NCBI GenBank assembly: GCA_964554715.1
Contig: CAZKPU010000002.1
Span: 1-61,953 of the forward strand
Direction of reading: 5' to 3'
Length of the DNA stretch: 61,953 nt
From: an uncultured Thermotogae bacterium
GTDB lineage: Bacteria > Bipolaricaulota > Bipolaricaulia > UBA7950 > UBA9294
In this document: one piece after another, positions 1 to 61,953 of the stretch
Position numbering within the stretch: position 1 is the stretch's first letter
Layout: each line of letters opens with the position of its first letter
Position numbers and translations under genes: made by a program
Notes under the pieces: generated by a model
Seen by the model: the letters and a program-made list of their open reading frames with translations, nothing else
Databases searched by the model: none
What the model was told of the DNA's origin: nothing

Positions 1-52
1 CGATCGGTTATAGTCTGCAACCGCTGAATGACGCAACGGAAGAGGGATACGT

Positions 53-1843
53 TTGTCCAGGAAGAGAATCTACGAGATAGCCAAAGAACTGGGGATTTCC
101 AGCAAAGATCTGATTGCGGCTCTGTCAGATCTGGGAATGACCGATTTGAAGGCAGCGAACTCGGTCGACGCCGAAGAAGAAGCGTTGATCGTCCAGCTGT
201 ATCAAGACAGCATTGCCGGGAAGTCGACGGAAGAAACGCCTTCCGCATCGGCGGAAGCCGAAGCGCAACGCGAGGAGCCGGCACAGGCCGAAGGTGAGAA
301 GAAGCCGGCGGCTCCGGCGGCCAAGAAGACGCTCGGTGGGTCCGGCGTGACCCGTCCTCCGATCGTTTCCGTGCTGGGACACATCGATCACGGCAAGACT
401 ACCCTTTTGGACGCGATCCGCGAATCGCAACTTGCCAGCCGTGAAGCCGGTGGAATCACCCAAGGGGTCGCGGCGTATCAGGCCGATCTCAACGGCCGCA
501 AGATCACGTTCATCGACACACCCGGGCATAAGGCGTTTACCGGGATGCGCGCTCGCGGTGCCAGCGCGACGGACATCGCCATCTTGGTTGTTGCTGCAGA
601 CGACGGCGTGATGGCCCAGACTGTCGAGGCGATCGATCATATCCGGGCCGCTGGCATTCCGATGATCGTTGCCGTCAACAAGATCGACAAGGCGAACGCC
701 GATCAAGACAAGGTGTTGAACGATCTCGTGAAGCACGGTCTTGTTCCGGAAGCCTGGGGAGGCGACACCATTTCCGTGCCGATCTCCGCGCTGACCGGAG
801 AGAACCTCGAAGAACTCATGGAGATGATCCTGCTGGTGGCCGAGATGGAGGAGCTTCAGGGCGACCCGGACGGGAAGCTTGAAGCCGTCATCATCGAGAG
901 CCACCTTTCGAGCAGCCGTGGACCCGTTGCGTCCGTCGTGGTTCGAAACGGGACGTTGCACGAGAAGGATCTTGTCGTTGCGGGCGCGACGTACGGGCGG
1001 ATCAAGGCGATGAACGACGAGCTGCGAAACCGTCTCGAATCCGTTCGGCCCGGGCAAGCGGCAGAGATCCTCGGATTGCAGGACGTGCCTGAAGTCGGCG
1101 CCTCGATCGAGGTTGTCGGGAAGCAGGCGGAAGCGAAGCGTCTTGCCCAGAAGAACCGGCTCGATGCGATGAAGCCTCGACGTGCCCAACCGCAACTGAC
1201 GCTGGAAGATCTCTTCGGTGAGCAGACAGAGGAAGCCAAGCTGACGATCGTGCTCAAGGCGGCATCCACCGGAGCGTTGGAAGCGGCGCGCCGGGAGATC
1301 GAAGCGATCGGCATCGAAGGCGTGGACGTTACTTTCCTTCATTCCGGCGTCGGGTCGATCTCCGAGAGCGATGTCCTTCTGGCTACGACCGTGCCGGAGA
1401 ACTGTTTGGTTGTCGGCTTCGGCGTGCGGGCGGACAACAACGCCGTCAAGCTTTCCGATCGCGAAGGTGTCGTGGTGCAAACCTACGACATCATCTACGA
1501 GCTTCTTGACGAGGTTGAACGAGCGATCAAGCGTCTTCTGGCTCCCGAATTTGAGGAGAAGCACGTCGGAGAAGCCGAGGTGCGCGAACTGTTCAAGGTC
1601 CCGACCGGTGTGGTTGCCGGCTGCCAGGTCATTGACGGTAAGGTCATGCGCTCGGCCCGGGTACGGGTTCTTCGCGGCAAGGAAGAGCTGTTCACCGGCG
1701 AGGTTGCCTCGCTCCGGCGGTTCGAGGATGATGTGCGCGAAGTCCAGGTCGGACGTGATTGCGGAATCCGGGTGAAGGATTTCGACGATGTTGCCGTGGG
1801 CGATCACCTCGTCTTCTTCACGTTGGAGGAAGTGGAGCGCTAG
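53..1843 (+). CDS. infB: translation initiation factor IF-2 (short form)
   Basis: [17 protein letters not shown] and NKID GTPase motifs; IF2 N-terminal [11 protein letters not shown]; C-terminal CGI motif; TTG start. Confidence 0.97.
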
Positions 1844-1852
1844 CCGAGACGG

Positions 1853-2134
1853 ATGAGAGTCGGTGTGCTTTCGCTGTCGTTACATCTGAACGGTGTGACC
1901 TCTCTGAAGGAGAAGCGCTCGATCCTGAAACGGATCATCGCCGACGTCGGGCGGACGCCGTATCTTGCGATCGGGGAATCCGGCGCTCAGGACGATTTGC
2001 GGCGCGCTGAGCTTCGGATCGCTCATATCTCTAACGACCCGCGAAGGACGCAGTCTGTGTTCGCGAAATGGACGCGAGCCCTGGAGAGGGACGATCGAAT
2101 CGACGTAGAAGCGGTTGATGTGGAGATCCTATGA
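1853..2134 (+). CDS. DUF503 (YlxP-like) protein
   Basis: MRVGVL...SLKEKRSIL signature; canonical position between infB and rbfA. Confidence 0.85.
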   Translation: MRVGVLSLSLHLNGVTSLKEKRSILKRIIADVGRTPYLAIGESGAQDDLRRAELRIAHISNDPRRTQSVFAKWTRALERDDRIDVEAVDVEIL

Positions 2135-2499
2135 GCCCGAGCAAGTTCCAGTATCGCCTCAAGGAGGAACTTAAACGCGTCCTTTCCGGGATTGTCGAGT
2201 TCGAGGCTCGGGACCCGATCATCCGCGCTGCGTTCGCGACGGTCATGGAAGTGAAGCTCTCGCCCGACAACCGGTACGCCACGGTGTATGTGGCTATAGG
2301 AGCCGGCGATGCCAACAAGGCTGAGGTGATGGAAGCGTTCCAGCGCGATCGTGGTTTCTTCCGATCGCAGCTTGCTCCACGCCTGACGCTGCGGCACATC
2401 CCCGCGCTCGAATTCCGATTGGATGAAAGCGTAGAACGCTCGATCCGCTTCGATTCTCTCTTGCATGAGGACGCTCCCGACGATGCACCTGCTGCGTAG
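2131..2499 (+). CDS. rbfA: ribosome-binding factor A
   Basis: EVKLSPD-RYATVYV and LRHIPALEFRLDES motifs; follows infB. Confidence 0.93.
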   Translation: MSPSKFQYRLKEELKRVLSGIVEFEARDPIIRAAFATVMEVKLSPDNRYATVYVAIGAGDANKAEVMEAFQRDRGFFRSQLAPRLTLRHIPALEFRLDESVERSIRFDSLLHEDAPDDAPAA

Positions 2500-3130
2500 G
2501 TCGGCGCTGGCGCTCAGGCGGGATCCGGGCCTGTTGCTGGTGTCGCTCGGGTTCATGGCCGTGCAGTACGTCACGGGGCTCAAGGCTGGCGTTCTCGACA
2601 TTGAAAGCCCCTGGTGGATCCTCACGATGGCCGTCGTCCTGCTGGGATCTCCCGTCGTACACGCCTGGCTGATCGTTCGCAGTCTCGCAGTCTTCGAGGA
2701 TCGACGGGTGGCGCTGCGACCGGTGTTCTCTCAGACGGCTCCCTGCTTCGTCCGCCTCCTTCTGGGGGAGATCGTTGTCAACGCACTGGTCGTCGGCGGG
2801 CTGGTGGTGTTTCTGGTCCCCGGGGTGTACATCGGGATCCGCCTGATCTACTACAAGCAGGCGATGATCATCGAGCGCCTCTCGCTTTCCGCGGCGCTGT
2901 TACGCAGTGCCGAGCTGACGGTGGAGTGGCGAACCGTCCTTGCGATCCTCGGGCAATCAACGCCGATCTGGACGATTCCGTTCGCCGTTGTGGCCGCCGC
3001 GACGTTCTTCGAACTCGGCATCGCCGGGGATGTGTTGATCATCCTTGGATCCGCCATCAGTTTCGCATGGGTCAACGCGCTCCTTACGATGCGCTACCGG
3101 ACGGCCATGAGCGAGGCGCCCCGTCAGTAG
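2483..3130 (+). CDS. hypothetical integral membrane protein
   Basis: several hydrophobic segments and a LFLVPGVY-type motif; overlaps the rbfA end; start could be 2465 or 2483. Confidence 0.7.
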   Translation: MHLLRRSALALRRDPGLLLVSLGFMAVQYVTGLKAGVLDIESPWWILTMAVVLLGSPVVHAWLIVRSLAVFEDRRVALRPVFSQTAPCFVRLLLGEIVVNALVVGGLVVFLVPGVYIGIRLIYYKQAMIIERLSLSAALLRSAELTVEWRTVLAILGQSTPIWTIPFAVVAAATFFELGIAGDVLIILGSAISFAWVNALLTMRYRTAMSEAPRQ

Positions 3131-3285
3131 CCTTTCGGTCTCTCTCCTGTAGGGCCGACGCGATGTGCTCTCTTCTCCCAACCGATGCCGGCCCCGGAAC
3201 GGCAGTATGACTTCGTGCGCAACCATCACCGCTTGCACATAGACCTCCAGCAAGCGGATCCCTGCAACGTGGGCAAAACACGGGT

Positions 3286-3315
3286 TTGCTGGGGTTCCGA
3301 CGGCCGCGCTACACT
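3286..3315 (+). promoter_or_regulatory. putative sigma70-type promoter of the ABC operon
   Basis: TTGCTG(3286-91)-N18-TACACT(3310-15). Confidence 0.45.
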
Positions 3316-3418
3316 GGAGACCGGTTCATTCCTGTGAAGACAGGCACGCACTGGGACGCAATCGGTCTTGTGCTCTTCGACACGCCGATTGCGGGCGAAT
3401 CGACGAAAAGGAGGCAGT

Positions 3419-4939
3419 GTGAGGAGCCAAACAAGTCGCGCATCGGGGCGGCGGATAACCCTGCTGCTTGCTGCGGTCGCGGTTCTCTCCTTGAGCACGG
3501 CAGCAACGGTCGGACAAGATGGAAGCGTTTTCCGGATGGCGGTTCAACCGATTGTCCATACCGATCCGGCGTTGATCTCGTCGGATGCGGAAGTGGCCGT
3601 TGCGAACGCCGTGTATGACTACCTGGTGGACGTTGATGCCGCCAGCCGGATCGAGCCGAGACTCGCAACGCAGTGGGAGATCAGCGAGGACGGCCTGGTC
3701 TACACGTTTACGCTGGCTGACGGTGTGTTCTTCCATGACGGAACACCGCTCGATGCCGAGGATGTCGTCTGGACGTTCAATCGTCTCCGAGATCCTGCGC
3801 TCGGCTTCGCCACCGTCGATCTGTACGCGAACATCGAGCGGATCGAAGCCATTGATGATCAGGTGGTGCGGTTCGTCCTGGTTGAGTCCAATCCGTTCTT
3901 TCTGTACGACTTGAGCGACAACCATGCTCTGGTCGTTCAGGCAGGAACGGAAGACTTTCTTGCGTGGAACGGCACCGGAGCGTTTGTCGTGGATGAGTAC
4001 TACCCCGAGGATCGGATGATCCTTGTCGGCAACCCCGACTACTTCCTCGAAGGCCTGCCGAAGTTGGATCGGCTGGAGTTCATCTTCTTCCCGGATGAAG
4101 TCGCCGCCGTCGACGCGTTGAGGGCAGGCCAGGTCGACATGGCTTGGAGGATGTCGGTGCCGCTGTTCCTGTCGCTTGCCGGAGAGTCCGGAATCCGTGC
4201 GATCGACGTGCCGACCAACGGATTCGACGTGGTTCGCCTCCGCTCGGATCGGGCGCCCGGAAACGACCCGCGGGTGATGGAAGCGCTCAAGCTTGCTACC
4301 GATCGAGACGAGATCTTCGCGCTGGTTCAGCTGGGCTTGGGCGCGGTCGGTCGTGATACCCCGATCGGACCGTTATACGTTGAGTACTACGACGGCGAGA
4401 CGGCGTTGCCGGAACGAGATGTCGTTCGGGCACGGGACCTGCTCGCACAAGCCGGGTATCCGGATGGGATCAGGCTTGAGCTCCACACGCCGGATACGGG
4501 AGGACGTCCTGATCTCGCAGTCGTTCTCAAGGAGCAATGGGCGGAAGCGGGGATCGAGGTCGACGTGAGGGTCGAGCCGGAGAGCGTGTACTACGGAGCG
4601 GATGGCTGGTTGGAGGTCGATCTGGGAATCACCGGGTGGGGTTCCCGACCGTATCCGCAATTCTATCTCGATCAGATGCTTGCCTGCGACGCCCGGTGGA
4701 ACGAATCCCACTTCTGCGATGCGGAGTTCGACCGGTTGACGGCGATCGCCGGCACAACGCTGGACGAGGAAGAGAGGATCCAAGCGTACGACGAGATCCA
4801 GCAGCTGCTGCGTGAACGGGGCCCGATCATCATCCCGTACTTCTTCGCGGCGGTTGCAGCCATCGACGAGGAGTTCGGTGGTTTCGAGCTGAAAGCGTTC
4901 CCGGGTCGAACCGATCTGCGGACCGTGTCCACGAACTAG
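3419..4939 (+). CDS. peptide/nickel ABC transporter substrate-binding protein (family 5)
   Basis: signal peptide; [33 protein letters not shown] signature; GTG start after AAGGAGG. Confidence 0.92.
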   Translation: [506 protein letters not shown]

Positions 4940-5015
4940 CACCGCCGTTCGAAGAGCTGTTGCGGCGGAGCGCCAGCGCTTCTTGCGCTCTGCCGCATCC
5001 GCGGAAAGGTGGCCG

Positions 5016-8015
5016 TTGAGCGTTCGACATCTCGTGGATGGAGTGCGGCGCTTCTTCGAGGGTTCCATGATATCGGGGGTTGCCGTAGGGGTGGTCCTCG
5101 TCTTTGTTGTCTTCGGGGTTTTCGGTCCGATCCTTGCGCCGTACTCGGCCACGGAGATGATCTCCGCCGACGCCCGCCAACCTCCCTCTTGGCAACACCT
5201 GTTCGGCACCGATCATCTCGGTCGCGATGTGTTCTCCCGCGTGGTCTTCGGCACACGCAGCATCCTTGGACTGACGGGGTCCGGCGCAGCGATCGCGGTG
5301 GTTCTCGGGACGCTCCTCGGCTTGCTGACCGGGTACGTCGGGGGATGGACGGATGAACTCATCATGCGCTTGTTCGACAGTCTGTTGGCGATTCCGGCGT
5401 TGCTATTGGCGTTGGTTCTCCTTGGAACGATCGGTCCGTCATCGAGCGGCGTTCTGATCGTGATCGCCGTTGTCTACACGCCGATTGTCGCTCGAGTGGT
5501 CCGCAGCGAAACGCTTGCCCTTCGCCGGCGTGGGTTCGTCGAAACAGCCCGATTGCAGGGAGAACCCCTCTGGCGGATCCTTGTCCAAGAGATCCTGCCC
5601 TCCGTCTTTCCCGCGCTATCGGTCGAAGCTGCGCTACGGTTTTCGTATGCGATCTTCCTTGTCGCTTCTCTCGGCTTCCTGGGTGTCGGAGTGCAACCGC
5701 CGACACCGGACTGGGGGCTGATGGTGAAAGAAGCGCGGATCTTCATCGGGCTGACGCCGTGGGCTCTCTTCTTCCCTGCAGGCGCCATCTCACTGCTCGT
5801 GATCTCCGTGAACCTCGCGGCGGATGGGATCAAGAGGGCGCTTCAGGGTGAGGAGGCCGAGCTGCGGCGTCGGGCGAAACGAAAGGTTGTCACGACAAGG
5901 GCGCGATCCGATGCGGCTTGCCGTTCCGGTGGCGCGCCGGACGTGGCGGATCCGCTTGTCCGGGTGGAGCGGCTCACGGTTTCATACTTTCGCGGTGGCA
6001 CGTGGAAGGATGCTCTGAGGAACGTGTCGCTCAGCGTTCGGGCGGGAGAGACGTACGGTCTTGTCGGGGAGAGTGGGTCCGGGAAGTCGTCCTTGGCGCT
6101 TGCTGTCGTGGGCTACCTTGCAGAAAACGGAGCCGTGCGGGAAGGGACGGTTTGCATCCACGGCCGGGAGGTCAGGCTTCACGCCCCTGCCCGGCGTAGT
6201 CGTGACATGTCGGTGGCCCTGGTCGCACAGGATGCGCTGGCGGCCTTAAATCCGTCGATTCGCATCGGCAAGCAGATCCGCGAGGTTCTCCACCGCCACC
6301 CGCATGGGAACGGGCAGGATGAAGTGAAGGAGCTCCACCGGTTGTTGCATCGGGTGGAGCTGCACGATTCGGAGAGGATCGCACAACGTTACCCCCACGA
6401 ACTGAGCGGCGGGATGCTCCAGCGGGTGGCGTTGGCGATGGCGTTGGGCATGCAGCCGACGCTTCTGGTTCTCGACGAGCCGACAACGGGGCTTGACGTG
6501 ACAACACAGGCATCGATCCTCGATCTGATGAAGGAAGTCTTGCGCTCCCGGCGCCATGCAACGCTGCACATCTCGCACGACTTGGACGTGATCTTCTCCG
6601 TGAGCGATCGGGTCGGCGTCCTGTACGCCGGCGAATTGGTGGAGGAAGCGACGGCGATGACGCTTCTCGATCGATCGTACCATCCGTACACGCGAGGGTT
6701 GCTTTCGAGCCGGCCGAGGCTCGAACGATCGACCGGCAGCCGGTCGATCCTCAGCGCGATGCCGGGGAGCGTACCGGAGCCGGGGCGGATCCCGCCGGGG
6801 TGTGTCTTTGCGGATCGGTGTCCTCTGGCTGTCGCTCGCTGTCACGCAGAGCGTCCACATTGGGAGATCGTGGAAAGGGGTGAGGCGAAACGCTTCGTGA
6901 AGTGCCATCGGTGGCAACTGCTTCGCGAGGCTCCCAGGCTTGCTCGCGATGCTCGGCAAGACAAGGGGATCGAGAAGGAAGCGGCGGGAGAGGTGCGGCA
7001 CGAACGGATCCTGTCTGTCGATCGGCTGGAGACCGTGTTCTCCTCAGGCTGGGGGCGGGGCAAGCGGGCGGGCGCGATCCGTGCGGTAGACGGGGTTTCG
7101 GTGGAGCTTGGACAGCGGGAGACACTCGGCGTCGTCGGGGAGAGCGGCAGCGGAAAGACGACGCTTCTTCGGACGATCCTCGGGTTGGAACAGGCCTCGG
7201 CCGGGAAGATTGTCTTCCTTGGATCGGATCTGGAGTCGCGCATCGCCCGGCGCTCGTTGAAGGTTCTGAAGGCTCTGCAGTTTGTGTCGCAGCATCCGGA
7301 CGAGGCCCTGAACCCGTATCGCCAAGTCGGCTCGGCACTGAAACGACCTCTGCGCCGGTTGATGCGAGTGTCGCGCCGCGATGTTCCGCTTCGAACACGT
7401 GAATTGCTCCAGGATGTCGGACTGTCGGTCGAGTTCGTCACGCGATGGCCGAGACAGCTGTCGGGCGGGGAGAAGCAACGGGTTGCGCTTGCCCGGACGT
7501 TGGCGGCCGAACCGCGAGTGATCCTCCTGGATGAACCCACTTCGTCGCTCGATGTTTCGGTCCAAGCAAGGCTGCTGAACCTTCTCTTGCGGCTTCAGCA
7601 ACAGCACGATCGAAGCATGCTGTTCATCAGCCACGACTTGTCGGTGATCGCGTATCTCGCGGACAGGATCGTCGTGATGTACGCCGGAAAAGTGATGGAA
7701 GAGGGAACGGCCCGCGATGTGCTCGATCCGCCGTACCATCCGTACACGGAGCTTCTTCTCCGTTCGATCCCTCAAGGGATGCGACCGCGGCCGCTGACGT
7801 CGGCCGTTCCCGCCGGAAAGGCTCCCGACCGGCATCCGTCGGGTTGTCCGTTTTCCTTGCGGTGTCCGTTCGCCTGGGAGATATGCCGGCGCGTTGCGCC
7901 GGATCCGCAGATCCGTTCGGTGACGCATCGTGTGTTCTGTCACCTGAATCCACAGTCGCTTCCGCGTGAGGCGATCCTCAAGGAGGCCCCCGGAAAGGAA
8001 GAACCCGATGGTTAG
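5016..8015 (+). CDS. fused ABC permease (DppC-like) plus two ATPase domains (DppD/DppF-like)
   Basis: HLFGTDHLGRDV and PPTPDWGLM permease motifs; two complete sets of Walker A (GESGSGKS/T), LSGG, DEPT and oligo-HPY motifs in one ORF; start uncertain (4983-5067). Confidence 0.9.
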   Translation: MSVRHLVDGVRRFFEGSMISGVAVGVVLVFVVFGVFGPILAPYSATEMISADARQPPSWQHLFGTDHLGRDVFSRVVFGTRSILGLTGSGAAIAVVLGTLLGLLTGYVGGWTDELIMRLFDSLLAIPALLLALVLLGTIGPSSSGVLIVIAVVYTPIVARVVRSETLALRRRGFVETARLQGEPLWRILVQEILPSVFPALSVEAALRFSYAIFLVASLGFLGVGVQPPTPDWGLMVKEARIFIGLTPWALFFPAGAISLLVISVNLAADGIKRALQGEEAELRRRAKRKVVTTRARSDAACRSGGAPDVADPLVRVERLTVSYFRGGTWKDALRNVSLSVRAGETYGLVGESGSGKSSLALAVVGYLAENGAVREGTVCIHGREVRLHAPARRSRDMSVALVAQDALAALNPSIRIGKQIREVLHRHPHGNGQDEVKELHRLLHRVELHDSERIAQRYPHELSGGMLQRVALAMALGMQPTLLVLDEPTTGLDVTTQASILDLMKEVLRSRRHATLHISHDLDVIFSVSDRVGVLYAGELVEEATAMTLLDRSYHPYTRGLLSSRPRLERSTGSRSILSAMPGSVPEPGRIPPGCVFADRCPLAVARCHAERPHWEIVERGEAKRFVKCHRWQLLREAPRLARDARQDKGIEKEAAGEVRHERILSVDRLETVFSSGWGRGKRAGAIRAVDGVSVELGQRETLGVVGESGSGKTTLLRTILGLEQASAGKIVFLGSDLESRIARRSLKVLKALQFVSQHPDEALNPYRQVGSALKRPLRRLMRVSRRDVPLRTRELLQDVGLSVEFVTRWPRQLSGGEKQRVALARTLAAEPRVILLDEPTSSLDVSVQARLLNLLLRLQQQHDRSMLFISHDLSVIAYLADRIVVMYAGKVMEEGTARDVLDPPYHPYTELLLRSIPQGMRPRPLTSAVPAGKAPDRHPSGCPFSLRCPFAWEICRRVAPDPQIRSVTHRVFCHLNPQSLPREAILKEAPGKEEPDG

Positions 8016-8952
8016 GTACGTTGTGCGCCGAAGCTTCCTCTCCATTCTTACGGTCTTGTTGACCACGATCATCCTCTTTGCGGTCACGCAAGTTCTTCCC
8101 GGCGACATCGCGCGGGTGATCCTGGGCAGGGAAGCCGGAGATGAAGCGGTGAACGCGCTTCGTGAGGAACTGGGTTTGAACGATCCATCCGTGGTGCAGT
8201 ATGGGCGATGGCTGGGGAGGTTCGCCTCCGGAGATTGGGGAACATCCTACAGCACGCAGACCGCCATCCGGCCGTTGGTTGCGGATCGATTGGGAAACTC
8301 CCTCATGCTTGCCGTCGTTGCCCTTCTGCTTGCCGTTCCCGTTTCGGTGCTGCTTGGGGTTCTTGCCGGGCTTCGTCAGCGCAGTACCGTGGATGCTGTT
8401 GTGAGCATCGGCGCGCTCTCTGTCGTCGGTTTGCCGGAATTCGTCACGGGGGTCGTGCTGATCGAACTCCTCGCACACGGGTTGCATCTGCTTCCTGCGA
8501 CCTCCTCGCTGCCTCCGGGGTCCTCGTTCGGCGAGGCGCTACCGTTCCTGTGGCTACCGGCGTTGACGGCAACGCTTGTTCTTGTGGGGTACATCTCGCG
8601 GCTGACCCGGGCCGAGGTGATCGAACAGCTCAAGCGTCCCTACATTCGAACGGCGGTCCTCAAAGGGATTCCCTACCCGCTTGTTGTTTGGAGACACCTC
8701 CTTCGGAACGCCTTGCTTCCGTCGGTCACGGTAGTCGCCATGAGCGTTTCGTGGCTGGTGGGGGGGATCATCGTGATTGAGAACGTGTTCAACTACCCCG
8801 GTGTCGGAAGGCTTCTGCTGTTTGCGATCGATCGCCGTGATATTCCTCTCCTTCAGGCGATCACGCTGGTTCTTGTCGTGGTTGTGGTCATCTCCAATAC
8901 GCTCGCGGATCTTGCGGTCGGGATCCTTGACCCGCGGACGCGATCCAAATAG
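8008..8952 (+). CDS. peptide ABC transporter permease (DppB-like)
   Basis: LPGDIARVILG, EAA-loop region (YIRTAVLKG), IENVFNYPGVG, LDPR end. Confidence 0.92.
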   Translation: MVRYVVRRSFLSILTVLLTTIILFAVTQVLPGDIARVILGREAGDEAVNALREELGLNDPSVVQYGRWLGRFASGDWGTSYSTQTAIRPLVADRLGNSLMLAVVALLLAVPVSVLLGVLAGLRQRSTVDAVVSIGALSVVGLPEFVTGVVLIELLAHGLHLLPATSSLPPGSSFGEALPFLWLPALTATLVLVGYISRLTRAEVIEQLKRPYIRTAVLKGIPYPLVVWRHLLRNALLPSVTVVAMSVSWLVGGIIVIENVFNYPGVGRLLLFAIDRRDIPLLQAITLVLVVVVVISNTLADLAVGILDPRTRSK

Positions 8953-8961
8953 GCAGCTGGC

Positions 8962-8999
8962 GCGTTGCGCCGGGCGGTGCGAGCTGGCTATAGTCGCAC
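8962..8999 (+). promoter_or_regulatory. putative promoter GCGTTGC-N16-TGGCTATAGTCGCAC (copy 1)
   Basis: TTGCGC-N18-TATAGT; near-identical to 38801-38838. Confidence 0.6.
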
Positions 9000-9005
9000 T
9001 CTACG

Positions 9006-10463
9006 ATGACTGGACATGAGAAGATTGATACAGAGGTTGTTTTCCGCGAACACCCGTTGGCCGGTGAGATCCTGCGTCGGCTCACCGAGGCAGGACACGA
9101 GGCGTTTCTCGTCGGCGGCGTGGTTCGCGACGGATTGCTCTCTTCATGGGGTGTCCCCGTACAGTATCCGCCTTCGGATGTGGACATCACGACCTCCGCG
9201 ACTCCCGATGAGATCCGGCGGGTCTTCGCCGGGCACAGATTGGTCGATGTGGGCGAACAGTTCGGCGTCCTTGTCGTCCTCGGCAAAGGCAACGAGGGTG
9301 TGGAAGTGGCGACGTTCCGAAGCGAGAACGGCTACGATGGGCGCCGACCGGCCGAGGTTCTCGTGGCAGGAACCCTGGGCGAGGACGTGAGGCGGCGAGA
9401 CCTGACGATCAACGGACTTGCGGCAACCGATGACGGTACGGTGATCGACCATGTAGATGGCATCGAAGATCTCCGGTTGCGGCGGATCCGTGCCATCGGG
9501 GATCCGACGATCCGGTTTGCCGAGGACTACCTGCGGATGCTGCGGGTCGTGCGGTTCGCCTGTCAGATCGAAGGAGAGATCGACCGGGAAACGAGCGAAG
9601 CGGTTCGGAGGCTTTCGCACCGCATCCCTCGGATCGCTTGGGAAAGGATCCAGGTCGAGCTTCTGCGGACCCTGGAGCTTCCGAATTCATCGCGCGGCAT
9701 CGAGTTGCTGGACGATCTCGGATTGCTTGAGCCGATCCTTCCCGAGGTTCATGCTTTGCACGGCGTGCCTCAGCCGGAACAGTATCATCCGGAGGGCGAT
9801 GTCTTTGTGCACACCATGATCGCCTTGAGGGTTGCCGACGGATTCGTTCGAGATCCGATCGTCAAGTTGGCGATCCTTCTTCACGACATCGGGAAACCGC
9901 AAGCGCTCCGGAACCATCACGGAAATCATATGGGAGGACACTGCCTGATCGGAGCGAATATGGCGAGGACGGTCGCCCGGCGTCTGAAACTGACGCGTCG
10001 GGACACACACCGTCTGTCGTTTCTGATCCGGCAGCACATGAGGATCGCGGACTTCCCCCGGATGGGACGGGGACGCCAGGTTCGGTTCCTAGCTGCAGAG
10101 GAGCGGCCGGACGAAACGTCGATTGCGCGGCGATACCCGCTGTTCATGCAACTGCTTCAGGTGCTGATCGCGGATTGTGAGGCATGCGCGCACCGGTCCG
10201 CCGGATGGGCGCCGATCCTTGCCGCCGTCACGGACGTCGCGGAACACGTCGAGCGTGTCGGCAACCTGTCGAAAGCACGTCAGCTCTTCGACGGCCATGA
10301 TCTTCTCGCGATGGGCGTCTCTCCCGGACCTCTGTTCGGGGAAGTGCTCGCCGCCGTACAGGATCGGATCCTTTCCGGAGAGCTCTCAACCTCTGCGCAA
10401 GCTCAAAGCTGGGCCGAGAGTGAGCTGAAGCGCAGAGAGGCCGAGACGGAAACCCTTTCCTGA
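9006..10463 (+). CDS. cca: CCA tRNA nucleotidyltransferase with HD domain
   Basis: VGGVVRD, DVD, EDVRRRDLTIN, RFAEDYLRMLR, HPEGDVFVHT, LLHDIGKP. Confidence 0.92.
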   Translation: MTGHEKIDTEVVFREHPLAGEILRRLTEAGHEAFLVGGVVRDGLLSSWGVPVQYPPSDVDITTSATPDEIRRVFAGHRLVDVGEQFGVLVVLGKGNEGVEVATFRSENGYDGRRPAEVLVAGTLGEDVRRRDLTINGLAATDDGTVIDHVDGIEDLRLRRIRAIGDPTIRFAEDYLRMLRVVRFACQIEGEIDRETSEAVRRLSHRIPRIAWERIQVELLRTLELPNSSRGIELLDDLGLLEPILPEVHALHGVPQPEQYHPEGDVFVHTMIALRVADGFVRDPIVKLAILLHDIGKPQALRNHHGNHMGGHCLIGANMARTVARRLKLTRRDTHRLSFLIRQHMRIADFPRMGRGRQVRFLAAEERPDETSIARRYPLFMQLLQVLIADCEACAHRSAGWAPILAAVTDVAEHVERVGNLSKARQLFDGHDLLAMGVSPGPLFGEVLAAVQDRILSGELSTSAQAQSWAESELKRREAETETLS

Positions 10464-10525
10464 GAGGACATTCGCCCTACGATCGAGCGGCCGTTCCCGC
10501 TAGTCTTCGGTGACGCGATGGGGGA

Positions 10526-12124
10526 ATGGAACGGTTTGACAAGGCACGGGAACGAATCGGTGGTGAGAACGCGATGGGGACGCCGTTACAGATCAGTAAA
10601 GATCTGCAGCTGGATCTAGAAGACATCATCGGCCAGTGTATCGCGATCCTCGGGATCCGCGGGTCGGGCAAATCCAACACAGCCGGCGTGATCTTCGAGG
10701 AGCTTCTGCGGAACAACTATCCGCTGTCGATCATCGACATCGACGGGGAGTATTTCGGACTCAAAGAGAAGTACGAAATCCTTGTCGTGGGAACGGGTGA
10801 AGGCGTGGAGATCGAGGTCGATCCTGGGTGTGCGCGGGAAGTCGCCGAGATCAGTATGGAGAAAAACGTCCCCGTCGTGGTCGATCTCAGCGGATTCCTG
10901 TCGGAGGAACGAACGCAGTTCCTGCAGGAGTACCTGACTGCGCTCTGGGCGCTTGCCGGGAAGCTCCGTCGACCGTACATCATCGGGATCGAAGAAGCGC
11001 ACGAGTTCATCCCGCAGGCGGTGCGCGGTCCGGTCAAGGAGCTGGTGACGCGTGTCGCTCTCCGGGGCCGGAAGCGCGGTCTCGGAGCGATCATCATCTC
11101 ACAGCGCAGCGCGAAGGTGGAGAAGGATGTTCTCAGCCAGGCGGGGATGTTGTTCCTTCACCGGGTGGTGCACGAAGCGGACATGCGGGTCTATAGCGAA
11201 ATCCTCCCATGGAGGAAGACGGAGGTCAAAGAGATCATCACCGGATTGGAGACGGGGGACTGTGTCTTCGTGAACGGCGATTCCGTCCTTCCGATCTACG
11301 TTCGCGAACGAGAGACCTTCCACGCCGGGTTCACTCCTTCTCTGGATGTGGTTGTCACGCCGGAACTACGGCAGGTCAGCCAATCGATCATCGAGGTCCT
11401 CGAGCGGGCCAAGAAGGACGGGAAGGGGAGAAAGTCGGAGATCGACGAACTGCGAGAGCGCGTCGACGAGCTGCAATCGCTGCTCGGCGAGCGAGACGAC
11501 CGGATCGAAGAACTCGAGGAAGTGGCAAGGACTCTCGGCTACATCCGGGTCGAGGTCCAGCCGGTCGATGATCCTGCGCCATCGAGTGGCCGCTGTCGTG
11601 GCTACTTGGAGCAGGCTTCGGCGCCGCAAGAGAGCGTTGCTCGGATCTCCGCTCCGACGGCCGTCGAAGAAGAGATCAACCGGCCGTTGGCGCTTCGACC
11701 TGCGGAAGACGTCATTGATGTGCACATCGATGAACCGGACCCGGAGATCCTCCCCCCCGCAGTTCTACGGCACATCGAGAGGCTTGTGCAGCGGGTTTCC
11801 CGGACGAGCCTCGTCCACCGGCGGATGCTCGCGTTTTCGCTGAGCCATGCGCCGAACACGTACTCCGTGGAACAGATTGCGGCGTGGATCGATTGTGCGG
11901 TCGGGGTCATGCTGGACGAACCGCCACGGCAGTTCGTTGAGATGGGGCTGATCGTTCAAGAACGCCGGGCGGGGTCTCTGTACTACCGTAGTGACCTGAA
12001 TGGATTTGTCAATCGGGAGTTCCGAATTTTCGAACCGGACCTGCGTGCGGGTGACCTGCGAGCGATCGCTTCCGGGCTGAAGACCGGGATCTGTCGCGTA
12101 GGAGCGTTGCCTGACAAATCATAG
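10526..12124 (+). CDS. HerA/FtsK-like (DUF87) ATPase with coiled coil and probable C-terminal winged helix
   Basis: GIRGSGKSNT Walker A, IDIDGEY, IEEAHEF Walker B, GRKRGLG arginine finger, SQR; start 10526 or 10574. Confidence 0.85.
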   Translation: MERFDKARERIGGENAMGTPLQISKDLQLDLEDIIGQCIAILGIRGSGKSNTAGVIFEELLRNNYPLSIIDIDGEYFGLKEKYEILVVGTGEGVEIEVDPGCAREVAEISMEKNVPVVVDLSGFLSEERTQFLQEYLTALWALAGKLRRPYIIGIEEAHEFIPQAVRGPVKELVTRVALRGRKRGLGAIIISQRSAKVEKDVLSQAGMLFLHRVVHEADMRVYSEILPWRKTEVKEIITGLETGDCVFVNGDSVLPIYVRERETFHAGFTPSLDVVVTPELRQVSQSIIEVLERAKKDGKGRKSEIDELRERVDELQSLLGERDDRIEELEEVARTLGYIRVEVQPVDDPAPSSGRCRGYLEQASAPQESVARISAPTAVEEEINRPLALRPAEDVIDVHIDEPDPEILPPAVLRHIERLVQRVSRTSLVHRRMLAFSLSHAPNTYSVEQIAAWIDCAVGVMLDEPPRQFVEMGLIVQERRAGSLYYRSDLNGFVNREFRIFEPDLRAGDLRAIASGLKTGICRVGALPDKS

Positions 12125-12155
12125 ATATACAGCAAATGAAATCAATGATAGCCGT

Positions 12156-12184
12156 TTGACCGCGGAACCGATCTCTGCTACAAT
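12156..12184 (+). promoter_or_regulatory. sigma70-type promoter of hpf with extended -10
   Basis: TTGACC-N17-TACAAT with TG at -15/-14; AT-rich tract upstream (12120-12150). Confidence 0.75.
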
Positions 12185-12216
12185 CCTGTTGGCAAGAGGA
12201 AAAGGAGGCAGAGGTC

Positions 12217-12750
12217 GTGAAGGTCAAAATTGTCGAGCGGCACACATCTTCCAGCGAAGCACTGCGAGCATATGTCATCGAGAAGACCGAAGGGCTCGAA
12301 CGGTATTTCGACGGAATGATCAGCGTGGACGTCGTTCTCTCTGTCGAGAAAGAGCGCCAAATCGCAGATTTTCACGCACACTTGACGAATCGAAAGGTGG
12401 TTGCTGCTCACGAGGTCTCCACGGACATGTATGCCTCGATCGATGGGGCGATCGACAAGCTGCGAAGGCAACTTGTCAAGTACAAGGGCCACCTCCAAGA
12501 GACGCGGGATCGTACCCAGAGTCAACAACGAGAGCCGGCCGACGAAGAGGGGCCCGAGGCTTCGGGGGAGAAAAGCATCATCCGGACGGACACGTACTTC
12601 CGCAAGCCGATGCTCCCTGAAGAAGCGGCGCTGCAACTCGACGCGATCGAGAAGGGGTTCCTTGTTTTCATTAACGCGGAGTCGGATCAGGTGAACATTA
12701 TCTACCATCGAAGGGATGGGAACTACGGATTGATTGAACCGAGACTCTAA
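12217..12750 (+). CDS. hpf: ribosome hibernation promoting factor, long form
   Basis: DMYASIDGAIDKLRRQLVKYK plus C-terminal KPM-PEEA-LQL...YHRRDGNYGLIEP domain. Confidence 0.93.
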   Translation: MKVKIVERHTSSSEALRAYVIEKTEGLERYFDGMISVDVVLSVEKERQIADFHAHLTNRKVVAAHEVSTDMYASIDGAIDKLRRQLVKYKGHLQETRDRTQSQQREPADEEGPEASGEKSIIRTDTYFRKPMLPEEAALQLDAIEKGFLVFINAESDQVNIIYHRRDGNYGLIEPRL

Positions 12751-12753
12751 GTC

Positions 12754-13803
12754 GTGAACGGAACAACGGATCATGGCGTGAGGGTGTTGTCCCTGTTCTC
12801 GGGGAGCCTGGCCAGTCAAGTGGCCACGGAGCTTGTCGCCCGCCTTCCTGAAGTCGAAGAGGTCTGCCTTCTTCACTTTCGCGGTCCGCTGTTCGAGGAA
12901 CTGGACCACTTTCGCGAAACGCTCAAACTGGATTGGGCGAACATGAAGTACCGGACCCAATCGTTGAAGCGTGAAGTGCGGCAGTTGGTCAGCAGTCCCG
13001 CAGGAGAGGCGTTTTCGATTGCGCGCACGTGTTTCAACTGTCGCAGCCTGTTGTTGGCGCGCGGTGTGCGATACATGGAAAGGATCGGGGCGCAGTTCCT
13101 TGTGACCGGTGAACTGGCCGGCGAGCATGACCTATCGGCGGCGGATCTTGCACAAATCACCGAACGTCTTGGCGCCTCCGGGCGAGTCTTTCGTCCGTTC
13201 TCGGCGAAGCTTCTCCCTCCGCTGGACGCTGATGTTCAGCGGATCATCGGCGGAAATACCTCATTTGCCTGGACAAGCGATGATGGCGAATCTCTGGATT
13301 CGCTGGCCCGTGAGATGGGGATCTTCCCGGCGAACAACGCGCCTTGCCGAACCCGCTGCAAGCTGATGCGTCCGGGGTTCGGCGAGCGGCTGACCCACCT
13401 CTTCCGTGAGGAAGGGTTCACTCTCAACGGACTCAAGCTTCTGGACTTCGACCTGTACTATAAGCTGCCTCCGGACGTGAAGATCGTGCTCGCTGTGTCC
13501 GAGGATGAGAAGCGTGCGCTTCAGAACCTTTTCTTCCCCAACGACCTGCGGGTTTACCTCGCGTCATGCAAGGGACCGATGGCGCTTGTTCGAACGCCAT
13601 GGACGCAGAAGCCGGAGGATGAGGTCGCACGGATCATCGAGGTGGCGGCGAGAATCACGGCCACGCACGGGGACATCGGACAGCGCGCATCCGTTGTTGC
13701 GAAATACCGCTTCGAGAACGAGGACGAAACATCGCAGCTCACCGTGCAACCGTTCGAAACGCCCGACGAGATCGCAGCCCATTGCGTGGGCGTTCAGATC
13801 TGA
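12754..13803 (+). CDS. ThiI/MnmA-like PP-loop family protein with degenerate motifs
   Basis: LSLFSGSLAS (cf. SGGLDS), CFNC, AQFLVTGEL, VFRPFSAKLLPP, and a DUF814-like C-terminal RITATHGD segment. Confidence 0.7.
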   Translation: MNGTTDHGVRVLSLFSGSLASQVATELVARLPEVEEVCLLHFRGPLFEELDHFRETLKLDWANMKYRTQSLKREVRQLVSSPAGEAFSIARTCFNCRSLLLARGVRYMERIGAQFLVTGELAGEHDLSAADLAQITERLGASGRVFRPFSAKLLPPLDADVQRIIGGNTSFAWTSDDGESLDSLAREMGIFPANNAPCRTRCKLMRPGFGERLTHLFREEGFTLNGLKLLDFDLYYKLPPDVKIVLAVSEDEKRALQNLFFPNDLRVYLASCKGPMALVRTPWTQKPEDEVARIIEVAARITATHGDIGQRASVVAKYRFENEDETSQLTVQPFETPDEIAAHCVGVQI

Positions 13804-13826
13804 GCGGTGGGCGTACACGTCGCGGG

Positions 13827-13855
13827 TTGAGCAGCGCTTGCCGAGGATGTACACT
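13827..13855 (+). promoter_or_regulatory. putative promoter for FmdB-rpoC
   Basis: TTGAGC-N17-TACACT. Confidence 0.55.
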
Positions 13856-13959
13856 TTGTACGAATCGGAATGGCGGGGCGTTGAAGCATCGTTGGGTGCT
13901 CCACTTCCCAGAGCAGAGGATTTTACGCAGAATCCCTTGTTGTTCATCCAGGGGAGGCT

Positions 13960-14160
13960 ATGCCTTTTTATCGGTACGAGTGCGATGGGTGTGGAGCTTC
14001 ATTCAAGGTTCTACAGCAGAACGGCGATCAACCGGTTGTGACGTGCCCTGAATGCGGACAGAAGGCGTGCCGCAGGCTCCTGCCGCGTGTCGGTGTGATC
14101 TACAAGGGCGGAGGATATTACACAACGGATCGCCGCAACGGCAAGCGAACCGGAACATGA
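13960..14160 (+). CDS. FmdB-family zinc-ribbon protein
   Basis: MPFYRYECDGCG...CPECG...IYKGGGYYTTD; SD GGGAGG. Confidence 0.88.
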   Translation: MPFYRYECDGCGASFKVLQQNGDQPVVTCPECGQKACRRLLPRVGVIYKGGGYYTTDRRNGKRTGT

Positions 14161-14298
14161 CCGGGCAAACATCCCATATCGACAAGATGAAAGATTGTAT
14201 CCCAGGCAAGACGGTGGCAGCGATGAAACAGGATACGGCGCTGGGAATTGCCGTGAGCGGGGAATCCGCTGTTCGGCGCAAGAGTGAGGGAGGATCGA

Positions 14299-17200
14299 TT
14301 GATTTCCGGGGATGACATCAAGCGCGTCAAGCTGCAGTTGGCTTCGCCATCGGTGATGATCGGCTGGTCACACGGCGAAATCACCGAATCCGAGACGATC
14401 AACTACCGGACTCATCGAGCCGAACGGGGCGGCCTCTATGCAGAGGAGATCTTCGGCCCCGACAACGACTACGAGTGCGCATGCGGGAAGTACAAGGGCA
14501 AGAAGTACGAAGGGATTACGTGTGAGAAGTGCCATGTTCTTGTCACGGATTCCTCGGTGCGGCGGGTCAACATGGCTCACATCTCTCTTGCCAGTCCTGT
14601 GGTCCATTTCTGGTTCCTGAAAGGCGTTTCGAGCCTTCTCAGCCGACTGCTGGGCATGAAGAAGCGGGAACTCCATCGGATCGCCTACTACGAAACGGAG
14701 CCGATCGAGGAGAGCGTATGGATCGTCACGTCCTCGGAGAGCAAAGAGGTCCGTGTCGGCGAAATGCTCTATGGCACCGAAGTCGATGTACTGACAAAGG
14801 CGTTCACATTTGAGGTCGAGCAGGCGTATTTCGTCTCGGACGCTCCCCGCGTTGTCGCGGAAGAAGCCGGACGGGTGACGCTCGAAGAGCGCAAGCTCAC
14901 CAGCGGCGAACCGGTGCGGACGGTGGTCATCGGATCTCAGGAGTACCCGATCGTCGGAGACGTCCAGTTGTTGATCGAGGACGGCGATGAGGCGGAACAA
15001 GGCGCTGTGATCGCGGAGCGCTGTGCCGGCGATGTCTGTGCGAAAACGGCGTTCGATATGTTGGTCGACCGGTATGGCGAGGGGGTCGAGGGAGAAGTGC
15101 TCGATCGGGAGATCCTTGACACGCTTGTGTTTCTCGTGACGCGCATCAAGAACCCCGAGGTGCCTCTGAAACCCGGTGAGACGCTCACCTACTTATCGAA
15201 GCGAGCCTACGAGCGCGTGTACCCCGACGGCTTCGTCGCGATGACAGGAGCCGGTGGACTGAAAGGGCTGCTTGAGGTCCTTGATCTCGACGATCTTCAC
15301 GAGGAACTCACCGAGCGGATCCGTACCGAAACGGCAGAGGGCAATCGCCGCCGACACATCAAGCGACTTGAAGTGGTCGATCAGCTACGGGATTCGGGCA
15401 ACAACCCGTCGGACATGATCCTTGACGTCATTCCGGTCCTTCCGCCGGCGCTTCGCCCGATGATCCAGCTCGAAGGCGGCAAATTTGCCACGACCGATCT
15501 GAACGATCTGTACCGCCGGATCATCAACCGCAACAACCGTCTCAAGAAGCTCATCGACATGGGAGCCCCGGAAGTCATCCTCCGAAACGAGCGTCGGATG
15601 CTTCAGGAGGCGGTCGATGCCCTCATCCATAACGAGAAGAAAGAGAACCCGATCCGCGGACGTGATAACCGGCCGCTGAAGTCGATGTCCGAGCGGATCC
15701 ACGGGAAACACGGACGTCTGAGGCGGAATCTTCTCGGCCGTCGCGTGGACTACTCGGGGCGTGCCGTCATCGTGGTCGACCCGAAGTTGAAGCTCTCCCA
15801 GTGCGGAATTCCGAAAAAGATGGCGCTGGAGCTGTTCAAGCCGTTCATCCTTCATCATCTCGAGACGACGACGTTCTCGGATTTCGATGAGATCAAGAAC
15901 CGTGCGATGCGCGGGGAGATGTCGGAGGTTTGGGACATCCTCGAGAAACTGATCAAGGATCATCCGGTTCTGTTGAATCGGGCGCCCACATTGCACCGGC
16001 TGTCGATGCAAGCGTTCGAGCCTGTTCTTGTTGATGGAGAAGCGATCCACATCCATCCCTTGGTGTGTCCGCCGTACAACGCGGACTTCGATGGCGATCA
16101 AATGGCGGTCCATCTGCCGCTTTCCGAGGAGGCGATCCGTGAGGCGCGTGAGCTGATGGCGGCTCCCCGCAATATCCTTTCGCCGTCCAGCGGCGAGCCT
16201 CTGAGTCTTCCGACGCAGGATCCGATCTACGCCTACTACTACCTGACCCTTCTCGATGAGACGGGGAACGGGGCCGGCATGGCATTCCGCGATCTTGACG
16301 AGGCACTTCGAGCTCATGAAGAAGGGGTGTTGGACCTTCACAGCCCGATCCGGATCCGGATGGACGGGGAGATTGTCGAGACGACGCTCGGACGAGCGGA
16401 ACTGAACGCTGTTGTTCCGAAAGAGATTCGTGACTACAACAAGGTGATGGACCGGCGTGCGATCCGGCGGTTGGTCATGGAATGTCATAGCCAGTTTGGC
16501 TGGGCCCGTGCTTCGGAGTTGCTGGACAGCTTGAAGGACCTCGGCTTCCGCTACGCGACGCAATCCGGACTCACGATTTCGATCAAGGACTGTTTGATCC
16601 CTCCGAGCAAGGAAGAAATCATTCGTGGCTCGTACTCGGCCGTACAGCGGATCAATCGTCTGTACGACATGGGGTTGGCGACAGAGAAACAGCGGCAGGA
16701 AGCGGTCATCCGGATCTGGCGGAAGACCGTCGATGAAGTCGAGGACGAGACGATGGCGAACCTCCGTACCGACCCGTACAACCCCGTGTTCGGGATGGTC
16801 AATTCGGGTGCACGAGGCGGGCCGGACCAGGTGAAGCAGTTGTGCGGGATGCGAGGGCCGATGGCAGGGCCGTCAGGAGAGATCATCGAGATGCCGGTCA
16901 TCTCGAACTTCCGTGAAGGCCTAGACATGATGGAGTACTTCATCTCGACACACGGAGGACGAAAGGGAGCCGCAGATACGGCGCTGAAGACGGCGGACTC
17001 AGGGTACCTTACCCGCCGCTTGGTCGATGCATCCTCCGACACCATCGCTCGGGAGATGGATTGCGGAACGACACAGGGTATCGAGATCGATCCGTTGAGG
17101 TACGGGAAGAACGACATCATGGAGACGATCGAGGAGCGGATCTACGGTCGTGTCACCAGTCGACCCGTGTTCCATCCCGAGTCCGGTGAAATGCTTGTCG

Positions 17201-19266
17201 AGGCGAATCAGTGGATTACCCGAGATCTGGCTCGACTGATCGGAACCCTGGAAGTCGAGCTTCCGGTGGGTTCGGGAAAGAAGGCGGAACGCCTGCTCGG
17301 AACGAAGAGCGTCGTCGATGTGCGTGATCCCGAAAGCAACCGGGTCCTGGTACAAGCTGATGAGGTGCTGACCACCCGTCTGATCAACATGCTCCGCGAG
17401 GCGAAGGTCGGTTCGATCCTCATTCGACCGCAGATTCTCATCCGCTCGCCGATGACATGCGAGACGGTGAACGGTGTCTGTCAGCTGTGCTACGGGTACG
17501 ATCTGAGCCAGCACAAGCCTGTCGAGCTTGGAACCGCTGTCGGTGTCATCGCGGCGCAATCGGTCGGCGAACCGGGAACCCAGTTGACGATGAGAACGTT
17601 CCATACCGGAGGGGTCGCCGGTGAAGACATCACCCAAGGGCTTCCGCGAGCGGAAGAGCTGTTCGAGGCACGAAAAACCATCAAGAGCGGTCAGGCGGGA
17701 ATCGCCCCGATCGACGGGCACGTTGCCGGTGTGACGCCGCTGGCGAGCGGATTGGACGAGGTGGAGATTGTCGGGGAACTGAGGGTCCTTCGACTGCCTT
17801 CGCAGATTGTGCAAGCGGAGGTCGATACGGATATGACGGTCGACGAACTCGTCAATGCGTCCAGCCCGTGCGCCGGAGAAGCGTACCTGCTCGGCTCGGG
17901 TGCAGACCGGGAGCTTCTCATTCTGGATGGAGCCGGTGGCGATCGCACCTATCGGTTGCCGTCGGGCGCGATCCCCAATGTCAAGGACGGCGATCGCGTA
18001 GAGGCGAATGAAGCGATTACGGAGCGGTTCCACGTGGAAGCCGTGGTTGCCGGCCGTGGTGGAACCATAGCCGTTCCGGAAGACAAAGAACGGGTGTTCC
18101 AGCTGGTGACAAGTGAAGGCGATGTCGAGGAATACGAGATCGCCTTCGGCGCACGGATGATGGTCGAGCCGGGTGACAAGGTGGCTCGCGGGGATCAGCT
18201 TACGTCTCGTTCGAAACCGATCTTCATCGCTGCGGAGGCTGATGGAACCGTCGTGGTGCTCGAGGATCGGATCGTCGTGTACAACCCGGATGGGCGTGGG
18301 ATGCGGGTTCCGCTCACATCGGATATCGCGCCTCTCAAGGCGTATGGAGATCCGGTCCGGGAAGGAGAACGGGTGCTCCGCTTGGAGATTCCGAACACGG
18401 ACACTGTGCGGGTCGAATCGATCGAAGATGATGGGACGATGGCCCAGGTAGCGATCCGTCCGAAGAGCGTTGTCGAGATCGATATGATGGCGACGGTCCG
18501 TGCCGGCGACAAGGTGAGCGAGGGGGATCTGTTGACCAAGGGGGTTGTATCACCCCACTCCCTGCTGGACCTCGCCGGTGTCATGAAGACCAGGGACTAT
18601 CTGATTACGGAGATCCACAAGGTGTATAAGGCGCAGGGTGTGGATATCAATGACAAGCATCTTGAGGTGATCATCCGGCAGATTTTGAACAACGTCAGGG
18701 TCACCGATCGGGGGGATTCGTGCTTCTTGATCGGCGACCTGGTCATGCTTGAGGAATTCCGCGCCGAAACCAACCGGCTCCTACAGTGGAATCAAGACGC
18801 GGTCCGGTTGCGTCAGGAATCGATCGGTCTGTCGCTTGCCGAAGACGTTGCCGTAGGCGGACGTTTGCTGGCTGCCGCCGGCGATCCGTTGACGCCAGAG
18901 GTTTTGTCGAAGGCGGAACGAGAGGACGTGAAGCTGATCCGAGTGGCGCGTGACGAAGCGGTGATCGAGGTTCCGTTGGTGGAGAAGATGCTTCCTACCG
19001 GTGAGCGAGAGCTGCTTCGGATCTCGCGGGCGGCGCTTCAGACCAAGGGATGGCTTTCCGCAGCGTCGTTCCAACGGACGACGAAGGTCCTTGCCGAGGC
19101 TTCGCTCCGTGGCGAGGTGGATGATCTTCAAGGGTTGAAGCCGAGTATCATTGTCGGGAAGAGGATTCCTGCCGGTACTGGGTTCAAGCACCCGGTGGCG
19201 ACGGATGCTTTGGGAGAAGACGACGATAGGGTCAGTGACGTTGAACGCGAATCTGATGCGGCTTGA
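14299..19266 (+). CDS. rpoC: DNA-directed RNA polymerase subunit beta' with large lineage-specific insertions
   Basis: NADFDGD catalytic motif, CACGK/CEKC zinc finger, [11 protein letters not shown] trigger loop, IPAGTG end; TTG start 5 nt after GGAGG. Confidence 0.98.
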
Positions 19267-19291
19267 CAGGTTTTTCGCCCCTTCCTATAAT
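19263..19291 (+). promoter_or_regulatory. perfect-consensus sigma70 promoter of the rpsL superoperon
   Basis: TTGACA(19263-68)-N17-TATAAT(19286-91); the -35 box contains the rpoC TGA. Confidence 0.9.
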
Positions 19292-19314
19292 CCGCGTCGA
19301 GTTTGAGGAGGAAC

Positions 19315-19686
19315 ATGCCGACGATTAACCAGTTGGTGCGGTTGGGCCGTAAGCCCAAGGCAAAGAAGTCGAAAGCCCCGGCACTTGTGTCATGCCCGCA
19401 GCGGCGTGGCGTGTGCACGCGTGTTTACACGCGCACGCCCAAGAAGCCGAATTCGGCGCTACGAAAGGTCGCACGTGTGCGGCTGAGCAACGGCAAGGAA
19501 GTCACTGCGTACATCGGTGGAGAAGGACACAACCTGCAGGAGCATTCGATGGTCCTGGTTCGCGGAGGACGTGTGAAGGACCTCCCAGGTGTCCGCTACC
19601 ATATCGTGCGTGGAACGATGGATTCTGAGGGCGTCGACGGCCGACAGCAAGGGCGCTCGAAGTACGGAACCAAGAAGAGCGGCTAG
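19315..19686 (+). CDS. rpsL: 30S ribosomal protein S12
   Basis: [30 protein letters not shown]. Confidence 0.99.
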
Positions 19687-19691
19687 GAGGA

Positions 19692-20153
19692 ATGATGCAG
19701 TTACCCGGTCGCGATGTTCGCCCCGACATTCAGTACAACAGCAAGCTGATCGGCAAGCTCACGAATTACGTGATGTGCGACGGTAAGAAGGCTGCGGCGG
19801 AAAGAATCGTCTGCGATGCGATGGCACAGATCGCAGAGCGTGCCGAGGATCCGGCACTGGATACGTTCAGCACGGCCATCACCAATTGCTCGCCTCGGCT
19901 TGAGGTGCGCACTCGACGTGTGGGTGGTGCCAACTATCAAGTTCCTTATGAAGTGCCCGCCGATCGACAGATCGCGTTGGCGCTTCGATGGATCGTCAAG
20001 GCCGCCCGTGATCGCGGCGAGACGACCATGGCCGCGCGGCTGGCCAACGAGATCCTGGATGCTGCCCGAAAAGAGGGCAAGGCGTTCAACAAGCGTCTCG
20101 ATGTCCACCGTATGGCAGAAGCAAACCGCGCATTCGCGCATTATCGCTGGTAG
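19692..20153 (+). CDS. rpsG: 30S ribosomal protein S7
   Basis: RRVGGANYQVP, MAEANRAFAHYRW. Confidence 0.98.
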   Translation: MMQLPGRDVRPDIQYNSKLIGKLTNYVMCDGKKAAAERIVCDAMAQIAERAEDPALDTFSTAITNCSPRLEVRTRRVGGANYQVPYEVPADRQIALALRWIVKAARDRGETTMAARLANEILDAARKEGKAFNKRLDVHRMAEANRAFAHYRW

Positions 20154-20192
20154 TCCTGTCGCGTTGTCTTCCCGGAGTTATTCGAGGTAGCC

Positions 20193-22274
20193 ATGTCCGA
20201 GTCCGATGCCCGTTCGATTGCCGTAGGCAAGATTCGGAACATCGGCATCATGGCCCACATCGACGCCGGGAAGACGACGACGACGGAACGCATCTTGTTC
20301 TATTCGGGGCGTACCCATCGGATGGGCGAAGTCCACGAAGGCGACACCGAAATGGACTGGATGCTTCAGGAGCGCGAGCGAGGGATCACGATCACCTCGG
20401 CTGCGACGACCTGCCCGTGGCGGGATTGTCGCATCAACATCATCGATACGCCGGGGCACGTGGATTTCACCGCGGAAGTCGAGCGGTCTCTTCGGGTCTT
20501 GGACGGAGGCGTTGTCGTCTTCTCGGGCGTGGAGATGGTCGAGTCGCAATCCGAGACGGTATGGCGGCAAGCCGATCGGTACAGCGTGCCGCGAATCGCG
20601 TTCGTCAACAAACTGGACAGGGTTGAGGCCAGCTTCGAAGAGACGCTGGAGATGATCGAGAACCGCCTTGGTGTGACCGCCGTGGCTCTCCAGCTACCGG
20701 TTCGCGACGAGGATCGTCATCTTATCGGGATGATCGATCTGTTCCGCCGCGAGCTTGTCGTCTGGAACCGCGAGGATCAAGGCGCCACGTTCACCACGCA
20801 GCCCGTCCCCGAAGCCCTACGAGAGATGGTCGAGTTCTACCGGGAACGATCGATCGAGACGATTGCGGAGTACGACGAGAGCGTGATGGAGGCGTATCTC
20901 GGAGGATTCGAAGTCAGCGAAGACGCGTTTCATAAGGGGTTGCGCACGGCATGCATCGGCCACTCCGTCGTGCCGGTCCTTGGAGGGTCATCGTTCCAGA
21001 ACATCGGAATTCAACCGCTTCTTGACGCGGTCGTGCGGTACCTTCCATCCCCGGTTGATGTCCCCCCGGTTGCGGCCGTTGATGGATCCGAAGTGCGTGA
21101 GGCGTGCACAGATGAGCCGTTCTCCGCGCTGGCGTTCAAGGTCATTAGCGATCGCTATGCAGGGCGGCTCGTGTTCATCCGAATCTACTCCGGACAGCTC
21201 AAGGCGGGCGGGCATGCGTTCAATGCGTCGACGGGGAAAGGTCTGCGGGTGACGAAGCTGTTCCGGATGCACGCCAACGATCGAACGGCGCTCGAGTCTG
21301 TCGGCGCTGGAGAGATCGTTGCCATCGTCGGTTCGCAAGATGTCTCGACCGGCGACACGCTGTGCGACAAGGTGCATCCGATCCTGTTGGAGAAGATCGA
21401 GTTTCCCGACCCGGTTGTCTTCACAGCCGTCGAGCCACGGACTGAGGCGGAGCTTGGCGACCTCACAGAGGCGTTGGAGAAGCTGCGCACGGAAGATCCG
21501 ACGTTCCACGTTCGATTCGATGAAACCACCAACCAGACAGTCGTGGCCGGCATGGGAGAGCTTCATCTCGAAGTCCTGCTTCGACGTCTGCGTGACGAGT
21601 TCGGCGTTGTCGTCCATGTAGGAAAGCCTCAAGTGGCGTATCGTGAGACGCTGCGGGAGCCGATCATCGTGAAAGAGACGTTCGACCGACCCGCAGGCGG
21701 GCGTGGGCAGTTTGCCAACGTCGAGATCCGCCTTGAGCCGCTCCCGCGGGGAAGCGGCATCGGGTTCGGCTGTGAGGCGTCCCCTGAGCAGGTGCCGAAA
21801 GGTTTCCGGGCTGCGGTTGAAGAAGGAGTGCGCCAAACGTTGACAAACGGCCCCCTTGCTGGGTATCCTCTGGCCGATGTCGGAGCCACGCTGATAGGTG
21901 GTTCTTTTCATCCTGTTGATTCGACGGAACTTGCTTTCCGTGCAGCCGCCGCGGTTGCAATCCATACGGCGTATGATAGGGGCCATTTCGACCTTCTGGA
22001 GCCGATCATGGAAGGTGAAGTGATCTCTCCGTCAGAGTATTTGGGTGAAGTCATGGAGGACCTGGCACGGCGTCGTGGAGAAATACGCGAGCTGAAGTCG
22101 CGGGAAACCGTGCAAATGATCAGGGTTGCCGTGCCACTCGCCGAGACGTTCGGCTACGCTACGCGGCTGCGTTCACTAACGCAGGGGCGGGCGACATATT
22201 CTCTTCGGGTCACCGGTTATGAAGTGGTACCGGAAGGGAAAAGGGAAGCGATCATCAAGAGTAGAGGTTACTAG
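20193..22274 (+). CDS. fusA: elongation factor G
   Basis: AHIDAGKTT, RGITI, DTPGHVDF, GMGELHLE, LLEPIM. Confidence 0.98.
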   Translation: MSESDARSIAVGKIRNIGIMAHIDAGKTTTTERILFYSGRTHRMGEVHEGDTEMDWMLQERERGITITSAATTCPWRDCRINIIDTPGHVDFTAEVERSLRVLDGGVVVFSGVEMVESQSETVWRQADRYSVPRIAFVNKLDRVEASFEETLEMIENRLGVTAVALQLPVRDEDRHLIGMIDLFRRELVVWNREDQGATFTTQPVPEALREMVEFYRERSIETIAEYDESVMEAYLGGFEVSEDAFHKGLRTACIGHSVVPVLGGSSFQNIGIQPLLDAVVRYLPSPVDVPPVAAVDGSEVREACTDEPFSALAFKVISDRYAGRLVFIRIYSGQLKAGGHAFNASTGKGLRVTKLFRMHANDRTALESVGAGEIVAIVGSQDVSTGDTLCDKVHPILLEKIEFPDPVVFTAVEPRTEAELGDLTEALEKLRTEDPTFHVRFDETTNQTVVAGMGELHLEVLLRRLRDEFGVVVHVGKPQVAYRETLREPIIVKETFDRPAGGRGQFANVEIRLEPLPRGSGIGFGCEASPEQVPKGFRAAVEEGVRQTLTNGPLAGYPLADVGATLIGGSFHPVDSTELAFRAAAAVAIHTAYDRGHFDLLEPIMEGEVISPSEYLGEVMEDLARRRGEIRELKSRETVQMIRVAVPLAETFGYATRLRSLTQGRATYSLRVTGYEVVPEGKREAIIKSRGY

Positions 22275-22276
22275 CC

Positions 22277-22585
22277 ATGGCCAGAGAGAAGATACGGATC
22301 AAGTTGCGAGGTTACGATCACGAACTCGTCGAGACTTCGACGAAGAAGATCGTGGATTCGGCGAAGGAAACCCGGGCCAAGATCGCGGGCCCTATCCCGC
22401 TTCCGACGGAACGACGGGTCTACGCAGTCCTTCGCTCCCCGCACATTGACAAGCGCTCGATGGAGCATTTCGAGCGGCGGATACACACGCGGTTGCTCGA
22501 TATCAAGGAACCCACTTCGGAAACGATCAACGCTTTGATGGACATCGAGCTTCCGACGGGGATCGATATCGAGATTAAGTTGTAA
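22277..22585 (+). CDS. rpsJ: 30S ribosomal protein S10
   Basis: KIRIKLRGYDH, GPIPLPT, RSPHIDK. Confidence 0.98.
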   Translation: MAREKIRIKLRGYDHELVETSTKKIVDSAKETRAKIAGPIPLPTERRVYAVLRSPHIDKRSMEHFERRIHTRLLDIKEPTSETINALMDIELPTGIDIEIKL

Positions 22586-22600
22586 CGGAGGTCGGGACGG

Positions 22601-23224
22601 ATGGCTCTTGAAATCCTTGCGCGCAAGATCGGGATGACCCAAGTCTTTGTCGATGATCGCGCAGTCGGGGCAACGGTCATAGAAGCCGAACCGTGCCGCG
22701 TCGTGCAGATCAAAACCGAAGATACGGATGGCTACAACGCGGTGCAGATCGGCTATGACGAGCTGCCGGACCGCAAGACGAACCGTCCGATGAAGGGGCA
22801 TTTCGACAAGGCCGGTGTTCCGGCGTTTCGTCATCTCTTCGAGGTTCGTGTTTCGGATCCTTCGGAATTCAGCATCGGTGATTCGGTCGGCGTGAGCATC
22901 TTCACCGAAGGACAGAAGATCGATGTTACGTCACGCTCGCGAGGGTTGGGTTTCCAGGGGGTCGTGAAACGCTGGGATTTCGCCGGCGGGCCTGCGTCCC
23001 ATGGATCGCATTTCCATCGTCGGCCCGGATCCGTAGGTAACTGTGTCGAACCCGGGCGTGTCATCAAGGGAAAGAAGCTCCCTGGGCACATGGGCGCGCG
23101 GCGAGTGACCGTGCGTGGCTTGGAGGTCCTTCGCGTCGATGAAGAACGAAACCTTCTTGTTCTGAAAGGATCAACTCCTGGCCCCCGTGGCTCGGTGGTA
23201 AGACTGCGAGGTCGCCATGGTTGA
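22601..23224 (+). CDS. rplC: 50S ribosomal protein L3
   Basis: KIGMTQVF, GFQGVVKRW, KKLPGHMG. Confidence 0.98.
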   Translation: MALEILARKIGMTQVFVDDRAVGATVIEAEPCRVVQIKTEDTDGYNAVQIGYDELPDRKTNRPMKGHFDKAGVPAFRHLFEVRVSDPSEFSIGDSVGVSIFTEGQKIDVTSRSRGLGFQGVVKRWDFAGGPASHGSHFHRRPGSVGNCVEPGRVIKGKKLPGHMGARRVTVRGLEVLRVDEERNLLVLKGSTPGPRGSVVRLRGRHG

Positions 23225-23846
23225 GGCGAAGCTTTGGATGCATGACGGAAGCGGCGAACCCCAGGGAATCGCGCTCGATGAAACGCTGTTTGGCGGCGAG
23301 GTCAACAAGGACCTTCTCTATCGAACGGTCCGCATGCAGATGATGAACCGGCGCCAAGGGACGAGTTCGACGAAAACCCGAGGAGAAGTCCGCGGCGGAG
23401 GTCGGAAGCCGTGGCGCCAGAAGGGAACGGGCCGAGCGCGAGCGGGATCGCGACGTTCTCCGATATGGGTTGGTGGTGGTACGGTCTTTGGCCCAAAACC
23501 CAAGACCTATCACGTGAAGCTGACGAAGAAGATGAAGCGAGGTGCCCTGCTCTCGGCGCTTGCCGATCGGGCATCGATGGATCGCGTGATCGTTCTGGAC
23601 CGGCTTGCTTGGGAAGCGCCCAAGACCAAACAGGCGGTTGCCCTGTTGGAGCGGGTGGGAATCGATTCGACGACGCTTGTTGTGGTCGGAACTTCCGAAT
23701 GGACATGGGCCGTCAAGAAGTCGTTCTCGAACCTTCCGGGCGTGAAGTGCCTCGGATGTCGCGGGATCAATGTATACGATGTCCTGCGCCATGACGCGTT
23801 GATCATGACCCAAGCGGCGCTTGATGAATTGAAGGAGAGGTTCTGA
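23217..23846 (+). CDS. rplD: 50S ribosomal protein L4
   Basis: KPWRQKGTGRARAGS. Confidence 0.98.
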   Translation: MVEAKLWMHDGSGEPQGIALDETLFGGEVNKDLLYRTVRMQMMNRRQGTSSTKTRGEVRGGGRKPWRQKGTGRARAGSRRSPIWVGGGTVFGPKPKTYHVKLTKKMKRGALLSALADRASMDRVIVLDRLAWEAPKTKQAVALLERVGIDSTTLVVVGTSEWTWAVKKSFSNLPGVKCLGCRGINVYDVLRHDALIMTQAALDELKERF

Positions 23847-23848
23847 TC

Positions 23849-24148
23849 ATGGCGAAGCTCACCCATGCCGAAGACGTCATCCTTGAGCCGATCCTGACGG
23901 AAGAAACGTGGGGCAAGATGGAGGATCGCAAGTACTCCTTCCGTGTTGCCTTGGGAACGAACAAGATTCAGATCAAGAAGGCCGTGGAAGAGCTCTTCGA
24001 CGTGAAGGTCGAAAAAGTCTGGACGGCGAATATGAAAGGGAAGCCACGGCGCGAGCGGCTCAATCAGCTGCATGGACGCACGTCGCGCTGGCGGAAGGCG
24101 ATTGTTCGTGTCGCTCCGGGCGACCGTATTGACATCGTGGGAGGCTAG
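23849..24148 (+). CDS. rplW: 50S ribosomal protein L23
   Basis: NKIQIKKAVEELFDVKV, WRKAIV. Confidence 0.96.
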   Translation: MAKLTHAEDVILEPILTEETWGKMEDRKYSFRVALGTNKIQIKKAVEELFDVKVEKVWTANMKGKPRRERLNQLHGRTSRWRKAIVRVAPGDRIDIVGG

Positions 24149-24151
24149 GCC

Positions 24152-24988
24152 GTGCCTACAAGAAGGTATACACCGACATCGCCGGGACGCCGGCATGCTG
24201 ATCTGCCCGACTATTCGGGGCTGAGCAAAGTCGCTCCTGAGAAGAGTCTGCTTGAGGCGATCAGCAAGACGGGAGGGCGTAATCAGCAGGGAAGGATTAC
24301 GTCGAGGTTTCGCGGTGGAGGACACAAGCGACGGTATCGCGTGATCGATTTCGCGCGCGACAAGGTTGGGATCCCGGCGCGTGTCGTGACCCGTGAGTAC
24401 GATCCGAACCGCTCCGCCTGGATTACGTTGCTTCACTACGTGGACGGCGAGAAGCGGTACATCCTCGCACCGATGGCTTTGGAGATCGGTTCCACGGTCG
24501 AGGCAGGAGATACGGCGGAGATCCGAGTTGGGAACAGCATGTCGCTTGAACGTATCCCCGTGGGCGCGGTGGTTCACAACCTCGAGTTTCGCCCCGGAAG
24601 CGGAGGGAAGATTGCAAGATCTGCCGGCACGTCAGCGAAGCTGATCGGTCGCGAAGGCGGTCGCGCCCATATCCGGATGCCTTCGGGAGAAGTGCGGATC
24701 TTCAACACCGCGTGTACGGCAACGATCGGAGAGGTTTCGAATCCCGATCATAAGAATGTGAAGCACGGAAAAGCTGGTCGTGTACGGCACTTAGGCCGCA
24801 AGCCCCACGTACGTGGTGTGGCGATGAACCCGGTGGACCACCCACATGGCGGTGGAGAAGGACGTGCGCGGGTCGGGCGTCCGCAGGTATCTCCTACGGG
24901 TAAGTTGGCCAAGGGCGGTCGTACGCGGAAGAAGCGAAAGGCAAGCAGTGCGCTGATCGTGCGTCGTGCCGGTAAGGGACGACGGTAA
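24152..24988 (+). CDS. rplB: 50S ribosomal protein L2
   Basis: [25 protein letters not shown]. Confidence 0.99.
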
Positions 24989-25002
24989 GGCAAGGAGGCG
25001 CG

Positions 25003-25287
25003 ATGCCGAGGTCGACAAGAAAAGGACCGTACATCAAGGACAGTCTCCTTATAAAGGTCGCACGAGCCAAGCGCGGCGAGCTGAAGGAGATCAAGACCTG
25101 GTCGCGGTCTTCGATGATTACACCGGAGATGGTTGGGCTGACGATCGGGGTGCATAACGGGAAGGTTTTCGTTCCCGTGCCGGTTGTCGAGAACATGGTT
25201 GGGCACAAGCTAGGCGAGTTCGCGCCGACGCGCTCGTTCCGCTCGCATGGCGGAATGAAGAAGAAGCGCGCTCCCGGCCTGACGTAG
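25003..25287 (+). CDS. rpsS: 30S ribosomal protein S19
   Basis: [20 protein letters not shown]. Confidence 0.98.
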
Positions 25288-25297
25288 GAGACGAAAG

Positions 25298-25636
25298 ATG
25301 GAAGCACGAGCCGTTTCAAAACATGTTCGAGTGTCTCCGCGTAAGGCTCGAATGATCATTGACACCATTCGTGGGAAGGATGTAGGATCTGCGCTTCAGG
25401 TCATCGCCATGTCGATGGGGAAAGCCGCACGTCCGATCCGGAAGACGCTGGAGTCTGCAGTCGCCAATGCGGAGAACAACTATGAGGTGGACGTCGATCG
25501 TCTGTTTGTGAAGACGGCGACGGTTGACATGGGAAGATCGTACCGGCGGCTGAAGCCTCGAGCGATGGGGCGTGCCGACATCATTCGACGTCCGACCAGC
25601 CACATCACCATCGTAGTCGCGGAGAGGGAAGAATAA
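25298..25636 (+). CDS. rplV: 50S ribosomal protein L22
   Basis: SPRKAR, PRAMGRA, TSHITIVV. Confidence 0.98.
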   Translation: MEARAVSKHVRVSPRKARMIIDTIRGKDVGSALQVIAMSMGKAARPIRKTLESAVANAENNYEVDVDRLFVKTATVDMGRSYRRLKPRAMGRADIIRRPTSHITIVVAEREE

Positions 25637-26289
25637 TGGGACAGAAGATCCATCCGATCGGATTCCGAGTTGGCGTGATGCGAAAGTGGGAGTCGAACTG
25701 GTTCAACGCCAAGCTTGCGCCGGTGTATATCGCTGAAGACAAGAGGATTCGAGATCTGGTCCTCGAGAGATACCGTGGCGCGGGTGTCGCCGAAGTCAAC
25801 ATCGAGCGATCGAAAGAAGATCGTGTCTCGATCGTGATCCGATCGGCTCGGCCGGGAATCATTATCGGACGAGGTGGCTCGGAGATCGACCGCTTGCAGA
25901 AGGACCTGAATGCACTGACCGGGAGGGTTGTGAAGGTTTCCATCAAGGAGATCGAACGACCGGACCTTGAGGCATCGCTGGTTGCGCAGGATGTCGCTCG
26001 GCAGATCGAGAATCGATTTGCCCCGCCGCGCGCGATGAAGGAAGTGATGCGACGTGTCATGGGAGCAGGGGCGGAAGGGATCAAGATCAAGGTCAGCGGG
26101 CGGCTGAACGGCGCGGAGATCGCTCGTTCCATCTCGATGATGCAGGGACGAGTTCCGCTGCAGACGATTCGGGCGGACATCGATTACGCGCTGGTTGAAG
26201 CGCATACGAAGTACGGCAACATCGGCGTGAAGGCATGGGTCTTCCGCGGTGAGAAGATGTTCGCTGCGCGAAACGATGAGGTGAAGTAG
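25636..26289 (+). CDS. rpsC: 30S ribosomal protein S3
   Basis: MGQKIHPIGFR, GRLNGAEIAR, PLQTIRADIDY. Confidence 0.98.
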   Translation: MGQKIHPIGFRVGVMRKWESNWFNAKLAPVYIAEDKRIRDLVLERYRGAGVAEVNIERSKEDRVSIVIRSARPGIIIGRGGSEIDRLQKDLNALTGRVVKVSIKEIERPDLEASLVAQDVARQIENRFAPPRAMKEVMRRVMGAGAEGIKIKVSGRLNGAEIARSISMMQGRVPLQTIRADIDYALVEAHTKYGNIGVKAWVFRGEKMFAARNDEVK

Positions 26290-26291
26290 AG

Positions 26292-26723
26292 ATGGCACTT
26301 CTTTTCCCGAAACGCACGAAGTACAGAAAGTCCCATCGAGGACGGATGACGGGCAAGGCGACTCGAGGAAACAAGGTCGAGTTCGGTGAGTTCGGCATTC
26401 AAACGCTGGCTCCGGCATGGGTGACGGGACAACAGATCGAATCGTGTCGAACGACGATCTCTCGTCAGACGCAACGTGATGCCAAGGTTTGGATCCGGGT
26501 GTTCCCGGACAAACCGATCACGAAGCACCCTGCGGAGGCCCGCATGGGCAAGGGAAAGGGCCCCGTGGATCATTGGGTGGCCGTCGTGCGTCCGGGAAGG
26601 ATCCTGTTTGAGATCGCCGGGATCAACGAGGCTCAAGCCAAGCGGGTTCACGAATTGGTGAGTCACAAGCTTCCGTTTCCAACCCGGTTGACAAAGAAGA
26701 ATGTACTGGGAGGGGAAGTGTGA
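26292..26723 (+). CDS. rplP: 50S ribosomal protein L16
   Basis: PKRTKYRKSHRG, RMGKGKG. Confidence 0.98.
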   Translation: MALLFPKRTKYRKSHRGRMTGKATRGNKVEFGEFGIQTLAPAWVTGQQIESCRTTISRQTQRDAKVWIRVFPDKPITKHPAEARMGKGKGPVDHWVAVVRPGRILFEIAGINEAQAKRVHELVSHKLPFPTRLTKKNVLGGEV

Positions 26724-26920
26724 AGGCGCAAGAGCTGAGAGAGCTTTCCCCCGAGGAGCTGACCGCGCAGATCGACGATTTGAAGCGCAAGATGTTCAAT
26801 TTGCGGTTTCAGAAAGCCACGGGCGAGATGGACAATACGGCCGAGCTTCTGAAGACTCGCAAGGACGTGGCACGTGCGCTGACGGTTGCGCGGGAGAAGC
26901 TGCGGGAGGCGGGAGAATGA
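26720..26920 (+). CDS. rpmC: 50S ribosomal protein L29
   Basis: MKAQELRELS, FNLRFQKATG; position in operon. Confidence 0.96.
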   Translation: MKAQELRELSPEELTAQIDDLKRKMFNLRFQKATGEMDNTAELLKTRKDVARALTVAREKLREAGE

Positions 26921-27162
26921 GAAAACAGAAGACCGGACGTGTCATCAGTGATCGGATGTCGAACACGATCGTTGTTCGCGTTGAAGAACGTCGCCTGCAT
27001 CCGTTGTACCGGAAGTACATCAAGCAGCATTTCAAGTTCTATGCTGATGACCCTCAAGAGATGGCAGGGGCGGGCGATCTGGTGCGGATCGAAGAGTGCC
27101 GCCCGATAAGCCGGCTGAAGCGTTGGCGGCTTGTCGAAATCGTGGAAAAAGCGGAGGGATAG
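26917..27162 (+). CDS. rpsQ: 30S ribosomal protein S17
   Basis: [25 protein letters not shown]; start corrected to ATG 26917. Confidence 0.96.
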
Positions 27163-27164
27163 CC

Positions 27165-27533
27165 GTGATTCAGATGCAGACGATGCTCAAAGTGGCGGAC
27201 AATTCGGGCGCAAAGCTCGTCCGCTGCATCAACGTCTTGGGACCGTCGAACCGACGGGTCGGGGAGATCGGGGACATCGTCGTCGGATCTGTCAGGAAGC
27301 GGTTGCCCACCAGCGAGATCGAGAAGGGGCAGATCGTTCGCGGCGTGATTGTCCGGACCCGAAGTTCGTATCGGCGCAAAGACGGCACCTACATTCGGTT
27401 CGACGACAACGCAATCGTCCTGATCAATGCGCAAGATGAACCGATCGGGACACGCGTGTTCGGTCCGGTGGCTCGAGAGCTTCGTGAGAAGAAGATGATG
27501 CGGATCCTCTCGTTGGCCCCAGAGGTTCTGTAG
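27165..27533 (+). CDS. rplN: 50S ribosomal protein L14
   Basis: [27 protein letters not shown]; GTG start. Confidence 0.98.
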
Positions 27534-27542
27534 GAGGAGCGG

Positions 27543-27854
27543 ATGAGAAAGGTGCTCAAAGGAGATCGCGTCAAAGTGATCGCCGGAAACGACCGAGGAA
27601 AGATCGGACGGGTGATGGTCGTTTACCCTGAGCGAGAGCGGATCATCGTTGAGAACGTCAACATGATCACGAAGCACCAGCGCGCGACGCAGAACCTTCG
27701 CGAGCCGGGCATTATCAAGCGAGAGGGAACGATCCATATCTCGAACGTCCTTCCGATTTGCCCGGAGTGTGATACTCCGACGCGGATCTCGTTTACAACC
27801 GTTGAGGGCGTGAAGATGCGCCGCTGTAAGCAGTGCGGGGAAGTGTTCAAGTAG
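27543..27854 (+). CDS. rplX: 50S ribosomal protein L24 (C-terminal CxxC...CxxC)
   Basis: KGDRVKVIAGNDRGK, IHISNV. Confidence 0.97.
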   Translation: MRKVLKGDRVKVIAGNDRGKIGRVMVVYPERERIIVENVNMITKHQRATQNLREPGIIKREGTIHISNVLPICPECDTPTRISFTTVEGVKMRRCKQCGEVFK

Positions 27855-27859
27855 CCATC

Positions 27860-28390
27860 ATGCTCAAAGACACGTTTATAAGAGAGATCGAGCCCGTCCT
27901 GATGAAGGATCTGGGCCTGCAGAATGTGATGGAAGTTCCACGGATCGCCAAGGTCGCCATCAACATGGGGGTCAAAGAGAAGGACAACCCCAAGGTGCTC
28001 GAAGGTGCGGCCAAGAACCTGGCGAAGATCGCGGGGCAGAGGGCGATCGTGACGAAGGCGCACAAGTCGATCTCCGACTTCAAGCTGACGAAGGGAGAGC
28101 CGATCGGGTGTAAAGTGACGCTACGCAGGGATCGCGCGTACGAGTTTCTCTTCAAGCTCTTCAACGTGGTGCTTCCCGGGATCCGGGATTTCCGTGGTCT
28201 TTCGGCGTCGGCGTTCGACGGTCGTGGAAACTACACACTCGGCCTGACGGAGCAACTGACGTTTCCGGAGGTGTCGTACAACGAGGTTGTGACGACCCAG
28301 GGAATGGATATCACGATCGTCACCACGGCACGAGACGATCGCGAGGGTTACGCGCTCTTGAAGGCGCTTGGCCTTCCTTTCAAAGACTAG
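27860..28390 (+). CDS. rplE: 50S ribosomal protein L5
   Basis: [29 protein letters not shown]. Confidence 0.98.
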
Positions 28391-28400
28391 GGGGACCGAA

Positions 28401-28586
28401 GTGGCAAAGAAGGCGTTGGTCATTAAGAGCCAGCAGAAGCCGAAGTATAGCGCGCGCGCGTACAACCGCTGCAACCTTTGCGGTCGCCCGCATGCATACA
28501 TCAGAGATTTCGGGATTTGCCGGCTGTGTTTCCGGAAGTTGGCCCATCTGGGGCAGATTCCCGGCGTGAAAAAGTCCAGCTGGTAG
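28401..28586 (+). CDS. rpsZ: 30S ribosomal protein S14 type Z (zinc-binding)
   Basis: RCNLCGRPH...[14 protein letters not shown]; GTG start. Confidence 0.97.
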
Positions 28587-28601
28587 GGAGAGGAACAAGC
28601 G

Positions 28602-29006
28602 ATGACCCCTTATCCGATCGGTGATATGTTGACGCGGATTCGGAACGCGAGTGTGAAGTTCCATGACGAGGTTGCGATGCCTCATTCGAAGATCAAAGAG
28701 GCCATCGCTGGGATCCTGAAGGCAGAAGGGTACATCCTCGACTACGAAGTCGTGTCGAAAGAGCCCCAGGCGGAGCTTCGTCTGGTGTTGAAGTACAGAG
28801 GCGAGCGAACTCGTGCGGAGCAGGCGATCCACGAGATCCGTCTGGTTAGCAAGCCGAGTCGTCGCGTGTTTGTCGGGAAAGACAACATCCCTCGCCCGTT
28901 GGGCGGCATGGGGATCTGCATCGTGTCGACATCGCAGGGTGTGATGGTCGGACACGAAGCACGCCAGCGTGGCATCGGCGGCGAGGTGCTGCTGGAAGTG
29001 AAGTGA
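28602..29006 (+). CDS. rpsH: 30S ribosomal protein S8
   Basis: IGDMLTRIRNA, STSQGVM, GGEVL. Confidence 0.98.
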   Translation: MTPYPIGDMLTRIRNASVKFHDEVAMPHSKIKEAIAGILKAEGYILDYEVVSKEPQAELRLVLKYRGERTRAEQAIHEIRLVSKPSRRVFVGKDNIPRPLGGMGICIVSTSQGVMVGHEARQRGIGGEVLLEVK

Positions 29007-29031
29007 GTTCGTGGACCGTAGGTGATCAAGA

Positions 29032-29583
29032 ATGTCCAAGGTTGGTAAAGTTCCGGTAGCGATTCCTGACAGCGTGAAGGTGCGTCTCGAAGGCGCAACG
29101 TTCATCGTGGAAGGGGAGCACGGCCGTCTCGAACAGGCGTTTCGTCCCGACATGGTAGAAATCAGTGTCGCCGACGGCCTCGCGACGGTCACTCGAAGAG
29201 GTGAAACGAAGCAGCACCGCGCCTATCATGGTCTCTATCGGAGCTTGCTGGCCAATATGGTGCACGGGGTCAGCCAGAAGTGGGAAAAGGGGCTCCTGAT
29301 CAAAGGGTTGGGATACAGAGCCCGACTTCAGGGGCAAACGGTGATCCTGGACCTCGGATACTCGAATCCGATGGAGTACGAAATCCCAAGCGGCATCGAA
29401 GTGGAACTGCCGAATCCGAACGAGATCATCGTGCGCGGTGCGGACCGGCAGTTGGTCGGGCACGTGGCTGCAAAGATTCGGGCATTGCGGAAGCCCAACG
29501 TCTACGACGGCAAGGGGATCCGCTACAAGAACGAAGAAGTCATCCAGAAGGCCGGGAAGCTCGGCGGACAGGCCGCAGGCTAG
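29032..29583 (+). CDS. rplF: 50S ribosomal protein L6
   Basis: PNVYDGKGIRY. Confidence 0.98.
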   Translation: MSKVGKVPVAIPDSVKVRLEGATFIVEGEHGRLEQAFRPDMVEISVADGLATVTRRGETKQHRAYHGLYRSLLANMVHGVSQKWEKGLLIKGLGYRARLQGQTVILDLGYSNPMEYEIPSGIEVELPNPNEIIVRGADRQLVGHVAAKIRALRKPNVYDGKGIRYKNEEVIQKAGKLGGQAAG

Positions 29584-29598
29584 GGAGTGTGAGGCGAG

Positions 29599-29961
29599 AT
29601 GGCGAACAGGAGTCGACAACAAGAACGAATCAAGCGACACGTGCGGATTCGGAAGCGTGTTCGCGGAACTGCGGATCGCCCCCGCCTGTGCGTGTACAAG
29701 AGCCTACGACATGTCTACGCTCAGATCGTCGATGACGAGGCGGGTGCGACTCTCGTAACCGCCTCGACCTTGGATCAGGTGCTGATCGAAAAGACGAACG
29801 GAAGCAACCGGAGTTCTGCGGAAGCGGTCGGCGCATTGCTGGCGGAGCGAGCGGCGGAGAAGGGTGTCAAGAGAGTTGTCTTTGATCGCGGCGGTTATCC
29901 GTACCATGGAGTTGTCGCTGCTCTCGCGGATGCTTGCCGCAAGGGAGGGTTGGAGTTTTGA
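29599..29961 (+). CDS. rplR: 50S ribosomal protein L18
   Basis: [25 protein letters not shown]. Confidence 0.98.
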
Positions 29962-30470
29962 TCCGCACGGACGAGTTTGAGAACGAGATCATCGACATCA
30001 GGCGCGTCAGCAAGGTCACCAAGGGTGGCCGGAATCTGCGTTTTCGTGTCACGATGGTGATCGGCGACCGCAAAGGTCGCGTAGGTGTCGGCGTTGGGAA
30101 CACGGTGGAGATCCCGCGAGCGATTCAACAGGCGATTCGCGATGCGAAGAAGAACATGATCACTGTGAAGATGGACGGGAGCACCGTTCCCCATGAAGTG
30201 GTCGGCCGTTTCAAAGCGGGACGGGTTCTGATCAAGCCCGCGTACCCGGGAACGGGCGTCATTGCCGGAACGACCGTCGGTGCGATTTGCCGTCTTGCCG
30301 GCTTGGGCGATGTGCTGACGAAGTCGATCGGTACGACGAACCCGCTTACGTTGTCGCGGGCGGCGATCTGTGGTCTGGCTTCGATGAGAAGCAAGAACGA
30401 GATTGCGGAGCTGCGTGGCGCGGGGAAGAAGGCGGAAACGCCGGTGGAGGAGGGTGCAGATGAGGCTTGA
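29958..30470 (+). CDS. rpsE: 30S ribosomal protein S5
   Basis: [21 protein letters not shown]; TTG start overlapping the rplR stop. Confidence 0.98.
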
Positions 30471-30909
30471 GGATCTGCGTCCGACCAAAGGAAGCACGCA
30501 CCGGCGGAAGCGCGTGGGACGTGGCTATGGATCCGGACGTGGCGGCCATGAGAGTGGCAAAGGAACCAAGGGGCAGAACTCGCGGAGCGGTGGCGGGACC
30601 CGTCCCGGTTTCGAGGGCGGACAGACCCCGATCTGGATGCGGTTCCCGAAACGAGGGTTCCGGAACGCTGCACGTGTGGAGTACGCCGTTGTCAATGTGG
30701 ACACGCTGGAGGAGCGGTTTGAGGCTCAGTCCGAGGTGACTCTGGAGCGGCTGCGCGAAATGCAAGTGGTCAAAGGGCGCGTAGCGCGGCTCAAGATCCT
30801 TGGCCGGGGAGAGATCACCAAACCGCTGACCGTCAAGGCGCATCGGTTCACGAAAGAGGCGCGGCAGAAGATCGAACAGGCGGGCGGAACCACGGAGGAG
30901 ATGAGCTGA
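30460..30909 (+). CDS. rplO: 50S ribosomal protein L15
   Basis: [25 protein letters not shown]; start corrected. Confidence 0.98.
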
Positions 30910-32195
30910 TGTGGGAGAAGGTGGCGCACCTTTGGAGAATTCCTGAGCTTCGAAAGCGGATTCTGTTTACGCTTGGGGCGATTATTGTTGTGCGTTTGGG
31001 CGCACTCATTACCGTGCCGGGGATCGATCAAGAGATCCTCAAGGATTTCTGGGAGAACCAGGGCGCGGGGGTTTTCGGGTTCTTCGACATGTTTTCGGGT
31101 GGTGCGCTTTCCAACTTCTCTTTGTTTGCGCTCGGTGTGACACCGTACATCAACGCGTCGATTATCTTCAGCCTCTTGACCTCGGTGGTCCCCAAGCTGA
31201 AGGAGCTGCAACGGCAAGGGCGTGAAGGACGACGAAAGATCACGGCTTATACCCGGTGGGCAACGGTTGTTCTTGCTGTTCTTCAGGGAATGGTGATGAG
31301 TTACTGGATGCGAAGCGCCGTGGTCGGAAGCGGTCTGTGGTTCTACATATCGACGATTATCATTCTTGTGACGGGGACGATCTTCCTGATGTGGTTGGGC
31401 GAAAGGATGACGGAGAACGGAATCGGAAACGGGATCAGCATGATCATCATGGTCGGGATCCTCGCTCGCTTCCCGACTCAGATCGGTCGAACCGCCCTTC
31501 AGATCAGTTCCGGAGGAACAAGCATCATTTGGGGACTGGCCTTGATCGCGTTGTTCATCGTGGTGATTGCCGGCGTCATCATCGTCCAGCAGGGGCAGCG
31601 TAAGATTCAGATTCAGTATGCAAAGCGGACATCCGGACGGCGCGTATACGGAGGACACTCCAGCCATCTTCCGATCCGGGTGAACCAAGGCGGCGTCATC
31701 CCGATCATCTTTGCCTCGGCGCTGCTGACAGTCCCGGTGACGATCATCAGCGCGATCGATTCTGCGCAGTGGTTGGTCCCCTACGTCACTCAAGGAAGCC
31801 TTGCCTACGTTATCTGCTATGTGTTGTTGATCTTCTTCTTCACGTTCTTCTATAGCTCGATCGTGTTTGAGCCCGGGGAAGTCGCGAAGAACGTCCGCGA
31901 TTCCGGAGGGTTCATCCCCGGAGTGCGTCCGGGCCGCCCGACGGCGGAATACATCTCGGGCGTGCTGAACCGAGTGTTGATGATCGGTGCGGTATTTCTG
32001 GCAAGCGTTGCCGCGTTGCCGTACGTGTTCTCTGCGTTGAGCGGATTGACGGCTGCGTTCTTGGTTGGCGGAACATCGTTGCTGATCGTGGTCGGTGTCG
32101 GGATGGATACGATCATGCAGATCGAAGCGCACCTTGTGATGCGGCACTACGAGAGCCTGGCGAAGTCCGGTGGACTTCTCGGGCGTCGGGGGTAA
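30909..32195 (+). CDS. secY: preprotein translocase SecY
   Basis: FALGVTPYINASII, GIGNGIS, GVIPIIFA, GGTSLLIVVGV. Confidence 0.99.
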   Translation: MWEKVAHLWRIPELRKRILFTLGAIIVVRLGALITVPGIDQEILKDFWENQGAGVFGFFDMFSGGALSNFSLFALGVTPYINASIIFSLLTSVVPKLKELQRQGREGRRKITAYTRWATVVLAVLQGMVMSYWMRSAVVGSGLWFYISTIIILVTGTIFLMWLGERMTENGIGNGISMIIMVGILARFPTQIGRTALQISSGGTSIIWGLALIALFIVVIAGVIIVQQGQRKIQIQYAKRTSGRRVYGGHSSHLPIRVNQGGVIPIIFASALLTVPVTIISAIDSAQWLVPYVTQGSLAYVICYVLLIFFFTFFYSSIVFEPGEVAKNVRDSGGFIPGVRPGRPTAEYISGVLNRVLMIGAVFLASVAALPYVFSALSGLTAAFLVGGTSLLIVVGVGMDTIMQIEAHLVMRHYESLAKSGGLLGRRG

Positions 32196-32201
32196 TGGCC
32201 T

Positions 32202-32837
32202 ATGCGCGGACGGATCATTCTTCTCGGCCCTCCGGGAGCCGGCAAGGGAACTCAGGCGAAGTGGCTGGTCGAGAAGACGGGCCTGCTTCATCTTTCGACT
32301 GGCGATTTGCTGCGGGATGAAGTGGCGCAGGGAACGGACCTCGGTAAGAACGCGAAAGAGTTCATGGATCGAGGAGATCTTGTCCCTGACGATGTGATCG
32401 TCGAAATGATCCGCGGAAGGATCACCGATGCTCCCGGATTCATCCTCGACGGGTTCCCGAGAACGGTAGGCCAGGCGGAGGCGTTGGCGCGGATAACGCC
32501 GGTGGATGCTGTCGTGTACATCTCTCTCGGGCGTGAGGACGTCATTGATCGTCTTACATCCAGGAGGGTTTGCCGGGGTTGCGGACGGATCACCAATATC
32601 AATGCGCTTTCGGACGACGCAGCGAAAGACGGAAGGTGCAAGGCGTGCGGTGGGGAGTTCTACCAACGCGATGATGATCGCCGCGAAGTCATTGAGAACC
32701 GGTTCGACGTCTACATGGGGGCAACGGCGCCGTTGATCTCCTACTACGAGAACGCTGGCATCTTGAACGAGGTGAACGGGAATCAAGCTCCTGAAGATGT
32801 GCTTTCCGAAATCCTTGCGGTTGTCGAGACGGCATGA
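32202..32837 (+). CDS. adk: adenylate kinase (zinc LID)
   Basis: GPPGAGKGTQA, LDGFPRT, CRGC...CKAC, QRDDD. Confidence 0.98.
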   Translation: MRGRIILLGPPGAGKGTQAKWLVEKTGLLHLSTGDLLRDEVAQGTDLGKNAKEFMDRGDLVPDDVIVEMIRGRITDAPGFILDGFPRTVGQAEALARITPVDAVVYISLGREDVIDRLTSRRVCRGCGRITNINALSDDAAKDGRCKACGGEFYQRDDDRREVIENRFDVYMGATAPLISYYENAGILNEVNGNQAPEDVLSEILAVVETA

Positions 32838-33589
32838 TCGCGATCAAGAGCGAGCAGGAGATTGCGGTTCTTCGAGCCAATGGGAAGATTCTCTCAGCGG
32901 TGCTTGCGGAGGTTGCCGAAGCGGCACAAGCGGGCGTATCGACCCTTGAGCTGGATGATCTGGCGGAACGCAGAATTCGCCAGGCAGGGGCCGAGCCTGC
33001 GTTCAAGGGATACCACGGGTATCCGGCTACATTGTGCACGTCGATCAATGAGGAAGTTGTGCACGGGATCCCGAGTAGCGATCGGATCTTGAGTTCGGGA
33101 GATGTGCTGTCTGTGGATATCGGGCTCGAGAAGGACGGCTTGTTTGTCGACATGGCGACAACCGTGGCGATCGGAGACATCGATTCTGCTGCACGAAGGC
33201 TGCTTGAAGTAACCAAACAGAGCTTGTGGGAAGGGATTTCGCAAGTTACAATGGGAAAACGGTTGTCCGATGTGTCTCACGCGATCGGCTCTTATGTGGA
33301 GCGTGAGGGTTTCTATGTTGTGCGTGAGTATGTCGGACATGGAATCGGAAGAAAGCTGCATGAGGATCCTCAGATTCCGAACTACGGCCCATCGGGCCAA
33401 GGACCTCGGCTCAAGCCAGGGATGGTCCTGGCGATCGAGCCGATGGTGAAGGTCGATCCCGAGCCGACGAAGCTCGAAACGGACGACTGGACGGTCACTA
33501 CAGGAAGCGGAGGACTCGCAGCACACTTTGAACATACCGTCTTGGTGACGGAGAACGACGCAGAAGTCTTGACGCGAGGAGGTGACTAA
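32834..33589 (+). CDS. map: methionine aminopeptidase type I
   Basis: EVVHGIP, GHGIG, AIEPM, AHFEHT. Confidence 0.98.
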   Translation: MIAIKSEQEIAVLRANGKILSAVLAEVAEAAQAGVSTLELDDLAERRIRQAGAEPAFKGYHGYPATLCTSINEEVVHGIPSSDRILSSGDVLSVDIGLEKDGLFVDMATTVAIGDIDSAARRLLEVTKQSLWEGISQVTMGKRLSDVSHAIGSYVEREGFYVVREYVGHGIGRKLHEDPQIPNYGPSGQGPRLKPGMVLAIEPMVKVDPEPTKLETDDWTVTTGSGGLAAHFEHTVLVTENDAEVLTRGGD

Positions 33590-33595
33590 GGACCA

Positions 33596-33838
33596 GTGGC
33601 AAAGGCCGAAAACCGAGGAAAGAGCAATTCGGACGTGATTCGCGTGCGAGGAGAAGTTCTCGAGTGTCTGCCAAGCTCGATGTTCCGCGTGCGGTTGAGC
33701 AACGGCCACATGCTGTTGTGCCACATCTCTGGCCGGATTCGGAAGCACTACATCCGCATTCTCACAGGGGATCGCGTGATTGTGGAGATGTCTCCCTATG
33801 ACACGACCAAAGGGCGGATTGTCTACCGAGAAAGCTAG
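33596..33838 (+). CDS. infA: translation initiation factor IF-1
   Basis: [27 protein letters not shown]. Confidence 0.97.
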
Positions 33839-33869
33839 AGGAAGGGCACGGAAAGGTCCGAGGTTCGAT

Positions 33870-33983
33870 ATGAAAGTCCGAAGTTCCGCAAAGAAGATCT
33901 GCGCGCACTGCAAGGTAATTCGACGCAAAGGGCGTGTGATGATTGTGTGCCGGAACCCCCGGCACAAGCAGCGACAGGGGTAA
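33870..33983 (+). CDS. rpmJ: 50S ribosomal protein L36
   Basis: [15 protein letters not shown]...HKQRQG. Confidence 0.98.
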
Positions 33984-33996
33984 GAGGAGAGAAGGT

Positions 33997-34362
33997 ATGG
34001 CGCGGATAGCTGGTGTCAACCTGCCGAACGACAAGCGTGTCGAGATCGGTCTGACTTACATCTACGGGATCGGCCGAACTCGGGCCGTTGAGATCCTTGA
34101 GAGAGCAGGCGTGTCTCCGGACACCCGTGTGAAAGACCTTACAGAGCAAGAGGTCGCCACGCTTCGACGCGAAGTGGAGCAGTTCGAGGTAGAAGGTGAC
34201 CTTCGCCGAAGGGTCGTGGGCAGTATCCAGCGGTTGAAAGACATCAACGCCTACCGTGGGATCCGTCACAAGCGACGCCTGCCCGCCCGTGGTCAACGCA
34301 CGCGTGCCAACGCGAGAACCCTGAAGGGGCCTCGTCCGGCGAAAGCAGGGAAGAAGAGGTAA
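33997..34362 (+). CDS. rpsM: 30S ribosomal protein S13
   Basis: [27 protein letters not shown]. Confidence 0.98.
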
Positions 34363-34364
34363 AG

Positions 34365-34715
34365 ATGGCGAAGAACATAAAGCTTGAGCGAGCGCGAGTC
34401 CACATCCACGCGACGTTCAACAACACGATTATCACCGTGACGGAGCCCAACGGAAACCCTGTGATGTGGAAGAGCCCTGGAACTGTCGGCTATAAGGGAT
34501 CTCGCAAAGGAACGCCCTATGCTGCACAGATCGCTGCTGAGTCGCTTGTGCGCGACATGAAGGACGCCGGGGTCCGCTCCGTTCTGATTACTGTCAAGGG
34601 GACCGGATCGGGAAGGCAATCGGTTCTACAGACGATCAAGAACTCTGGGATTCGTGTTGAGGATGTCAGGAACGTGACGCCTGTCTCGCACAGCAGCAGC
34701 AGGGGGAGACGATAA
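34365..34715 (+). CDS. rpsK: 30S ribosomal protein S11 (divergent, truncated C-terminal tail)
   Basis: HATFNNTI, KGSRKGTPYAAQ; position between rpsM and rpsD. Confidence 0.95.
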   Translation: MAKNIKLERARVHIHATFNNTIITVTEPNGNPVMWKSPGTVGYKGSRKGTPYAAQIAAESLVRDMKDAGVRSVLITVKGTGSGRQSVLQTIKNSGIRVEDVRNVTPVSHSSSRGRR

Positions 34716-35338
34716 TGGGAAGAGAAACGGGTCCCAAGTGCAAGCGGTGTCGGCGAGAAGGTGAGAAGCTTTACCTCAAGGGCGACCGTTGCTATTCGCG
34801 GAGTTGCCCGATGTCAGGGCGTGGGACTCCCCCCGGTGAGCGGGCGAAGAAGCGGCGGCCCCGCAAGAGCCAATACCTTCTTCATCTGCGAGAGAAGCAG
34901 AAGGCGAAGAGGATCTACGGTCTCCGTGAGCGGCAGTTCCGAAAGATCGTCGAGACGGCGAAGCGAAAGAAGGGTGTAACCGGCGAAACGATCCTCTCCT
35001 TGCTGGAGCGGCGGTTCGACAACACGGTGTATCGTGCCGGGTTTGCGTCGTCTCGGGATCAGGCGCGGCAGTTGATCACGCACGGACACTTCGAACTGAA
35101 CGGGCGCGCAACCAACGTGCCGTCCGTAACCTTGCGGGAAGGCGATGTGATCTCCGTCAAGGAGGCGCGCCAGAATGCACTTCGGCCGCTGACGGAGCAG
35201 AACCAGGGACGAGACGTCCCCGGCTGGCTGGAGCGAAACGCAGAAGCGATGCGCGCCCAGATGATTGCTCTTCCGAAGGCGGAAGACACAAGCCAGACGA
35301 ACGCCTCGAATCTCATCGTAGAGTTCTACTCGCGCTAG
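34715..35338 (+). CDS. rpsD: 30S ribosomal protein S4
   Basis: CKRCRREG zinc motif, LERRFDN, QLITHGH, IVEFYSR. Confidence 0.98.
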   Translation: MGRETGPKCKRCRREGEKLYLKGDRCYSRSCPMSGRGTPPGERAKKRRPRKSQYLLHLREKQKAKRIYGLRERQFRKIVETAKRKKGVTGETILSLLERRFDNTVYRAGFASSRDQARQLITHGHFELNGRATNVPSVTLREGDVISVKEARQNALRPLTEQNQGRDVPGWLERNAEAMRAQMIALPKAEDTSQTNASNLIVEFYSR

Positions 35339-35347
35339 GAGGGACAG

Positions 35348-36301
35348 ATGGACGGACTGGTTTTCCCGGACAAGATCCAAGCGGTGGAACTCGGCGAGAC
35401 GTACGGGAAGATCGTGATCTCTCCGCTGGAGCGGGGGATGGCAACGACGCTGGGGAATGGCATGCGGCGCACGTTGCTGTCGAGTATTCCGGGTGCTGCC
35501 GTGGTGCGCGTCATGTTCACCGGCAAGTACCATGAATACGACACGATCGAGGGTGTTCAGGAAGATATCCTTGAGATCATCTTGAACATCAAGTCGATTG
35601 CCTTGCGAGCTCATGGGGAAGAGGTCAAGCGGCTTACTGTGGAGAAGACCGGTCCGTGCGAAGTCACTGCAGGGGATTTGGTCCTCCCGCCGGGTGTGGA
35701 GATCATCAATCCCGACCTCCATCTGGCAACCCTGAACGGCGACGGCGTGCTTGAACTGGAACTCGAGGTCGAAACTGGCTACGGCTATCGAACGTCCGAG
35801 CTGAACAAGCTGTCAGACGGGGCGATCTCGGTGATTCCGATTGACGCCGACTTCTCACCTGTGCGCAAAGTGAACTTCTCCGTCGAGGAGACACGGGTTG
35901 GGGGACTGAGCGGATACGAGCGGCTGACGATGGAGGTTTCGACGGACGGAGGAATCCGGCCGGAAGAAGCGGTTTCGGAAGCAGCGAAGATCCTCTCGCA
36001 TCATCTCTCGATGTTTTCGGAGTTTGCGGCGCATCCGTTCGGAGTGGAGCTTGTCGAAGAGAGTCCCGAGGAAGACAGCAGGCTCTCGATTCTGCTCACG
36101 GACCTGGACGTGGATCCTCGTGCCTGCAACCTGCTTCGTGAGGCGGAAATCGTCACGCTTGGCGACTTGCTGTCGCGTCCGCGCGAAGAGCTCCTCGATA
36201 TCCATGGTTTCGGTGCGAAGACGCTCGGTCGAGTCGAGGAGCGGCTGCGTGAGCTGGACTATGAGCTGAGAAGCGAAGAGGAGATGCGAGATGCGTCATA
36301 G
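35348..36301 (+). CDS. rpoA: RNA polymerase subunit alpha
   Basis: PLERGMATTLGNGMRRTLLS, DADFSPV, CTD with RACNLL/FGAKT. Confidence 0.98.
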   Translation: MDGLVFPDKIQAVELGETYGKIVISPLERGMATTLGNGMRRTLLSSIPGAAVVRVMFTGKYHEYDTIEGVQEDILEIILNIKSIALRAHGEEVKRLTVEKTGPCEVTAGDLVLPPGVEIINPDLHLATLNGDGVLELELEVETGYGYRTSELNKLSDGAISVIPIDADFSPVRKVNFSVEETRVGGLSGYERLTMEVSTDGGIRPEEAVSEAAKILSHHLSMFSEFAAHPFGVELVEESPEEDSRLSILLTDLDVDPRACNLLREAEIVTLGDLLSRPREELLDIHGFGAKTLGRVEERLRELDYELRSEEEMRDAS

Positions 36302-36641
36302 ACGAAAGACCGAGAAGCTTGGGATGGACAAGGCGCGTCGGGAGAGCGTGCTTGCGAATCTATCCGTGGGGCTGATTCTTCACGAAAAGGTGGATACCAC
36401 GTTGGCTCGTGCGAAGGCGACGCAACGGTACTCCGAGCGGCTGATCACGCTTGCGCGAAGGGGCGATCAACACGCTCGCCGGCTCGTGTTCTCGCGGCTG
36501 CAGGACAAAGCCGCCGTAGACAAGTTGTTCAACGAGGTCGGGCCGAGATTCGCCGATCGACCGGGGGGATACACCCGTGTGTTGAAGCTCGGTCCCCGAG
36601 AAGGGGACGGGGCCGAACTGGCTCGTTTGATGTTTGTGTAG
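36291..36641 (+). CDS. rplQ: 50S ribosomal protein L17
   Basis: MRHR, RPGGYTRVLK. Confidence 0.98.
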   Translation: MRHRRKTEKLGMDKARRESVLANLSVGLILHEKVDTTLARAKATQRYSERLITLARRGDQHARRLVFSRLQDKAAVDKLFNEVGPRFADRPGGYTRVLKLGPREGDGAELARLMFV

Positions 36642-36681
36642 AGAGAAGGTCTGGCGCATCGAGCGACCGGACGAAAGGACG

Positions 36682-36722
36682 AGAAGCCGCGGTTCTTCGG
36701 GGAACGGCGGCTTCTTTTCTTA
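36682..36722 (+). terminator. intrinsic terminator of the ribosomal superoperon (between convergent genes)
   Basis: AGAAGCCGC/GCGGCTTCT stem with inner GTTC/GAAC, followed by a T-rich tract. Confidence 0.85.
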
Positions 36723-36734
36723 TCGGAACCGCGG

Positions 36735-37721
36735 TCACTCCGCGATGTCGGGAAGGTCGCCGCTTGCCGCTCTCTCGGAGAGGCGGGCGATCATGTCCTT
36801 GGCCATCGATGCAAGGTCGTACCCGGGGCTCCAATCCCATTGTTCCCGTGCCGCCGAGTCGTCGACTGCTTGAGGCCATGAATCCGCGATCTCCTGCCGG
36901 AAATCGGGCTCGAATGTGCACGTGAATCCGGGAACAAGGTCGGCGATCTGCTGGGCAAGCTCGCCGGCGGAGAAGCTGAGCGCGCCAACGTTGAAATCGG
37001 CATATCGGGAAAGCCGGCTTCGGTCCGCCTCCATCAGATCGATCGTCGCCTTGATGCAGTCGGGCATGTACATCATCGGGAGAACAGTGTCCTCTCGTAC
37101 GAAGCATGTGTAGCGCCTGCCGGCCACGGCGGCGTAGAAGATCGCCACTGCGTAGTCGGTGGTTCCACCGCCGGGAAGGGTCTCACTGGAGATGATCCCG
37201 GGATACCTCAGGCCGCGGATATCCATGCCGAACCGGCGGACGTAGTACTCGCACAACAGCTCGCCGGCAACTTTGGTGACACCGTACATGGTTGTCGGGC
37301 GAAGGACCGTGTTCTGAGGAGCACAGGCATGAGGGGTCTCGGGTCCGAAGACCGCAATCGAGCTGGGGAGGAAGATCTGATCGATCTCCAGCGCGCGCGC
37401 GGCCTCGAGAATGTGGGTCAACCCGTCGATGTTCACCTTCCACGCAAGCTGGGGCTTCTTCTCGCCGACGGCGGAGAGGATCGCAGACATGTGATAGAGC
37501 GTGTTGATCTTGTAGTCGGTGATTGCTTTCTCTATCTGAGCGCGATCGGTGACATCGATCCATGTAAAAGGACCCGAATCACGCAGAGTGGGGCCGGGTT
37601 GGGAACGGTGTCCTGCCGCGATGACGTTATCCGCTCCGTAACGATCACGCAACGCCAGCGTGAGCTCCGAACCGATTTGCCCGACTGCGCCGGTCACGAG
37701 GATGCGTTTCTGGGTGCTCAA
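36735..37721 (-). CDS. L-threonine 3-dehydrogenase (extended SDR / NAD-dependent epimerase family)
   Basis: ILVTGAVGQIGSEL, PSSIAVFG, MYGVTK, LRYPGIIS...GGGTTDY, IADSWP; TTG start after GGAGGA. Confidence 0.88.
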   Translation of the reverse strand: MSTQKRILVTGAVGQIGSELTLALRDRYGADNVIAAGHRSQPGPTLRDSGPFTWIDVTDRAQIEKAITDYKINTLYHMSAILSAVGEKKPQLAWKVNIDGLTHILEAARALEIDQIFLPSSIAVFGPETPHACAPQNTVLRPTTMYGVTKVAGELLCEYYVRRFGMDIRGLRYPGIISSETLPGGGTTDYAVAIFYAAVAGRRYTCFVREDTVLPMMYMPDCIKATIDLMEADRSRLSRYADFNVGALSFSAGELAQQIADLVPGFTCTFEPDFRQEIADSWPQAVDDSAAREQWDWSPGYDLASMAKDMIARLSERAASGDLPDIAE

Positions 37722-37903
37722 GGTTCCTCCTATCTGAAGTCCGTGGATGAACCAAGCGATTGTACGCAAGCGGCGAGGCAAGGACGAGGACGGGATCAAG
37801 ATGCGTCGCCGAACCGGCAGGACGGGTGCGAGAGCAACCGTGTTCGCACGGCGCCTTGTTCGGGTACACTACGATCTCGCGCTGTGCGGAGAGGGGGCGT
37901 CTC

Positions 37904-38800
37904 GTGATTCTGCTTGACATCCTGGCGCCGGTGTTCGTCATCGTGCTCCTTGGGTATGCCATCGGGCGAGTCAGTGAAGGGGTGGTGGCGCCGGTGGCGA
38001 AGGTTGCCTTCTTCATTCTGACGCCGTCGCTCATCATGAATACGCTCCTGACCGGCTCGATCTCAGCGACGGACGCGGGCACGATCGCACTGTTTGTGTT
38101 CATTGTGCACGGGGGGTTGTTCACCGGAACATGGGCGATCGGGCGCTTCCGAGGCTGGGGACGCGAACGAAGCGTTGCCTCATCGCTTGTAATGTCGTGC
38201 AGCAACGTCGGGAACTTCGGGCTTCCTGTGCTGTTGTTTGCGTTCGGAGAACAGGGATTCGCTCTGGGTGTGGTCTATGTTGTCGCGCATCAAGCGTTTC
38301 AGCTGATGCTTCCGTTGGGGGTTGCGGCGTGGGAAGAGGGAGAGGGAGTCAAAGCATGGCTCAGGAAGATCCTGAGTGTCCCGTGGATCTATGCGTTCGC
38401 TGCCGCCCTCCTGCTTCGTGGAACAGGGAGCGGCCTGCCCGATTTTCTCGGTCGTCCGTTGGCGATGTTGGCCCAAGCTGCGATTCCTGTGCAGCTTCTG
38501 ATCCTCGGCATGCAGCTATCCCGGGTGAAACTCAGAGGGATGTTGTCGGATGTAGCGGGATTGTCGACGGCGAAGCTTCTGATTCCACCGATCGTTGCGC
38601 TGGGTGTGACCGAACTGCTGGGTGTAGACGGGATCCTGCGCAGCGTTCTCGTATTGGAGGCAAGCGCGCCGGCGGCGGTGAACGCGCTCATCATCTCACT
38701 CCAGTACAACCGTGATCCGAGACTTGTATCGGGAACCCTATTGGTGACGACGCTTGGGAGTTTGATGACAATATCCGCACTGCTCATCTATCTTGCCTGA
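37904..38800 (+). CDS. AEC family (auxin efflux carrier/malate permease) transporter
   Basis: SNVGNFGLPV, PAAVNA, multiple TM segments; GTG start. Confidence 0.9.
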   Translation: MILLDILAPVFVIVLLGYAIGRVSEGVVAPVAKVAFFILTPSLIMNTLLTGSISATDAGTIALFVFIVHGGLFTGTWAIGRFRGWGRERSVASSLVMSCSNVGNFGLPVLLFAFGEQGFALGVVYVVAHQAFQLMLPLGVAAWEEGEGVKAWLRKILSVPWIYAFAAALLLRGTGSGLPDFLGRPLAMLAQAAIPVQLLILGMQLSRVKLRGMLSDVAGLSTAKLLIPPIVALGVTELLGVDGILRSVLVLEASAPAAVNALIISLQYNRDPRLVSGTLLVTTLGSLMTISALLIYLA

Positions 38801-38838
38801 GCGTTGCCGTTTCTGGCTGAGGGTGGCTATACTCGCAC
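38801..38838 (+). promoter_or_regulatory. putative promoter GCGTTGC-N16-TGGCTATACTCGCAC (copy 2), likely leaderless
   Basis: TTGCCG-N18-TATACT; ATG 7 nt after the -10; no SD. Confidence 0.6.
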
Positions 38839-38839
38839 G

Positions 38840-40972
38840 ATGGCAACAGCGATCGGAATCGACATAGGCGGAACGTTCGTCGACGTGGTGGTGTTGCTGG
38901 AGGACGGCAGGATTAAACGGTACAAGTTTCCGTCCACGCCGAACGCTCCCGCGCAGGGGGTTCTGCTGGGGCTGGAGCAACTCTGCAACCGTGAAATCGG
39001 AGCGGTTTCGGCGATGGATGTCGTGCGTGTCTCGCACGGTTCGACGGTGGCAACGAACGCTCTCCTCGAGGGACAATGGGCGCGCACAGGGCTCGTCACC
39101 ACCGAAGGGTTCCGAGACGTTCTCGAGATCGGGCGACAGAATCGATCTTCGCTTTACGATTTGGATGTATCCCGCCCACAGCCGATTGCTGCGCGCAACC
39201 TGCGGCTTGAAGTCCGCGAGCGCGTAGCGTCTGACGGAACGGTGCTAACGGCTTTGGATGAGGCATCTCTTGAAGCTGTTGTGCGCACTCTGCGTGAAGG
39301 CGGCGTCGAATCGGTGGCCGTTTGCCTGCTGTTTTCGTATGCCGCGCCCGCGCACGAGCGAAGGATCGGAGACGTATTGCGTTCATCGCTCGAAGGGGTG
39401 CCGGTGACGCTGTCGTCGCAGTTGCTTCCGGAGTTCCGGGAGTATGAGCGAACCTCAACCACCGTCACCAACGCTGCGTTGGTTCCACGAGTGCACGACT
39501 ACTTGGAGGAATTGCACACGCGGAGTCAACGAATGGGGATCCGATGTCCGTGGCAGATCATGCAATCAAGCGGCACGGTAACGAGCGTCTCACGTGCATC
39601 CGAGCAACCGGCAAGGCTGCTTCTCTCCGGCCCGGCAGGCGGGGTCGAGGGAGCGACCCGGATCGGGCGGGTCACGGGGATCGAGGATCTGATCGCTTTC
39701 GATATGGGGGGAACAAGCTGCGACGTTTCGCTCGTCCGCGGGGGAGAGGCGGCGTACACGATCGAGGCGGCGATCGGCGGATACCGCGTGGCTCTTCCGA
39801 TGGTTGACATCCATACGATCGGGGCAGGCGGGGGCAGCATCGCTTGGGTCGATGAAGGTGGATCGTTGCGGATCGGGCCTCAGAGTGCGGGAGCGGATCC
39901 GGGACCGGCGTGCTACGGAGCGGGTGGGATCGAGCCGACCGTCACCGACGCCCACCTTGTCCTTGGGCATCTTCACCCCGACTACCCTCTCGGGGGACTC
40001 TCTCGGCTGGATGTGGAGTCGGCGGCGTCGTCGATAGGTCGGCTTGCGAAACGCCTTGATCTATCCACGGAAAGAACAGCTCTGGGGATCCTCGAGGTGG
40101 CCGACGCGGCGATGGAAGGAGCCATCCGCGTGATCTCGGTGGAGCGCGGTCATGATCCACGGGATTTTGCGATCGTGGCCTTCGGTGGTGCGGGACCTCT
40201 CCACGCGACAAGTCTTGCCGATCGCTTGGGGGTCGAGCGGGTGATCATTCCATCGATGGCAGGCGTGCTGTCGGCGTACGGTCTGCTGGTCGGAAAGACG
40301 GGCTACGATCTTAGTCAGGGGATCGTGTCGCCACTGCATGCCTGTGACCAGCGGCTGGCTTCGGAAGCGTCGCGGCTGCTCTCGGAAGCTCGGGCGCGGC
40401 TTCTGGAGGACGAACCGGAGTGCCGAAGGATGGAGTTCGAAGTGCTGGGAGACCTCCGCTATATCGGTCAGGCTCACGAGCTTTCTTTGCGGCTTGCAAG
40501 CGGCACGGAAGGAGATGTGCGCGCGAGACTCCCGGAACTTGCGGCGAGAGCTGAGCGTGGATTCCACCAAGCCCATCGCGATCGATACGGGTACGACGCT
40601 TCGGAACGGTCGGTCGAGATCGTCTCTCTGCGCGTTCGCGTGATCGCGTGCGGAGAGGAGACGCCCGACCATGGATCGGCGTTTCTCTCTCGCGAGGCGA
40701 TTCGTAGCCTTCCTGTTCTGGATCGAGTCGAAACGCCAACGGTGGCAACCGGACTCGCCTGCTTCGGCACGGGCCGCGAACCGATTCAGATGGATACGCC
40801 GTTCGTGAAGCGTTCCGGGGTTCCACGCGATCGCAGGATGGCGGGACCGGTGGTGCTACTGAGTGACGACGCAACGACGGTTGTGCCGCCGGGCTGGGAA
40901 GCTGTGGAGGACTGCAGCGGGAACCTGGTACTTCTCCGGTGCGGCGGCCAACAGGAGGACACCTCGGCATGA
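38840..40972 (+). CDS. hydantoinase/5-oxoprolinase subunit A
   Basis: GIDIGGTFVD, HGSTVATNALLE, SGPAGG, DMGGTSCDV, FGGAGPLH. Confidence 0.93.
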   Translation: MATAIGIDIGGTFVDVVVLLEDGRIKRYKFPSTPNAPAQGVLLGLEQLCNREIGAVSAMDVVRVSHGSTVATNALLEGQWARTGLVTTEGFRDVLEIGRQNRSSLYDLDVSRPQPIAARNLRLEVRERVASDGTVLTALDEASLEAVVRTLREGGVESVAVCLLFSYAAPAHERRIGDVLRSSLEGVPVTLSSQLLPEFREYERTSTTVTNAALVPRVHDYLEELHTRSQRMGIRCPWQIMQSSGTVTSVSRASEQPARLLLSGPAGGVEGATRIGRVTGIEDLIAFDMGGTSCDVSLVRGGEAAYTIEAAIGGYRVALPMVDIHTIGAGGGSIAWVDEGGSLRIGPQSAGADPGPACYGAGGIEPTVTDAHLVLGHLHPDYPLGGLSRLDVESAASSIGRLAKRLDLSTERTALGILEVADAAMEGAIRVISVERGHDPRDFAIVAFGGAGPLHATSLADRLGVERVIIPSMAGVLSAYGLLVGKTGYDLSQGIVSPLHACDQRLASEASRLLSEARARLLEDEPECRRMEFEVLGDLRYIGQAHELSLRLASGTEGDVRARLPELAARAERGFHQAHRDRYGYDASERSVEIVSLRVRVIACGEETPDHGSAFLSREAIRSLPVLDRVETPTVATGLACFGTGREPIQMDTPFVKRSGVPRDRRMAGPVVLLSDDATTVVPPGWEAVEDCSGNLVLLRCGGQQEDTSA

Positions 40973-42669
40973 TCTCCAGATCCGATCCATCCCGGAAGAT
41001 CGATCCGATTACCCTTGAAGTCATCCGTCATGCGTTGGCAGCAGCGGCCGAAGAGATGAACGTCAACCTGATCCGCACTGCGTACAGTCCCAACATCAAA
41101 GAGCGGCGGGACTGCTCCTGTGCGTTGTTCGATGCCGGCGGCCGGCTTGTTGCGCAGGCGGAATCGATTCCGGTCCACCTTGGAGCGATGCCGTACTCCG
41201 TTGCCGCGGTTCGCGAGACGATTCGTGATCTTGCCGAAGGAGACGTTGCTATCATCAATGATCCGTTTGCCGGCGGGGCGCATCTGCCTGACGTGACGTT
41301 TGTCGCTCCTGTGTTCTTCGGAGGAGGGATCCTCGGATACGCGGCGTCTCGGGCTCATCATGCGGACATCGGTGGGAAGAATCCGGGTAGCGTTGCCGGG
41401 GATGCTACCGAGATTTTCCAGGAGGGACTGCGGATTCCGCCGATCCGTTTGTGGGTTCGGGGCAAGCTGCGAAGCGATGTCATGAACCTCGTACTTGCGA
41501 ACGTGCGGACCCCGGAGGAGCGAGAGGGCGATCTGCAGGCGCAGTATGCCGCTTGTGTGACCGGGATCCGGAGGATGACGTCGCTGGCGTCGCGGCATGG
41601 AGCTTCGCGCCTCGTTCGCGCGATGAGCGCCGTGCAGGAGTACTCGGAGCGGAGGATGCGCGGGCCGCTCCGCCGGATCCCCGACGGGCACGCGTCGTTT
41701 GAGGACGTTCTCGATGAGGATGGAGCCGGCAGTCGGAGCATCCGCATCGCTGTGCATGTCGCCATTGAAGGGGACCGTGTCTCGGTCGACTTTCGCGGAT
41801 CGAGCCCGCAAGTCGGGGGACCGATCAACGCCGTCGAAGCCGTCACAGCATCGGCCGTGTACTACGTTCTTCGCGCTGTGACCGATCCGTCGATTCCTCC
41901 GAACGATGGATGTTACCGGATGCTGGAGATCGATGCGCCCCGCGGATCGATCGTGAATGCGCTTCCTCCGGCAGCTGTCGTAGGCGGGAACTTGGAGACG
42001 TCTCAGCGGATCGTCGACTGTTTGCTGGGGGCGTTTCACAAGCTATGCCCGGAAAGAACGATGGCTGCTTGTCAGGGCACGATGAACAACGTGACGATCG
42101 GCGGGACGGATCCGCGAACCGGGAACGCCTACGCACTCTACGAGACGATTGCCGGCGGCATGGGCGGACGCCCGAATGCTGACGGAATTGACGGAATCCA
42201 CACGCATATGACCAACACGCTGAACACACCGGTCGAGGCGTTGGAGATCTCTTACCCGTTGCGTGTTGTCAGATATGAGTTGATTGCGGATAGTGGAGGG
42301 GACGGCATGTATCGTGGGGGGATGGGAGTACGGCGGGATCTGATGTCGATCGATCATACGGCAAGCGTGTCCTTGTTGACCGATCGGCGGACGACCGAAC
42401 CGTACGGGATGGATGGCGGACGGAACGGAGCGTGCGGCGAGAACGTCTTGATCGACAACGACAAGAGGGAGAGCCGGCTTCCCGGCAAAGCGGTCTTGAA
42501 GCTTCATCCCGGGGAGGTTCTCAGCATCCGCACTCCCGGAGGGGGAGGGTATGGGCTGTCCGAGGAGCGCGATTCGGCGTTGCGAAGGCGAGATCGTATC
42601 GAAACCCGAGTGACTGAGCAGCAGACAGGCTTGGAGCCGGGAATTGCTTCCGAAGGCTCGAAGTTGTGA
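40969..42669 (+). CDS. hydantoinase B/5-oxoprolinase subunit B
   Basis: SPNIKERRDCSCALFD, IPVHLG, NDPFAGGAHLPD, HADIGG, HMTNT, TPGGGGYG; ATGA overlap with subunit A. Confidence 0.93.
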   Translation: MISRSDPSRKIDPITLEVIRHALAAAAEEMNVNLIRTAYSPNIKERRDCSCALFDAGGRLVAQAESIPVHLGAMPYSVAAVRETIRDLAEGDVAIINDPFAGGAHLPDVTFVAPVFFGGGILGYAASRAHHADIGGKNPGSVAGDATEIFQEGLRIPPIRLWVRGKLRSDVMNLVLANVRTPEEREGDLQAQYAACVTGIRRMTSLASRHGASRLVRAMSAVQEYSERRMRGPLRRIPDGHASFEDVLDEDGAGSRSIRIAVHVAIEGDRVSVDFRGSSPQVGGPINAVEAVTASAVYYVLRAVTDPSIPPNDGCYRMLEIDAPRGSIVNALPPAAVVGGNLETSQRIVDCLLGAFHKLCPERTMAACQGTMNNVTIGGTDPRTGNAYALYETIAGGMGGRPNADGIDGIHTHMTNTLNTPVEALEISYPLRVVRYELIADSGGDGMYRGGMGVRRDLMSIDHTASVSLLTDRRTTEPYGMDGGRNGACGENVLIDNDKRESRLPGKAVLKLHPGEVLSIRTPGGGGYGLSEERDSALRRRDRIETRVTEQQTGLEPGIASEGSKL

Positions 42670-42681
42670 AAGGAGAGCCAG

Positions 42682-43995
42682 ATGAGCAGGGCAATCACAT
42701 GGACATCGCGAAGGGGTTTCGCGTGGGTGGTGGGACTGGGGGTGATCGGCTGTCTTGCTCTGGTTGGGATCGCCGCTGCTGCAGAGTCTCCCGTCTCGAT
42801 TGTCCGCCCCGAAGCTGAGGGGTTCCGCGTATCGGGGACAGCCGCGGAGCGCGTCTGGTGCGTGACGCAAGGAGACTACGTAGAGTGGATGTGGACCGGC
42901 CAAGAGGTCGACGAGAACCGGATCGAGCGGGCTGCCATCAACATCACGGCGTGGACCTCGGATCGGGTTCTGGGGGATGCAGGAGCGGATGTGGATGTCT
43001 TGATCTCGATTCGCTGTTTGGGCGGCAGCGTTGTCGAGTCGGGGGTCCTGCACCTCGTCAATACGTTTGAGCCGCAGGGAGCCGCTGCGCTGGAGGTCGA
43101 GCGATCGGCGTATGTGGCCCGGGGGGCGTACGTTCTCCGGAACCCGGGGGTGATCTCCCGGGGGTTCCGAGTGCGACTTGAGCCAGTGACGCCGACCACC
43201 GGGTCCGAGTCCATGACCGGGACCCGATCGAGTGCAGGCGTGTTCGCGGCGGAGAGTGGGGACGCAGGGTTGGCGTATCGCGTCTCCGAGAGCGTTGGCG
43301 GGTTGGCGGAGATCCTCGCTGATCCACAGGCGTACGAGGGAAGAAGTGTGCGGCTTGATGGAGCCTTCTACGGGGCCGTTACCGAACTCGTGGACGGCGT
43401 TCCCCCTGAGTGCACGTTTGGCGGTTGTGACTTCTGGGTCTTCGGGGTCGATGGTTGGTACGTCTATGTGATCGGATCGCTCCCGGCGGGTCTGGACGCG
43501 GCGGTGCCCGGCGATCTGGGAGCAAGTGTGACGATCGAGGGAACCGTTCGCGTGCAGCTCAGCAGAGCGGCTTGTCCATACGCCTACGTGGATCTGGTCT
43601 CGGCGATCCCCGGTGAAGCGGCGTTCGACCTTCGCATCGTCGGCATAGGCACGGCAGACGGTCAAGAGGTCGTGCTTCCGTCGGGCGCCACGTTGGCGAT
43701 CGACCTGCCCTCGAACCCCACGACGGGATACCGATGGGAGGTTGAGTCGCTGGAGCCTGAAGGGGTCGCTTCCATCGCGGGCAACGGATCGGGCTTTGAC
43801 GTCCCGGATCCCGCGGATCGTGACCGTGTTGGCGTGGGGGGCATCCAGCGGTTCGTCGTCCTCGGCGAAGGCGTAGGAGATGCGGTTCTACAGCTGGTCT
43901 ACCGACACGCATCGGGGGACGCAGCGTCCGACGGATTCCAGCTAACGATCCATGTTGTCGCCCCGTCCGTCCTGATCAGACCGGACGAATCGTAG
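42682..43995 (+). CDS. secreted multidomain protein with C-terminal chagasin/I42 protease-inhibitor-like domain
   Basis: signal peptide; LPSNPTTGYRW and GVGG-QRF...L-LVYR motifs. Confidence 0.75.
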   Translation: MSRAITWTSRRGFAWVVGLGVIGCLALVGIAAAAESPVSIVRPEAEGFRVSGTAAERVWCVTQGDYVEWMWTGQEVDENRIERAAINITAWTSDRVLGDAGADVDVLISIRCLGGSVVESGVLHLVNTFEPQGAAALEVERSAYVARGAYVLRNPGVISRGFRVRLEPVTPTTGSESMTGTRSSAGVFAAESGDAGLAYRVSESVGGLAEILADPQAYEGRSVRLDGAFYGAVTELVDGVPPECTFGGCDFWVFGVDGWYVYVIGSLPAGLDAAVPGDLGASVTIEGTVRVQLSRAACPYAYVDLVSAIPGEAAFDLRIVGIGTADGQEVVLPSGATLAIDLPSNPTTGYRWEVESLEPEGVASIAGNGSGFDVPDPADRDRVGVGGIQRFVVLGEGVGDAVLQLVYRHASGDAASDGFQLTIHVVAPSVLIRPDES

Positions 43996-44045
43996 CCGGA
44001 AAGGGTGCGGTCTCCGTCCGACGGCATGGGGCCCGGCACCGACGA

Positions 44046-44513
44046 CTAGGGTTCCGGCTCTACCGGTGCGACAAGATCGGCGGTCCACTCGAAGGTATGG
44101 GGAGTCCCGTCGTTCCATTGTGTTCCTGTTCCCGTGATTTGCGAGTTGTCGACTTCGCCGTCCAGAGCGATCTGGACAAGAAGCGACGGCGTGACCAGAT
44201 CCATCGTTCCGCTTGCGTCGAGAGAGAAGTCTCGGCTTCCGACAACACCGTCATTGATTACGATGGCAAACGATTGGCCACCGGGGCCGGGCAGTCGCAC
44301 TTCCCCTTGGAGAGACGAGCCGTCCTGAGTAAGCACCATGGAGAACGGACTCCACAAGCCGTTTGCGTCCCACGTAATCCGTCCGGACCAAGTCCCTCCC
44401 ACCTCCGCCGGAGGAGACAAGACGCTGCATCCGGCAAACAGAACGGAACACAGAACACATCCGCACAACGCGGTCACCCGGTAGGCTCTCCTCTTACCAC
44501 AATTCCACATCAT
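44046..44513 (-). CDS. putative lipoprotein, beta-rich
   Basis: lipobox LFAGC, GGTWSG strand start, SD GAGGGG. Confidence 0.75.
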   Translation of the reverse strand: MMWNCGKRRAYRVTALCGCVLCSVLFAGCSVLSPPAEVGGTWSGRITWDANGLWSPFSMVLTQDGSSLQGEVRLPGPGGQSFAIVINDGVVGSRDFSLDASGTMDLVTPSLLVQIALDGEVDNSQITGTGTQWNDGTPHTFEWTADLVAPVEPEP

Positions 44514-44877
44514 GTCCCCCTCTTCGAGACTGCAAGGATGATTCTGGTGAGCCGAGCCGTCTGCAGCAAGGGAAAGTGACCCCCGTACATTGGGTCCGAT
44601 GTCTCAAACTCACTGCGAACTTGCCCTCGTGGAACGAAACGTCATAGGGTCATCGTGTGTAACTGTGATGTCTGCAGCGGACGGTCGTCGAAAGGGATCA
44701 CCCACTGCGAGGGCCGCCGGCGGATTCCGATCTCCTCACGGTTCCTCTGGTGGTGCTGGCGTGACGGGTCCCGGGAACAGGGAGTTCCGGACGGATCGCT
44801 CCGGCCTTCGACCTAGATCCGGCTGTGTGGTGCATCCTTGAGCGATCGTGTAAGGATGCTTGGCAAAGGAGGTTGAC

Positions 44878-47800
44878 GTGAGATCGGCAAGGTTGCTCTT
44901 TCTGGTTGGACTCGTCTTGGTGGGTGCCTTCGCGGGAGCCACGTGGGCGCAGAGCTCCACCGAGATACCGGTTTTGGCGAATGTTGTGCAACTCGCGCAA
45001 GCTTCGGCTACGGCCGCAGCTGCTGCGGCGGCCGAAGCGGAGGCGATCGAGGAGGAAGCCCGCCTTCTGCTTGCAGAGCTGGATTGGGAAGATGTGTTGA
45101 CGGAGGCGGCGGAGGCTGTCAGCGAAGCGCAGGCTGCCGCGATGTCGGTTGCAGCGGCGGAGGCCGAGGTCGAAGCGACAGCTGCCAGTCATGCCGAAGC
45201 CTGCAGTGAGGCGTTGGCGTCGGCGCAGGCGAGCGCCACGGCGGTCGAATCGGTCTACGCTTGGGCACAAGCTCGAGCGGACGCGTTTGCTGCCGCGTGC
45301 GCCGATGCGCGAGCCCGTGCTGAGGCAAGTGCCTCCGCGTGCGCAGTAGCGATTGCGGAAGCGGAGGCGACAGCGGACGCGTTTGCACTGGCGTGTGCGG
45401 AAGCCGTCGCGCATGCGGGAGCGTCGGCGTCGGCGTGTGCGTCCGCGAGGGCTGAGGCGGAAGCATCCGTTGAAGCGATGGCGCTAGCGATTGCAGCAGC
45501 TGCTGCGGAGGCACAAGCGAGTGTTTCGGCGTGTGTATCTGTTGAGGCGTCGGTGGCGAGCTACGCGGAAGCGATCGCGGAGGCGATGGCGGAAGCGATC
45601 GCCATGGCGGAAGTTCGAGTGACAGCGGCGGCTGCCGCGTATGCCAGCGCCAGCGCCGAGGTGGAAGTCTGCGCGGAGCTTGCCGCAACTGCCGAAGTCC
45701 GCGCCACGGCTGTGGCCCAAGCCGCTGCTCAGGCGGCCGCCTACGCAGCGGCCACGGCATCGGCGTACTCCCAAGCGCAGAGCATCGCTCAAGTCGTTGG
45801 ACAGAATATCGCGCAGGAAGTTCCCTGCGGAGTCGTCGTTGGTGAAGTCCGAGGTGTTGTACAGGCGATCGCGACAGCGGTTGCCGAAGCGGATGCTGCG
45901 GCGCAAGCCGCGGCGCAAGCGGCCGGACTGGCTCAAGCGACGGCCTCAGCGCAGGCGGAGGCGGCTGCGTCTGCCTATGCGAGAGCGGTCGCCGAAGCCG
46001 ATGCATGCGCGGTGGCCTACGCAGAAGCACGGGCAGCCGCTCAAGCGATCGCTCGGGCGAGCGCCTCTGCAGAGGCGGAGGCGTTTGCGGCAGCGGAGGC
46101 GGTAGCGGAGGCCCGAGCGGAAGCGGTCGCGTACGCTCAAGCGATTGCGTTTGCGGCGGCGCGAGCGGAGGCGGCCGCGGAAGCGGCGGCAGAAGCGATC
46201 GCCATCGCCGAGAGCGATGCAAGAGCGCAGGCGACGTCGGCTGCTTCGGCGTGTGCGATGGCATCTGCACATGCAGAAGCGATGGCGCGAGCGATGGCCG
46301 GAGCGAAGGCTACCGCAGAAGCGAGTGCTGCGGCGATCGCCAGCTCGTGCGCGGAAGCATCTGCACACGCAGAGGCAATGGCGTCGGCGGTTGCTCAGGC
46401 GAGAGCCACGGCTCGCGCTGCGGCGACGGCTGCGGCGACGGCCTGCGCGGAAGCGGATGCGTCGGCGAGAGCATGGGCGGCAGCGTATGCCACGGCCAGT
46501 GCTCGTGCCGCTGCAGCTGCGAGTGCGTCGGCAAGTGCATTTGCAAGGGCTCAAGCTGCGGCTTCTACGATGAGTGATGCAGTGTCATCCGCAGTGGCCA
46601 GGGTTTCGATCCAAGCGGCTGCGTGTGCAGCGGCGTCCGCGGAGGCGCAGGCAGCGGCGGCTAGCTGTGCCAGCGCCGCCGGCACAGCGAGTGCGTCGGC
46701 GGAGAGTGAGGCATCGGCCGCTGGAACGGGCTTTGCCTACGAGCAGGCGTATGCGGCGGCCGTAGCGACAAGCTCGGCGGATGCGTTCGCGTATGCTCAG
46801 GCGGCTGCTGCGGCTGCCGCGCGAGCGCAAGCGGCTGCGCATGCGGCTGCGGAGGCTTACGCGGAGGCCCAAGCCGCTGCGACCAGTGGAGTGCAGGCGA
46901 TCTGCGAGGCCACGGCCACGGCACAGGCCGAAGCGCGGGCGTGTGTCTCAGTCTACGCGGATGTGTCGGCCGAGGCCGCAGTCTATGCAGCGGCGGTGGC
47001 ACAAGCGATGAGTGAAGCCCAGGCCGCCGCGGTTGCAGCAGCGAAGGCCGAAGCGGAAGCTCAGGCCGAAGTGGCCGTTGCGGTCGATGCGATGGCTGCG
47101 GCGCAGGCGGAAGCCGAAGCCTATGCTCATGCGGCGGCGCTTGCGCAGGCTGAGGCGGCGGCACAGGTCGGTGTTGGCGTGGAAGCGATCGCCGTTGCGC
47201 ATGCCGATGCGTATGCAGCGGCCCTCGCGGGAGCTCGCGCGGCCGCGTCTGCGGAGGCCGAAGGGGCCGTTGCTGCGCAAGCGGCAGCAGCGGCGTACGC
47301 TGATGCCGTCGCCAATGCGTTTGCGGCGGCTCGTGCAGAGGCATCCGCTCACGTGCGGGCGTTCACTGCGGTGAGGGTGTTGGCGTCGGCTCAAGCGGAG
47401 GCGCTGGCATCGGCTGAGGCGTTGGCCGTGGCGTTCGCTGCGGCATCAGCGTCGGCCCAGGCGGCAGCGCAGGCATCGGTTCGAGCGACGGTGTCAGCCG
47501 AAGCGTGTGCATCCGCTCTCGCGCAGGCCTTCGCGATGGCGAATGCGGCTGCAAGTGCCCAGGCTACCGCGGAAACCTCTGTTGAGGTTGTTCCGGAGAT
47601 CGAACTGTCGATCCGTTCGTTCATCGATCCGGAGTGCTTGCTGCCCGTTTGCGAGCGGGAGATTCCTACGATCTGTCCCGCCTGCGATTCGTGCTGTCCA
47701 GAACCGCAAGAGAGACCTGATGACGTCATCCCGACACCGGGGTGTCCGGAAACGGTCTCTCTCACCTGGGAGATCGGAGAGGTCCCGAGCGGCATGTTCT

Positions 47801-48819
47801 ATCGGAGCAGCCTCTCGATCCCCTATTCGGTTTGGGCACCGATGGCCGGCTACGAACTTGCCGGGGCGATCCCGATCAGCAGCAGCATGCCGCCGGATGG
47901 ACAGATCAGCGTCGATGTCTCGAGCCGCATGGCCTCGCTGTCGGGAACCTTCGAAGCGGGTGCCAGTTACAGCGCTACGTTCGATCTGATCGACTACCGC
48001 CAATGCACGATCGGAAGGCTCACGGTGGTCCTCACCGGTGAGGGCCGGTACGTTCCGGATCTGAGCCGTGTTTGCATGACGGTCACGGCGGTTCACGAGC
48101 AGCCGGGGTTCCTGTTCTTCTCGGGGACAACGACCGAGATTGCGGCCAGGATCACGGTGAACTACGCGCAGGAGCGGCAAACCCCGTTCCAGCTGTGCGA
48201 TGACCCGAGAGAGCGGTACAACCTGACGGCCAGCTCCTATACGTTCAGCACCGAACGGGAAGAGATCCCGTTTGACCGGTGGGAGAAGTACGATCCCAAT
48301 TCGGATGCGTGGGTCACGATCGGAGAGCAGGAAACGGTCAGCGTTTCCATGGAAGCGGAGGCCGCGTATCGGGCGGTGTACACGGGTGAAGGACCGACGA
48401 TTACGGTCACCCCGGTCCCCGATGTTTCGGTGGTGACCCCGTGCCTGGAGATTAGCGCGGTGGTCATGTACGAGCGGATTCGATCAACAACGTTCACGTT
48501 GCAGCAATCGCCGCAGTACGAGACGGAGGCGATCTATCCGCAGATCATGGTGGATCGACAGGCAAGAGTTGCCCCGTTCCAGCTGTGCGACTCGCAGCGA
48601 CGGCAAGTCACGCTGGAGCCGGAAGCGGAGCACTGGACCGAGGAAGAACAGTACCTCGAGTTCTGGAAGTGGCAGCGCTACGATCCGCAGAGTGAGACGT
48701 GGAACGATATCATCATGCTGCAGCTTTTCGGTTCCGCGCCTTCGAACGCCCTGCGAGTCACGCTGGGATCCAGCGGTCAGATCCGGGCCGTCTATCGGCA
48801 AGGCACGATGCTCTACTAG
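44878..48819 (+). CDS. giant secreted (Ala-X)n-repeat protein with Cys-rich linker and tandem C-terminal beta domains; unknown function
   Basis: 1319-codon ORF; GTG after AAGGAGG; signal peptide ending ATWA; GCN codons at alternating positions. Confidence 0.9.
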   Translation: MRSARLLFLVGLVLVGAFAGATWAQSSTEIPVLANVVQLAQASATAAAAAAAEAEAIEEEARLLLAELDWEDVLTEAAEAVSEAQAAAMSVAAAEAEVEATAASHAEACSEALASAQASATAVESVYAWAQARADAFAAACADARARAEASASACAVAIAEAEATADAFALACAEAVAHAGASASACASARAEAEASVEAMALAIAAAAAEAQASVSACVSVEASVASYAEAIAEAMAEAIAMAEVRVTAAAAAYASASAEVEVCAELAATAEVRATAVAQAAAQAAAYAAATASAYSQAQSIAQVVGQNIAQEVPCGVVVGEVRGVVQAIATAVAEADAAAQAAAQAAGLAQATASAQAEAAASAYARAVAEADACAVAYAEARAAAQAIARASASAEAEAFAAAEAVAEARAEAVAYAQAIAFAAARAEAAAEAAAEAIAIAESDARAQATSAASACAMASAHAEAMARAMAGAKATAEASAAAIASSCAEASAHAEAMASAVAQARATARAAATAAATACAEADASARAWAAAYATASARAAAAASASASAFARAQAAASTMSDAVSSAVARVSIQAAACAAASAEAQAAAASCASAAGTASASAESEASAAGTGFAYEQAYAAAVATSSADAFAYAQAAAAAAARAQAAAHAAAEAYAEAQAAATSGVQAICEATATAQAEARACVSVYADVSAEAAVYAAAVAQAMSEAQAAAVAAAKAEAEAQAEVAVAVDAMAAAQAEAEAYAHAAALAQAEAAAQVGVGVEAIAVAHADAYAAALAGARAAASAEAEGAVAAQAAAAAYADAVANAFAAARAEASAHVRAFTAVRVLASAQAEALASAEALAVAFAAASASAQAAAQASVRATVSAEACASALAQAFAMANAAASAQATAETSVEVVPEIELSIRSFIDPECLLPVCEREIPTICPACDSCCPEPQERPDDVIPTPGCPETVSLTWEIGEVPSGMFYRSSLSIPYSVWAPMAGYELAGAIPISSSMPPDGQISVDVSSRMASLSGTFEAGASYSATFDLIDYRQCTIGRLTVVLTGEGRYVPDLSRVCMTVTAVHEQPGFLFFSGTTTEIAARITVNYAQERQTPFQLCDDPRERYNLTASSYTFSTEREEIPFDRWEKYDPNSDAWVTIGEQETVSVSMEAEAAYRAVYTGEGPTITVTPVPDVSVVTPCLEISAVVMYERIRSTTFTLQQSPQYETEAIYPQIMVDRQARVAPFQLCDSQRRQVTLEPEAEHWTEEEQYLEFWKWQRYDPQSETWNDIIMLQLFGSAPSNALRVTLGSSGQIRAVYRQGTMLY
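45157..47580 (+). repeat. degenerate 96-nt (32-aa) tandem repeat / (Ala-X)n low-complexity region
   Basis: GCGGACGCGTTTGC at 45277 and 45373; GCATCTGCACA at 46261 and 46357 (both pairs 96 nt apart). Confidence 0.85.
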
Positions 48820-48900
48820 GTGTTTACGAGGGCCGGGGCGGGTTTTCCCGCCCCTCGGCCGCCATAGCGATCATCGATGGACATGCGGTCCATCAGAGGA

Positions 48901-48941
48901 CGGACGGACCCCATATTGGGATCCGTCCGATTCTTTCTTTC
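48901..48941 (+). terminator. intrinsic terminator downstream of the Ala-rich gene
   Basis: CGGACGGA-C-CCCA/TGGG-A-TCCGTCCG stem followed by ATTCTTTCTTTC. Confidence 0.8.
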
Positions 48942-49008
48942 ACCTAAGTGGAGAGACCTCGTCTTGCCTGTGCTTCCGCCGGGAAACGACGCTGTCTCGG
49001 GCCGTGGA

Positions 49009-49875
49009 TCACGGGATCGGCAGGTAGTCGACAACCGTGGGCAGCCCGTCGAACCGGATGAAGAACCCGACGTAGTCCTGCGGGTCGTCGTCTACATAGC
49101 CCGTCCAGACCTCCACCAGCCTTGCATAGAACAGATCGAGAAGCCCCACGGGGATCTCGGCGAGCGGTAACACCAGGGTCAGCGGGACCCCGGTAACCAG
49201 CTCCACAATCCCTGCATCAAACGTGTCGAAGATCGTCACGGCTTCCGGGAGCCACGAGGTCGTATACGCCAGTCCGGCGAACACCTCGCACGGGCCGACG
49301 TAGGTTGTGTCGCCGGAGTTGACGATCGTGATCTGCACCTCGCCGCCCGGCGCTCCCGTTGCCCCTCCGGCGCCAGCCGGCGCCTCGATCGAGACGATGT
49401 CGGCGCGGACGACCGGCGGAGGGGGGATCTCGTACTGGTAACGCAGAATCGATTCCAAAATGGTTACAAGCCACCCACTGGATGTGCTGTCGATGTCCAG
49501 CCAGATGTCGAGCAGACCGTCTCCGAATAACGTCGTGAGATCAGAAATGGTGAGGACAGTGTCCGCTGTTCCGTGATTCTGGCCGGTCAGCGCTCCCAAT
49601 AGGACTCCCTCTGCGTACACAAGATCACGCTCACCCTGGGCGTAATCCACATCCCAGGCCTTGATTGTCAACGTCGCATCTGGGAGGATCCAACCCGGAC
49701 GGATCCCGGCGCCCAGCGTGTGTGTCCAACCGAAGTCCTGTAAGGCTCCCCGGTACTGCCCGAACCCCGGCTCCGAATCCAGAACCTGTTCCACCGTCAC
49801 TGGAGTCGCAAGAGAGATGACCCCGGTAACGATCACTCCGATCAGCAGGAAGAGAACAACCCTTCCCTTCATCAT
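49009..49875 (-). CDS. secreted two-domain protein downstream of a c-di-GMP riboswitch
   Basis: signal peptide; ATLTIKAWDVD...LLGALTG jelly-roll-like domain; PPPP linker; Ig/CARDB-like second domain; SD GAGGAGG. Confidence 0.8.
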   Translation of the reverse strand: MMKGRVVLFLLIGVIVTGVISLATPVTVEQVLDSEPGFGQYRGALQDFGWTHTLGAGIRPGWILPDATLTIKAWDVDYAQGERDLVYAEGVLLGALTGQNHGTADTVLTISDLTTLFGDGLLDIWLDIDSTSSGWLVTILESILRYQYEIPPPPVVRADIVSIEAPAGAGGATGAPGGEVQITIVNSGDTTYVGPCEVFAGLAYTTSWLPEAVTIFDTFDAGIVELVTGVPLTLVLPLAEIPVGLLDLFYARLVEVWTGYVDDDPQDYVGFFIRFDGLPTVVDYLPIP

Positions 49876-50138
49876 CGCCTCCTCTTTCCCGTTTGAGTTT
49901 CCGATGCTTCTTTGAGGGACGAACTGCATTGCGGACGAATCCAACGTCGCAATCCTCCTCCCGGTGCAACCCGTGAGAGAAATCGGACCTGCGACACCCT
50001 ATCCGGCGAGCTTGTGGAAGAGACGGATCGGATTTCGAGAGCGGTGGATGCATCAAGCGGTTTCGCGGAGCACAAGGACCCGTTGCTGCCCAACTCCTTG
50101 AACGAACGGACCACATCAGCATTGCCGGCCTCCCGGCT

Positions 50139-50213
50139 CCGGCAACTCGGCTACCCGATTCGATGTGGCCCGTGGCTTTGCGTCCCGCTCTCTCGCGCGG
50201 TTTGCCCTTTTCG
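50139..50213 (-). ncRNA. c-di-GMP-I (GEMM) riboswitch
   Basis: minus strand GGCAAACCGCGC-GAGA-GAGCGGGACGCAAAGCCACGGGCC...GGTAGCCGAGTTGCC; P1 GGCAA/TTGCC, GNRA-capped P2, GGGACGCAAAGC core. Confidence 0.88.
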
Positions 50214-50228
50214 GAGCATCCTTTTCGG

Positions 50229-50258
50229 ACCATAGAGCAGATATCTGACGGATGTCAA
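50229..50258 (-). promoter_or_regulatory. promoter driving the riboswitch transcript
   Basis: minus strand TTGACA-N18-TATGGT just upstream of the aptamer. Confidence 0.7.
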
Positions 50259-50428
50259 GACAGGGATCCAACACTGCATCGGCGAGCTGCTTCGAGCTTG
50301 CTTTGCCGGGAGCCATGCAGATTGCTTCGCGGGCATCCGTGAGGGCTTCCGTGGTCACGATCCCTGCATGCAAGAGGCCGGCGTTTGGTGTTGCGGATAT
50401 ACTTTGCGCATAGGGAGGTCTATCGACG

Positions 50429-51277
50429 ATGCCTGAACTGCCGGACCTGGAGGTGTTGCGGGAGAGCTTGATCGAGCGTGTGCTCGATCGACCGATCCGG
50501 TCTGCCAGAGCCTTGCGTCCGGGGATCCTGAAGACGTTCGATCCGCCGCTCGAAACTCTGCTCGGAGAATCCTTCCGTGAGATCACAAGGCGGGGAAAAC
50601 ACTTGATCTTCGCGTTCAAGGAACACAGCTTTCTGGTGATCCACTTGATGCTCGCCGGGAGGTTGGTGGTGACCGGAAGCGACACCAAGGCGACCAAGGC
50701 GACGGGGTTCCTGCTGGGTTTGGAGGGTGGTCAGGACTTGCGGCTGGTGGAAGGTGGACATATCAAACGGGCCCGTGTCTATGTGGTTACAGATCCGCAG
50801 AACGTTCCGGGGATCGCCGGCGCCGGCGTCGAGCCGCTTTCGGACGGATTCACCGTGGAGGCGTTGACTCGAATCGTCTCGGGGACCCGTCGACAAGCCA
50901 AGAACGTCCTCATCGATCCGGCGATCATCGCCGGGATCGGCACGTCCTACGCCGACGAGATTCTCTATGAGGCTCGGATCTCTCCGCTTCGCTACGTGAG
51001 CAAGCTCGAAGCGGCCGAAATCCAGCGCCTCCACGATGCGATCCGACACGTGTTGTCATCGTCGATCGATGCCGTTCGGGAACAGATCGGGGACGGTGCG
51101 CTGGTGAACCCCCCTCGGGGACACATGAAGATCTACAAACGGGAAGGACACCCGTGTCCGCAATGCGGCGCGAAGATCGCCGAGATCCGCTACGCGCAAA
51201 CCCGCACCTACTACTGTCCCGACTGCCAGACAAGCGGAGAGAAGCTCCCGGATAGACGTCGCTGGATCACGAAGTAG
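50429..51277 (+). CDS. Fpg/Nei family DNA glycosylase/AP lyase
   Basis: MPELPD N-terminus, RRGKHL, H2TH AGIGTSYADE, zinc finger CPQC...CPDCQ. Confidence 0.92.
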   Translation: MPELPDLEVLRESLIERVLDRPIRSARALRPGILKTFDPPLETLLGESFREITRRGKHLIFAFKEHSFLVIHLMLAGRLVVTGSDTKATKATGFLLGLEGGQDLRLVEGGHIKRARVYVVTDPQNVPGIAGAGVEPLSDGFTVEALTRIVSGTRRQAKNVLIDPAIIAGIGTSYADEILYEARISPLRYVSKLEAAEIQRLHDAIRHVLSSSIDAVREQIGDGALVNPPRGHMKIYKREGHPCPQCGAKIAEIRYAQTRTYYCPDCQTSGEKLPDRRRWITK

Positions 51278-51304
51278 CGGAGGCGGATCCGTGATCCGCG
51301 AGAG

Positions 51305-52327
51305 TTAACAGATCCGTGGGACAGGATCTCCAAGCGGCATATCCAGGAAGCGCTTTCCACCCACGGCTGTCTCGAGCAGAACGCGGCCGGGCCAGTCGGT
51401 TGTGACTTCCCCGATGATCGCCGCATCGGCCCCCAACGGATGCTGCCGGAGCGATCCGAGGATCTCCTCGGCGCGGTCCCGCGCGACAACCAGAACGGCC
51501 TTCCCTTCGTTGGCCACGGAGAGCGCGGAAATCCCCAACATCTCCGACAGCCCGCGAACATCGTCGCGGATCGGGATCTGTGACTCTCGAACCGTGATTC
51601 CCAGATGGGCCTTGCGTGCCATCTCGTTGAGCGCGGCAGCGAGTCCGCCGCGGGTCGGATCCTTCATCGATCGAACGCCGCCCACAGCCAATGCGCGTTC
51701 GACCAACGGCCAAACCGGCGCGACATCGCTCGACAACGTGGTTTCCATGTCGAACTGCTCGCGGGCAAGGAGAATCGTCATTCCGTGGTCCCCGAGTGTG
51801 CCGGTGATCAAAACGATATCGCCGGCCTCAAACGCTGCATCGGACACCGCCGGATCGGCGACTCCGATCCCGCTGGAGTTGAGGATCAAGCCGTCGAGAT
51901 CTCCATGGGGCATCACCTTGGTATCGCCGCACACCAGCGCCGCCCCGACCTCTTCCAGCGTGTCATGAAACGATCGGAGAACCCGCTCCAATTGGTCGAT
52001 GGGGAATCCCTCTTCGATTACAGGAGCGAGACTGAGTGCAAGGGGACGAGCCCCCATCACTGCCAGATCGTTCAGGGTGCCCGCTGCCGCAAGTCGTCCG
52101 ATGTCCCCGCCGGGGAAGAACAGCGGCTTGACCACATGGCTGTCGGTGGTGAACACGAGTTCTCCGTGTTCCGGACGATCGATCGACGCCCCGTCATCCA
52201 GGGCATGCAACCCGATCCGGCCCAGTCCTTTGTCTGGAAACCGCGACAGGATCAGGTCACGCAGAAGGTTCCCCGCCACCTCTCCTCCGGCGCCGTGAAG
52301 CGCGTTGATTTCCGCGTTGTGGTTCAC
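51305..52327 (-). CDS. hypE: hydrogenase maturation carbamoyl dehydratase HypE
   Basis: LHGAGG, FPGGDIG, GDTKV, DPTRGGL, C-terminal PRIC. Confidence 0.97.
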   Translation of the reverse strand: MNHNAEINALHGAGGEVAGNLLRDLILSRFPDKGLGRIGLHALDDGASIDRPEHGELVFTTDSHVVKPLFFPGGDIGRLAAAGTLNDLAVMGARPLALSLAPVIEEGFPIDQLERVLRSFHDTLEEVGAALVCGDTKVMPHGDLDGLILNSSGIGVADPAVSDAAFEAGDIVLITGTLGDHGMTILLAREQFDMETTLSSDVAPVWPLVERALAVGGVRSMKDPTRGGLAAALNEMARKAHLGITVRESQIPIRDDVRGLSEMLGISALSVANEGKAVLVVARDRAEEILGSLRQHPLGADAAIIGEVTTDWPGRVLLETAVGGKRFLDMPLGDPVPRIC

Positions 52328-53415
52328 CGAAGATCAGGCCTCCCCCCGTACCGGAACCAGATACTGCACGCGCCCTCCGCTCCGACCATACACGGACCGA
52401 CCGGCGTGAGAGGCGTGCAACGCTTGGCGAACAACGGGCAATCCGTGGGGACCGCCTGAGCGGTGAGGATCTCGGAGCAACGACAACCTGGGATCTCCTC
52501 CTGGCCTTCGTCGCCTTGGATCGCATAGCGCGTTCGCGCATCCAGGTCGACATAGCGAGGCCGCAGGACGAACGCAGACGCGGGAATCACGCCGATCCCC
52601 CGCCATCGTCCGTCCGCAACCTCGAACACCTCGTTCAAGAGCGCGAGCGCCGCCGGGCTTCCCTGTTGGGACACCGCACGCGGAAAAGCGTTCTCAACAC
52701 GTGCCGTGCCGTCGGCAACTTGGCGAACCGTGAGGGCAAGGGCGTACAGGATATCGAGCGGCTCGAACCCGCCGACGACAACCGGGATCCCATATTCCAT
52801 AGCCAATCCGTCGTACGCATGGGTTCCCAACACCGTGGTGACGTGACCGGGTGCAAGGTAGGCATCGATCCTCTGATTGGGGAGTTCGAGCAGAGTGGCC
52901 ATCGCCGGAGGGATGAGCTTATGTGACACAAGAAGGCTGAAATTCCGTGGAGGGTTGTCCACTGCGACCGCCGCAGTCGTCGGGGCGGTGGTCTCGAACC
53001 CGACCGCGAAGAAGACGACATCTTGTGCAGGGTTTGCCCGGGCGATCGCCACGGCATCCGCGGCCGACAACACCGTTCGCACATCGCCGCCGGCGCTACG
53101 GGCCTCGTCAAGGGTGCGCCGCGTTCCCGGGACTCTCATCATGTCGCCGAACGTACACACCGTGACTCCCTGTTCGGCGAGCTTCGCCGCCGCATCGATA
53201 TCCGGTGTCGGAGTCACGCACACCGGGCATCCCGGCCCCTCCAAGATCTCGACGGATTCAGGGAGCAAGCCGCGCAATCCGTGTTCTGCGATCGCCGCCT
53301 CGTGGGTCCCGCAGACGTGGACGATCCGCACAGGGCGGTCGGGAGCCAGCAGCTGGATCGCTTCGGACAAGCGTTTTGCGCGTATCGGATCGGAGAACGA
53401 AAACGGGCGGCTCAT
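52324..53415 (-). CDS. hypD: hydrogenase maturation protein HypD
   Basis: HVCGTH, GPGCPVCVTP, GFETT, PGHV, C-terminal Fe-S Cys set. Confidence 0.97.
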   Translation of the reverse strand: MSRPFSFSDPIRAKRLSEAIQLLAPDRPVRIVHVCGTHEAAIAEHGLRGLLPESVEILEGPGCPVCVTPTPDIDAAAKLAEQGVTVCTFGDMMRVPGTRRTLDEARSAGGDVRTVLSAADAVAIARANPAQDVVFFAVGFETTAPTTAAVAVDNPPRNFSLLVSHKLIPPAMATLLELPNQRIDAYLAPGHVTTVLGTHAYDGLAMEYGIPVVVGGFEPLDILYALALTVRQVADGTARVENAFPRAVSQQGSPAALALLNEVFEVADGRWRGIGVIPASAFVLRPRYVDLDARTRYAIQGDEGQEEIPGCRCSEILTAQAVPTDCPLFAKRCTPLTPVGPCMVGAEGACSIWFRYGGRPDLR

Positions 53416-53690
53416 GAGCGGTTGCCCGGGTGTTGCGGGCCGCCGGCATCGATCCGTCCTTGATCGAGCGATGTGGTCAGCTCATCGAACAGCCGAAGCG
53501 TTTCCTCGCCATCCTGCGGATCCAAACGGCGGATGGCGAACCCTGCGTGGACGAGCAGATAGTCCCCGATTGCCACCGGCTCGGACAGGGTTTCGAGGCG
53601 AACTTCCGTCTCGACGCCCCCGTAGTCGACCGTGGCCCGGCTTCCGTCTTCGGCTTGACGTACGACACGCGCTGGTGCAGCAAGACACAT
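53412..53690 (-). CDS. hypC: hydrogenase chaperone HypC
   Basis: MCLAAP N-terminus, GDYLLVHAGFAI; start corrected. Confidence 0.96.
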   Translation of the reverse strand: MCLAAPARVVRQAEDGSRATVDYGGVETEVRLETLSEPVAIGDYLLVHAGFAIRRLDPQDGEETLRLFDELTTSLDQGRIDAGGPQHPGNRS

Positions 53691-53835
53691 TGGAATCACC
53701 GGGGCGGATTCTACCGCTGTTGGCGGGAGACGGCAATCATGCGAAAGCGACGGCGTGCGGTTTCGCCGCTGGGGAGCCGTTCGTACAATGAGTCGGTCGC
53801 CGGATCCCGGATAGATGGCGATGGAGGAGGGTGTG

Positions 53836-54162
53836 ATGGCGTTTTCCAACGAGGACGTGTTTGAAGCCGTTCAACGCATCCCCGAAGGGCACGTTGCGAC
53901 CTACGGTCAGATCGCACGGCTTGTCGGGGGAAGCTGCGGACCGAGGCAGGTCGGTTGGGCGCTGGCTGCCCTTGGGCGTCATGGCAGCGACCGACCGGTT
54001 CCCTGGCATCGAGTCGTGAACGCGAAAGGGATGTCGAGCCTTGGGGTGGGGCAACTGGAGCTTCTTGCGACGGAAGGAATCGCGATCGATGAGCGCGGGC
54101 GGATCGATCTGCAGCGGTTCGGATGGGACGAGTTCGAAGCCGCTGAGGAGACAGGCAGATGA
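53836..54162 (+). CDS. alkyltransferase-like (ATL/YbaZ) protein
   Basis: IPEGHVATYGQIA, RQVGWAL, PWHRV (Trp in place of the catalytic Cys of MGMT). Confidence 0.9.
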   Translation: MAFSNEDVFEAVQRIPEGHVATYGQIARLVGGSCGPRQVGWALAALGRHGSDRPVPWHRVVNAKGMSSLGVGQLELLATEGIAIDERGRIDLQRFGWDEFEAAEETGR

Positions 54163-54818
54163 CCCAACGCCGATGGACCCTGCTGTTGGCTTTGGTTCTC
54201 GGGGTTTCCGCGATCCTCGGAGGGTGCATGAGGTGGGCCGAACCTCCCGTGGTTAGCTTGCGGACGTGTCTCGCGGGCGAGATCGGGCCGCTTGCGGTTC
54301 GTTTTTTCGCCGATGTGAAGCTTCCGACCGCATGGGACGGCATCGCTGAAATCGTCATGTATGAGTGGGACTTTGGGGACGGGACGATCGAGAGGATCCC
54401 GTTTGGATGGGGCGTCGTGCACCAGTATGAGACGGCGGGACCGGTCGAGGTGCGGGTTGATGCCATCGACGCGCGTGGCAACCGCGGGGTTGCCGCCCTG
54501 GCGATGGACGTCTATGAAGCGGCGTTCGTGCGTGAATGGTCGCTTACGTTGGGGTTCCCGGTTCGAGCAAGCGGCGTGGTCGAGAACCGGCACGATCAGA
54601 CTCTTGGCGAGGTGGTTGTGCGGGGCAAGTTCTACGACACCGCCGGAGTCCGTTTCACGCAAGGAGACGTCATCATCTTCAGTCTGGATCCGGGGGAGCA
54701 GGCCTACTTCGAAGTTACGGCCGACGAATACTCGCCGTGGATTTTCTACGCGGATGTCGAAATCGCTAGTTTCTCCGCCGATTGCGGGCTTCTCCCCGCT
54801 GGAACCGGGAGCTTCTGA
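54159..54818 (+). CDS. lipoprotein with PKD and FxLYD-like domains
   Basis: lipobox ILGGC, YEWDFGDG, GVVEN...VRGKFYD...G. Confidence 0.8.
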   Translation: MTQRRWTLLLALVLGVSAILGGCMRWAEPPVVSLRTCLAGEIGPLAVRFFADVKLPTAWDGIAEIVMYEWDFGDGTIERIPFGWGVVHQYETAGPVEVRVDAIDARGNRGVAALAMDVYEAAFVREWSLTLGFPVRASGVVENRHDQTLGEVVVRGKFYDTAGVRFTQGDVIIFSLDPGEQAYFEVTADEYSPWIFYADVEIASFSADCGLLPAGTGSF

Positions 54819-54820
54819 CG

Positions 54821-56023
54821 ATGCGGCTTGTATGCGATCTTCATGTGCACTCGCGGTTCAGCCTGGCCACCAGCCAAGGCATGGTGATCCCCGAGATGGC
54901 GCGATGGGCGCAGCGCAAAGGGATCGATCTGTTGGGAACCGGCGACTTCACGCATCCCGGGTGGTTGAGCCACCTTCGATCCGAGCTTTCCGAAAGCCCC
55001 GAAGGACTCTATGAGAGCCACGGAACAAGATTTCTGTTGTCGGCTGAGATCGCGCTTGTATGGCGGCAAGCCGGGAAAGGACGTCGCGTCCACCTTGTGT
55101 TGCTTGCCGAGACGTTCGAGGACGCGGCTGCTGTGGCTCGGGTGCTCGACCCGTTCGGGAAGCTTGGATCAAACGGTCGTCCGATGCTCAAAGCCAGCGC
55201 GGTTGCCGCCCTTGACGCGATCTGGAATGCTGTGCCCTCGATCGAAGTCATTCCGGCTCACATCTGGACGCCGTGGTACTCGGTGTTCGGCTCGAAATCG
55301 GGGTTCGACTCGCTGGAAGAGTGCTTCGGTCCTCATGTAGGAAGGATCCATGCGCTGGAGACCGGCCTCTCGAGCGATCCGCCGATGAACCGCTTGGTTT
55401 CGTCTCTGGACCGGTATTCGCTTGTCTCGTCGTCGGACGCTCACTCGCCGAGGAACCTCGGAAGAGAAGCCACCGTCCTCGATCTTCCGGTGGCTTCGTT
55501 TGCGGCGGTGATCGATGCGATGCACGCAGCGGGTCGCAGTGGGCGGATCGCGGAGACGATCGAGTTTCACCCTCAGCACGGGAAGTATCACTACGACGGA
55601 CATCGGCGATGCGGAGTCCTGCAAGACCCTGCGACGACGATCACGAAGGATCCGATCCCGATTTGCCCGGTGTGCGGGAAGCCGCTGACGCTCGGTGTTC
55701 TGCGTCGAGTTCTCACCGTTGCCGACCGCCATGATCCGGTTGAAACCGTTCCCTTTGCACGGGTGATTCCTCTTGAGCAGATCTTGTCCCAGGTGTTTGC
55801 AGTCGGGGTTGGAGCACGCCGCGTTCATCGGACGTACGAACAGCTGATCACGCGGGTTGGGACGGAGCTGTTCGTGCTGCGCGAGGCCACGAAGGAGCAG
55901 TTGATGGAAGGCGCATCGGCCGATATCGTCGGAGGTATCCTTGCCGCGCGAAACGGGAACGTCAGGATCCGCCCCGGATACGACGGCGAATACGGGACCG
56001 TGACGATTGACGGGGTGGCGTGA
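54821..56023 (+). CDS. endonuclease Q family protein (PHP domain plus zinc finger)
   Basis: DLHVHSRFS, GTGDFTHP, PAHIWTPW, ETGLSSD, SDAHS, GKYHYDGH, CPVCG, PGYDGEYG. Confidence 0.9.
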   Translation: MRLVCDLHVHSRFSLATSQGMVIPEMARWAQRKGIDLLGTGDFTHPGWLSHLRSELSESPEGLYESHGTRFLLSAEIALVWRQAGKGRRVHLVLLAETFEDAAAVARVLDPFGKLGSNGRPMLKASAVAALDAIWNAVPSIEVIPAHIWTPWYSVFGSKSGFDSLEECFGPHVGRIHALETGLSSDPPMNRLVSSLDRYSLVSSSDAHSPRNLGREATVLDLPVASFAAVIDAMHAAGRSGRIAETIEFHPQHGKYHYDGHRRCGVLQDPATTITKDPIPICPVCGKPLTLGVLRRVLTVADRHDPVETVPFARVIPLEQILSQVFAVGVGARRVHRTYEQLITRVGTELFVLREATKEQLMEGASADIVGGILAARNGNVRIRPGYDGEYGTVTIDGVA

Positions 56024-56076
56024 AGCTGGCAAGCGTTTGCGCCAAGCAAGCGGAACGGAGGACGGGCTTGCGAGCG

Positions 56077-57084
56077 TCAGAACGCTGCATCCAGCTGTCG
56101 CTGAACGGAATCACGGGTTTCGTGATCACAGAAAGCCGCATCGATGCTGTTCTGGAGGATCTGACGAACGTCGTCTCGGGACAGGTCGAACGCGTCGACC
56201 ATGACTTTCATCTCACGGGTGCACGAAGTCTGTGACATCAAACGGTTGTCGGTGTTTATGGTGACGCGGATTCCCTGTCTGCGGAACGAATCGAAGGGGT
56301 GATCCGCGTACTGCTTCATCCGTCCGGACACCTGAAGGTTGCTGGTTGGGCAAAGCTCCAAGGGAATGCCGTCCTTGACAACGCGCTCAAGCGCGGACGG
56401 ATCGTGATCGAGGTAGATCCCATGACCGATGCGCTCCGTTCCCAGATCGATCACCTCGCGGATCTGTTCGGGACAACATCCTTCCCCAGCGTGGAGGGTG
56501 AGATGAAGGCCCACATCGCGGGCGAATCCGATGGCGGTCTTGTGAAGGATCGGCGGGTAGTTGTGTTCCGGCCCCGCCAGATCGAAGCCGACGACGCCCT
56601 TCTTGCGGAACTGCGCCGCAAGCTGAGCTACTTCCACGGAACGCTCGCGTGATTCATTGCGCATCGCCGAAAGGATCAACCGGACATGAATGGGAAACCG
56701 ATCTTCCGCATGGTGCAGGCCTGCGAGCACCGATGTAACGACCTCGCGCGGTGATAACCCGCACTTCGTGTGAAGAAGGGGAGCGAATCGTATCTCCAAG
56801 TACACCACGTGCTCGGATGCTGCATCCTCGCAAAGTTCCAGAGCGGCCCGCTCCAGTGAATCGCTGTCTTGAAGGACTTCAAGCGTGTACTCGAACGACT
56901 TGAGGTATTCCTCCAACGAACACCGCATTGGCGGTATGACGGCTTGCTCCAAGTCGAGATCGTCGGGGAATCGGCGCTCTTCCGGCAGGCAAGCGGCCAG
57001 TTCCTTGAGCGTATCGAGACGCAACGAGCCGTCGAGGTGGACATGTAGATCCAGCTTTGGAAGGTCCCTTATCCAATCATCCAT
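56077..57084 (-). CDS. add: adenosine deaminase
   Basis: LHVHLDGS, GFDLAGPE, HAGE, RIGHG, CPTSN, NTDN. Confidence 0.92.
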   Translation of the reverse strand: MDDWIRDLPKLDLHVHLDGSLRLDTLKELAACLPEERRFPDDLDLEQAVIPPMRCSLEEYLKSFEYTLEVLQDSDSLERAALELCEDAASEHVVYLEIRFAPLLHTKCGLSPREVVTSVLAGLHHAEDRFPIHVRLILSAMRNESRERSVEVAQLAAQFRKKGVVGFDLAGPEHNYPPILHKTAIGFARDVGLHLTLHAGEGCCPEQIREVIDLGTERIGHGIYLDHDPSALERVVKDGIPLELCPTSNLQVSGRMKQYADHPFDSFRRQGIRVTINTDNRLMSQTSCTREMKVMVDAFDLSRDDVRQILQNSIDAAFCDHETRDSVQRQLDAAF

Positions 57085-57213
57085 TCCGGAATCTATGTTG
57101 ACTCAGATCGTCGCTCCGGTCAACCCGCATCGGATGTTGAAAGAGAGCCGCGAGTACTGGAGAATGGGGCCGGTTTCCATAGGCGGGCTAGTGGATGTAT
57201 AGAGGAGGCTAAT

Positions 57214-58818
57214 ATTTCGGTTGTATCGCTGATCTTTTCGACTGCTGGCGGTGTGGCGTTATTCCTGTACGGACTCCATGTTCTCAGCGACGCACTTAAG
57301 CGAGCGGCAGGCGAACGCATGCGAAACCTGCTCGAACGTTTGACCGGTCGTCCCTGGCGGGGAGCAATCGTCGGCGCGGTGACCTCGGGCGTGCTTCAGA
57401 GCAGCAGCATGACCATGGTCCTGCTGATCGGACTGATCAACGCCGGAGTGCTGACATTGGCTCAGGGAATCGGCGTGATGCTCGGATCGGAGATCGGGAC
57501 GACGTTCACCGCTCAGATCATCGCGTTCAAGATCGGGCAGTACTACTTGCCTGTCATTGCCGTTGGGTTCATCCTTTCGGCCGTCAGTCGCCACCGGCGG
57601 CTGCACGATGTTGGCCGGATCATCCTCGGGTTCGGTCTTCTGTTTCTCGGGATGGACATCCTTTCGTCGGGGCTACGCGGCTTGGCGGATACACCGTTTG
57701 TGCTGCACCTTCTTGAGTCGTGCGGGGCCAACGTCTTGCTGGGTGTCGCCGTCGGAGCGGTTGTTACCGCCGTGATCCAGAGTTCATCCGCGATGACAGC
57801 GATGGTGATCGCCATGGGGAGCGCCGGGATCATTACGCTTCCGGCAGCGATCGCGCTCGTTCTCGGAGCCAATATCGGAACGACGATCACGGCTCAGATT
57901 GCGTCGATCGGTTCCTCGCTTTCTTCCCGGCGGCTTGCGATCGGCCAGCTGGTCGTCAACGTCTTCGGTGTCGGCCTCTTCCTCCCATGGCTCCCCGCGT
58001 ACGCGCGTCTTGTAGAAGGGACAGCGGGAACCCTGGTTCGACAGATCGCCAACGCTCACACGATCTTCAATGTGGCGGTGACGTTGCTGTTGGTTCCGTG
58101 TGTGCCGGCGCTTGTGTGGATCGCCAAAAGACTGGTTCGGGGTAGAGAGAGCGCCGAATCGATTCCTCGAGCGCCTCTGTCGCGAGAGCTGCTGAAGACA
58201 CCGGTGATGGCGATCAACCACGCAAGTCAGGCGATCATGATCATGGCCGAAACAGTCATCCGCATGCTGGAGACAGCGCGTACGGCATTCCTGAAGGCCG
58301 ATCTCGATTCGGTTCAGGAAACGCTCGAACTGGAGGAAAGCGTGGATCGATTCTTCCATGATCTGGATGGATATCTTGATGATATCGACCCTCATGGCCT
58401 GTCCGACGCGGATACGCGAAGGCTCCACGTTCTCCGCCATGCGGTGCACGACTTGGAGCGGATCGGGGATCACGCGGTGAACATCGCCGAGCGTGGCCGT
58501 GTCCGCGTCCGGCACATTGTTGAACTCTCCTATGAAGCGCGCTCGGAGGTGTCCACGCTGTTCGATCGCGTCGAGCATATGCTCGACCGGGTGCTTGCCG
58601 GCCTGCGGGAGGAGGACAGGGCACTCGTGGAAAGCGCGGCCGCGATGGAGAAGGAGATCGATCACCTTGAGGAACAGTACAAGCAGAGACACATCCGCCG
58701 AATCGAGGACGGTGTATGCGATCCCGAGATGGGGGTGCTGTTCGTGGAAGCCTTGCGCAACCTCGAGCGGATCGGCGATCACGCGATGAATATCGCCGGG
58801 GACGTGCTCACGTTCTGA
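57214..58818 (+). CDS. Na/Pi cotransporter (NptA family with PhoU-like domains); probable ATT start
   Basis: QSSS motifs twice, GANIGTT, ERIGDHA twice; frame open upstream of GTG 57253, with AGAGGAGG 5 nt before ATT 57214. Confidence 0.9.
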   Translation: MSVVSLIFSTAGGVALFLYGLHVLSDALKRAAGERMRNLLERLTGRPWRGAIVGAVTSGVLQSSSMTMVLLIGLINAGVLTLAQGIGVMLGSEIGTTFTAQIIAFKIGQYYLPVIAVGFILSAVSRHRRLHDVGRIILGFGLLFLGMDILSSGLRGLADTPFVLHLLESCGANVLLGVAVGAVVTAVIQSSSAMTAMVIAMGSAGIITLPAAIALVLGANIGTTITAQIASIGSSLSSRRLAIGQLVVNVFGVGLFLPWLPAYARLVEGTAGTLVRQIANAHTIFNVAVTLLLVPCVPALVWIAKRLVRGRESAESIPRAPLSRELLKTPVMAINHASQAIMIMAETVIRMLETARTAFLKADLDSVQETLELEESVDRFFHDLDGYLDDIDPHGLSDADTRRLHVLRHAVHDLERIGDHAVNIAERGRVRVRHIVELSYEARSEVSTLFDRVEHMLDRVLAGLREEDRALVESAAAMEKEIDHLEEQYKQRHIRRIEDGVCDPEMGVLFVEALRNLERIGDHAMNIAGDVLTF

Positions 58819-58855
58819 CCCGGCGGGCGGCTCGGATCCGATCTTCGGCCGATTC

Positions 58856-59146
58856 CTAGCGCATCTTCGCGAACGCGGATGCCACCTTCTCATGCAGGCG
58901 CGACGACTCGTTCGTTCGGTCATCGATGCGGATCGAGACAGTGACACGGCCGCAATCCTTGAGAAGCTCGTCCCGACAACGCTTGATCAGAGCCATGACA
59001 TCGTCCCAATCGCCTTCGACGTTCGTTCCCATAGCGTGATGCTCAAACGGCAGCCCGCTCGTTTCAATCAGGCGGAACACGCGGGCGATATAGGGGCTGA
59101 GGCTGACTCCTTTGCCGATCGGTGCGATGCTGAACTCGGCGATCAT
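58856..59146 (-). CDS. MTH1187/YkoF-like thiamine-binding protein
   Basis: MIAEFSIAPIG, AMGTNVEGDWD, IRIDDR; SD GGAGG. Confidence 0.88.
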   Translation of the reverse strand: MIAEFSIAPIGKGVSLSPYIARVFRLIETSGLPFEHHAMGTNVEGDWDDVMALIKRCRDELLKDCGRVTVSIRIDDRTNESSRLHEKVASAFAKMR

Positions 59147-59177
59147 GGAACACCTCCAGGCTGCGCAGTGATGCGAA

Positions 59178-60095
59178 TCAGTAAACCAGGTTGTAGCTCT
59201 CCTGGTCTCCCACTCCCTCAATCACGATGGTTCGCTCTTCGCTGTCGAGGACCACAGCCGCCCAAGAGGGAGGCGTACCCTGGTCGACGAGTGCTTCGAA
59301 CGTGATGTAGTGGATTCCGTCGATCACCGAGTGGTGGTTGGCGTGTGCATGGCCCTGAAAGACGGCGATGACATCCCCATCTTCGGTAAGAACCTGCTGC
59401 AACTGCGTTGCGTTGGCGATTACGGCACGGCCCCATTCCTCTACGAAATCCTCGATCCGCTGGTGAACACAGATCACCGTCGGGAGATCGGTGGAAGCGA
59501 GATCCTCGGCCAGCCACTGCAGCTCGACATCGGGAACGAAACCGGCGACCCCGGTGTACGTGTGAGCCAGATCATCTCCCTGGTCGTCGAACTGGACATC
59601 AAGAACCACCAGATGGAACCCGTTCGCATCCAGGCTGTAGTAGGTGCTGTCCAGCCCAAGCCGTTCCTTGATCTGCTCCTTATCGAGGTTATAGACATCG
59701 TGGTTCCCGACAACGTGAAGCCGCGGCCCGTGAAACCCGGCAAGAAGGCCATCCGCCCAGGAAAGGATGCCGGGAATCCGTGATGGATCCCCGGGGTCTA
59801 CACCGAGCACGATCCAACCGTTGATGAAATCGCCGAGCTGGATCACCAGATCCGCCGGCCACTCGTTCATCGCGTTGACGAATTCTGTCAATCGCTGTTC
59901 TGTATTCGACATCCACTTGCCTTCGATCGGGGAATCGAGGTCGTGGGCATGAAGATCGGCGATCACTCCGATCCTTAGAACAGATTCTGCTTGGACAGCG
60001 GAGGGTGCGAAGACAACTGTGAGCAGGACCGTCATCATGAGTACAACCGTGGCCGGCCGCCGCCGTGCGTCGCTCGGGCGAAGCATCTTGCGCAT
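59178..60095 (-). CDS. secreted calcineurin-like metallophosphoesterase (paralog 1)
   Basis: signal peptide; D-L-H, GDFING, GNHD, HQ, GHAH. Confidence 0.88.
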   Translation of the reverse strand: MRKMLRPSDARRRPATVVLMMTVLLTVVFAPSAVQAESVLRIGVIADLHAHDLDSPIEGKWMSNTEQRLTEFVNAMNEWPADLVIQLGDFINGWIVLGVDPGDPSRIPGILSWADGLLAGFHGPRLHVVGNHDVYNLDKEQIKERLGLDSTYYSLDANGFHLVVLDVQFDDQGDDLAHTYTGVAGFVPDVELQWLAEDLASTDLPTVICVHQRIEDFVEEWGRAVIANATQLQQVLTEDGDVIAVFQGHAHANHHSVIDGIHYITFEALVDQGTPPSWAAVVLDSEERTIVIEGVGDQESYNLVY

Positions 60096-60099
60096 CGAC

Positions 60100-60999
60100 T
60101 CAGAACGTGTACGTAGCATCCGGCTGATCCCCCTCGCCGTCGATCACAAGGGTTCGGGCTTCACCATCCAACGTGACCACCGCCCACGTCGGTGGGATCG
60201 GCTCGGTGTGATCGACCATTGCGGCGAATGTGATGTAGTGGATCCCTTCGATCTCCGAATGAGAGAACTCGTGTGTGTGACCCTGGAACACGGCGACAAC
60301 CGGTCCTGCTGCCTCAAGAACGCTGCGAACCTCGAGGTGGTTCTTGATCTCAGGACCGCCGGCGAGCAGGGCGAAGTCCACATCAAGTGGCTGATGGATG
60401 CAGACGATCGTGGGCTTGTCCGTGGCTTCCAGATCCTCCCTCAGCCACTCGAGTTCCGCCTGCGGTACGTTGCCGGGGACGACCCAAAACGCGTGGCCGA
60501 GATCTTCTCCGGCTGCGTTGTACTGAGCGTCCAGAAGGACGATGTGGAATCCGCCGATGTCGAAGCTCAGCCGTGCGGAGTCGGCCGCGACGATGTCCAG
60601 AAATTCCTCCTTGTCCAGGGAATAGACGTCATGATTGCCAAGGACGTAGTAGCGGGGAGGCTCCAGTTCGGCGAGGAACGCTTCCGCCGATGCGAGGATC
60701 GCGGGAATCCTTGCCTCGTCACCCGCCTCTCCCCCCATGACGAACGTTCCGTTGACCAGATCGCCGAGCCCGATTACGGCATCGACTTCGATGCTGTTCA
60801 TGGCTTCGACAAACGCGGCCAGGCGATCGCCGTAGTTGGTCATCACCTTTCCCTCAACCGGTGAATCCGTGTCGTGTGCGTGGACATCGGTGACGATTCC
60901 GATTCGGACCGGAGCAGCTGGTGCCACGATCCCAACGGCCGTGCACAGCACAAACAGCCAGCCAACGATCGCGACGAGCGAACGGCTTCGGGTCGACAT
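60100..60999 (-). CDS. secreted calcineurin-like metallophosphoesterase (paralog 2)
   Basis: signal peptide; D-V-H, GDLVNG, GNHD, HQ, GHTH. Confidence 0.88.
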   Translation of the reverse strand: MSTRSRSLVAIVGWLFVLCTAVGIVAPAAPVRIGIVTDVHAHDTDSPVEGKVMTNYGDRLAAFVEAMNSIEVDAVIGLGDLVNGTFVMGGEAGDEARIPAILASAEAFLAELEPPRYYVLGNHDVYSLDKEEFLDIVAADSARLSFDIGGFHIVLLDAQYNAAGEDLGHAFWVVPGNVPQAELEWLREDLEATDKPTIVCIHQPLDVDFALLAGGPEIKNHLEVRSVLEAAGPVVAVFQGHTHEFSHSEIEGIHYITFAAMVDHTEPIPPTWAVVTLDGEARTLVIDGEGDQPDATYTF

Positions 61000-61126
61000 G
61001 AAGGGGCCTCCTTGCTCTTCTCGTTCCTTAGGTTCGATCTTCCGGCTCTGACAGGAAGCCTAGCTTCATCTTCGCTAGGCGGCAAGAGTTGAAGCGATCG
61101 AAACCGCCGCGTACGGTTACCGGATC

Positions 61127-61444
61127 ATGAAGATTACCGACTGGCAGAAAGATGTACACAAGACAGCACGCGAGCACGGATGGTGGGACCGGCCTCGCAG
61201 TACCGGCGAAGTACTGATGTTGATGGTGACCGAACTCGCCGAGGCGATGGAAGCCTACCGGGTTGGAAATCCCCCGAGCGAAAAGATCCCTCCGTTTACG
61301 CAACTGGAGGAAGAACTCGCGGATTGCCTCATCCGCATGCTGGATTTTGCGGCTGCCGAGGAGCTGGATATCGAGGGTGCGCTTGCCGCGAAGGCTGCCT
61401 ACAACGCAAACCGACCCTACAGACACGGCAACAAGCTCGCGTAG
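61127..61444 (+). CDS. MazG-like nucleotide pyrophosphohydrolase
   Basis: ELAEAMEA...EEELADCLIR acidic motif; NANRPYRHG tail. Confidence 0.82.
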   Translation: MKITDWQKDVHKTAREHGWWDRPRSTGEVLMLMVTELAEAMEAYRVGNPPSEKIPPFTQLEEELADCLIRMLDFAAAEELDIEGALAAKAAYNANRPYRHGNKLA

Positions 61445-61469
61445 CGCGGCGCAAGAACCGCCTGTGCGA

Positions 61470-61953
61470 TTACGGTACGGCCGGCGGTTGGGACGCGGCA
61501 GCACGGCCGAGCTCGAACGCCGTTTGGTTCAGCTTGACAACCGAATCCCCCTTGCGGACGAACATCACTTCGATCGCCTGTCGAAACCCGGCTTCCTCGA
61601 TCGGCAGCAGCTCCGAAAGCGCTCCTAGCAAGACGATGTTCGCGGTCCGCGGAGATCCGGCCTCGCGCGCGAGACGCTCCGCGTCGATCCATGTAACCCT
61701 CGTGCGGGACGAAAGTTCCGTCCGCAGAGCACGCTCATCGGGATAGTCAGGGATGTTCCGAACCGGTGACGTGTTGCAGAGCACGACCCCGTCATCGGCC
61801 AACATCGACACGTGCCGCAACGCCTCCATTGGCTCCATGGCCAACAACAGATCAGCCGAGCCGACAGCGATGAGATCGGACGCAATCGGCCGATCGGAAA
61901 GCCGCAGATAGCTGTGGACGGCTCCGCCGCGCTGAGCCATCCCGTGGACTTCG
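61470..61953 (-). CDS. iorB: indolepyruvate:ferredoxin oxidoreductase beta subunit (5'-partial, runs off the window)
   Basis: EVHGMAQRGGAVHSYLR, ADLLLAMEPMEALR, ANIVLLGA. Confidence 0.88.
   Translation of the reverse strand, partial: EVHGMAQRGGAVHSYLRLSDRPIASDLIAVGSADLLLAMEPMEALRHVSMLADDGVVLCNTSPVRNIPDYPDERALRTELSSRTRVTWIDAERLAREAGSPRTANIVLLGALSELLPIEEAGFRQAIEVMFVRKGDSVVKLNQTAFELGRAAASQPPAVP

Follow-up and report, generated by a model that had tools for sequence, protein, structure and literature searches.

A secreted protein with an alternating alanine tract

The window, the whole stretch of 61,953 nucleotides that was analyzed, contains an open reading frame at 44860..48819 on the forward strand that holds the gene described here. 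The true start is the GTG at 44878, and the product is 1313 residues long. The gene and its main features are as follows.

44878..48819, + strand: whole gene, with signal peptide, predicted (Ala-X)n rod, Cys/Pro linker and three Ig-like domains
44866..44872, + strand: Shine-Dalgarno sequence AAGGAGG, a perfect match 5 nt before the GTG, read directly
44878..44949, + strand: predicted Sec-type signal peptide, aa 1-24, with predicted cleavage after TWA, from inspection of the translation
44965..47574, + strand: parity-locked (Ala-X)n tract of 870 aa, column 1 being aa 30, in degenerate 32-residue (9-turn) units
47575..47655, + strand: terminal motif TSVEVVPEIELSIRSFIDPECLLPVCE, which defines the family; its S, V, P, I, D, P, C, L, P and C are invariant
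47575..47739, + strand: Cys/Pro-rich linker, modeled as disordered (pLDDT below 50)
47740..48045, + strand: Ig-like beta-sandwich domain 1, He_PIG-like in homologs
48064..48390, + strand: beta-sandwich domain 2 (FQLC...FDRWEKYD...YRAVY)
48433..48807, + strand: beta-sandwich domain 3, an internal repeat of domain 2

Tract columns are converted to residue numbers from the true start by adding 29. By inspection, the signal peptide is predicted to be cleaved between MRSARLLFLVGLVLVGAFAGATWA and QSS, and no lipobox Cys is present in it. This Sec signal peptide upholds the claim of an earlier note on this DNA that the protein is secreted. The three C-terminal sandwiches are modeled as Ig/FN3-like with pLDDT of 80-90, and matched pilin, adhesin and S-layer folds. 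He_PIG or BACON domains are carried by the homologs and orthologs, in which no other domain was detected. A search of the protein and its orthologs for SLH domains, a lipobox, a sortase signal or a barrel found no anchoring domain.

In the tract, Ala occupies 350 of 429 positions in one parity and 68 of 429 in the other (aa 48-905 in the numbering before the start was corrected), or ~82% and 16% across ~860 residues. The Fourier power of Ala at period 2 is 92.7, compared to a maximum of 2.9 in shuffled sequences (n=1000). The Ala indicator itself showed no 3.5-residue periodicity in the Fourier analysis of the tract. Parity does not slip along the whole tract, even through the non-repetitive break at nt 45766-45864. 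The X positions are a mixture of E, S, V, Q, R, T, Y, I, C, L, M and F, of which 38% are charged or Gln, and the entropy of the non-Ala residues is 3.67 bits. The 870 residues include only 2 Pro, 15 Gly and 4 Asn. The earlier description of the tract is therefore accurate: Ala at every second residue on a constant parity, X mixing polar and large residues, Pro nearly absent, Gly and Asn scarce, and a non-repetitive break at this position.

All four Ala codons are used along the tract. We found no 96-nt tandem array in it at the DNA level, and nucleotide self-identity at lag 96 is 0.489, compared to about 0.46-0.47 at other lags. Together these observations rule out a recent DNA tandem-repeat origin. 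Antisense open reading frames, interrupted by stops, also read (Ala-X)n; this is a trivial consequence of the GCN-NNN pattern, which is self-complementary.

Sequence and profile searches of Pfam, NCBIfam and PDB returned only low-complexity matches (TCERG1 QA repeat, Spt20, MED15 and eL29), and the full protein has no match in Pfam. The earlier statement that no characterized family resembles it agrees with these searches. It was also correct in setting the protein apart from the Ser-rich type, as NF033849 (ser_rich_anae_1) scores 18.7 bits against a cut-off of 650. An exhaustive profile search gave 894 matches, mostly unrelated charged AX tracts, and a full-length search behaved alike. Because such tracts dominate the searches, true members were picked out by the terminal motif. 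Its profile matched two 86-aa fragments in the protein database and nothing else.

We identified 35 loci, all within Bipolaricaulota/Acetothermia metagenome-assembled genomes. The 27 orthologs likewise all come from Bipolaricaulota/Acetothermia genomes, and full-length orthologs of 1200-1380 aa are present in 26 other genomes. There is usually one copy per genome, with two in the PUMK01 assembly. Synteny is common to the two closest genomes only. Neighbors that recur are a tRNA cluster downstream and, at 8 loci, a small secreted protein rich in Cys, and comparison of the loci found no neighbor conserved phylum-wide and no operon partner. In the literature, we found neither an (Ala-X)n bacterial family nor coiled coils in Bipolaricaulota. 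On these sequence comparisons, the protein represents an unannotated family conserved across the phylum Bipolaricaulota.

A helical period between the alanines

The hydropathy of the X positions repeats every 32/9 = 3.556 residues, which corresponds to nine helical turns per 32 residues. Power at this period is significant in 11 of 12 segments from 7 homologs. In the column-average hydropathy of 27 sequences, it gives the highest peak in each half of the tract (P = 45.9 and 60.3), and the 7/2, 18/5 and 11/3 periods are weak. Helical periods alias once every second residue is fixed, so the aliases had to be broken explicitly. Residues that replace the in-phase Ala are phase-coherent with the 32/9 period, with differences of 8 and 19 degrees (p < 0.0001 and p = 0.0006), which rules out the 4.57-residue alias. 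The residual in-phase signal is small because about 88% of in-phase positions are Ala.

On a helical wheel, the large residues form a narrow seam. X positions ≤36 degrees from the seam are 65% FILMVWYC, and those >72 degrees from it are 75-82% polar. In every sector, the seam included, 87-91% of the in-phase positions are Ala, and the minority in-phase residue is Val toward the seam and Ser on the outer side. Of the seam X positions, 23% are also Ala; along the seam, large X residues (C, I, V, L, M and F) paired at i and i+4 alternate with Ala pairs. Where an in-phase position holds Val, Ile or Leu, there is an excess of large X residues at +3, +7 and -11 (z = +4.5 to +5.8) and a deficit of them at +/-1, -5 and -9 (z down to -5.9). 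This pattern is asymmetric, with no enrichment at -3 and -7. The enrichment of opposite charges is strongest at i+4 (z = 3.6). The tract has a helix propensity of 1.23 and a strand propensity of 0.92, and contains 1.3 Pro per 1000 residues.

AF2, supplied with 7 homologous sequences, modeled the tract as all-helix, with mean pLDDT of 46.7 and pTM of 0.29. This carries little weight, because all-helix is the default output for Ala-rich input. The breaks between the modeled helices fall at the PCG and GTG motifs; otherwise we treated AF2 as uninformative.

Judging from these sequence patterns, it is highly probable that the tract is an alpha-helical, Ala-rich coiled coil and not a beta structure. 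Since a step of 4 residues preserves parity, each i+/-4n ridge of a helix with this alternation is all-Ala or all-X. Parity therefore has a geometric meaning on a helix. The earlier note had read the alternation as flat beta-sheets or a cross-beta silk, which is contradicted by the 3.556-residue seam, the in-phase coherence and the higher helix propensity. It had also held that the tract does not fit a coiled-coil heptad, and named a strong periodicity of about 3.5 residues as evidence to the contrary; such a periodicity is present in the hydropathy of both halves. Among the forms listed there, only a helical precursor convertible to beta may still apply.

Units of 32 residues and a putative fold-back

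Self-identity of the tract peaks at lags 32, 64 and 96, and the Cys columns line up once the tract is stacked in rows of 32. Nine turns of 3.556 residues, equivalent to 7+7+7+11, make up each unit. Among the 27 orthologs, the tract is ~870 or ~774 residues long, within +/-2, while identity at non-Ala positions goes down to 25-30%. The short class (16 orthologs) lacks three separate units.

45127..45222, + strand: 32-residue unit, columns 55-86, missing from the 16 short-class orthologs; holds Cys column 80
46405..46500, + strand: 32-residue unit, columns 481-512, missing from the short class; holds Cys column 494
47059..47154, + strand: 32-residue unit, columns 699-730, missing from the short class

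Over the ~870 columns, the only indels in the 27 orthologs are these three blocks, one of 2 residues and one of 3 residues; the last is found in L027, where parity is switched thereafter. Selection against odd-length indels, which the earlier note had read from the constant parity, is strongly supported, since ortholog indels are otherwise even and nearly all exactly 32 residues. A distant homolog pair, P0005/P0006, also differs by three 32-residue units.

The hydrophobic-moment phase is constant in three blocks of 240-300 columns and jumps at both conserved breaks, which suggests the following division of the tract.

44965..45765, + strand: proposed arm 1, columns 1-267; moment phase about -60 degrees, constant over columns 33-272
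45766..45864, + strand: break 1, proposed hairpin 1, columns 268-300 (...YSQAQ...EVPCGVVVGEVRGVV)
45865..46716, + strand: proposed arm 2, columns 301-584; phase constant, about +165 degrees
46717..46782, + strand: break 2, proposed hairpin 2, columns 585-606 (AAGTGFAY...ATSSADAF)
46783..47574, + strand: proposed arm 3, columns 607-870; phase about -150 degrees

In break 1, P287 and C288 are invariant and G289 and G297 are conserved; the phase jumps here. In break 2, G587 and Y592 are invariant and the phase shifts by about 40 degrees. Arm 3 contains V-G-V motifs every 32 residues in columns 641-771.

The three 32-residue indels fall one in each block. Their mirror centers, 283.5 and 605.5, coincide with the breaks, although in a sequence that repeats every 32 residues a 32-residue gap can be shifted by whole units. 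In P0005/P0006, an independent event, the three indels have mirror centers at 260.5 and 485, which match the CTTV...G break and the TEGK parity slip of that lineage. For arms 1 and 2, the correlation of seam profiles has its global optimum at a mirror sum of 584 (r = 0.63, compared to 0.61 in the parallel control). The remaining arm pairs match only modulo 32, and the correlation does not separate an antiparallel from a parallel register.

Conserved core Cys are found in arm 1 at columns 112, 126, 144, 158 and 190, and at column 80 in the long class. In arm 2, Cys is invariant at columns 430 and 462, and present at column 494 in the long class. Two variable core Cys, at columns 236 and 348, are found together in 6 of 6 cases (Fisher p = 9.5e-5) and lie symmetrically about column 292. 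The pairs 126/462, 158/430, 190/394 and 236/348 sum to 584-588, and the series 80/112/144 and 430/462/494 sum to 574. A single disulfide scheme covering all conserved Cys was rejected because these sums disagree. The core Cys could staple the arms together.

Taken together, the two evolutionary events and the symmetry arguments, which are the basis of the model, make it somewhat probable that the tract folds back into three arms. The chain would turn at PCG...G (columns 287-297) and at GTG...TSSAD (columns 585-606). Three antiparallel arms of about 280-320 residues each would form a three-helix rod of about 42-47 nm. The length of such a rod would be changed only by cutting one 32-residue slice (~4.7 nm) from all arms together.

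Function, alternatives and known systems

The explanation that we lean toward is a secreted, phylum-specific structural protein, whose tract forms a helical coiled-coil rod of 32-residue units that is folded back and acts as a surface stalk or spacer. Since no anchoring domain and no conserved neighbor were found, function is argued from the architecture alone. Coiled coils with diverged sequence yet conserved length are spacers (PMC5082667). The Acetothermia envelope is atypical and Thermotoga-like, and neither pili nor adhesins were detected in the Ran1 genome (PMC6092417). On such an envelope, the rod may be a stalk or spacer of fixed length that presents the Cys/Pro-rich linker and the three species-variable Ig-like domains at its distal end. 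We regard this functional assignment as tentative.

In our judgment it is unlikely that the tract instead stays extended, with two to four chains in a parallel coiled-coil fibril of about 115-130 nm whose breaks are only hinges, as in M protein, tetrabrachion and the stalks of trimeric autotransporters. Such an oligomer fits the 3.556-residue seam equally well, and a single narrow seam suits two- to three-stranded coiled coils. The phase runs unbroken over 300-500 columns and AF2 draws long helices. However, a parallel homo-oligomer would tolerate a single 32-residue indel, so that intermediate lengths would be expected, and the 27 species show only ~870 or ~774 residues. Threefold, mirror-symmetric indels are not needed either, yet they are repeated in P0005/P0006. 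A fold-back is also suggested by the jumps in phase at both conserved breaks, PCG and GTG, and by the co-occurrence of Cys 236 and 348, symmetric about break 1. A disordered or functionless low-complexity spacer produced by repeat expansion is barely conceivable. The tract is high in Ala, and many unrelated proteins have (AE/AK)n tracts; but its length is fixed within +/-2 residues across species, its unique landmarks are conserved with invariant Cys, Phe, Met, Tyr and Gly columns, it has no DNA-level repeat, and its non-Ala entropy is 3.67 bits compared to 1.1-2.9 in simple tracts.

Beta structure enters in two ways. Short (Ala-X)n peptides such as EAK16 form stable beta-sheets, the alternation of a small residue is strictly period 2, and the 32-residue unit could equal one rung of a solenoid. 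These features would suit strands in a cross-beta silk, or in a flat beta-solenoid whose core is packed with Ala, at 32 residues per rung for example. We consider this very improbable, because hydrophobicity at X has a period of 3.556 residues, with which the in-phase substitutions are coherent, and because around in-phase Val large X is rare at +/-1 and frequent at +3 and +7. A narrow seam amid polar X would be meaningless on a strand, all X residues of which face one side. In addition, the E, Q, A and R composition favors helix (1.23 vs 0.92), and about 54 turns would need Gly, Asn and Pro, of which nearly none are present. The other way is a dual state, as (Ala-X)n sequences are alpha/beta chameleons: helical rods might pack laterally into a dense sheath or fiber, or turn beta on assembly like coiled-coil insect silks. 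Even opposite the seam, 88% of in-phase positions are Ala, for which a lone three-helix rod would have no need; this speaks for the dual state. So does honeybee silk, an Ala-rich, Alacoil-like antiparallel coiled coil of unusually small radius (PMC12284834). The C-terminal Ig-like domains and the fixed length, however, resemble a stalk or adhesin more than a bulk material, and the gene is usually single-copy per genome (two in PUMK01), so that we hold the dual state to be improbable.

A bolder extension of the folded-back rod is that the alternation of Ala on all faces constitutes an undescribed packing code. All-Ala i+/-4n grooves and X ridges would let three-helix rods interdigitate on every side, and the rods might interlock laterally into a paracrystalline sheath or strut lattice within the Bipolaricaulota envelope, or switch to beta-sheet as they assemble. 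Rod length would come in 4.7-nm quanta, each step being one 32-residue slice gained or lost in all three arms. We offer this as a speculative and distinctly doubtful proposal.

For Bipolaricaulota, a phylum with no cultured members and a poorly understood envelope, the family offers a concrete candidate for a major structure of the surface or envelope. Its grammar is unusual, with (Ala-X)16 units of nine turns kept in register over 870 residues and length shifting in coordinated 32-residue slices. About half of the proposed coiled-coil core is Ala, the remainder being Cys or large residues. The protein may serve as a natural model for how small-residue alternation steers helix packing, and is a candidate for building rigid protein rods of programmable length. 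It also cautions that a period-2 pattern of small residues alone is no proof of beta structure.

Several known systems share parts of this architecture. In the bee silk coiled coil, Ala occupies core and core-flanking positions, packing is very close, and the helices are antiparallel with an axial stagger (PMC12284834). Like the bee, ant and hornet silks (AmelF1-4) and the Alacoil, the tract appears to be an Ala-rich helical coil; Ala takes up about half of its seam, and its proposed fold-back is antiparallel. Unlike it, the insect silks have about 210 residues, plain heptads and four separate chains, compared to ~870 residues in one chain here. They also lack the Ala at every second residue on all faces, the 32-residue, nine-turn unit, the quantized length, the conserved core Cys and the Ig-like C-terminal domains. 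Homology to AmelF1-4 is unlikely, because the family is confined to one bacterial phylum.

Thermotoga Omp-alpha/OmpA1, Deinococcus SlpA and OmpM are also long coiled-coil rods from deep-branching lineages with atypical envelopes. Their spacers diverge in sequence and conserve length (PMC5082667, PMC9388160, PMC3387000). Unlike them, the present protein ends in Ig-like domains, and no SLH domain, C-terminal beta-barrel or membrane anchor was detected in it. Composition and repeat grammar are unrelated, and the rod probably folds back instead of forming a parallel trimer.

Small residues at every second position are shared with the (Gly/Ala-X)n beta-silks and the flat, silk-like beta-solenoid antifreeze proteins, whereas here the non-Ala residues follow a 3.556-residue helical period and turn formers are missing. 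Parity-locked Ala-X also occurs in the charged (Ala-Glu/Lys/Arg)n tracts of FtsY, Ser/Thr kinase, TolA-like and eukaryotic proteins, over 150-500 residues. In those tracts, X is 80-100% charged with an entropy of 1.1-2.9 bits, there is no amphipathic seam and there are no conserved landmarks, and length is variable, unlike here. A Woesearchaeota protein, P0016, has a complex AX tract (Q, S, I and V), about 180 residues long and strongly amphipathic at a helical period. That period is 3.70 (hendecad-like) and not 32/9, the terminal motif is absent and the domain context is different, and the likeness is probably convergent.

Gene, alternation and fixed length

The gene for the (Ala-X)n protein (AX gene) lies in an ORF of 1319 codons at 44860..48819 (+). 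A perfect Shine-Dalgarno sequence supports GTG 44878, the start taken in the earlier note, and a product of 1313 residues. Inspection of the translation suggests a Sec signal peptide at the N-terminus (…GAFAGATWA/QSS).

44866-44872, +, Shine-Dalgarno AAGGAGG, perfect, 5 nt upstream of GTG 44878
44878..48819, +, AX gene, 1313 aa

The window is ordinary chromosome, with rpoA, an rpoC-like 1660-aa ORF, hydantoinase A/B, fpg and hypD/E. Its RpoA and a Candidatus Bipolaricaulota protein cluster together at 90% identity.

Alanine lies almost exclusively on one parity (the in-phase positions), as first noticed by eye. Between about aa 42 and 899 it occupies 350 of 429 in-phase and 68 of 429 out-of-phase positions, and the Fourier power at period 2 is 92.7, compared to a maximum of 2.9 in 1000 shuffles. 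The 870-residue tract contains 2 Pro, 15 Gly and 4 Asn. The non-repetitive break is found where it had been placed, at nt 45766-45864, and the rest of the noted pattern is borne out too. A DNA-level repeat as the basis of the tract is ruled out by TRF, which found only short arrays (6-42 nt), by a lag-96 nucleotide self-identity of 0.489 versus ~0.46-0.47 at other lags, and by the use of all four Ala codons. Antisense ORFs spanning the tract at 45119-47795 (-), e.g. 47127-47315 and 47391-47795, likewise read (Ala-X)n because GCN-NNN, read in one of the reverse frames, is self-complementary; stop codons break them up, and they were rejected as genes.

In the protein, non-Ala self-identity has maxima at lags 32, 64 and 96, and stacking the tract in rows of 32 brings Cys and aromatic columns into line. 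Among 27 orthologs, the tract measures ~870 residues in 11 species and ~774 in 16, and parity is locked end to end in 26. Their alignment spans 874 columns despite non-Ala identity as low as 25-30%. Its only indels are three 32-residue blocks (columns 55-86, 481-512 and 699-730), always missing together, one of 2 residues and one of 3 residues, the last in locus L027, where parity switches after that point. Because of the two lengths, the parity lock and the scarcity of indels at such identity, the tract is a fixed-length structure and not a drifting low-complexity region.

Helical reading of the tract

The earlier note read the period-2 Ala as beta structure and named a ~3.5-residue period as evidence against it. 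Such a period was found, at 3.556 residues. Since Ala at every second residue aliases the periodicities of the X residues, 3.556 is indistinguishable from 4.571 from X alone. Of 12 segments taken from seven homologs, 11 have highly significant X hydropathy power at 32/9 (or its alias). In column averages over 27 sequences, the top peak is 32/9 = 3.556 in both tract halves (P = 45.9 and 60.3); periods 7/2, 18/5 and 11/3 are weak. The alias is resolved by the in-phase positions that are not Ala (~12%), because their residual hydropathy follows the phase of the X moment to within 8 and 19 degrees (p < 0.0001 and p = 0.0006 by permutation).

A largely alias-free test used the positions of large X residues relative to in-phase V/I/L. 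These residues are depleted at +/-1, -5 and -9, with z reaching -5.9, and more frequent at +3, +7 and -11 (z = +4.5 to +5.8), the latter offsets sharing one helical face. On a helical wheel, X residues within 36 degrees of the centre of the hydrophobic stripe (seam) are 65% C/I/V/L/M/F and 11% polar, and those more than 72 degrees off are 75-82% polar. In all sectors Ala makes up 87-91% of the in-phase positions, the minority residue being Val seamward and Ser on the outer side. Opposite-charge pairs are most strongly enriched at i+4 (z = 3.6), propensity is 1.23 for helix versus 0.92 for strand, and Pro occurs at 1.3 per 1000 residues. AF2 modelled the tract as all helix at pLDDT 46.7 and was not relied on.

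The tract is thus predicted to be alpha-helical, not beta. Since the period, the wheel, the offset test and the other helix indicators agree, 32 residues would make nine helical turns, or three heptads and one hendecad. The seam consists of large X pairs (i, i+4) alternating with Ala pairs (i+7, i+11). Conservation of Ala on the exposed face may reflect lateral rod packing or an alpha-to-beta switch.

Inside three blocks the 3.556-residue moment keeps a steady phase, at ~-60 degrees (columns 33-272), ~+165 (321-624) and ~-150 (to ~column 830); this phase shifts at two conserved breaks.

Break 1, TeVPCGtVVTEVgGVV, P287 and C288 invariant
Break 2, AAGTGEAY…TSSAD, G587 and Y592 invariant

Each block holds one of the three co-occurring indels, whose mirror centres, 283.5 and 605.5, fall at the breaks, gap placement being ambiguous by whole 32-residue units. 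An independent case comes from P0005 and P0006, distant homologs with 67% identity between them. They are distinguished by exactly three internal 32-residue indels (P0005 positions 100-131, 390-421 and 549-580), with mirror centres of 260.5 and 485 that match the CTTV…G break (259-270) and the TEGK parity slip (~479-488) of their lineage. We infer that each of the three segments twice gained or lost a slice, in both events at matching axial levels. A three-arm antiparallel bundle would require such mirror-placed triple slices; a parallel homo-oligomer would not. A register test based on seam profiles failed to tell the antiparallel arrangement from a parallel one. Variable core Cys at columns 236 and 348 co-occur (6/6, Fisher p = 9.5e-5) in at least two clades, with a symmetry centre at column 292, within break 1. 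Sums of 584-588 come from the Cys pairs 190/394, 158/430 and 126/462; the series 80/112/144 and 430/462/494 sums to 574, off this scheme, which is a caveat to the arm pairing. In the antiparallel arrangement, the tract would fold back as three arms of ~280-320 residues each, giving a rod of ~42-47 nm in which one slice would measure 4.7 nm.

Family and gene neighbourhood

Pfam, NCBIfam and PDB sequence searches gave no family match, so the early impression that no characterised family resembles the protein holds, as does its exclusion from the Ser-rich type (NF033849, 18.7 bits, cut-off 650). Among 5.8 billion proteins, six real homologs (P0001-P0006) were found. Besides the tract, they have in common a conserved N-terminus, a VPCG-type break, VGVEAIA motifs and the terminal motif TSVxVVPxIxTSxxxFIDPxC, which defined true membership. 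An exhaustive profile search gave 894 matches, most of them to unrelated proteins whose tracts are of a simple charged (AE/AK/AR)n type (X 80-100% charged, entropy 1.1-2.9 bits); the true family accounts for about a dozen clusters, with complex X (3.5-3.7 bits). The motif occurs at 35 loci in species-representative genomes, all Bipolaricaulota/Acetothermia MAGs, some labelled with the placeholder 'uncultured Thermotogae'; 26 hold full-length orthologs.

Two paralogs, L001 (PUMK01000307.1) and L020 (PUMK01000136.1), occur together in the Acetothermia MAG GCA_003551325.1: one is a short-class ortholog (tract of ~774 residues), the other the divergent P0002, whose C-terminus has five He_PIG-like domains. 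Other proteins, possibly related to the family (P0010, P0011, P0024 and P0097), combine an N-terminal domain ending GE[IV]EDY, a complex tract of 170-280 residues that switches parity and a Cys-rich C-terminal segment. In the archaeal protein P0016 (Candidatus Woesearchaeota), residues 330-511 form a complex (Ala-X)n tract whose amphipathic period of 3.70 residues is very strong (power 104; 95% shuffle maximum 32), probably a convergent hendecad-type Ala-X coiled coil.

The terminal motif is followed by a Cys/Pro-rich linker, modelled as disordered, and three beta-sandwich domains (pLDDT 80-90) similar to the Ig/FN3-like modules that occur in tandem in pilins, invasins, SiiE and S-layer proteins. 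Homologs bear He_PIG or BACON domains instead, so the rod is conserved and the distal modules are variable. A search of the protein for anchoring features found no SLH domain, lipobox, sortase signal or barrel. Downstream of the P0006 gene (L002, 11639-15769) are a thioredoxin/AhpC-like gene and one for a 1173-aa zincin-like (HEIGHNYDRYH) secreted protein, whose C-terminal 'SHE.TV.W.ASGG' modules recur in the P0003 and P0004 C-termini.

Synteny around the AX gene is limited to the two closest genomes (L003 and L004), the only ones to conserve the two upstream genes below. They also retain the arrangement of promoter-like site, riboswitch and 311-aa gene; this gene is convergent with the AX gene, and its product has no Pfam/NCBIfam match.

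42682-43995, +, 437-aa secreted protein, C-terminal chagasin-family (I42) peptidase-inhibitor domain, just upstream of the AX gene
44046-44513, -, 155-aa putative lipoprotein, just upstream of the AX gene
49009-49944, -, 311-aa protein, N-terminal hydrophobic segment, riboswitch upstream
50137-50215, -, c-di-GMP-I-GGC riboswitch, 68.5 bits, E = 4e-14
50258-50229, -, promoter-like site TTGACA/TATGGT, riboswitch just downstream

In other genomes a tRNA cluster usually lies 3' of the AX gene; Leu-Gly-Leu-Met-Met-Ala follows it directly in at least 11 orthologous loci. L011 has an additional cluster upstream, and the window contains no tRNA.

L008, 11319-11623, tRNA cluster
L009, 10579-11151, tRNA cluster
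L011, 11529-12225, tRNA cluster

In 8 loci the AX gene is preceded, directly and on the same strand, by a gene for a small Cys-rich secreted protein (~188 aa, CCGCCEC…CSCCWGCNICSACAC; ~615 nt upstream in L007), absent from the window.

Possible role and comparison with known systems

The phylum's only described member, Ca. Bipolaricaulis Ran1, bears bipolar prosthecae, and its envelope is atypical and possibly Thermotoga-like; its genome revealed no recognisable pili or adhesins (PMC6092417). Classic molecular spacers include coiled coils with diverging sequence but conserved length (PMC5082667). For these reasons we tentatively suggest, from architecture alone, that the AX protein could be a fixed-length surface stalk or spacer displaying variable Ig-like domains, a role we regard as possible rather than probable.

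The family is limited to one phylum, which is among its new features. Strict Ala alternation on every helix face, the 32-residue, nine-turn unit and length change by coordinated slices would also be new. The closest analogues in working principle are 'Alacoil'-type Ala-rich antiparallel coiled coils, honeybee silk being one example (PMC12284834), together with the envelope tethers of conserved length in Thermotoga/Deinococcus. The AX protein belongs to none of these groups. Homology to insect silk is unlikely. Unlike the tethers, the AX protein has no SLH domain or barrel, and unlike the charged AX-linker class, it has a seam.

Follow-up and report, generated by a model that had tools for sequence, protein, structure and literature searches.

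The open reading frame at 44860-48819 on the forward strand of the window, by which we mean the whole 61,953-nucleotide stretch that was analysed, encodes a previously undescribed, exported protein of 1319 aa from an uncultured member of the Bipolaricaulota. The Ala-X region of this protein (aa 31-909) probably forms an antiparallel three-helix coiled-coil rod with Ig-like domains at its tip. The chain would fold back between arms H1 and H2 at a VPCG loop (aa 322) and between arms H2 and H3 at a GTG loop (aa 623), resulting in an up-down-up bundle whose arms of ~282-287 residues would comprise about nine 32-residue units and extend for ~42 nm. The features are listed in Table 1, with residue numbers counted from the TTG at 44860, where the listed open reading frame starts.

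Table 1. Features of the gene and of the encoded protein, with positions in the window.
Feature	Position	Strand	Evidence
Shine-Dalgarno AAGGAGGT and probable GTG start (44878)	44866..44880	+	sequence inspection
Predicted signal peptide (MRSAR, hydrophobic core, ATWA↓QS)	44878..44949	+	translation inspected by eye; inference
Predicted helix arm H1, aa 31-312, Ala-X lattice; Cys 115, 147, 161, 179, 193, 225 (codons 45202-45534)	44950..45795	+	AF2, stripe, phase
Loop 1, aa 313-333, VVGQNIAQEVPCGVVVGEVRG, invariant Pro322/Cys323/Gly324	45796..45858	+	motif invariance, AF2 break aa 321-323, Cys mirror centre 322
Predicted helix arm H2, aa 334-620; invariant Cys 465, 497, 529 (codons 46252-46446), 603	45859..46719	+	AF2, stripe, phase
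Loop 2, aa 621-625, AGTGF	46720..46734	+	conserved Gly622/Gly624, AF2 break aa 622-624, gap column
Predicted helix arm H3, aa 626-909, Ala-X lattice	46735..47586	+	AF2 (low pLDDT aa 720-877), diffuse stripe
Junction SVEVVPEIELSIRSFIDPECLLPVCE, then Cys/Pro-rich linker CPACDSCCPEP	47587..47745	+	conservation; AF2 coil, low pLDDT
Three predicted tandem Ig-like beta-sandwich domains, ~aa 966-1060, 1071-1175, 1195-1314	47746..48816	+	AF2, Foldseek

Judging from the sequence, translation likely begins at the GTG at 44878 and not at the TTG at 44860; this GTG sits 5 nt past the GGAGG core of AAGGAGGT, and the residues KEVDV encoded at the Shine-Dalgarno spot are kept in the orthologues, as is expected if the spot is a ribosome-binding site. 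Gln31 is the predicted first residue of the mature protein, and AxA-type cleavage sites (ASA↓Q, AWA↓Q) are preserved among the orthologues. No SLH domain, lipobox or C-terminal transmembrane segment was found as an anchor of the protein. The setting of the gene is chromosomal, between rpoA/hydantoinase and hypDE, with the synteny shared only with the two closest MAGs, while the neighbours at two other loci (L003 and L008) are unrelated housekeeping genes; the neighbourhood, which is not kept past close relatives, gave no functional hint. A phage origin was rejected on the chromosomal setting and on the lack of any PHROG match at cut-off. The searches against Pfam, NCBIfam, PHROGs and PDB sequences returned no match reaching a family's own cut-off. 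Below cut-off we obtained Kelch_6 (E=0.0023-0.036, 14.5-18.3 bits against the 25.3 needed), DUF4815 (E=0.12), a serine-rich NCBIfam model (18.7 bits against 650) and one PHROG (E=0.006), and the PDB sequence matches, with a best E of 3.2e-8, are Ala-rich chains that match by composition only. Generic (AKAE)n proteins also match weakly.

Alanine occupies every even residue over ~830 residues with zero phase slips. Against shuffles in which the X residues were permuted and Ala was fixed in place, giving an (Ala-X)n null, the autocorrelation of X-residue identity tops at a lag of 32 aa (z=4.73), with lags 64, 14 and 28 at z=3.3, 3.4 and 3.5, respectively, and the spectral power summed over the segments amounts to 105.7 at 9/32 cycles per residue, compared with 14.2 +/- 8.0 in the shuffles (reached by 0/2000). 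This frequency is also the maximum across all frequencies (0/300 shuffles reach it, look-elsewhere corrected). A 32-residue super-period had been claimed in a preliminary description of this DNA, which itself named the shuffled (Ala-X)n comparison as the test, and the period is borne out by it. Spectral peaks lie at exactly 9/32, 7/32, 2/32 and 14/32 in each third of the region, and these four harmonics all derive from two frequencies, 1/2 and 9/32, so that 32 residues equal nine alpha-helical turns and the 14+18 subdivision equals 4+5 turns. As sequence identity the period is strongest at aa 83-225 and aa 400-530, and as a hydrophobic period it spans the whole 830-residue region. The 9/32 peak was also detected in the relatives P0038, P0012, P0014, P0010, P0026 and P0035, and unrelated low-complexity proteins of the (AKAE)n type did not show it.

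When the residues were placed on a wheel of 101.25 degrees per residue, one narrow hydrophobic stripe was observed per ~285-residue segment, with the invariant Cys inside it. The stripe is a sector of ~90 degrees of hydrophobic X residues in each arm, located at 315-45 degrees in H1, 90-157 degrees in H2 and, more diffusely, 45-80 degrees in H3, and the remaining X residues are polar. Within aa 83-240, 340-590 and 600-909 the 9/32 phase stays the same, and it shifts only at the two loops, the values being ~ +15 degrees in H1 and ~ -120 degrees in H2, where it holds over 250 residues. Conservation scores are higher for core X (0.62) than for surface X (0.41), and reach 0.86 for the Ala lattice. 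A coiled coil is recognised by a periodicity of 3.5-3.67 over many turns in an alpha-helical structure; the periodicity found here is 9/32 = 3.556 with constant phase over up to 250 residues, and the helix is predicted by AF2 together with one amphipathic stripe per arm. Two periods are superimposed, a dipeptide lattice with Ala on even residues and a hydrophobic stripe with a spacing of 32/9 = 3.556 residues, which equals three heptads plus one hendecad. Since the lattice has a repeat of two residues, the coiled-coil repeat must be even, hence 32 = 14 + 18, and the core slots would be taken in turn by a pair of X residues (C, I, V, F, M or L) and a pair of Ala from the lattice, which gives a 16-residue beat. 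Searches of the literature for coiled coils with alternating Ala, for a period of 32 residues and for Ala-rich proteins of Bipolaricaulota returned nothing specific.

The AF2 model is helical over aa 37-921, with short breaks that include those in the two loops; the extra breaks that it shows at aa 185-189 and 480-482 do not coincide with conserved residues. The pLDDT is 60-80 until ~aa 710 and below 50 for aa 720-877 of H3, where the prediction is very unsure although the alignment is deepest there, and the global confidence is low (pTM 0.33, mean pLDDT 62.7). The input alignment (A4) was shallower than the alignment of ten orthologues (A3) and partly misaligned, which probably lowered the AF2 confidence. 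In a Foldseek search with this model, chemoreceptor hairpins (3zx6, 2ch7, 8c5v) came out best, at a non-significant E of about 0.5-1.

The Cys previously placed at residues 115, 147, 161, 179, 193, 225, 465, 497 and 529 match exactly, and further Cys absent from that account lie in the region at 271, 323, 383, 589, 603, 682, 695 and 883. Every Cys lies on the odd (non-Ala) lattice save Cys 682, in agreement with the earlier statement that nearly all lie on the non-Ala face. Cys 115, 147, 161, 179, 225, 323, 465, 497, 529 and 603 are invariant in all ten orthologues and Cys 193 is kept in nine. The ladder of Cys with its 32-residue (14+18) spacing is genuine and significant, and it has stayed invariant in evolution. 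In an alpha-helix a step of 14 residues makes 4 turns and one of 18 makes 5, so the ladder would be a stripe in the coiled-coil core. In addition, the Cys are mirrored around Pro322 in the conserved VPCG loop, with 115, 147 and 179 matching 529, 497 and 465, respectively (each pair adds up to 644, with the centre at 322). Under a rigid-shift comparison, three mirrored pairs were counted in the window protein (p=0.03), two in P0026 (p=0.09) and one each in P0023 and P0024 (p=0.18 each), the product of these p-values being about 5e-4; relatives with Cys at other positions thus follow the same mirror rule, and P0038, which is one unit shorter, retains both loop-proximal pairs with the distal pair missing. 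The mirror correlation of hydrophobicity among H1, H2 and H3 is dominated by the lattice, with peaks at sums of 640, 654, 672 and so on, and 644 is not singled out.

In the proposed bundle, Cys 115/147/179 of H1 would face Cys 529/497/465 of H2, probably as a ladder of intrachain disulfide staples, and Cys 161/193/225 may self-pair between chains. The mirror symmetry makes the cross-linking role suggested in the preliminary description plausible; the disulfides themselves are unproven, because Bipolaricaulota are anaerobes (PMC6092417) and no Dsb, VKOR or other thiol oxidase gene was found in the window. Both observations would suit a helical rod in which the Cys are not disulfides at all but small hydrophobic core residues or metal-binding layers, as would the finding that the Cys core slots are also filled by A, I, V and M. 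We consider such a rod rather unlikely, given that the Cys are invariant while other core positions vary freely, that mirror pairing persists across lineages, that the exported protein carries an additional Cys-rich linker, and that a TlpA/ResA-like thioredoxin with a CPYC motif is encoded 3 nt downstream at the P0014 locus.

The ten orthologues, all from Bipolaricaulota MAGs, fall to ~60% identity in the Ala-X region and 38% in the C-terminal domains, and across aa 40-912 they show only one gap column in 870, which is located in loop 2 (GTG). Exactly three gaps of 32 aa, one per arm, separate the window protein from P0038 (window protein aa 104-135, 448-479 and 698-729), and again exactly three, one per arm, separate P0012 from P0014 (P0012 aa 100-131, 390-421 and 549-580). 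The P0012/P0014 gaps share an axial level, 125-161 residues from loop 1, while in the comparison with P0038 the gap in H2 is about two units closer to loop 1 than those in H1 and H3. The Pro-Cys of loop 1 is kept in the distant relatives P0012, P0014, P0023, P0024, P0026 and P0038, and of the loop 2 glycines one is invariant (A3 column G593) and the other is present in at least 90% (G595). In H3 the motif V-x-V-x-V-[DE]-A-[MI]-A occurs three times, with starts at aa 738, 770 and 802, a spacing of 32 residues, and with invariant columns inside it. The DPxCxxxxC of the junction is kept in all relatives, distant ones included, and its CxxxxC is co-conserved with the loop-1 Cys; in P0012 the loop-1 and junction Cys are the sole Cys of the domain. 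This co-conservation fits a placement of both at the same end of the bundle.

A stripe of this kind suits any coiled coil, including a single unfolded helix of ~860 residues (~125 nm) that associates as a parallel in-register homodimer or homotrimer, with each Cys self-pairing across chains. Single losses are seen of Cys 193, in L004, and of Cys 161, in P0038, each leaving the other conserved Cys intact, which is what self-pairing predicts for that subset. An unfolded helix is nevertheless improbable in view of the conserved Pro/Gly loops at aa 322 and 623 with stripe phase jumps at both, the near-equal lengths of the arms (282, 287 and 284 residues), the indel triplets with one gap per arm in two independent comparisons, the Cys mirror symmetry about loop 1 in three lineages, and the co-conserved loop-1 and junction Cys. 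The concerted 32-aa indels and the mirrored Cys, both read from sequence, suggest that the three helices of one chain pack together, presumably in the knobs-into-holes manner (two or more helices) that is a third mark of a coiled coil.

The preliminary description had further opposed an Ala face to a non-Ala face, a picture of a beta-sheet or fibre that is not supported in view of a hydrophobic period of 3.556, a single stripe per segment and a helix predicted by AF2. The corresponding structure would be a beta-solenoid or cross-beta silk with an all-Ala and a variable face, in which the Cys of successive 32-residue coils or hairpins (14+18) are stacked in register as a disulfide ladder. We regard this as highly improbable, even though beta strands naturally have a period of 2, as kept strictly here over ~830 residues, and V-x-V-G-V motifs recur every 32 residues at aa 738-810, where AF2 is unsure. 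A strand-turn pattern per coil was not seen, since the variable face has a period of 3.556 and not 2; on the X lattice this period (alias 4.57) has no beta meaning, and the 101.25-degree sort brings the hydrophobic X and all the invariant Cys into one narrow stripe. No turn-forming residues (Gly, Asn, Pro) recur at the 32-aa period, the composition (A, E, Q, R, S) favours helix, AF2 gives helix only, and three concerted 32-aa indels are unexpected for a solenoid, which can lose one coil alone.

At the DNA level, GCGGACGCGTTTGC is present at 45277 and 45373 and the ASAHAEAMA-coding block at 46261 and 46357, both pairs being 96 nt apart as reported earlier. No 96-nt tandem repeat was found by TRF, the best copy pair being 70% identical, and the 32-aa period is therefore structural and not a product of recent duplication. 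An older large duplication, which had been suggested from ACVSV blocks near aa 224 and 694, is at chance level; these blocks share 5 non-Ala identities per 36 residues, a value equalled by 894 of 71,631 in-phase pairs, and the motif is confined to the window protein's own clade. Internal duplication among H1, H2 and H3 was likewise not significant (z = 0.9, 2.6, 1.5; H1-H3 = 2.6 vs shuffles). The reading of the region as fast-evolving, structureless low-complexity filler whose period is a remnant of recent tandem DNA duplication has next to no likelihood left: the DNA is simple and GCN-rich with short tandem arrays of 6-42 nt, and there are the weak matches to generic (AKAE)n proteins, but it is refuted by the conserved length, the shuffle spectra, the missing 96-nt repeat, the use of all four Ala codons (179 GCG, 66 GCC, 50 GCA and 46 GCT) and conservation that depends on position.

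The C-terminal domains are predicted by AF2 to be all-beta with a mean pLDDT of 76.9, and Foldseek against the PDB matched them, at a best E of 7e-6, to a pilin T-antigen, to adhesins and to Ig-like domains of cytokine receptors. Once the signal peptide has been removed, the rod may serve as a rigid stalk or fixed-length spacer that holds the three Ig-like domains at its loop-1 end, in an envelope described for Bipolaricaulota as Thermotoga-like (PMC6092417). A spacer role would be in line with coiled coils that are conserved in length and divergent in sequence, such as Omp-alpha with 45-50 nm (PMC5082667, PMC10160955); an adhesin role is also conceivable, and according to Hao et al. (2018) cell-surface adhesins are lacking from their Acetothermia genome (PMC6092417). 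Omp-alpha of Thermotoga and the SlpA/OmpM tethers of deep-branching diderms, which span the envelope of a related atypical-diderm lineage, resemble the proposed rod of the window protein in being exported, rod-like coiled coils of conserved length, ~45-50 nm compared with the ~42 nm proposed here (PMC10160955, PMC5082667). However, they carry an N-terminal SLH domain, which Pfam and NCBIfam scans of the whole window protein did not detect; they are parallel homo-oligomers, whereas the window protein apparently folds back on itself, with three helices in one chain; and their C-terminus is a membrane anchor or a beta-barrel, where the window protein has three predicted Ig-like beta sandwiches. 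No sequence relationship to Omp-alpha or SlpA/OmpM was detected.

It is possible, although somewhat doubtful, that such proteins are modular rulers, i.e., single-chain three-helix Ala-X coiled coils built from 32-residue quanta and locked by disulfides, which would set varied envelope spacings. A quantum of 32 residues, or 9 turns and ~4.8 nm, would be gained or lost in all three arms together, and members with ~3 (the short relative P0023), 4, 6, 7, 8 and 9 units (~14-43 nm) in Bipolaricaulota and other uncultured bacteria would play the part of Omp-alpha although they lack SLH domains. To our knowledge, the Bipolaricaulota are a phylum without cultured members whose envelope architecture is unresolved, and the findings point to a large conserved surface or envelope protein in it. 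If the three-helix model is true, the region would be a natural coiled coil on two exact commensurate periods (2 and 32/9) over more than 800 residues, the triple co-axial 32-residue indels would be a clean natural case of helix register constraining indels, and the rigid, disulfide-stapled Ala-rich rod would be a ready scaffold adjustable in length in 4.8-nm steps.

Other known systems share single traits with the window protein. The cytoplasmic signalling hairpin of methyl-accepting chemotaxis proteins (MCP) is likewise a long, Ala-rich, antiparallel helical hairpin, and Alexander and Zhulin reportedly described in 2007 that its length changes by matched whole-repeat indels in both arms. The MCP hairpin, however, is cytoplasmic with a heptad unit and two arms, whereas the window protein has a 32-residue unit, three arms and a signal peptide, and it gave no Pfam match to MCPsignal (PF00015). 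The honeybee and hornet silks and the 'Alacoil' are similar in being Ala-rich, multi-helix antiparallel coiled coils in which small core residues pack tightly (PMC12284834). Silk consists of four separate chains of ~210 residues with heptads and with Ala enriched at core positions only, unlike the window protein, in which a single chain has Ala at every second residue around the whole helix and a period of 32/9. The Ala-rich (A-K/E)n linkers of SPOR- and OmpA-type envelope proteins also extend an Ala-X pattern over hundreds of residues, and proteins with such linkers were among the weak matches (P0036, P0037, P0041, P0042, P0046 and P0048). Their X residues are almost all charged, and they have no hydrophobic stripe, 9/32 peak, conserved loops or Cys; they are compositionally alike and not homologous to the window protein.

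Within the Ala-X region of the window protein, encoded by the open reading frame (ORF) at 44860-48819 (+ strand, 1319 codons counted from TTG, from which residues are numbered here), Ala occupies 355 even versus 71 odd positions in the first 910 residues and keeps its phase without any slip over aa 83-909. A 32-residue period with laddered Cys had been described for this region, and every coordinate in that preliminary description proved correct on recheck. The shuffled control proposed there, in which the X residues between the lattice Ala were permuted with the Ala lattice fixed, showed that X self-matching is best at a lag of 32 aa (z = 4.7), with lags of 64, 14 and 28 being next best. The spectral power at 9/32 cycles/residue, summed over three segments, was 105.7 versus 14.2 ± 8.0 after shuffling, a value reached in 0 of 2000 shuffles, and 9/32 was the global spectral maximum, reached in 0 of 300. 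The period and the Cys ladder are confirmed, and are stronger than could be seen at first reading. Hydrophobicity across a 10-sequence alignment peaks at exactly 9/32, 7/32, 2/32 and 14/32 cycles/residue in each third of the region; these four peaks are the product of two fundamentals, 1/2 (the Ala lattice) and 9/32, with 7/32 being an alias of 9/32, and 2/32 and 14/32 their beat. The 0.282 peak was also found in P0038, P0012, P0014, P0010, P0026 and P0035, which are related proteins from metagenomic searches, and was absent from unrelated (AKAE)n proteins. A 96-nt tandem repeat was absent from the Ala-X region at the DNA level, where the two most similar copies share 70% identity and Ala is encoded by all four of its codons.

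By established coiled-coil theory, a period of 32/9 = 3.556 residues belongs to a coiled coil and corresponds to three heptads and one hendecad; 14 and 18 residues make 4 and 5 turns of an α-helix, so that the Cys spacing of "32, or 14+18" describes a single stripe along a helix. When the 32 positions were ordered at 101.25 degrees/residue for aa 83-298, 340-618 and 628-905, each segment showed a single unbroken sector of about 90 degrees where X is C, I, V, F, M, L or A, with E, Q, S, R, T or D outside it and the invariant Cys inside it. The 9/32 phase is constant within aa 83-240 (+15 degrees), aa 340-590 (-120 degrees) and aa 600-909 (about -70 degrees), shifting only around aa 243-340 and about aa 600, and the mean pairwise identity is 0.62 for core X, 0.41 for surface X and 0.86 for the Ala lattice. 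AlphaFold2 (aa 30-960) predicted helix over aa 37-921 with short breaks at aa 72-75, 185-189, 321-323, 480-482, 622-624, 736-743, 771-773 and 818-821, with pLDDT of 60-80 to about aa 710, <50 across aa 720-877, and pTM of 0.33; the best matches of a PDB fold search were chemoreceptor helical hairpins, which were not significant. Given the 3.556 period, the single stripe and the predicted helix, the β-ladder setting in which the Cys had first been placed is replaced by an α-helical 32/9 coiled-coil rod. Ala takes every second position on the solvent side too, which might reflect lateral rod packing or maximal helix propensity.

Two conserved motifs outside the lattice, aa 313-333 (with invariant Pro322-Cys323-Gly324, loop 1) and aa 621-625 (G-T-G), divide the mature Ala-X region into arms H1, H2 and H3 of 282, 287 and 284 residues. 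Aligned globally, the window protein and P0038 (about 50% identity) differ by exactly three gaps of exactly 32 residues, one per arm, and the same was observed between P0012 and P0014, a more distant, Lys-rich pair. The P0012-P0014 gaps share one axial level, 125-161 residues from the top (reference: loop 1 Cys261 and the TEGK turn at 482), while in the window protein and P0038 the H1 and H3 gaps are level, with the H2 gap about two units above them. That three gaps are needed fits three co-extensive helices; one unit alone could be lost from a solenoid or from one long helix. The Cys positions also sum to a constant (115+529 = 147+497 = 179+465 = 644), so that they mirror each other across residue 322, the Pro of loop 1. 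Relatives whose Cys lie at other positions follow this rule too: P0026 has two pairs centred on 75.5 (its loop Cys is Cys76), P0023 and P0024 each have one, centred on 338.5 and 339.5 (loop Cys at 339 and 340), and in P0014 the centre is 196.5 (loop Cys197). Under a rigid-shift null, the p values for the three independent lineages were 0.03 (window protein), 0.09 (P0026) and 0.18 (P0023 and P0024), with a product of about 5e-4. P0038, which is shorter by one unit, retains both pairs near the loop but not the distal pair. The loop-1 Cys and two junction Cys are co-conserved family-wide, being the sole Cys of the domain in P0012, and an up-down-up bundle puts both elements at the same end. In H3 (window 47071-47289, aa 738-810), Val occupies the Ala lattice within three invariant V-x-V-x-V-[DE]-A-[MI]-A motifs starting exactly 32 residues apart (VAVAVDAMA, VGVGVEAIA, GAVAAQAAA or VAVAVNAAA; also written V-x-V-G-V-E-A-I-A), and AlphaFold2 confidence collapses there (pLDDT <50) despite the alignment being deepest.

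In the proposed fold, one chain of the exported protein would make an antiparallel coiled coil of three helices, about 42 nm long (about 285 residues, each adding about 1.5 Å), in whose core two X residues would alternate with two lattice Ala. The proposed cross-linking of a fibre survives in a new form, in which the H1-H2 Cys pairs would probably act as disulfide staples; for Cys 161, 193 and 225, the occasional single loss (locus L004; P0038) would fit self-pairing between chains. Function, oligomeric state, anchoring and Cys redox state are what we infer. An old large duplication, suggested from recurring ACVSV blocks, was not supported. Coiled coils that serve as spacers are recognised by a strictly kept length and a diverging sequence, the classic example being the Thermotoga Omp-alpha rod of 45-50 nm (PMC5082667, PMC10160955), and the envelope of Bipolaricaulota is reported to be unusual and Thermotoga-like, with no recognised adhesins (PMC6092417).

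No family match to the window protein was found in Pfam, NCBIfam, PHROG or PDB; the family is uncharacterised and is an unusual variant of a known structure type. A scan of one genome per species gave nine loci, all in metagenome-assembled genomes (MAGs) labelled Candidatus Bipolaricaulota or "uncultured Thermotogae", from which full-length orthologues (about 1300 aa each) were read and aligned. The orthologues diverge from the window protein to as little as about 60% identity across the Ala-X region and 38% across the C-terminal domains, yet the alignment of aa 40-912 has just one gap column, which affects one residue of one sequence and falls at the GTG motif (about aa 623). Cys 115, 147, 161, 179, 225, 323, 465, 497, 529 and 603 are invariant, and Cys 193 is retained in 9 of 10 sequences. 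An exhaustive HMMER search of 1.84 billion cluster representatives returned only 99 proteins at E<=1e-3 (18 at E<=1e-10), among which P0038, P0012, P0014, P0023, P0024, P0026 and P0035 are true relatives sharing the Ala-X region, a central "(V/I)PC" loop and a "DPxCxxxxC" junction; the other matches are generic (AKAE)n low-complexity proteins. P0034 (319 aa, ENA) matches the family signal peptide and first ~180 residues, Cys ladder spacing included, and then continues in unrelated Pro/Thr/Asn-rich sequence, most likely through a frameshift or assembly error in its contig.

After the junction lies a Cys/Pro-rich linker (CPACDSCCPEP), and the last ~350 residues are predicted by AlphaFold2 as three β-sandwich domains (mean pLDDT 76.9) with matches to Ig-like domains from pilins, adhesins and receptors (best E = 7e-6). 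This C-terminal part, used as query, found eight metagenomic proteins only, several with Ala-X sequence upstream.

The true start is probably GTG at 44878, since it lies 5 nt past the GGAGG core of a Shine-Dalgarno site (see table). The "KEVDV" at the ORF start (window 44860-44880), conserved in all orthologues, is probably this ribosome-binding site, AAGGAGGT, plus the spacer before GTG, and not protein. From GTG, the N-terminus as read from the sequence is a putative signal peptide, MRSARLLFLVGLVLVGAFAGATWA, with an AxA cleavage site before QS.

Features of the Ala-X gene, its neighbours and the arm gaps
Feature	Position	Strand	Remark
Shine-Dalgarno site AAGGAGGT	44866-44873	+	perfect; read from sequence
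Exported 437-aa protein, directly upstream of Ala-X gene	42682-43995	+	C-terminal chagasin-family peptidase inhibitor domain (I42, E=6.6e-13)
155-aa protein, lipoprotein-like N-terminus	44046-44513	-	no family match
311-aa protein, hydrophobic N-terminal segment	49009-49944	-	no family match
Gaps, window protein-P0038	window protein aa 104-135, 448-479, 698-729
Gaps, P0012-P0014	P0012 aa 100-131, 390-421, 549-580

The window is a bacterial chromosome segment carrying infB, rpoC, fusA, secY, rpoA, hydantoinase A and B, fpg, hypE and hypD. The chagasin-domain gene is syntenic in the two closest MAGs (loci L001 and L002), and the 155-aa and 311-aa genes are kept beside the Ala-X gene in these two only. 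Many long ORFs (<=383 aa; Pro/Arg/Leu-rich) overlap the Ala-X region on the minus strand and in other frames (44698-47795); these arise from the GCN-NNN codon lattice and are not genes. The rpoC product (14284-19266, +) is unusually long (1660 aa), and its Rpb1 domain 5 match is spread across residues 879-1479, implying a large lineage-specific insertion. Up to about 48 kb the GC skew stays positive (0.04-0.18), and over the next 6 kb (48000-54000) it is about zero, a change coinciding with a switch from mostly plus- to minus-strand genes. At locus L010, a membrane-anchored TlpA/ResA-like thioredoxin (CPYC; 9639-10232) starts 3 nt past the Ala-X gene encoding P0014, a distant relative; next comes an HExxH metalloprotease-like protein of 1173 aa (10248-13769), whose C-terminal repeats resemble the C-terminal domains of family members P0013, P0018 and P0008.

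Follow-up and report, generated by a model that had tools for sequence, protein, structure and literature searches.

A c-di-GMP-I riboswitch from an uncultured Bipolaricaulota-like lineage, with a predicted target at the start site of an upstream open reading frame

The window, i.e., the whole stretch of DNA that was analysed (61,953 nt of contig CAZKPU010000002.1), contains infB, rpoC, fusA and secY and is therefore considered chromosomal. Within it, a riboswitch aptamer is situated in a 553-nt gap between two divergent genes (Table 1). The regulated gene was assigned the second ATG as its start, which fits both the spacing from its Shine-Dalgarno sequence (SD) and the database protein P0001 (287 aa), and a gene for a 1319-aa alanine-rich protein converges on it from the far side, indicating that the regulated unit is monocistronic. 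The deduced product did not match any Pfam or NCBIfam family. It has an N-terminal hydrophobic segment, residues 22-150 were confidently predicted to form a beta-sandwich (pLDDT 80-94), and a structure search against the PDB returned generic GH2-type beta-sandwich/Ig matches with low TM-scores. Its closest named relatives are from Candidatus Bipolaricaulota MAGs.

Table 1. Coordinates of the features of the riboswitch locus in the window; features on the minus strand are read from the higher to the lower coordinate.
Feature	Position	Strand	Description	Basis
-35 hexamer	50253..50258	-	TTGACA	sequence reading and promoter scan
-10 hexamer	50229..50234	-	TATGGT, 18-nt spacer from the -35 hexamer	promoter scan
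c-di-GMP-I aptamer	50136..50217	-		Rfam match and covariation across 10 lineages
P1	50217-50212 / 50141-50136	-	GCUCCG / CGGAGC	
Equivalent of Vc2 G20	50206	-	G, ligand-specificity nucleotide	covariance-model alignment; G in 10/10 lineages
P2	50200-50185	-	GAGA tetraloop at 50194-50191	
Equivalent of Vc2 A47	50179	-	A, mismatch to the G of RF03167	alignment; A in 10/10 lineages
P3	50177-50144	-		
Equivalent of Vc2 C92	50142	-	C	covariance-model alignment; invariant in all ten lineages
Hairpin over the start site	50121..50146	-	GUUGCCGG (50146-50139) / CCGGCAAU (50128-50121)	sequence and folding
Competing long helix	50106..50173	-	5′ strand of P3 ACGGGCCACAUC (50173-50162) / uORF codons 2-6 GAUGUGGUCCGU (50117-50106)	
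SD1	50129..50134	-	GGGAGG, 6 nt upstream of AUG1	invariant in 6 window-clade lineages
AUG1	50122-50120	-	predicted start codon of the uORF; A and U within the 3′ arm of the hairpin	
Upstream ORF (uORF)	49631..50122	-	163 codons; crosses the entire leader, with its stop 242 nt within the main gene and in another frame	
C-rich, G-poor tract	50004..50063	-	24 C and 10 G per 60 nt	
SD2, main gene	49878..49882	-	GGAGG	invariant in 6 window-clade lineages
Regulated (main) gene	49009..49872	-	287-aa protein; N-terminal signal or membrane anchor, two beta-sandwich-like domains	
fpg/nei-type glycosylase gene	50429-51277	+	hypE and hypD beyond	

Comparisons were based on ten distinct lineages of the gene, gathered by two protein searches and contig look-ups. 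Six of them constitute the window clade (the window, L001, L012, L005, L009 and L011/L015), which shows 64-100 % protein identity and a common hypD-hypE-fpg neighbourhood; the remaining four (L026, L029, L031 and L032, from seawater metagenome) constitute a marine clade, with 46-50 % protein identity and a different gene neighbourhood. L032 is known from a single 1.1-kb contig. Scanning genomes with a DNA pattern yielded one extra locus, L015, of the same lineage as L011, and the corresponding scan of metagenomes yielded only contigs already in the set. Homologs from other phyla that share the N-terminal domain alone had no riboswitch.

A first reading of this DNA from its letters alone (the sequence-only reading) had proposed a GEMM-I, or c-di-GMP-I, riboswitch with its own promoter, TTGACA-N18-TATGGT, on the minus strand. 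Both elements were found where they had been placed. The promoter agrees with the sigma-70 consensus at 10 of 12 positions and is the sole site of this type detected by a promoter scan of positions 48800-50600, where 0.3 are expected; the sequence TCTTGACA at the -35 region is unchanged across the six window-clade orthologs, all of which retain the 18-nt spacing. Transcription would start at around position 50222, a few nucleotides ahead of P1. GCUCCG begins ca. 11 nt past the -10 hexamer and is followed by the aptamer core, which ends in GAGUUGCCGGAGC (minus strand).

A covariance-model search, suggested in that reading as a check, identified an aptamer of the c-di-GMP-I clan at 50215-50137 of the minus strand (RF03167, 68.5 bits, gathering score 59, E = 4e-14). 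A second clan member surpassed its own gathering score at the same site and was suppressed as an overlap, and orthologs L009, L012 and L031 scored 46.4, 55.4 and 51.8 bits, respectively, with RF01051 (gathering score 35). In the ten-lineage alignment, 90 % of the cells of the aptamer helices were paired, versus 28-44 % in slid controls. Additionally, compensatory changes on both sides occurred at five aptamer pairs, with a covariation score higher than that of 499 out of 500 shuffles; at the fifth pair of P1, for instance, six lineages have C-G and four have U-A, and P2 also covaries. The P1/P2/P3 three-way junction of the c-di-GMP-I class is supported in this way by compensatory changes. Promoter, aptamer and leader were found upstream of the orthologous gene in the ten distinct lineages, and the aptamer precedes every full-length ortholog, in the right orientation and within two distinct gene neighbourhoods. 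Chance falls far short of explaining the feature, and its presence in all lineages together with the compensatory changes indicates a genuine riboswitch that is subject to selection and linked to this gene. A permissive Rfam scan of positions 49700-50400 did not reveal any further RNA family in the leader.

Immediately 3′ of the aptamer there is a potential translation start site. Its sequence, GGGAGG-N6-ATG, is unchanged in the six window-clade lineages, whereas the spacer, the hairpin described below and everything downstream vary. The marine clade contains GGAGAGG-N4-ATG, 13-14 nt after the aptamer, and L032 contains AGGAGG-N5-ATG 12 nt after it (AAAGGAGGAAAC-ATG); in L032 the regulated gene itself, with its conserved MWRK, begins at this ATG, and there is no leader. 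Altogether, an SD plus AUG appears 12-15 nt past the aptamer in 10/10 lineages, in three sequence versions, and nine of the lineages have a uORF. A single GGGAGG-N6-ATG is unremarkable by chance (0.93 expected in the window), so the weight of the argument falls on conservation. Because three versions of the SD plus AUG occupy one position, and one of them is a proven gene start by homology, the best reading of this element is a functional ribosome-binding site following P1.

The 3′ part of the aptamer had been proposed to be captured by a downstream hairpin, and this pairing was confirmed: GUUGCCGG and CCGGCAAU are exactly complementary and situated at the positions given for them (Table 1). 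The 10-nt loop of the hairpin, AGCCGGGAGG, contains SD1. The window and L005 possess the complete hairpin, and L001, L012 and L011 a weakened form of it; L009 lacks it but still has the SD and AUG. The 3′ end of the aptamer and the start-codon region also pair elsewhere, through GGUUGCCA/UGGUGAUC in the marine clade and through UGCCA/UGGCG in L032. The sequence-only reading had also concluded that the mechanism was not standard SD occlusion, as the SD appeared to lie about 260 nt further on. The SD of the main gene is indeed far downstream, 255 nt after the aptamer (the four marine-clade lineages likewise have a GGAGG ahead of the main start), but the conclusion does not stand, because the loop of the hairpin holds GGGAGG and its 3′ arm reaches AUG, an SD and start codon kept in 10/10 lineages. 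The platform is most likely a compact translational switch that masks a start site and acts on the uORF. We agree that no U-tract follows the hairpin; a terminator scan of positions 48800-50600 gave no terminator-like site, and hence no intrinsic terminator after the aptamer. Nevertheless, such sites are not enriched across 20 kb either (11 found versus 12.9 expected), and their absence at the riboswitch therefore says little.

The putative uORF differs in extent among lineages, with 120 codons in L001 and L012, 123 in L005, 64 in L009, where it stops 63 nt before the main ATG, and 32 each in L026, L029 and L031, where it stops 45-46 nt before it; in L011 it is fused in frame, and elsewhere the stop is located 113 or 116 nt past the main ATG. 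The scatter of these stops makes coupling by termination and reinitiation unlikely, and a mechanism of the ppe2 type is disfavoured because the uORF stop is neither at the main start nor overlapping it. A conserved leader peptide was rejected as well. Substitutions between the window and L001 are evenly spread over the three codon positions of the uORF (22/22/23), with 38 non-synonymous and seven synonymous codon changes; its GC3 is 0.54-0.58 (0.54 in the window), versus 0.68-0.76 in genes, without a coding signature; and the reading frame of a conserved CCGUCUCUUCC block changes between lineages. By these signatures, the uORF peptide is not under selection. Gene callers either predict spurious ORFs across the riboswitch or lengthen the gene as far as the start of the uORF.

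The uORF frame itself is open over the whole leader in five of the six window-clade lineages, the chance of which is 0.08-0.25 per lineage in dinucleotide shuffles. Additionally, the 250-nt leaders of the window and L001 are separated by 67 substitutions without a single indel, and the 175 nt upstream of the promoter contain four indels between the same two sequences. The open frames and the lack of indels suggest that the frame or the length of the leader matters. The stretch of ca. 250 nt had been described as an unusually long expression platform; it corresponds instead to a variable leader, of 12, 158, 204 or 250-258 nt depending on the lineage. All leaders contain a C-rich, G-poor tract, with 27-30 C and 7-9 G per 60 nt in the marine clade; an excess of C over G of at least 14 occurs in 1.8 % of the 60-nt segments of the 62-kb window. 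This tract may be a loading site for Rho.

Folding revealed a second, larger structure that competes with the aptamer, in which the 5′ strand of P3 pairs with codons 2-6 of the uORF (Table 1). In minimum-free-energy folds and duplex tests this long helix encloses a hairpin, UUGCCGG/CCGGCAA, that includes the SD and AUG, and the start site comes to lie inside the extended hairpin in the minimum-free-energy folds obtained for the window, L009 and L011. The equivalent pairings are GGGCCACACAAA/UUUGUGUGGCUU in L009 and GGCCACGCAAA/UUUGCGUGGUU in L011, and L001 and L012 use another register of the outer helix, AAAAUCGGGUCGC/GCGAUCCGUUUU. For the six window-clade orthologs, 88 % of the cells of the consensus of this fold were paired, versus ca. 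45 % in slid controls; covariation of the competing helix was not above shuffles in these six sequences. Relative to the enforced aptamer, the competing fold gains 15-30 kcal/mol in stability, which points to a kinetic, co-transcriptional switch, in which only capture of the ligand during transcription could keep the aptamer folded.

The predicted accessibility of the start site changes between both states. In each of the six window-clade lineages, opening the stretch between SD1 and 13 nt past AUG1 cost more energy in the free ensemble than it did once the aptamer was enforced: 24.9 versus 11.1 kcal/mol in the window, 22.6 versus 9.5 in L009, and 20.4 versus 13.8, 15.4 versus 11.0, 16.8 versus 14.9 and 19.5 versus 11.2 in the other four, with a smaller gap for L005 and L011 once more downstream sequence was included. 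In the marine clade and L032 the two states did not differ clearly. If the start site is functional, these models favour, with moderate confidence, a start-site-masking switch that is turned on by the ligand. Pairing of the 3′ end of the aptamer with the start-codon region is also the design of known ON switches, such as the add adenine riboswitch, and surface proteins are normally induced by high c-di-GMP; both run against the opposite direction of control, as does the greater difficulty of opening the start site without the enforced aptamer. In such an OFF switch, built from the same aptamer and start site, codons 2-6 of the uORF, freed upon ligand binding, would pair with the segment between the SD and the start codon and mask the start, which would be used in the unbound state. 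A local hairpin of this kind, AGGCCGGCAA/UUGCGUGGCUU (ca. -6 to -12 kcal/mol), does form in L005, L009 and L011 when the aptamer is enforced, the opening energies with ligand are still 9.5-15 kcal/mol, and the two states of the marine clade are not clearly different; we consider the OFF switch unlikely, and it is the alternative that fares best.

Our overall reading, which we regard as probable, is that of an ON switch that masks the start site of the uORF and relays its state to the gene through translation of the leader. The sigma-70-type promoter would start the transcript a few nucleotides before a canonical c-di-GMP-I aptamer, whose direct target would be the ribosome-binding site directly 3′ of P1 (GGGAGG, 6 nt and the AUG at 50122). 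In the unbound state, the extended hairpin, formed by UUGCCGG/CCGGCAA and by the 5′ strand of P3 with codons 2-6, would take up the 3′ half of the aptamer; the start codon would be buried and the SD trapped in a loop, leaving the uORF untranslated. With c-di-GMP, P1, P2 and P3 would be locked during transcription, the start site would stay open and ribosomes could load. What would matter for the relay is the passage of ribosomes through the 250-nt leader, and not the peptide. Most plausibly, these ribosomes would shield the C-rich, G-poor tract from Rho and the transcript from decay, and melting of leader structure ahead of the strong SD of the main gene could make a lesser contribution. The output would be a secreted or membrane-anchored beta-sandwich protein, which fits an activation of surface or adhesion functions by c-di-GMP.

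Protection from Rho or from decay is the most economical relay and our leading guess. A coupling to Rho is common among translational riboswitches and uORFs (PMC12360218, a review of Rho termination under their control; PMC12810186). It is a tentative proposal that the riboswitch reaches a gene 250 nt away in this indirect manner, with the coverage of a C-rich, Rho-loading tract as the only job of the long uORF. As a part of that proposal, and held with the same reserve, the series formed by the leaderless L032, the 158-nt marine leaders and the 250-nt leader of the window may represent a module built or collapsed by an indel between two similar ribosome-binding sites. A rho gene was not matched in the sequence searched, a small part of a genome, which makes this result uninformative. 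A relay through unmasking of the main SD finds no specific support, since special masking of this site was rejected: the opening energy of the main start, GGAGG-N5-ATG, is 10-22 kcal/mol and falls inside the range of nine control starts (10.5-22.4 kcal/mol).

The sequence-only reading implied a different connection between aptamer and gene, in which the hairpin merely disrupts P1 and a non-standard, long-range structure of the leader signals to the distant SD; the 260-nt leader would then be untranslated and GGGAGG...AUG conserved as RNA structure only. Most bases of SD1 and AUG1 are indeed paired in the competing hairpin, the leader contains stable hairpins according to folding, and an upstream CGYCCCUC pairs with the main SD in 4/6 minimum-free-energy folds. 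We nevertheless judge this reading quite improbable. The leader differs between clades in sequence and in length (12 to 258 nt), L032 has the aptamer without any leader, and the main start site is not unusually masked. Moreover, G133, G136 and A143 of the SD and AUG are invariant though unpaired in the model, and three versions of the SD plus AUG occur at the same place. The conserved C/U-rich CCGUCUCUUCC block, tried as an anti-SD, was rejected because its duplex energies with SD1 and SD2 were no better than those of shuffles.

The aptamer is predicted, with fairly high confidence, to bind c-di-GMP. In Vc2, the residues that contact this ligand are G20, A47 and C92, with 27 nt from G20 to A47 (PMC4744006). 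The layout of the window, G-GC-AAA-P2-GAC-GC-A, reproduces the spacing of G20 and A47 exactly, and c-di-GMP is predicted because the three residues are canonical in every lineage. The sequence-only reading had left c-AMP-GMP as an alternative in view of the GAGA loop of P2, and had advised inspection of the specificity nucleotide. The loop does not raise this question, being a GNRA tetraloop (GAGA, GAAA, GGAA or GCAA depending on the lineage) like the GAAA of the family consensus; in the class, the tetraloop on P2 docks into P3. An A at position 20 is the defining mark of c-AMP-GMP sensors (GEMM-Ib), reportedly established by Kellenberger and by Nelson in 2015 (both cited in PMC7266159). This position is G, and not A, in 10/10 lineages, the canonical G20, and GEMM-Ib identity was rejected.

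The name of the top-scoring model for the window and for most orthologs, RF03167 (GGC), would suggest another variant. The consensus of its binding site differs from that of RF01051 at one position, GACGC-G-AA instead of GACGC-A-AA, and from this consensus and the name of the family, 'GGC' appears to mean a G in place of A47. The diagnostic position is A in the ten lineages, so GGC identity was also rejected: the binding site is that of the parent class, and RF03167 outscores RF01051 only because P3 is short. Membership of a variant class with another ligand, either the c-di-GMP-I-GGC candidate or c-AMP-GMP, is therefore very improbable despite the scores of RF03167, the more so as three orthologs score highest with RF01051. 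The best-scoring Rfam model is, in consequence, the wrong subclass for annotation here; by every testable criterion the aptamer is an ordinary member of the c-di-GMP-I class. GGDEF proteins occur in Bipolaricaulota (PMC10086821), making c-di-GMP a plausible ligand in the host; GGDEF or EAL genes were not matched in the contigs searched, a small part of any genome, and this negative is likewise uninformative.

Finally, that the aptamer binds c-di-GMP and no longer regulates the gene, as a relic or as a masked switch like Bc1, which has a long platform and is unresponsive in vivo (PMC11218506), is the least probable alternative of all, even though the main gene has a strong, unmasked SD of its own, because purifying selection, accompanied by compensatory changes, has kept the aptamer, promoter and start site, and their conservation spans lineages at 46-100 % protein identity in two gene neighbourhoods.

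If the predicted relay is true, it would be the first uORF/Rho relay for the c-di-GMP-I class, in a candidate phylum without genetics; a literature search did not identify any report of a uORF arrangement on a c-di-GMP riboswitch. The riboswitch would link c-di-GMP signalling to a concrete output in a deep-branching lineage that is uncultured, namely a conserved and probably secreted protein of no known family, for which this link is the first functional handle. A gene that seems too distant need not imply an exotic platform, as a search for an SD and AUG after P1 resolved this case, and the natural variants in leader length offer a ready-made experiment on relay from a riboswitch through uORF translation.

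Among known systems, the aptamer resembles Vc2 and Vc1 from Vibrio cholerae (RF01051) in its three-helix junction, the GNRA tetraloop on P2, the GACGC-AAAGCC core, and G20, A47 and C92 plus the C of the interhelical pair; as in Vc1-gbpA, it is located in the 5′ leader ahead of a predicted surface-protein gene. Unlike the RF01051 consensus, its P3 is short and without internal extension, and it differs from Vc2 and Vc1 in its host, an uncultured Bipolaricaulota-like lineage, and in that the controlled start would be that of the uORF and not that of the gene. With the RF03167 candidate it shares the overall sequence, the short P3 and the best score, although the conserved G of that model is replaced by A in the window and in all orthologs. 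It is like Bc1 from Bacillus thuringiensis in being a c-di-GMP-I aptamer far upstream of its gene; unlike Bc1, which has two intrinsic terminators, it is followed by an SD and AUG and by no terminator-like site (PMC11218506). The closest parallels to the proposed platform are the riboswitch-controlled uORFs of Mycobacterium tuberculosis (ppe2 and pe20 type), found with B12 and Mg2+ switches: those of the B12 switch and ppe2 (PMC11260477) and of the Mbox and rv1805A, the latter with Rho (PMC12810186), where downstream expression is proposed to need uORF translation and Rho (PMC11260477, PMC12810186). As in these cases, the SD and start codon of the uORF lie inside the expression platform, here a translational platform predicted from sequence. 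The ligand class is another one, the predicted uORF has 32-163 codons and an unconserved peptide, and its stop, unlike that of ppe2, is not placed for termination-reinitiation.

The leader between the c-di-GMP-I aptamer and the regulated gene varies among orthologous loci, in one case down to its absence. The marine-clade locus L032 (L032:10-96, on a single 1.1-kb contig) is a natural leaderless variant: 12 nt past the aptamer comes the start of the main gene itself (AAAGGAGGAAAC-ATG, MWRK...). The two ribosome-binding regions of its sister lineages resemble each other (CCAGAGAUGGAGAGG and CCGGAAAAGGAGG), suggesting that a deletion or a duplication took place between them. In the three marine-clade lineages that retain a leader (L026, L029 and L031), a 20-nt element is invariant within otherwise diverged leader sequence. 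A stable mid-leader hairpin occupies the same relative place in the window and in the window-clade loci L005 and L009, with unrelated sequences: GGUUCC-CCGUCU pairs with AGACGG-GGAACC in L005, and GAUCUGUUCCAU with AUGGAACGGAUC in L009.

Features of the riboswitch region and its neighbourhood
Feature	Coordinates	Strand	Remarks
Direct repeat TCCGAAAAGG	50229-50220 and 50215-50206 (window)	-	Within 50206-50229
Stable mid-leader hairpin	49946-49995 (window)	-	Base GUCGCA/UGCGAC
20-nt element GACCGCUGUGAUGUCRCCGG	L026:2895-2914		Between uORF stop and main SD
1319-aa protein gene	44860-48819 (window)	+	Signal peptide, low-complexity stretch, C-terminal region
437-aa protein gene	42682-43995 (window)	+	C-terminal chagasin-family peptidase inhibitor domain (PF09394)

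Upstream of the leader, the promoter and the aptamer share a direct repeat that is confined to the window lineage; its first copy overlaps the end of the -10 hexamer and the second constitutes the P1 5′ strand and junction.

The reading frames and gene calls also differ among loci. The uORF of L011 (L011:455-1516) and L015 begins in the same frame as the main gene, and for this lineage gene callers give a 353-aa product, with an N-terminal extension of 66 aa. In other loci, spurious ORFs were called over the riboswitch: they measure 139 aa in L005 and 179 aa in L009, and the one in L026, of 299 aa, lies on the other strand. In L012 (L012:2666-3528) and L013 (GCA_963680185.1), a frameshift splits the orthologous gene into ORFs of 111 and 175 aa, with promoter, aptamer and leader all intact; the split reflects either recent pseudogenization or a mistake in the assembly.

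The 1319-aa protein gene, which is convergent with the riboswitch-controlled gene, is syntenic in all window-clade orthologs. Its product, which did not match any known family, contains a signal peptide, ca. 900 aa of low complexity, rich in Ala/Glu/Ser, and a C-terminal region of ca. 400 aa with two repeats centred on PFQLCD; it is possibly a surface-fibre or S-layer-like protein. The 437-aa protein gene is situated directly downstream of a hydantoinase A/B pair. Intrinsic-terminator-like sites were not enriched in window positions 30000-49999 (11 found, 12.9 expected from shuffles), and canonical U-tract terminators may play only a small part in this organism.

The regulated protein (49009-49872, minus strand) contains an N-terminal beta-sandwich domain with motifs DFGWTHT, AWDVD and LDIDST, which looks like an undescribed domain family. 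The same domain is present in MAGs labelled KSB1, NC10, Phycisphaerales and Methanocellales, and the riboswitch is absent from the loci L016-L022 carrying it. In other database homologs, the domain is joined to the cell-wall domains 3D (PF06725) or SLT (PF01464).
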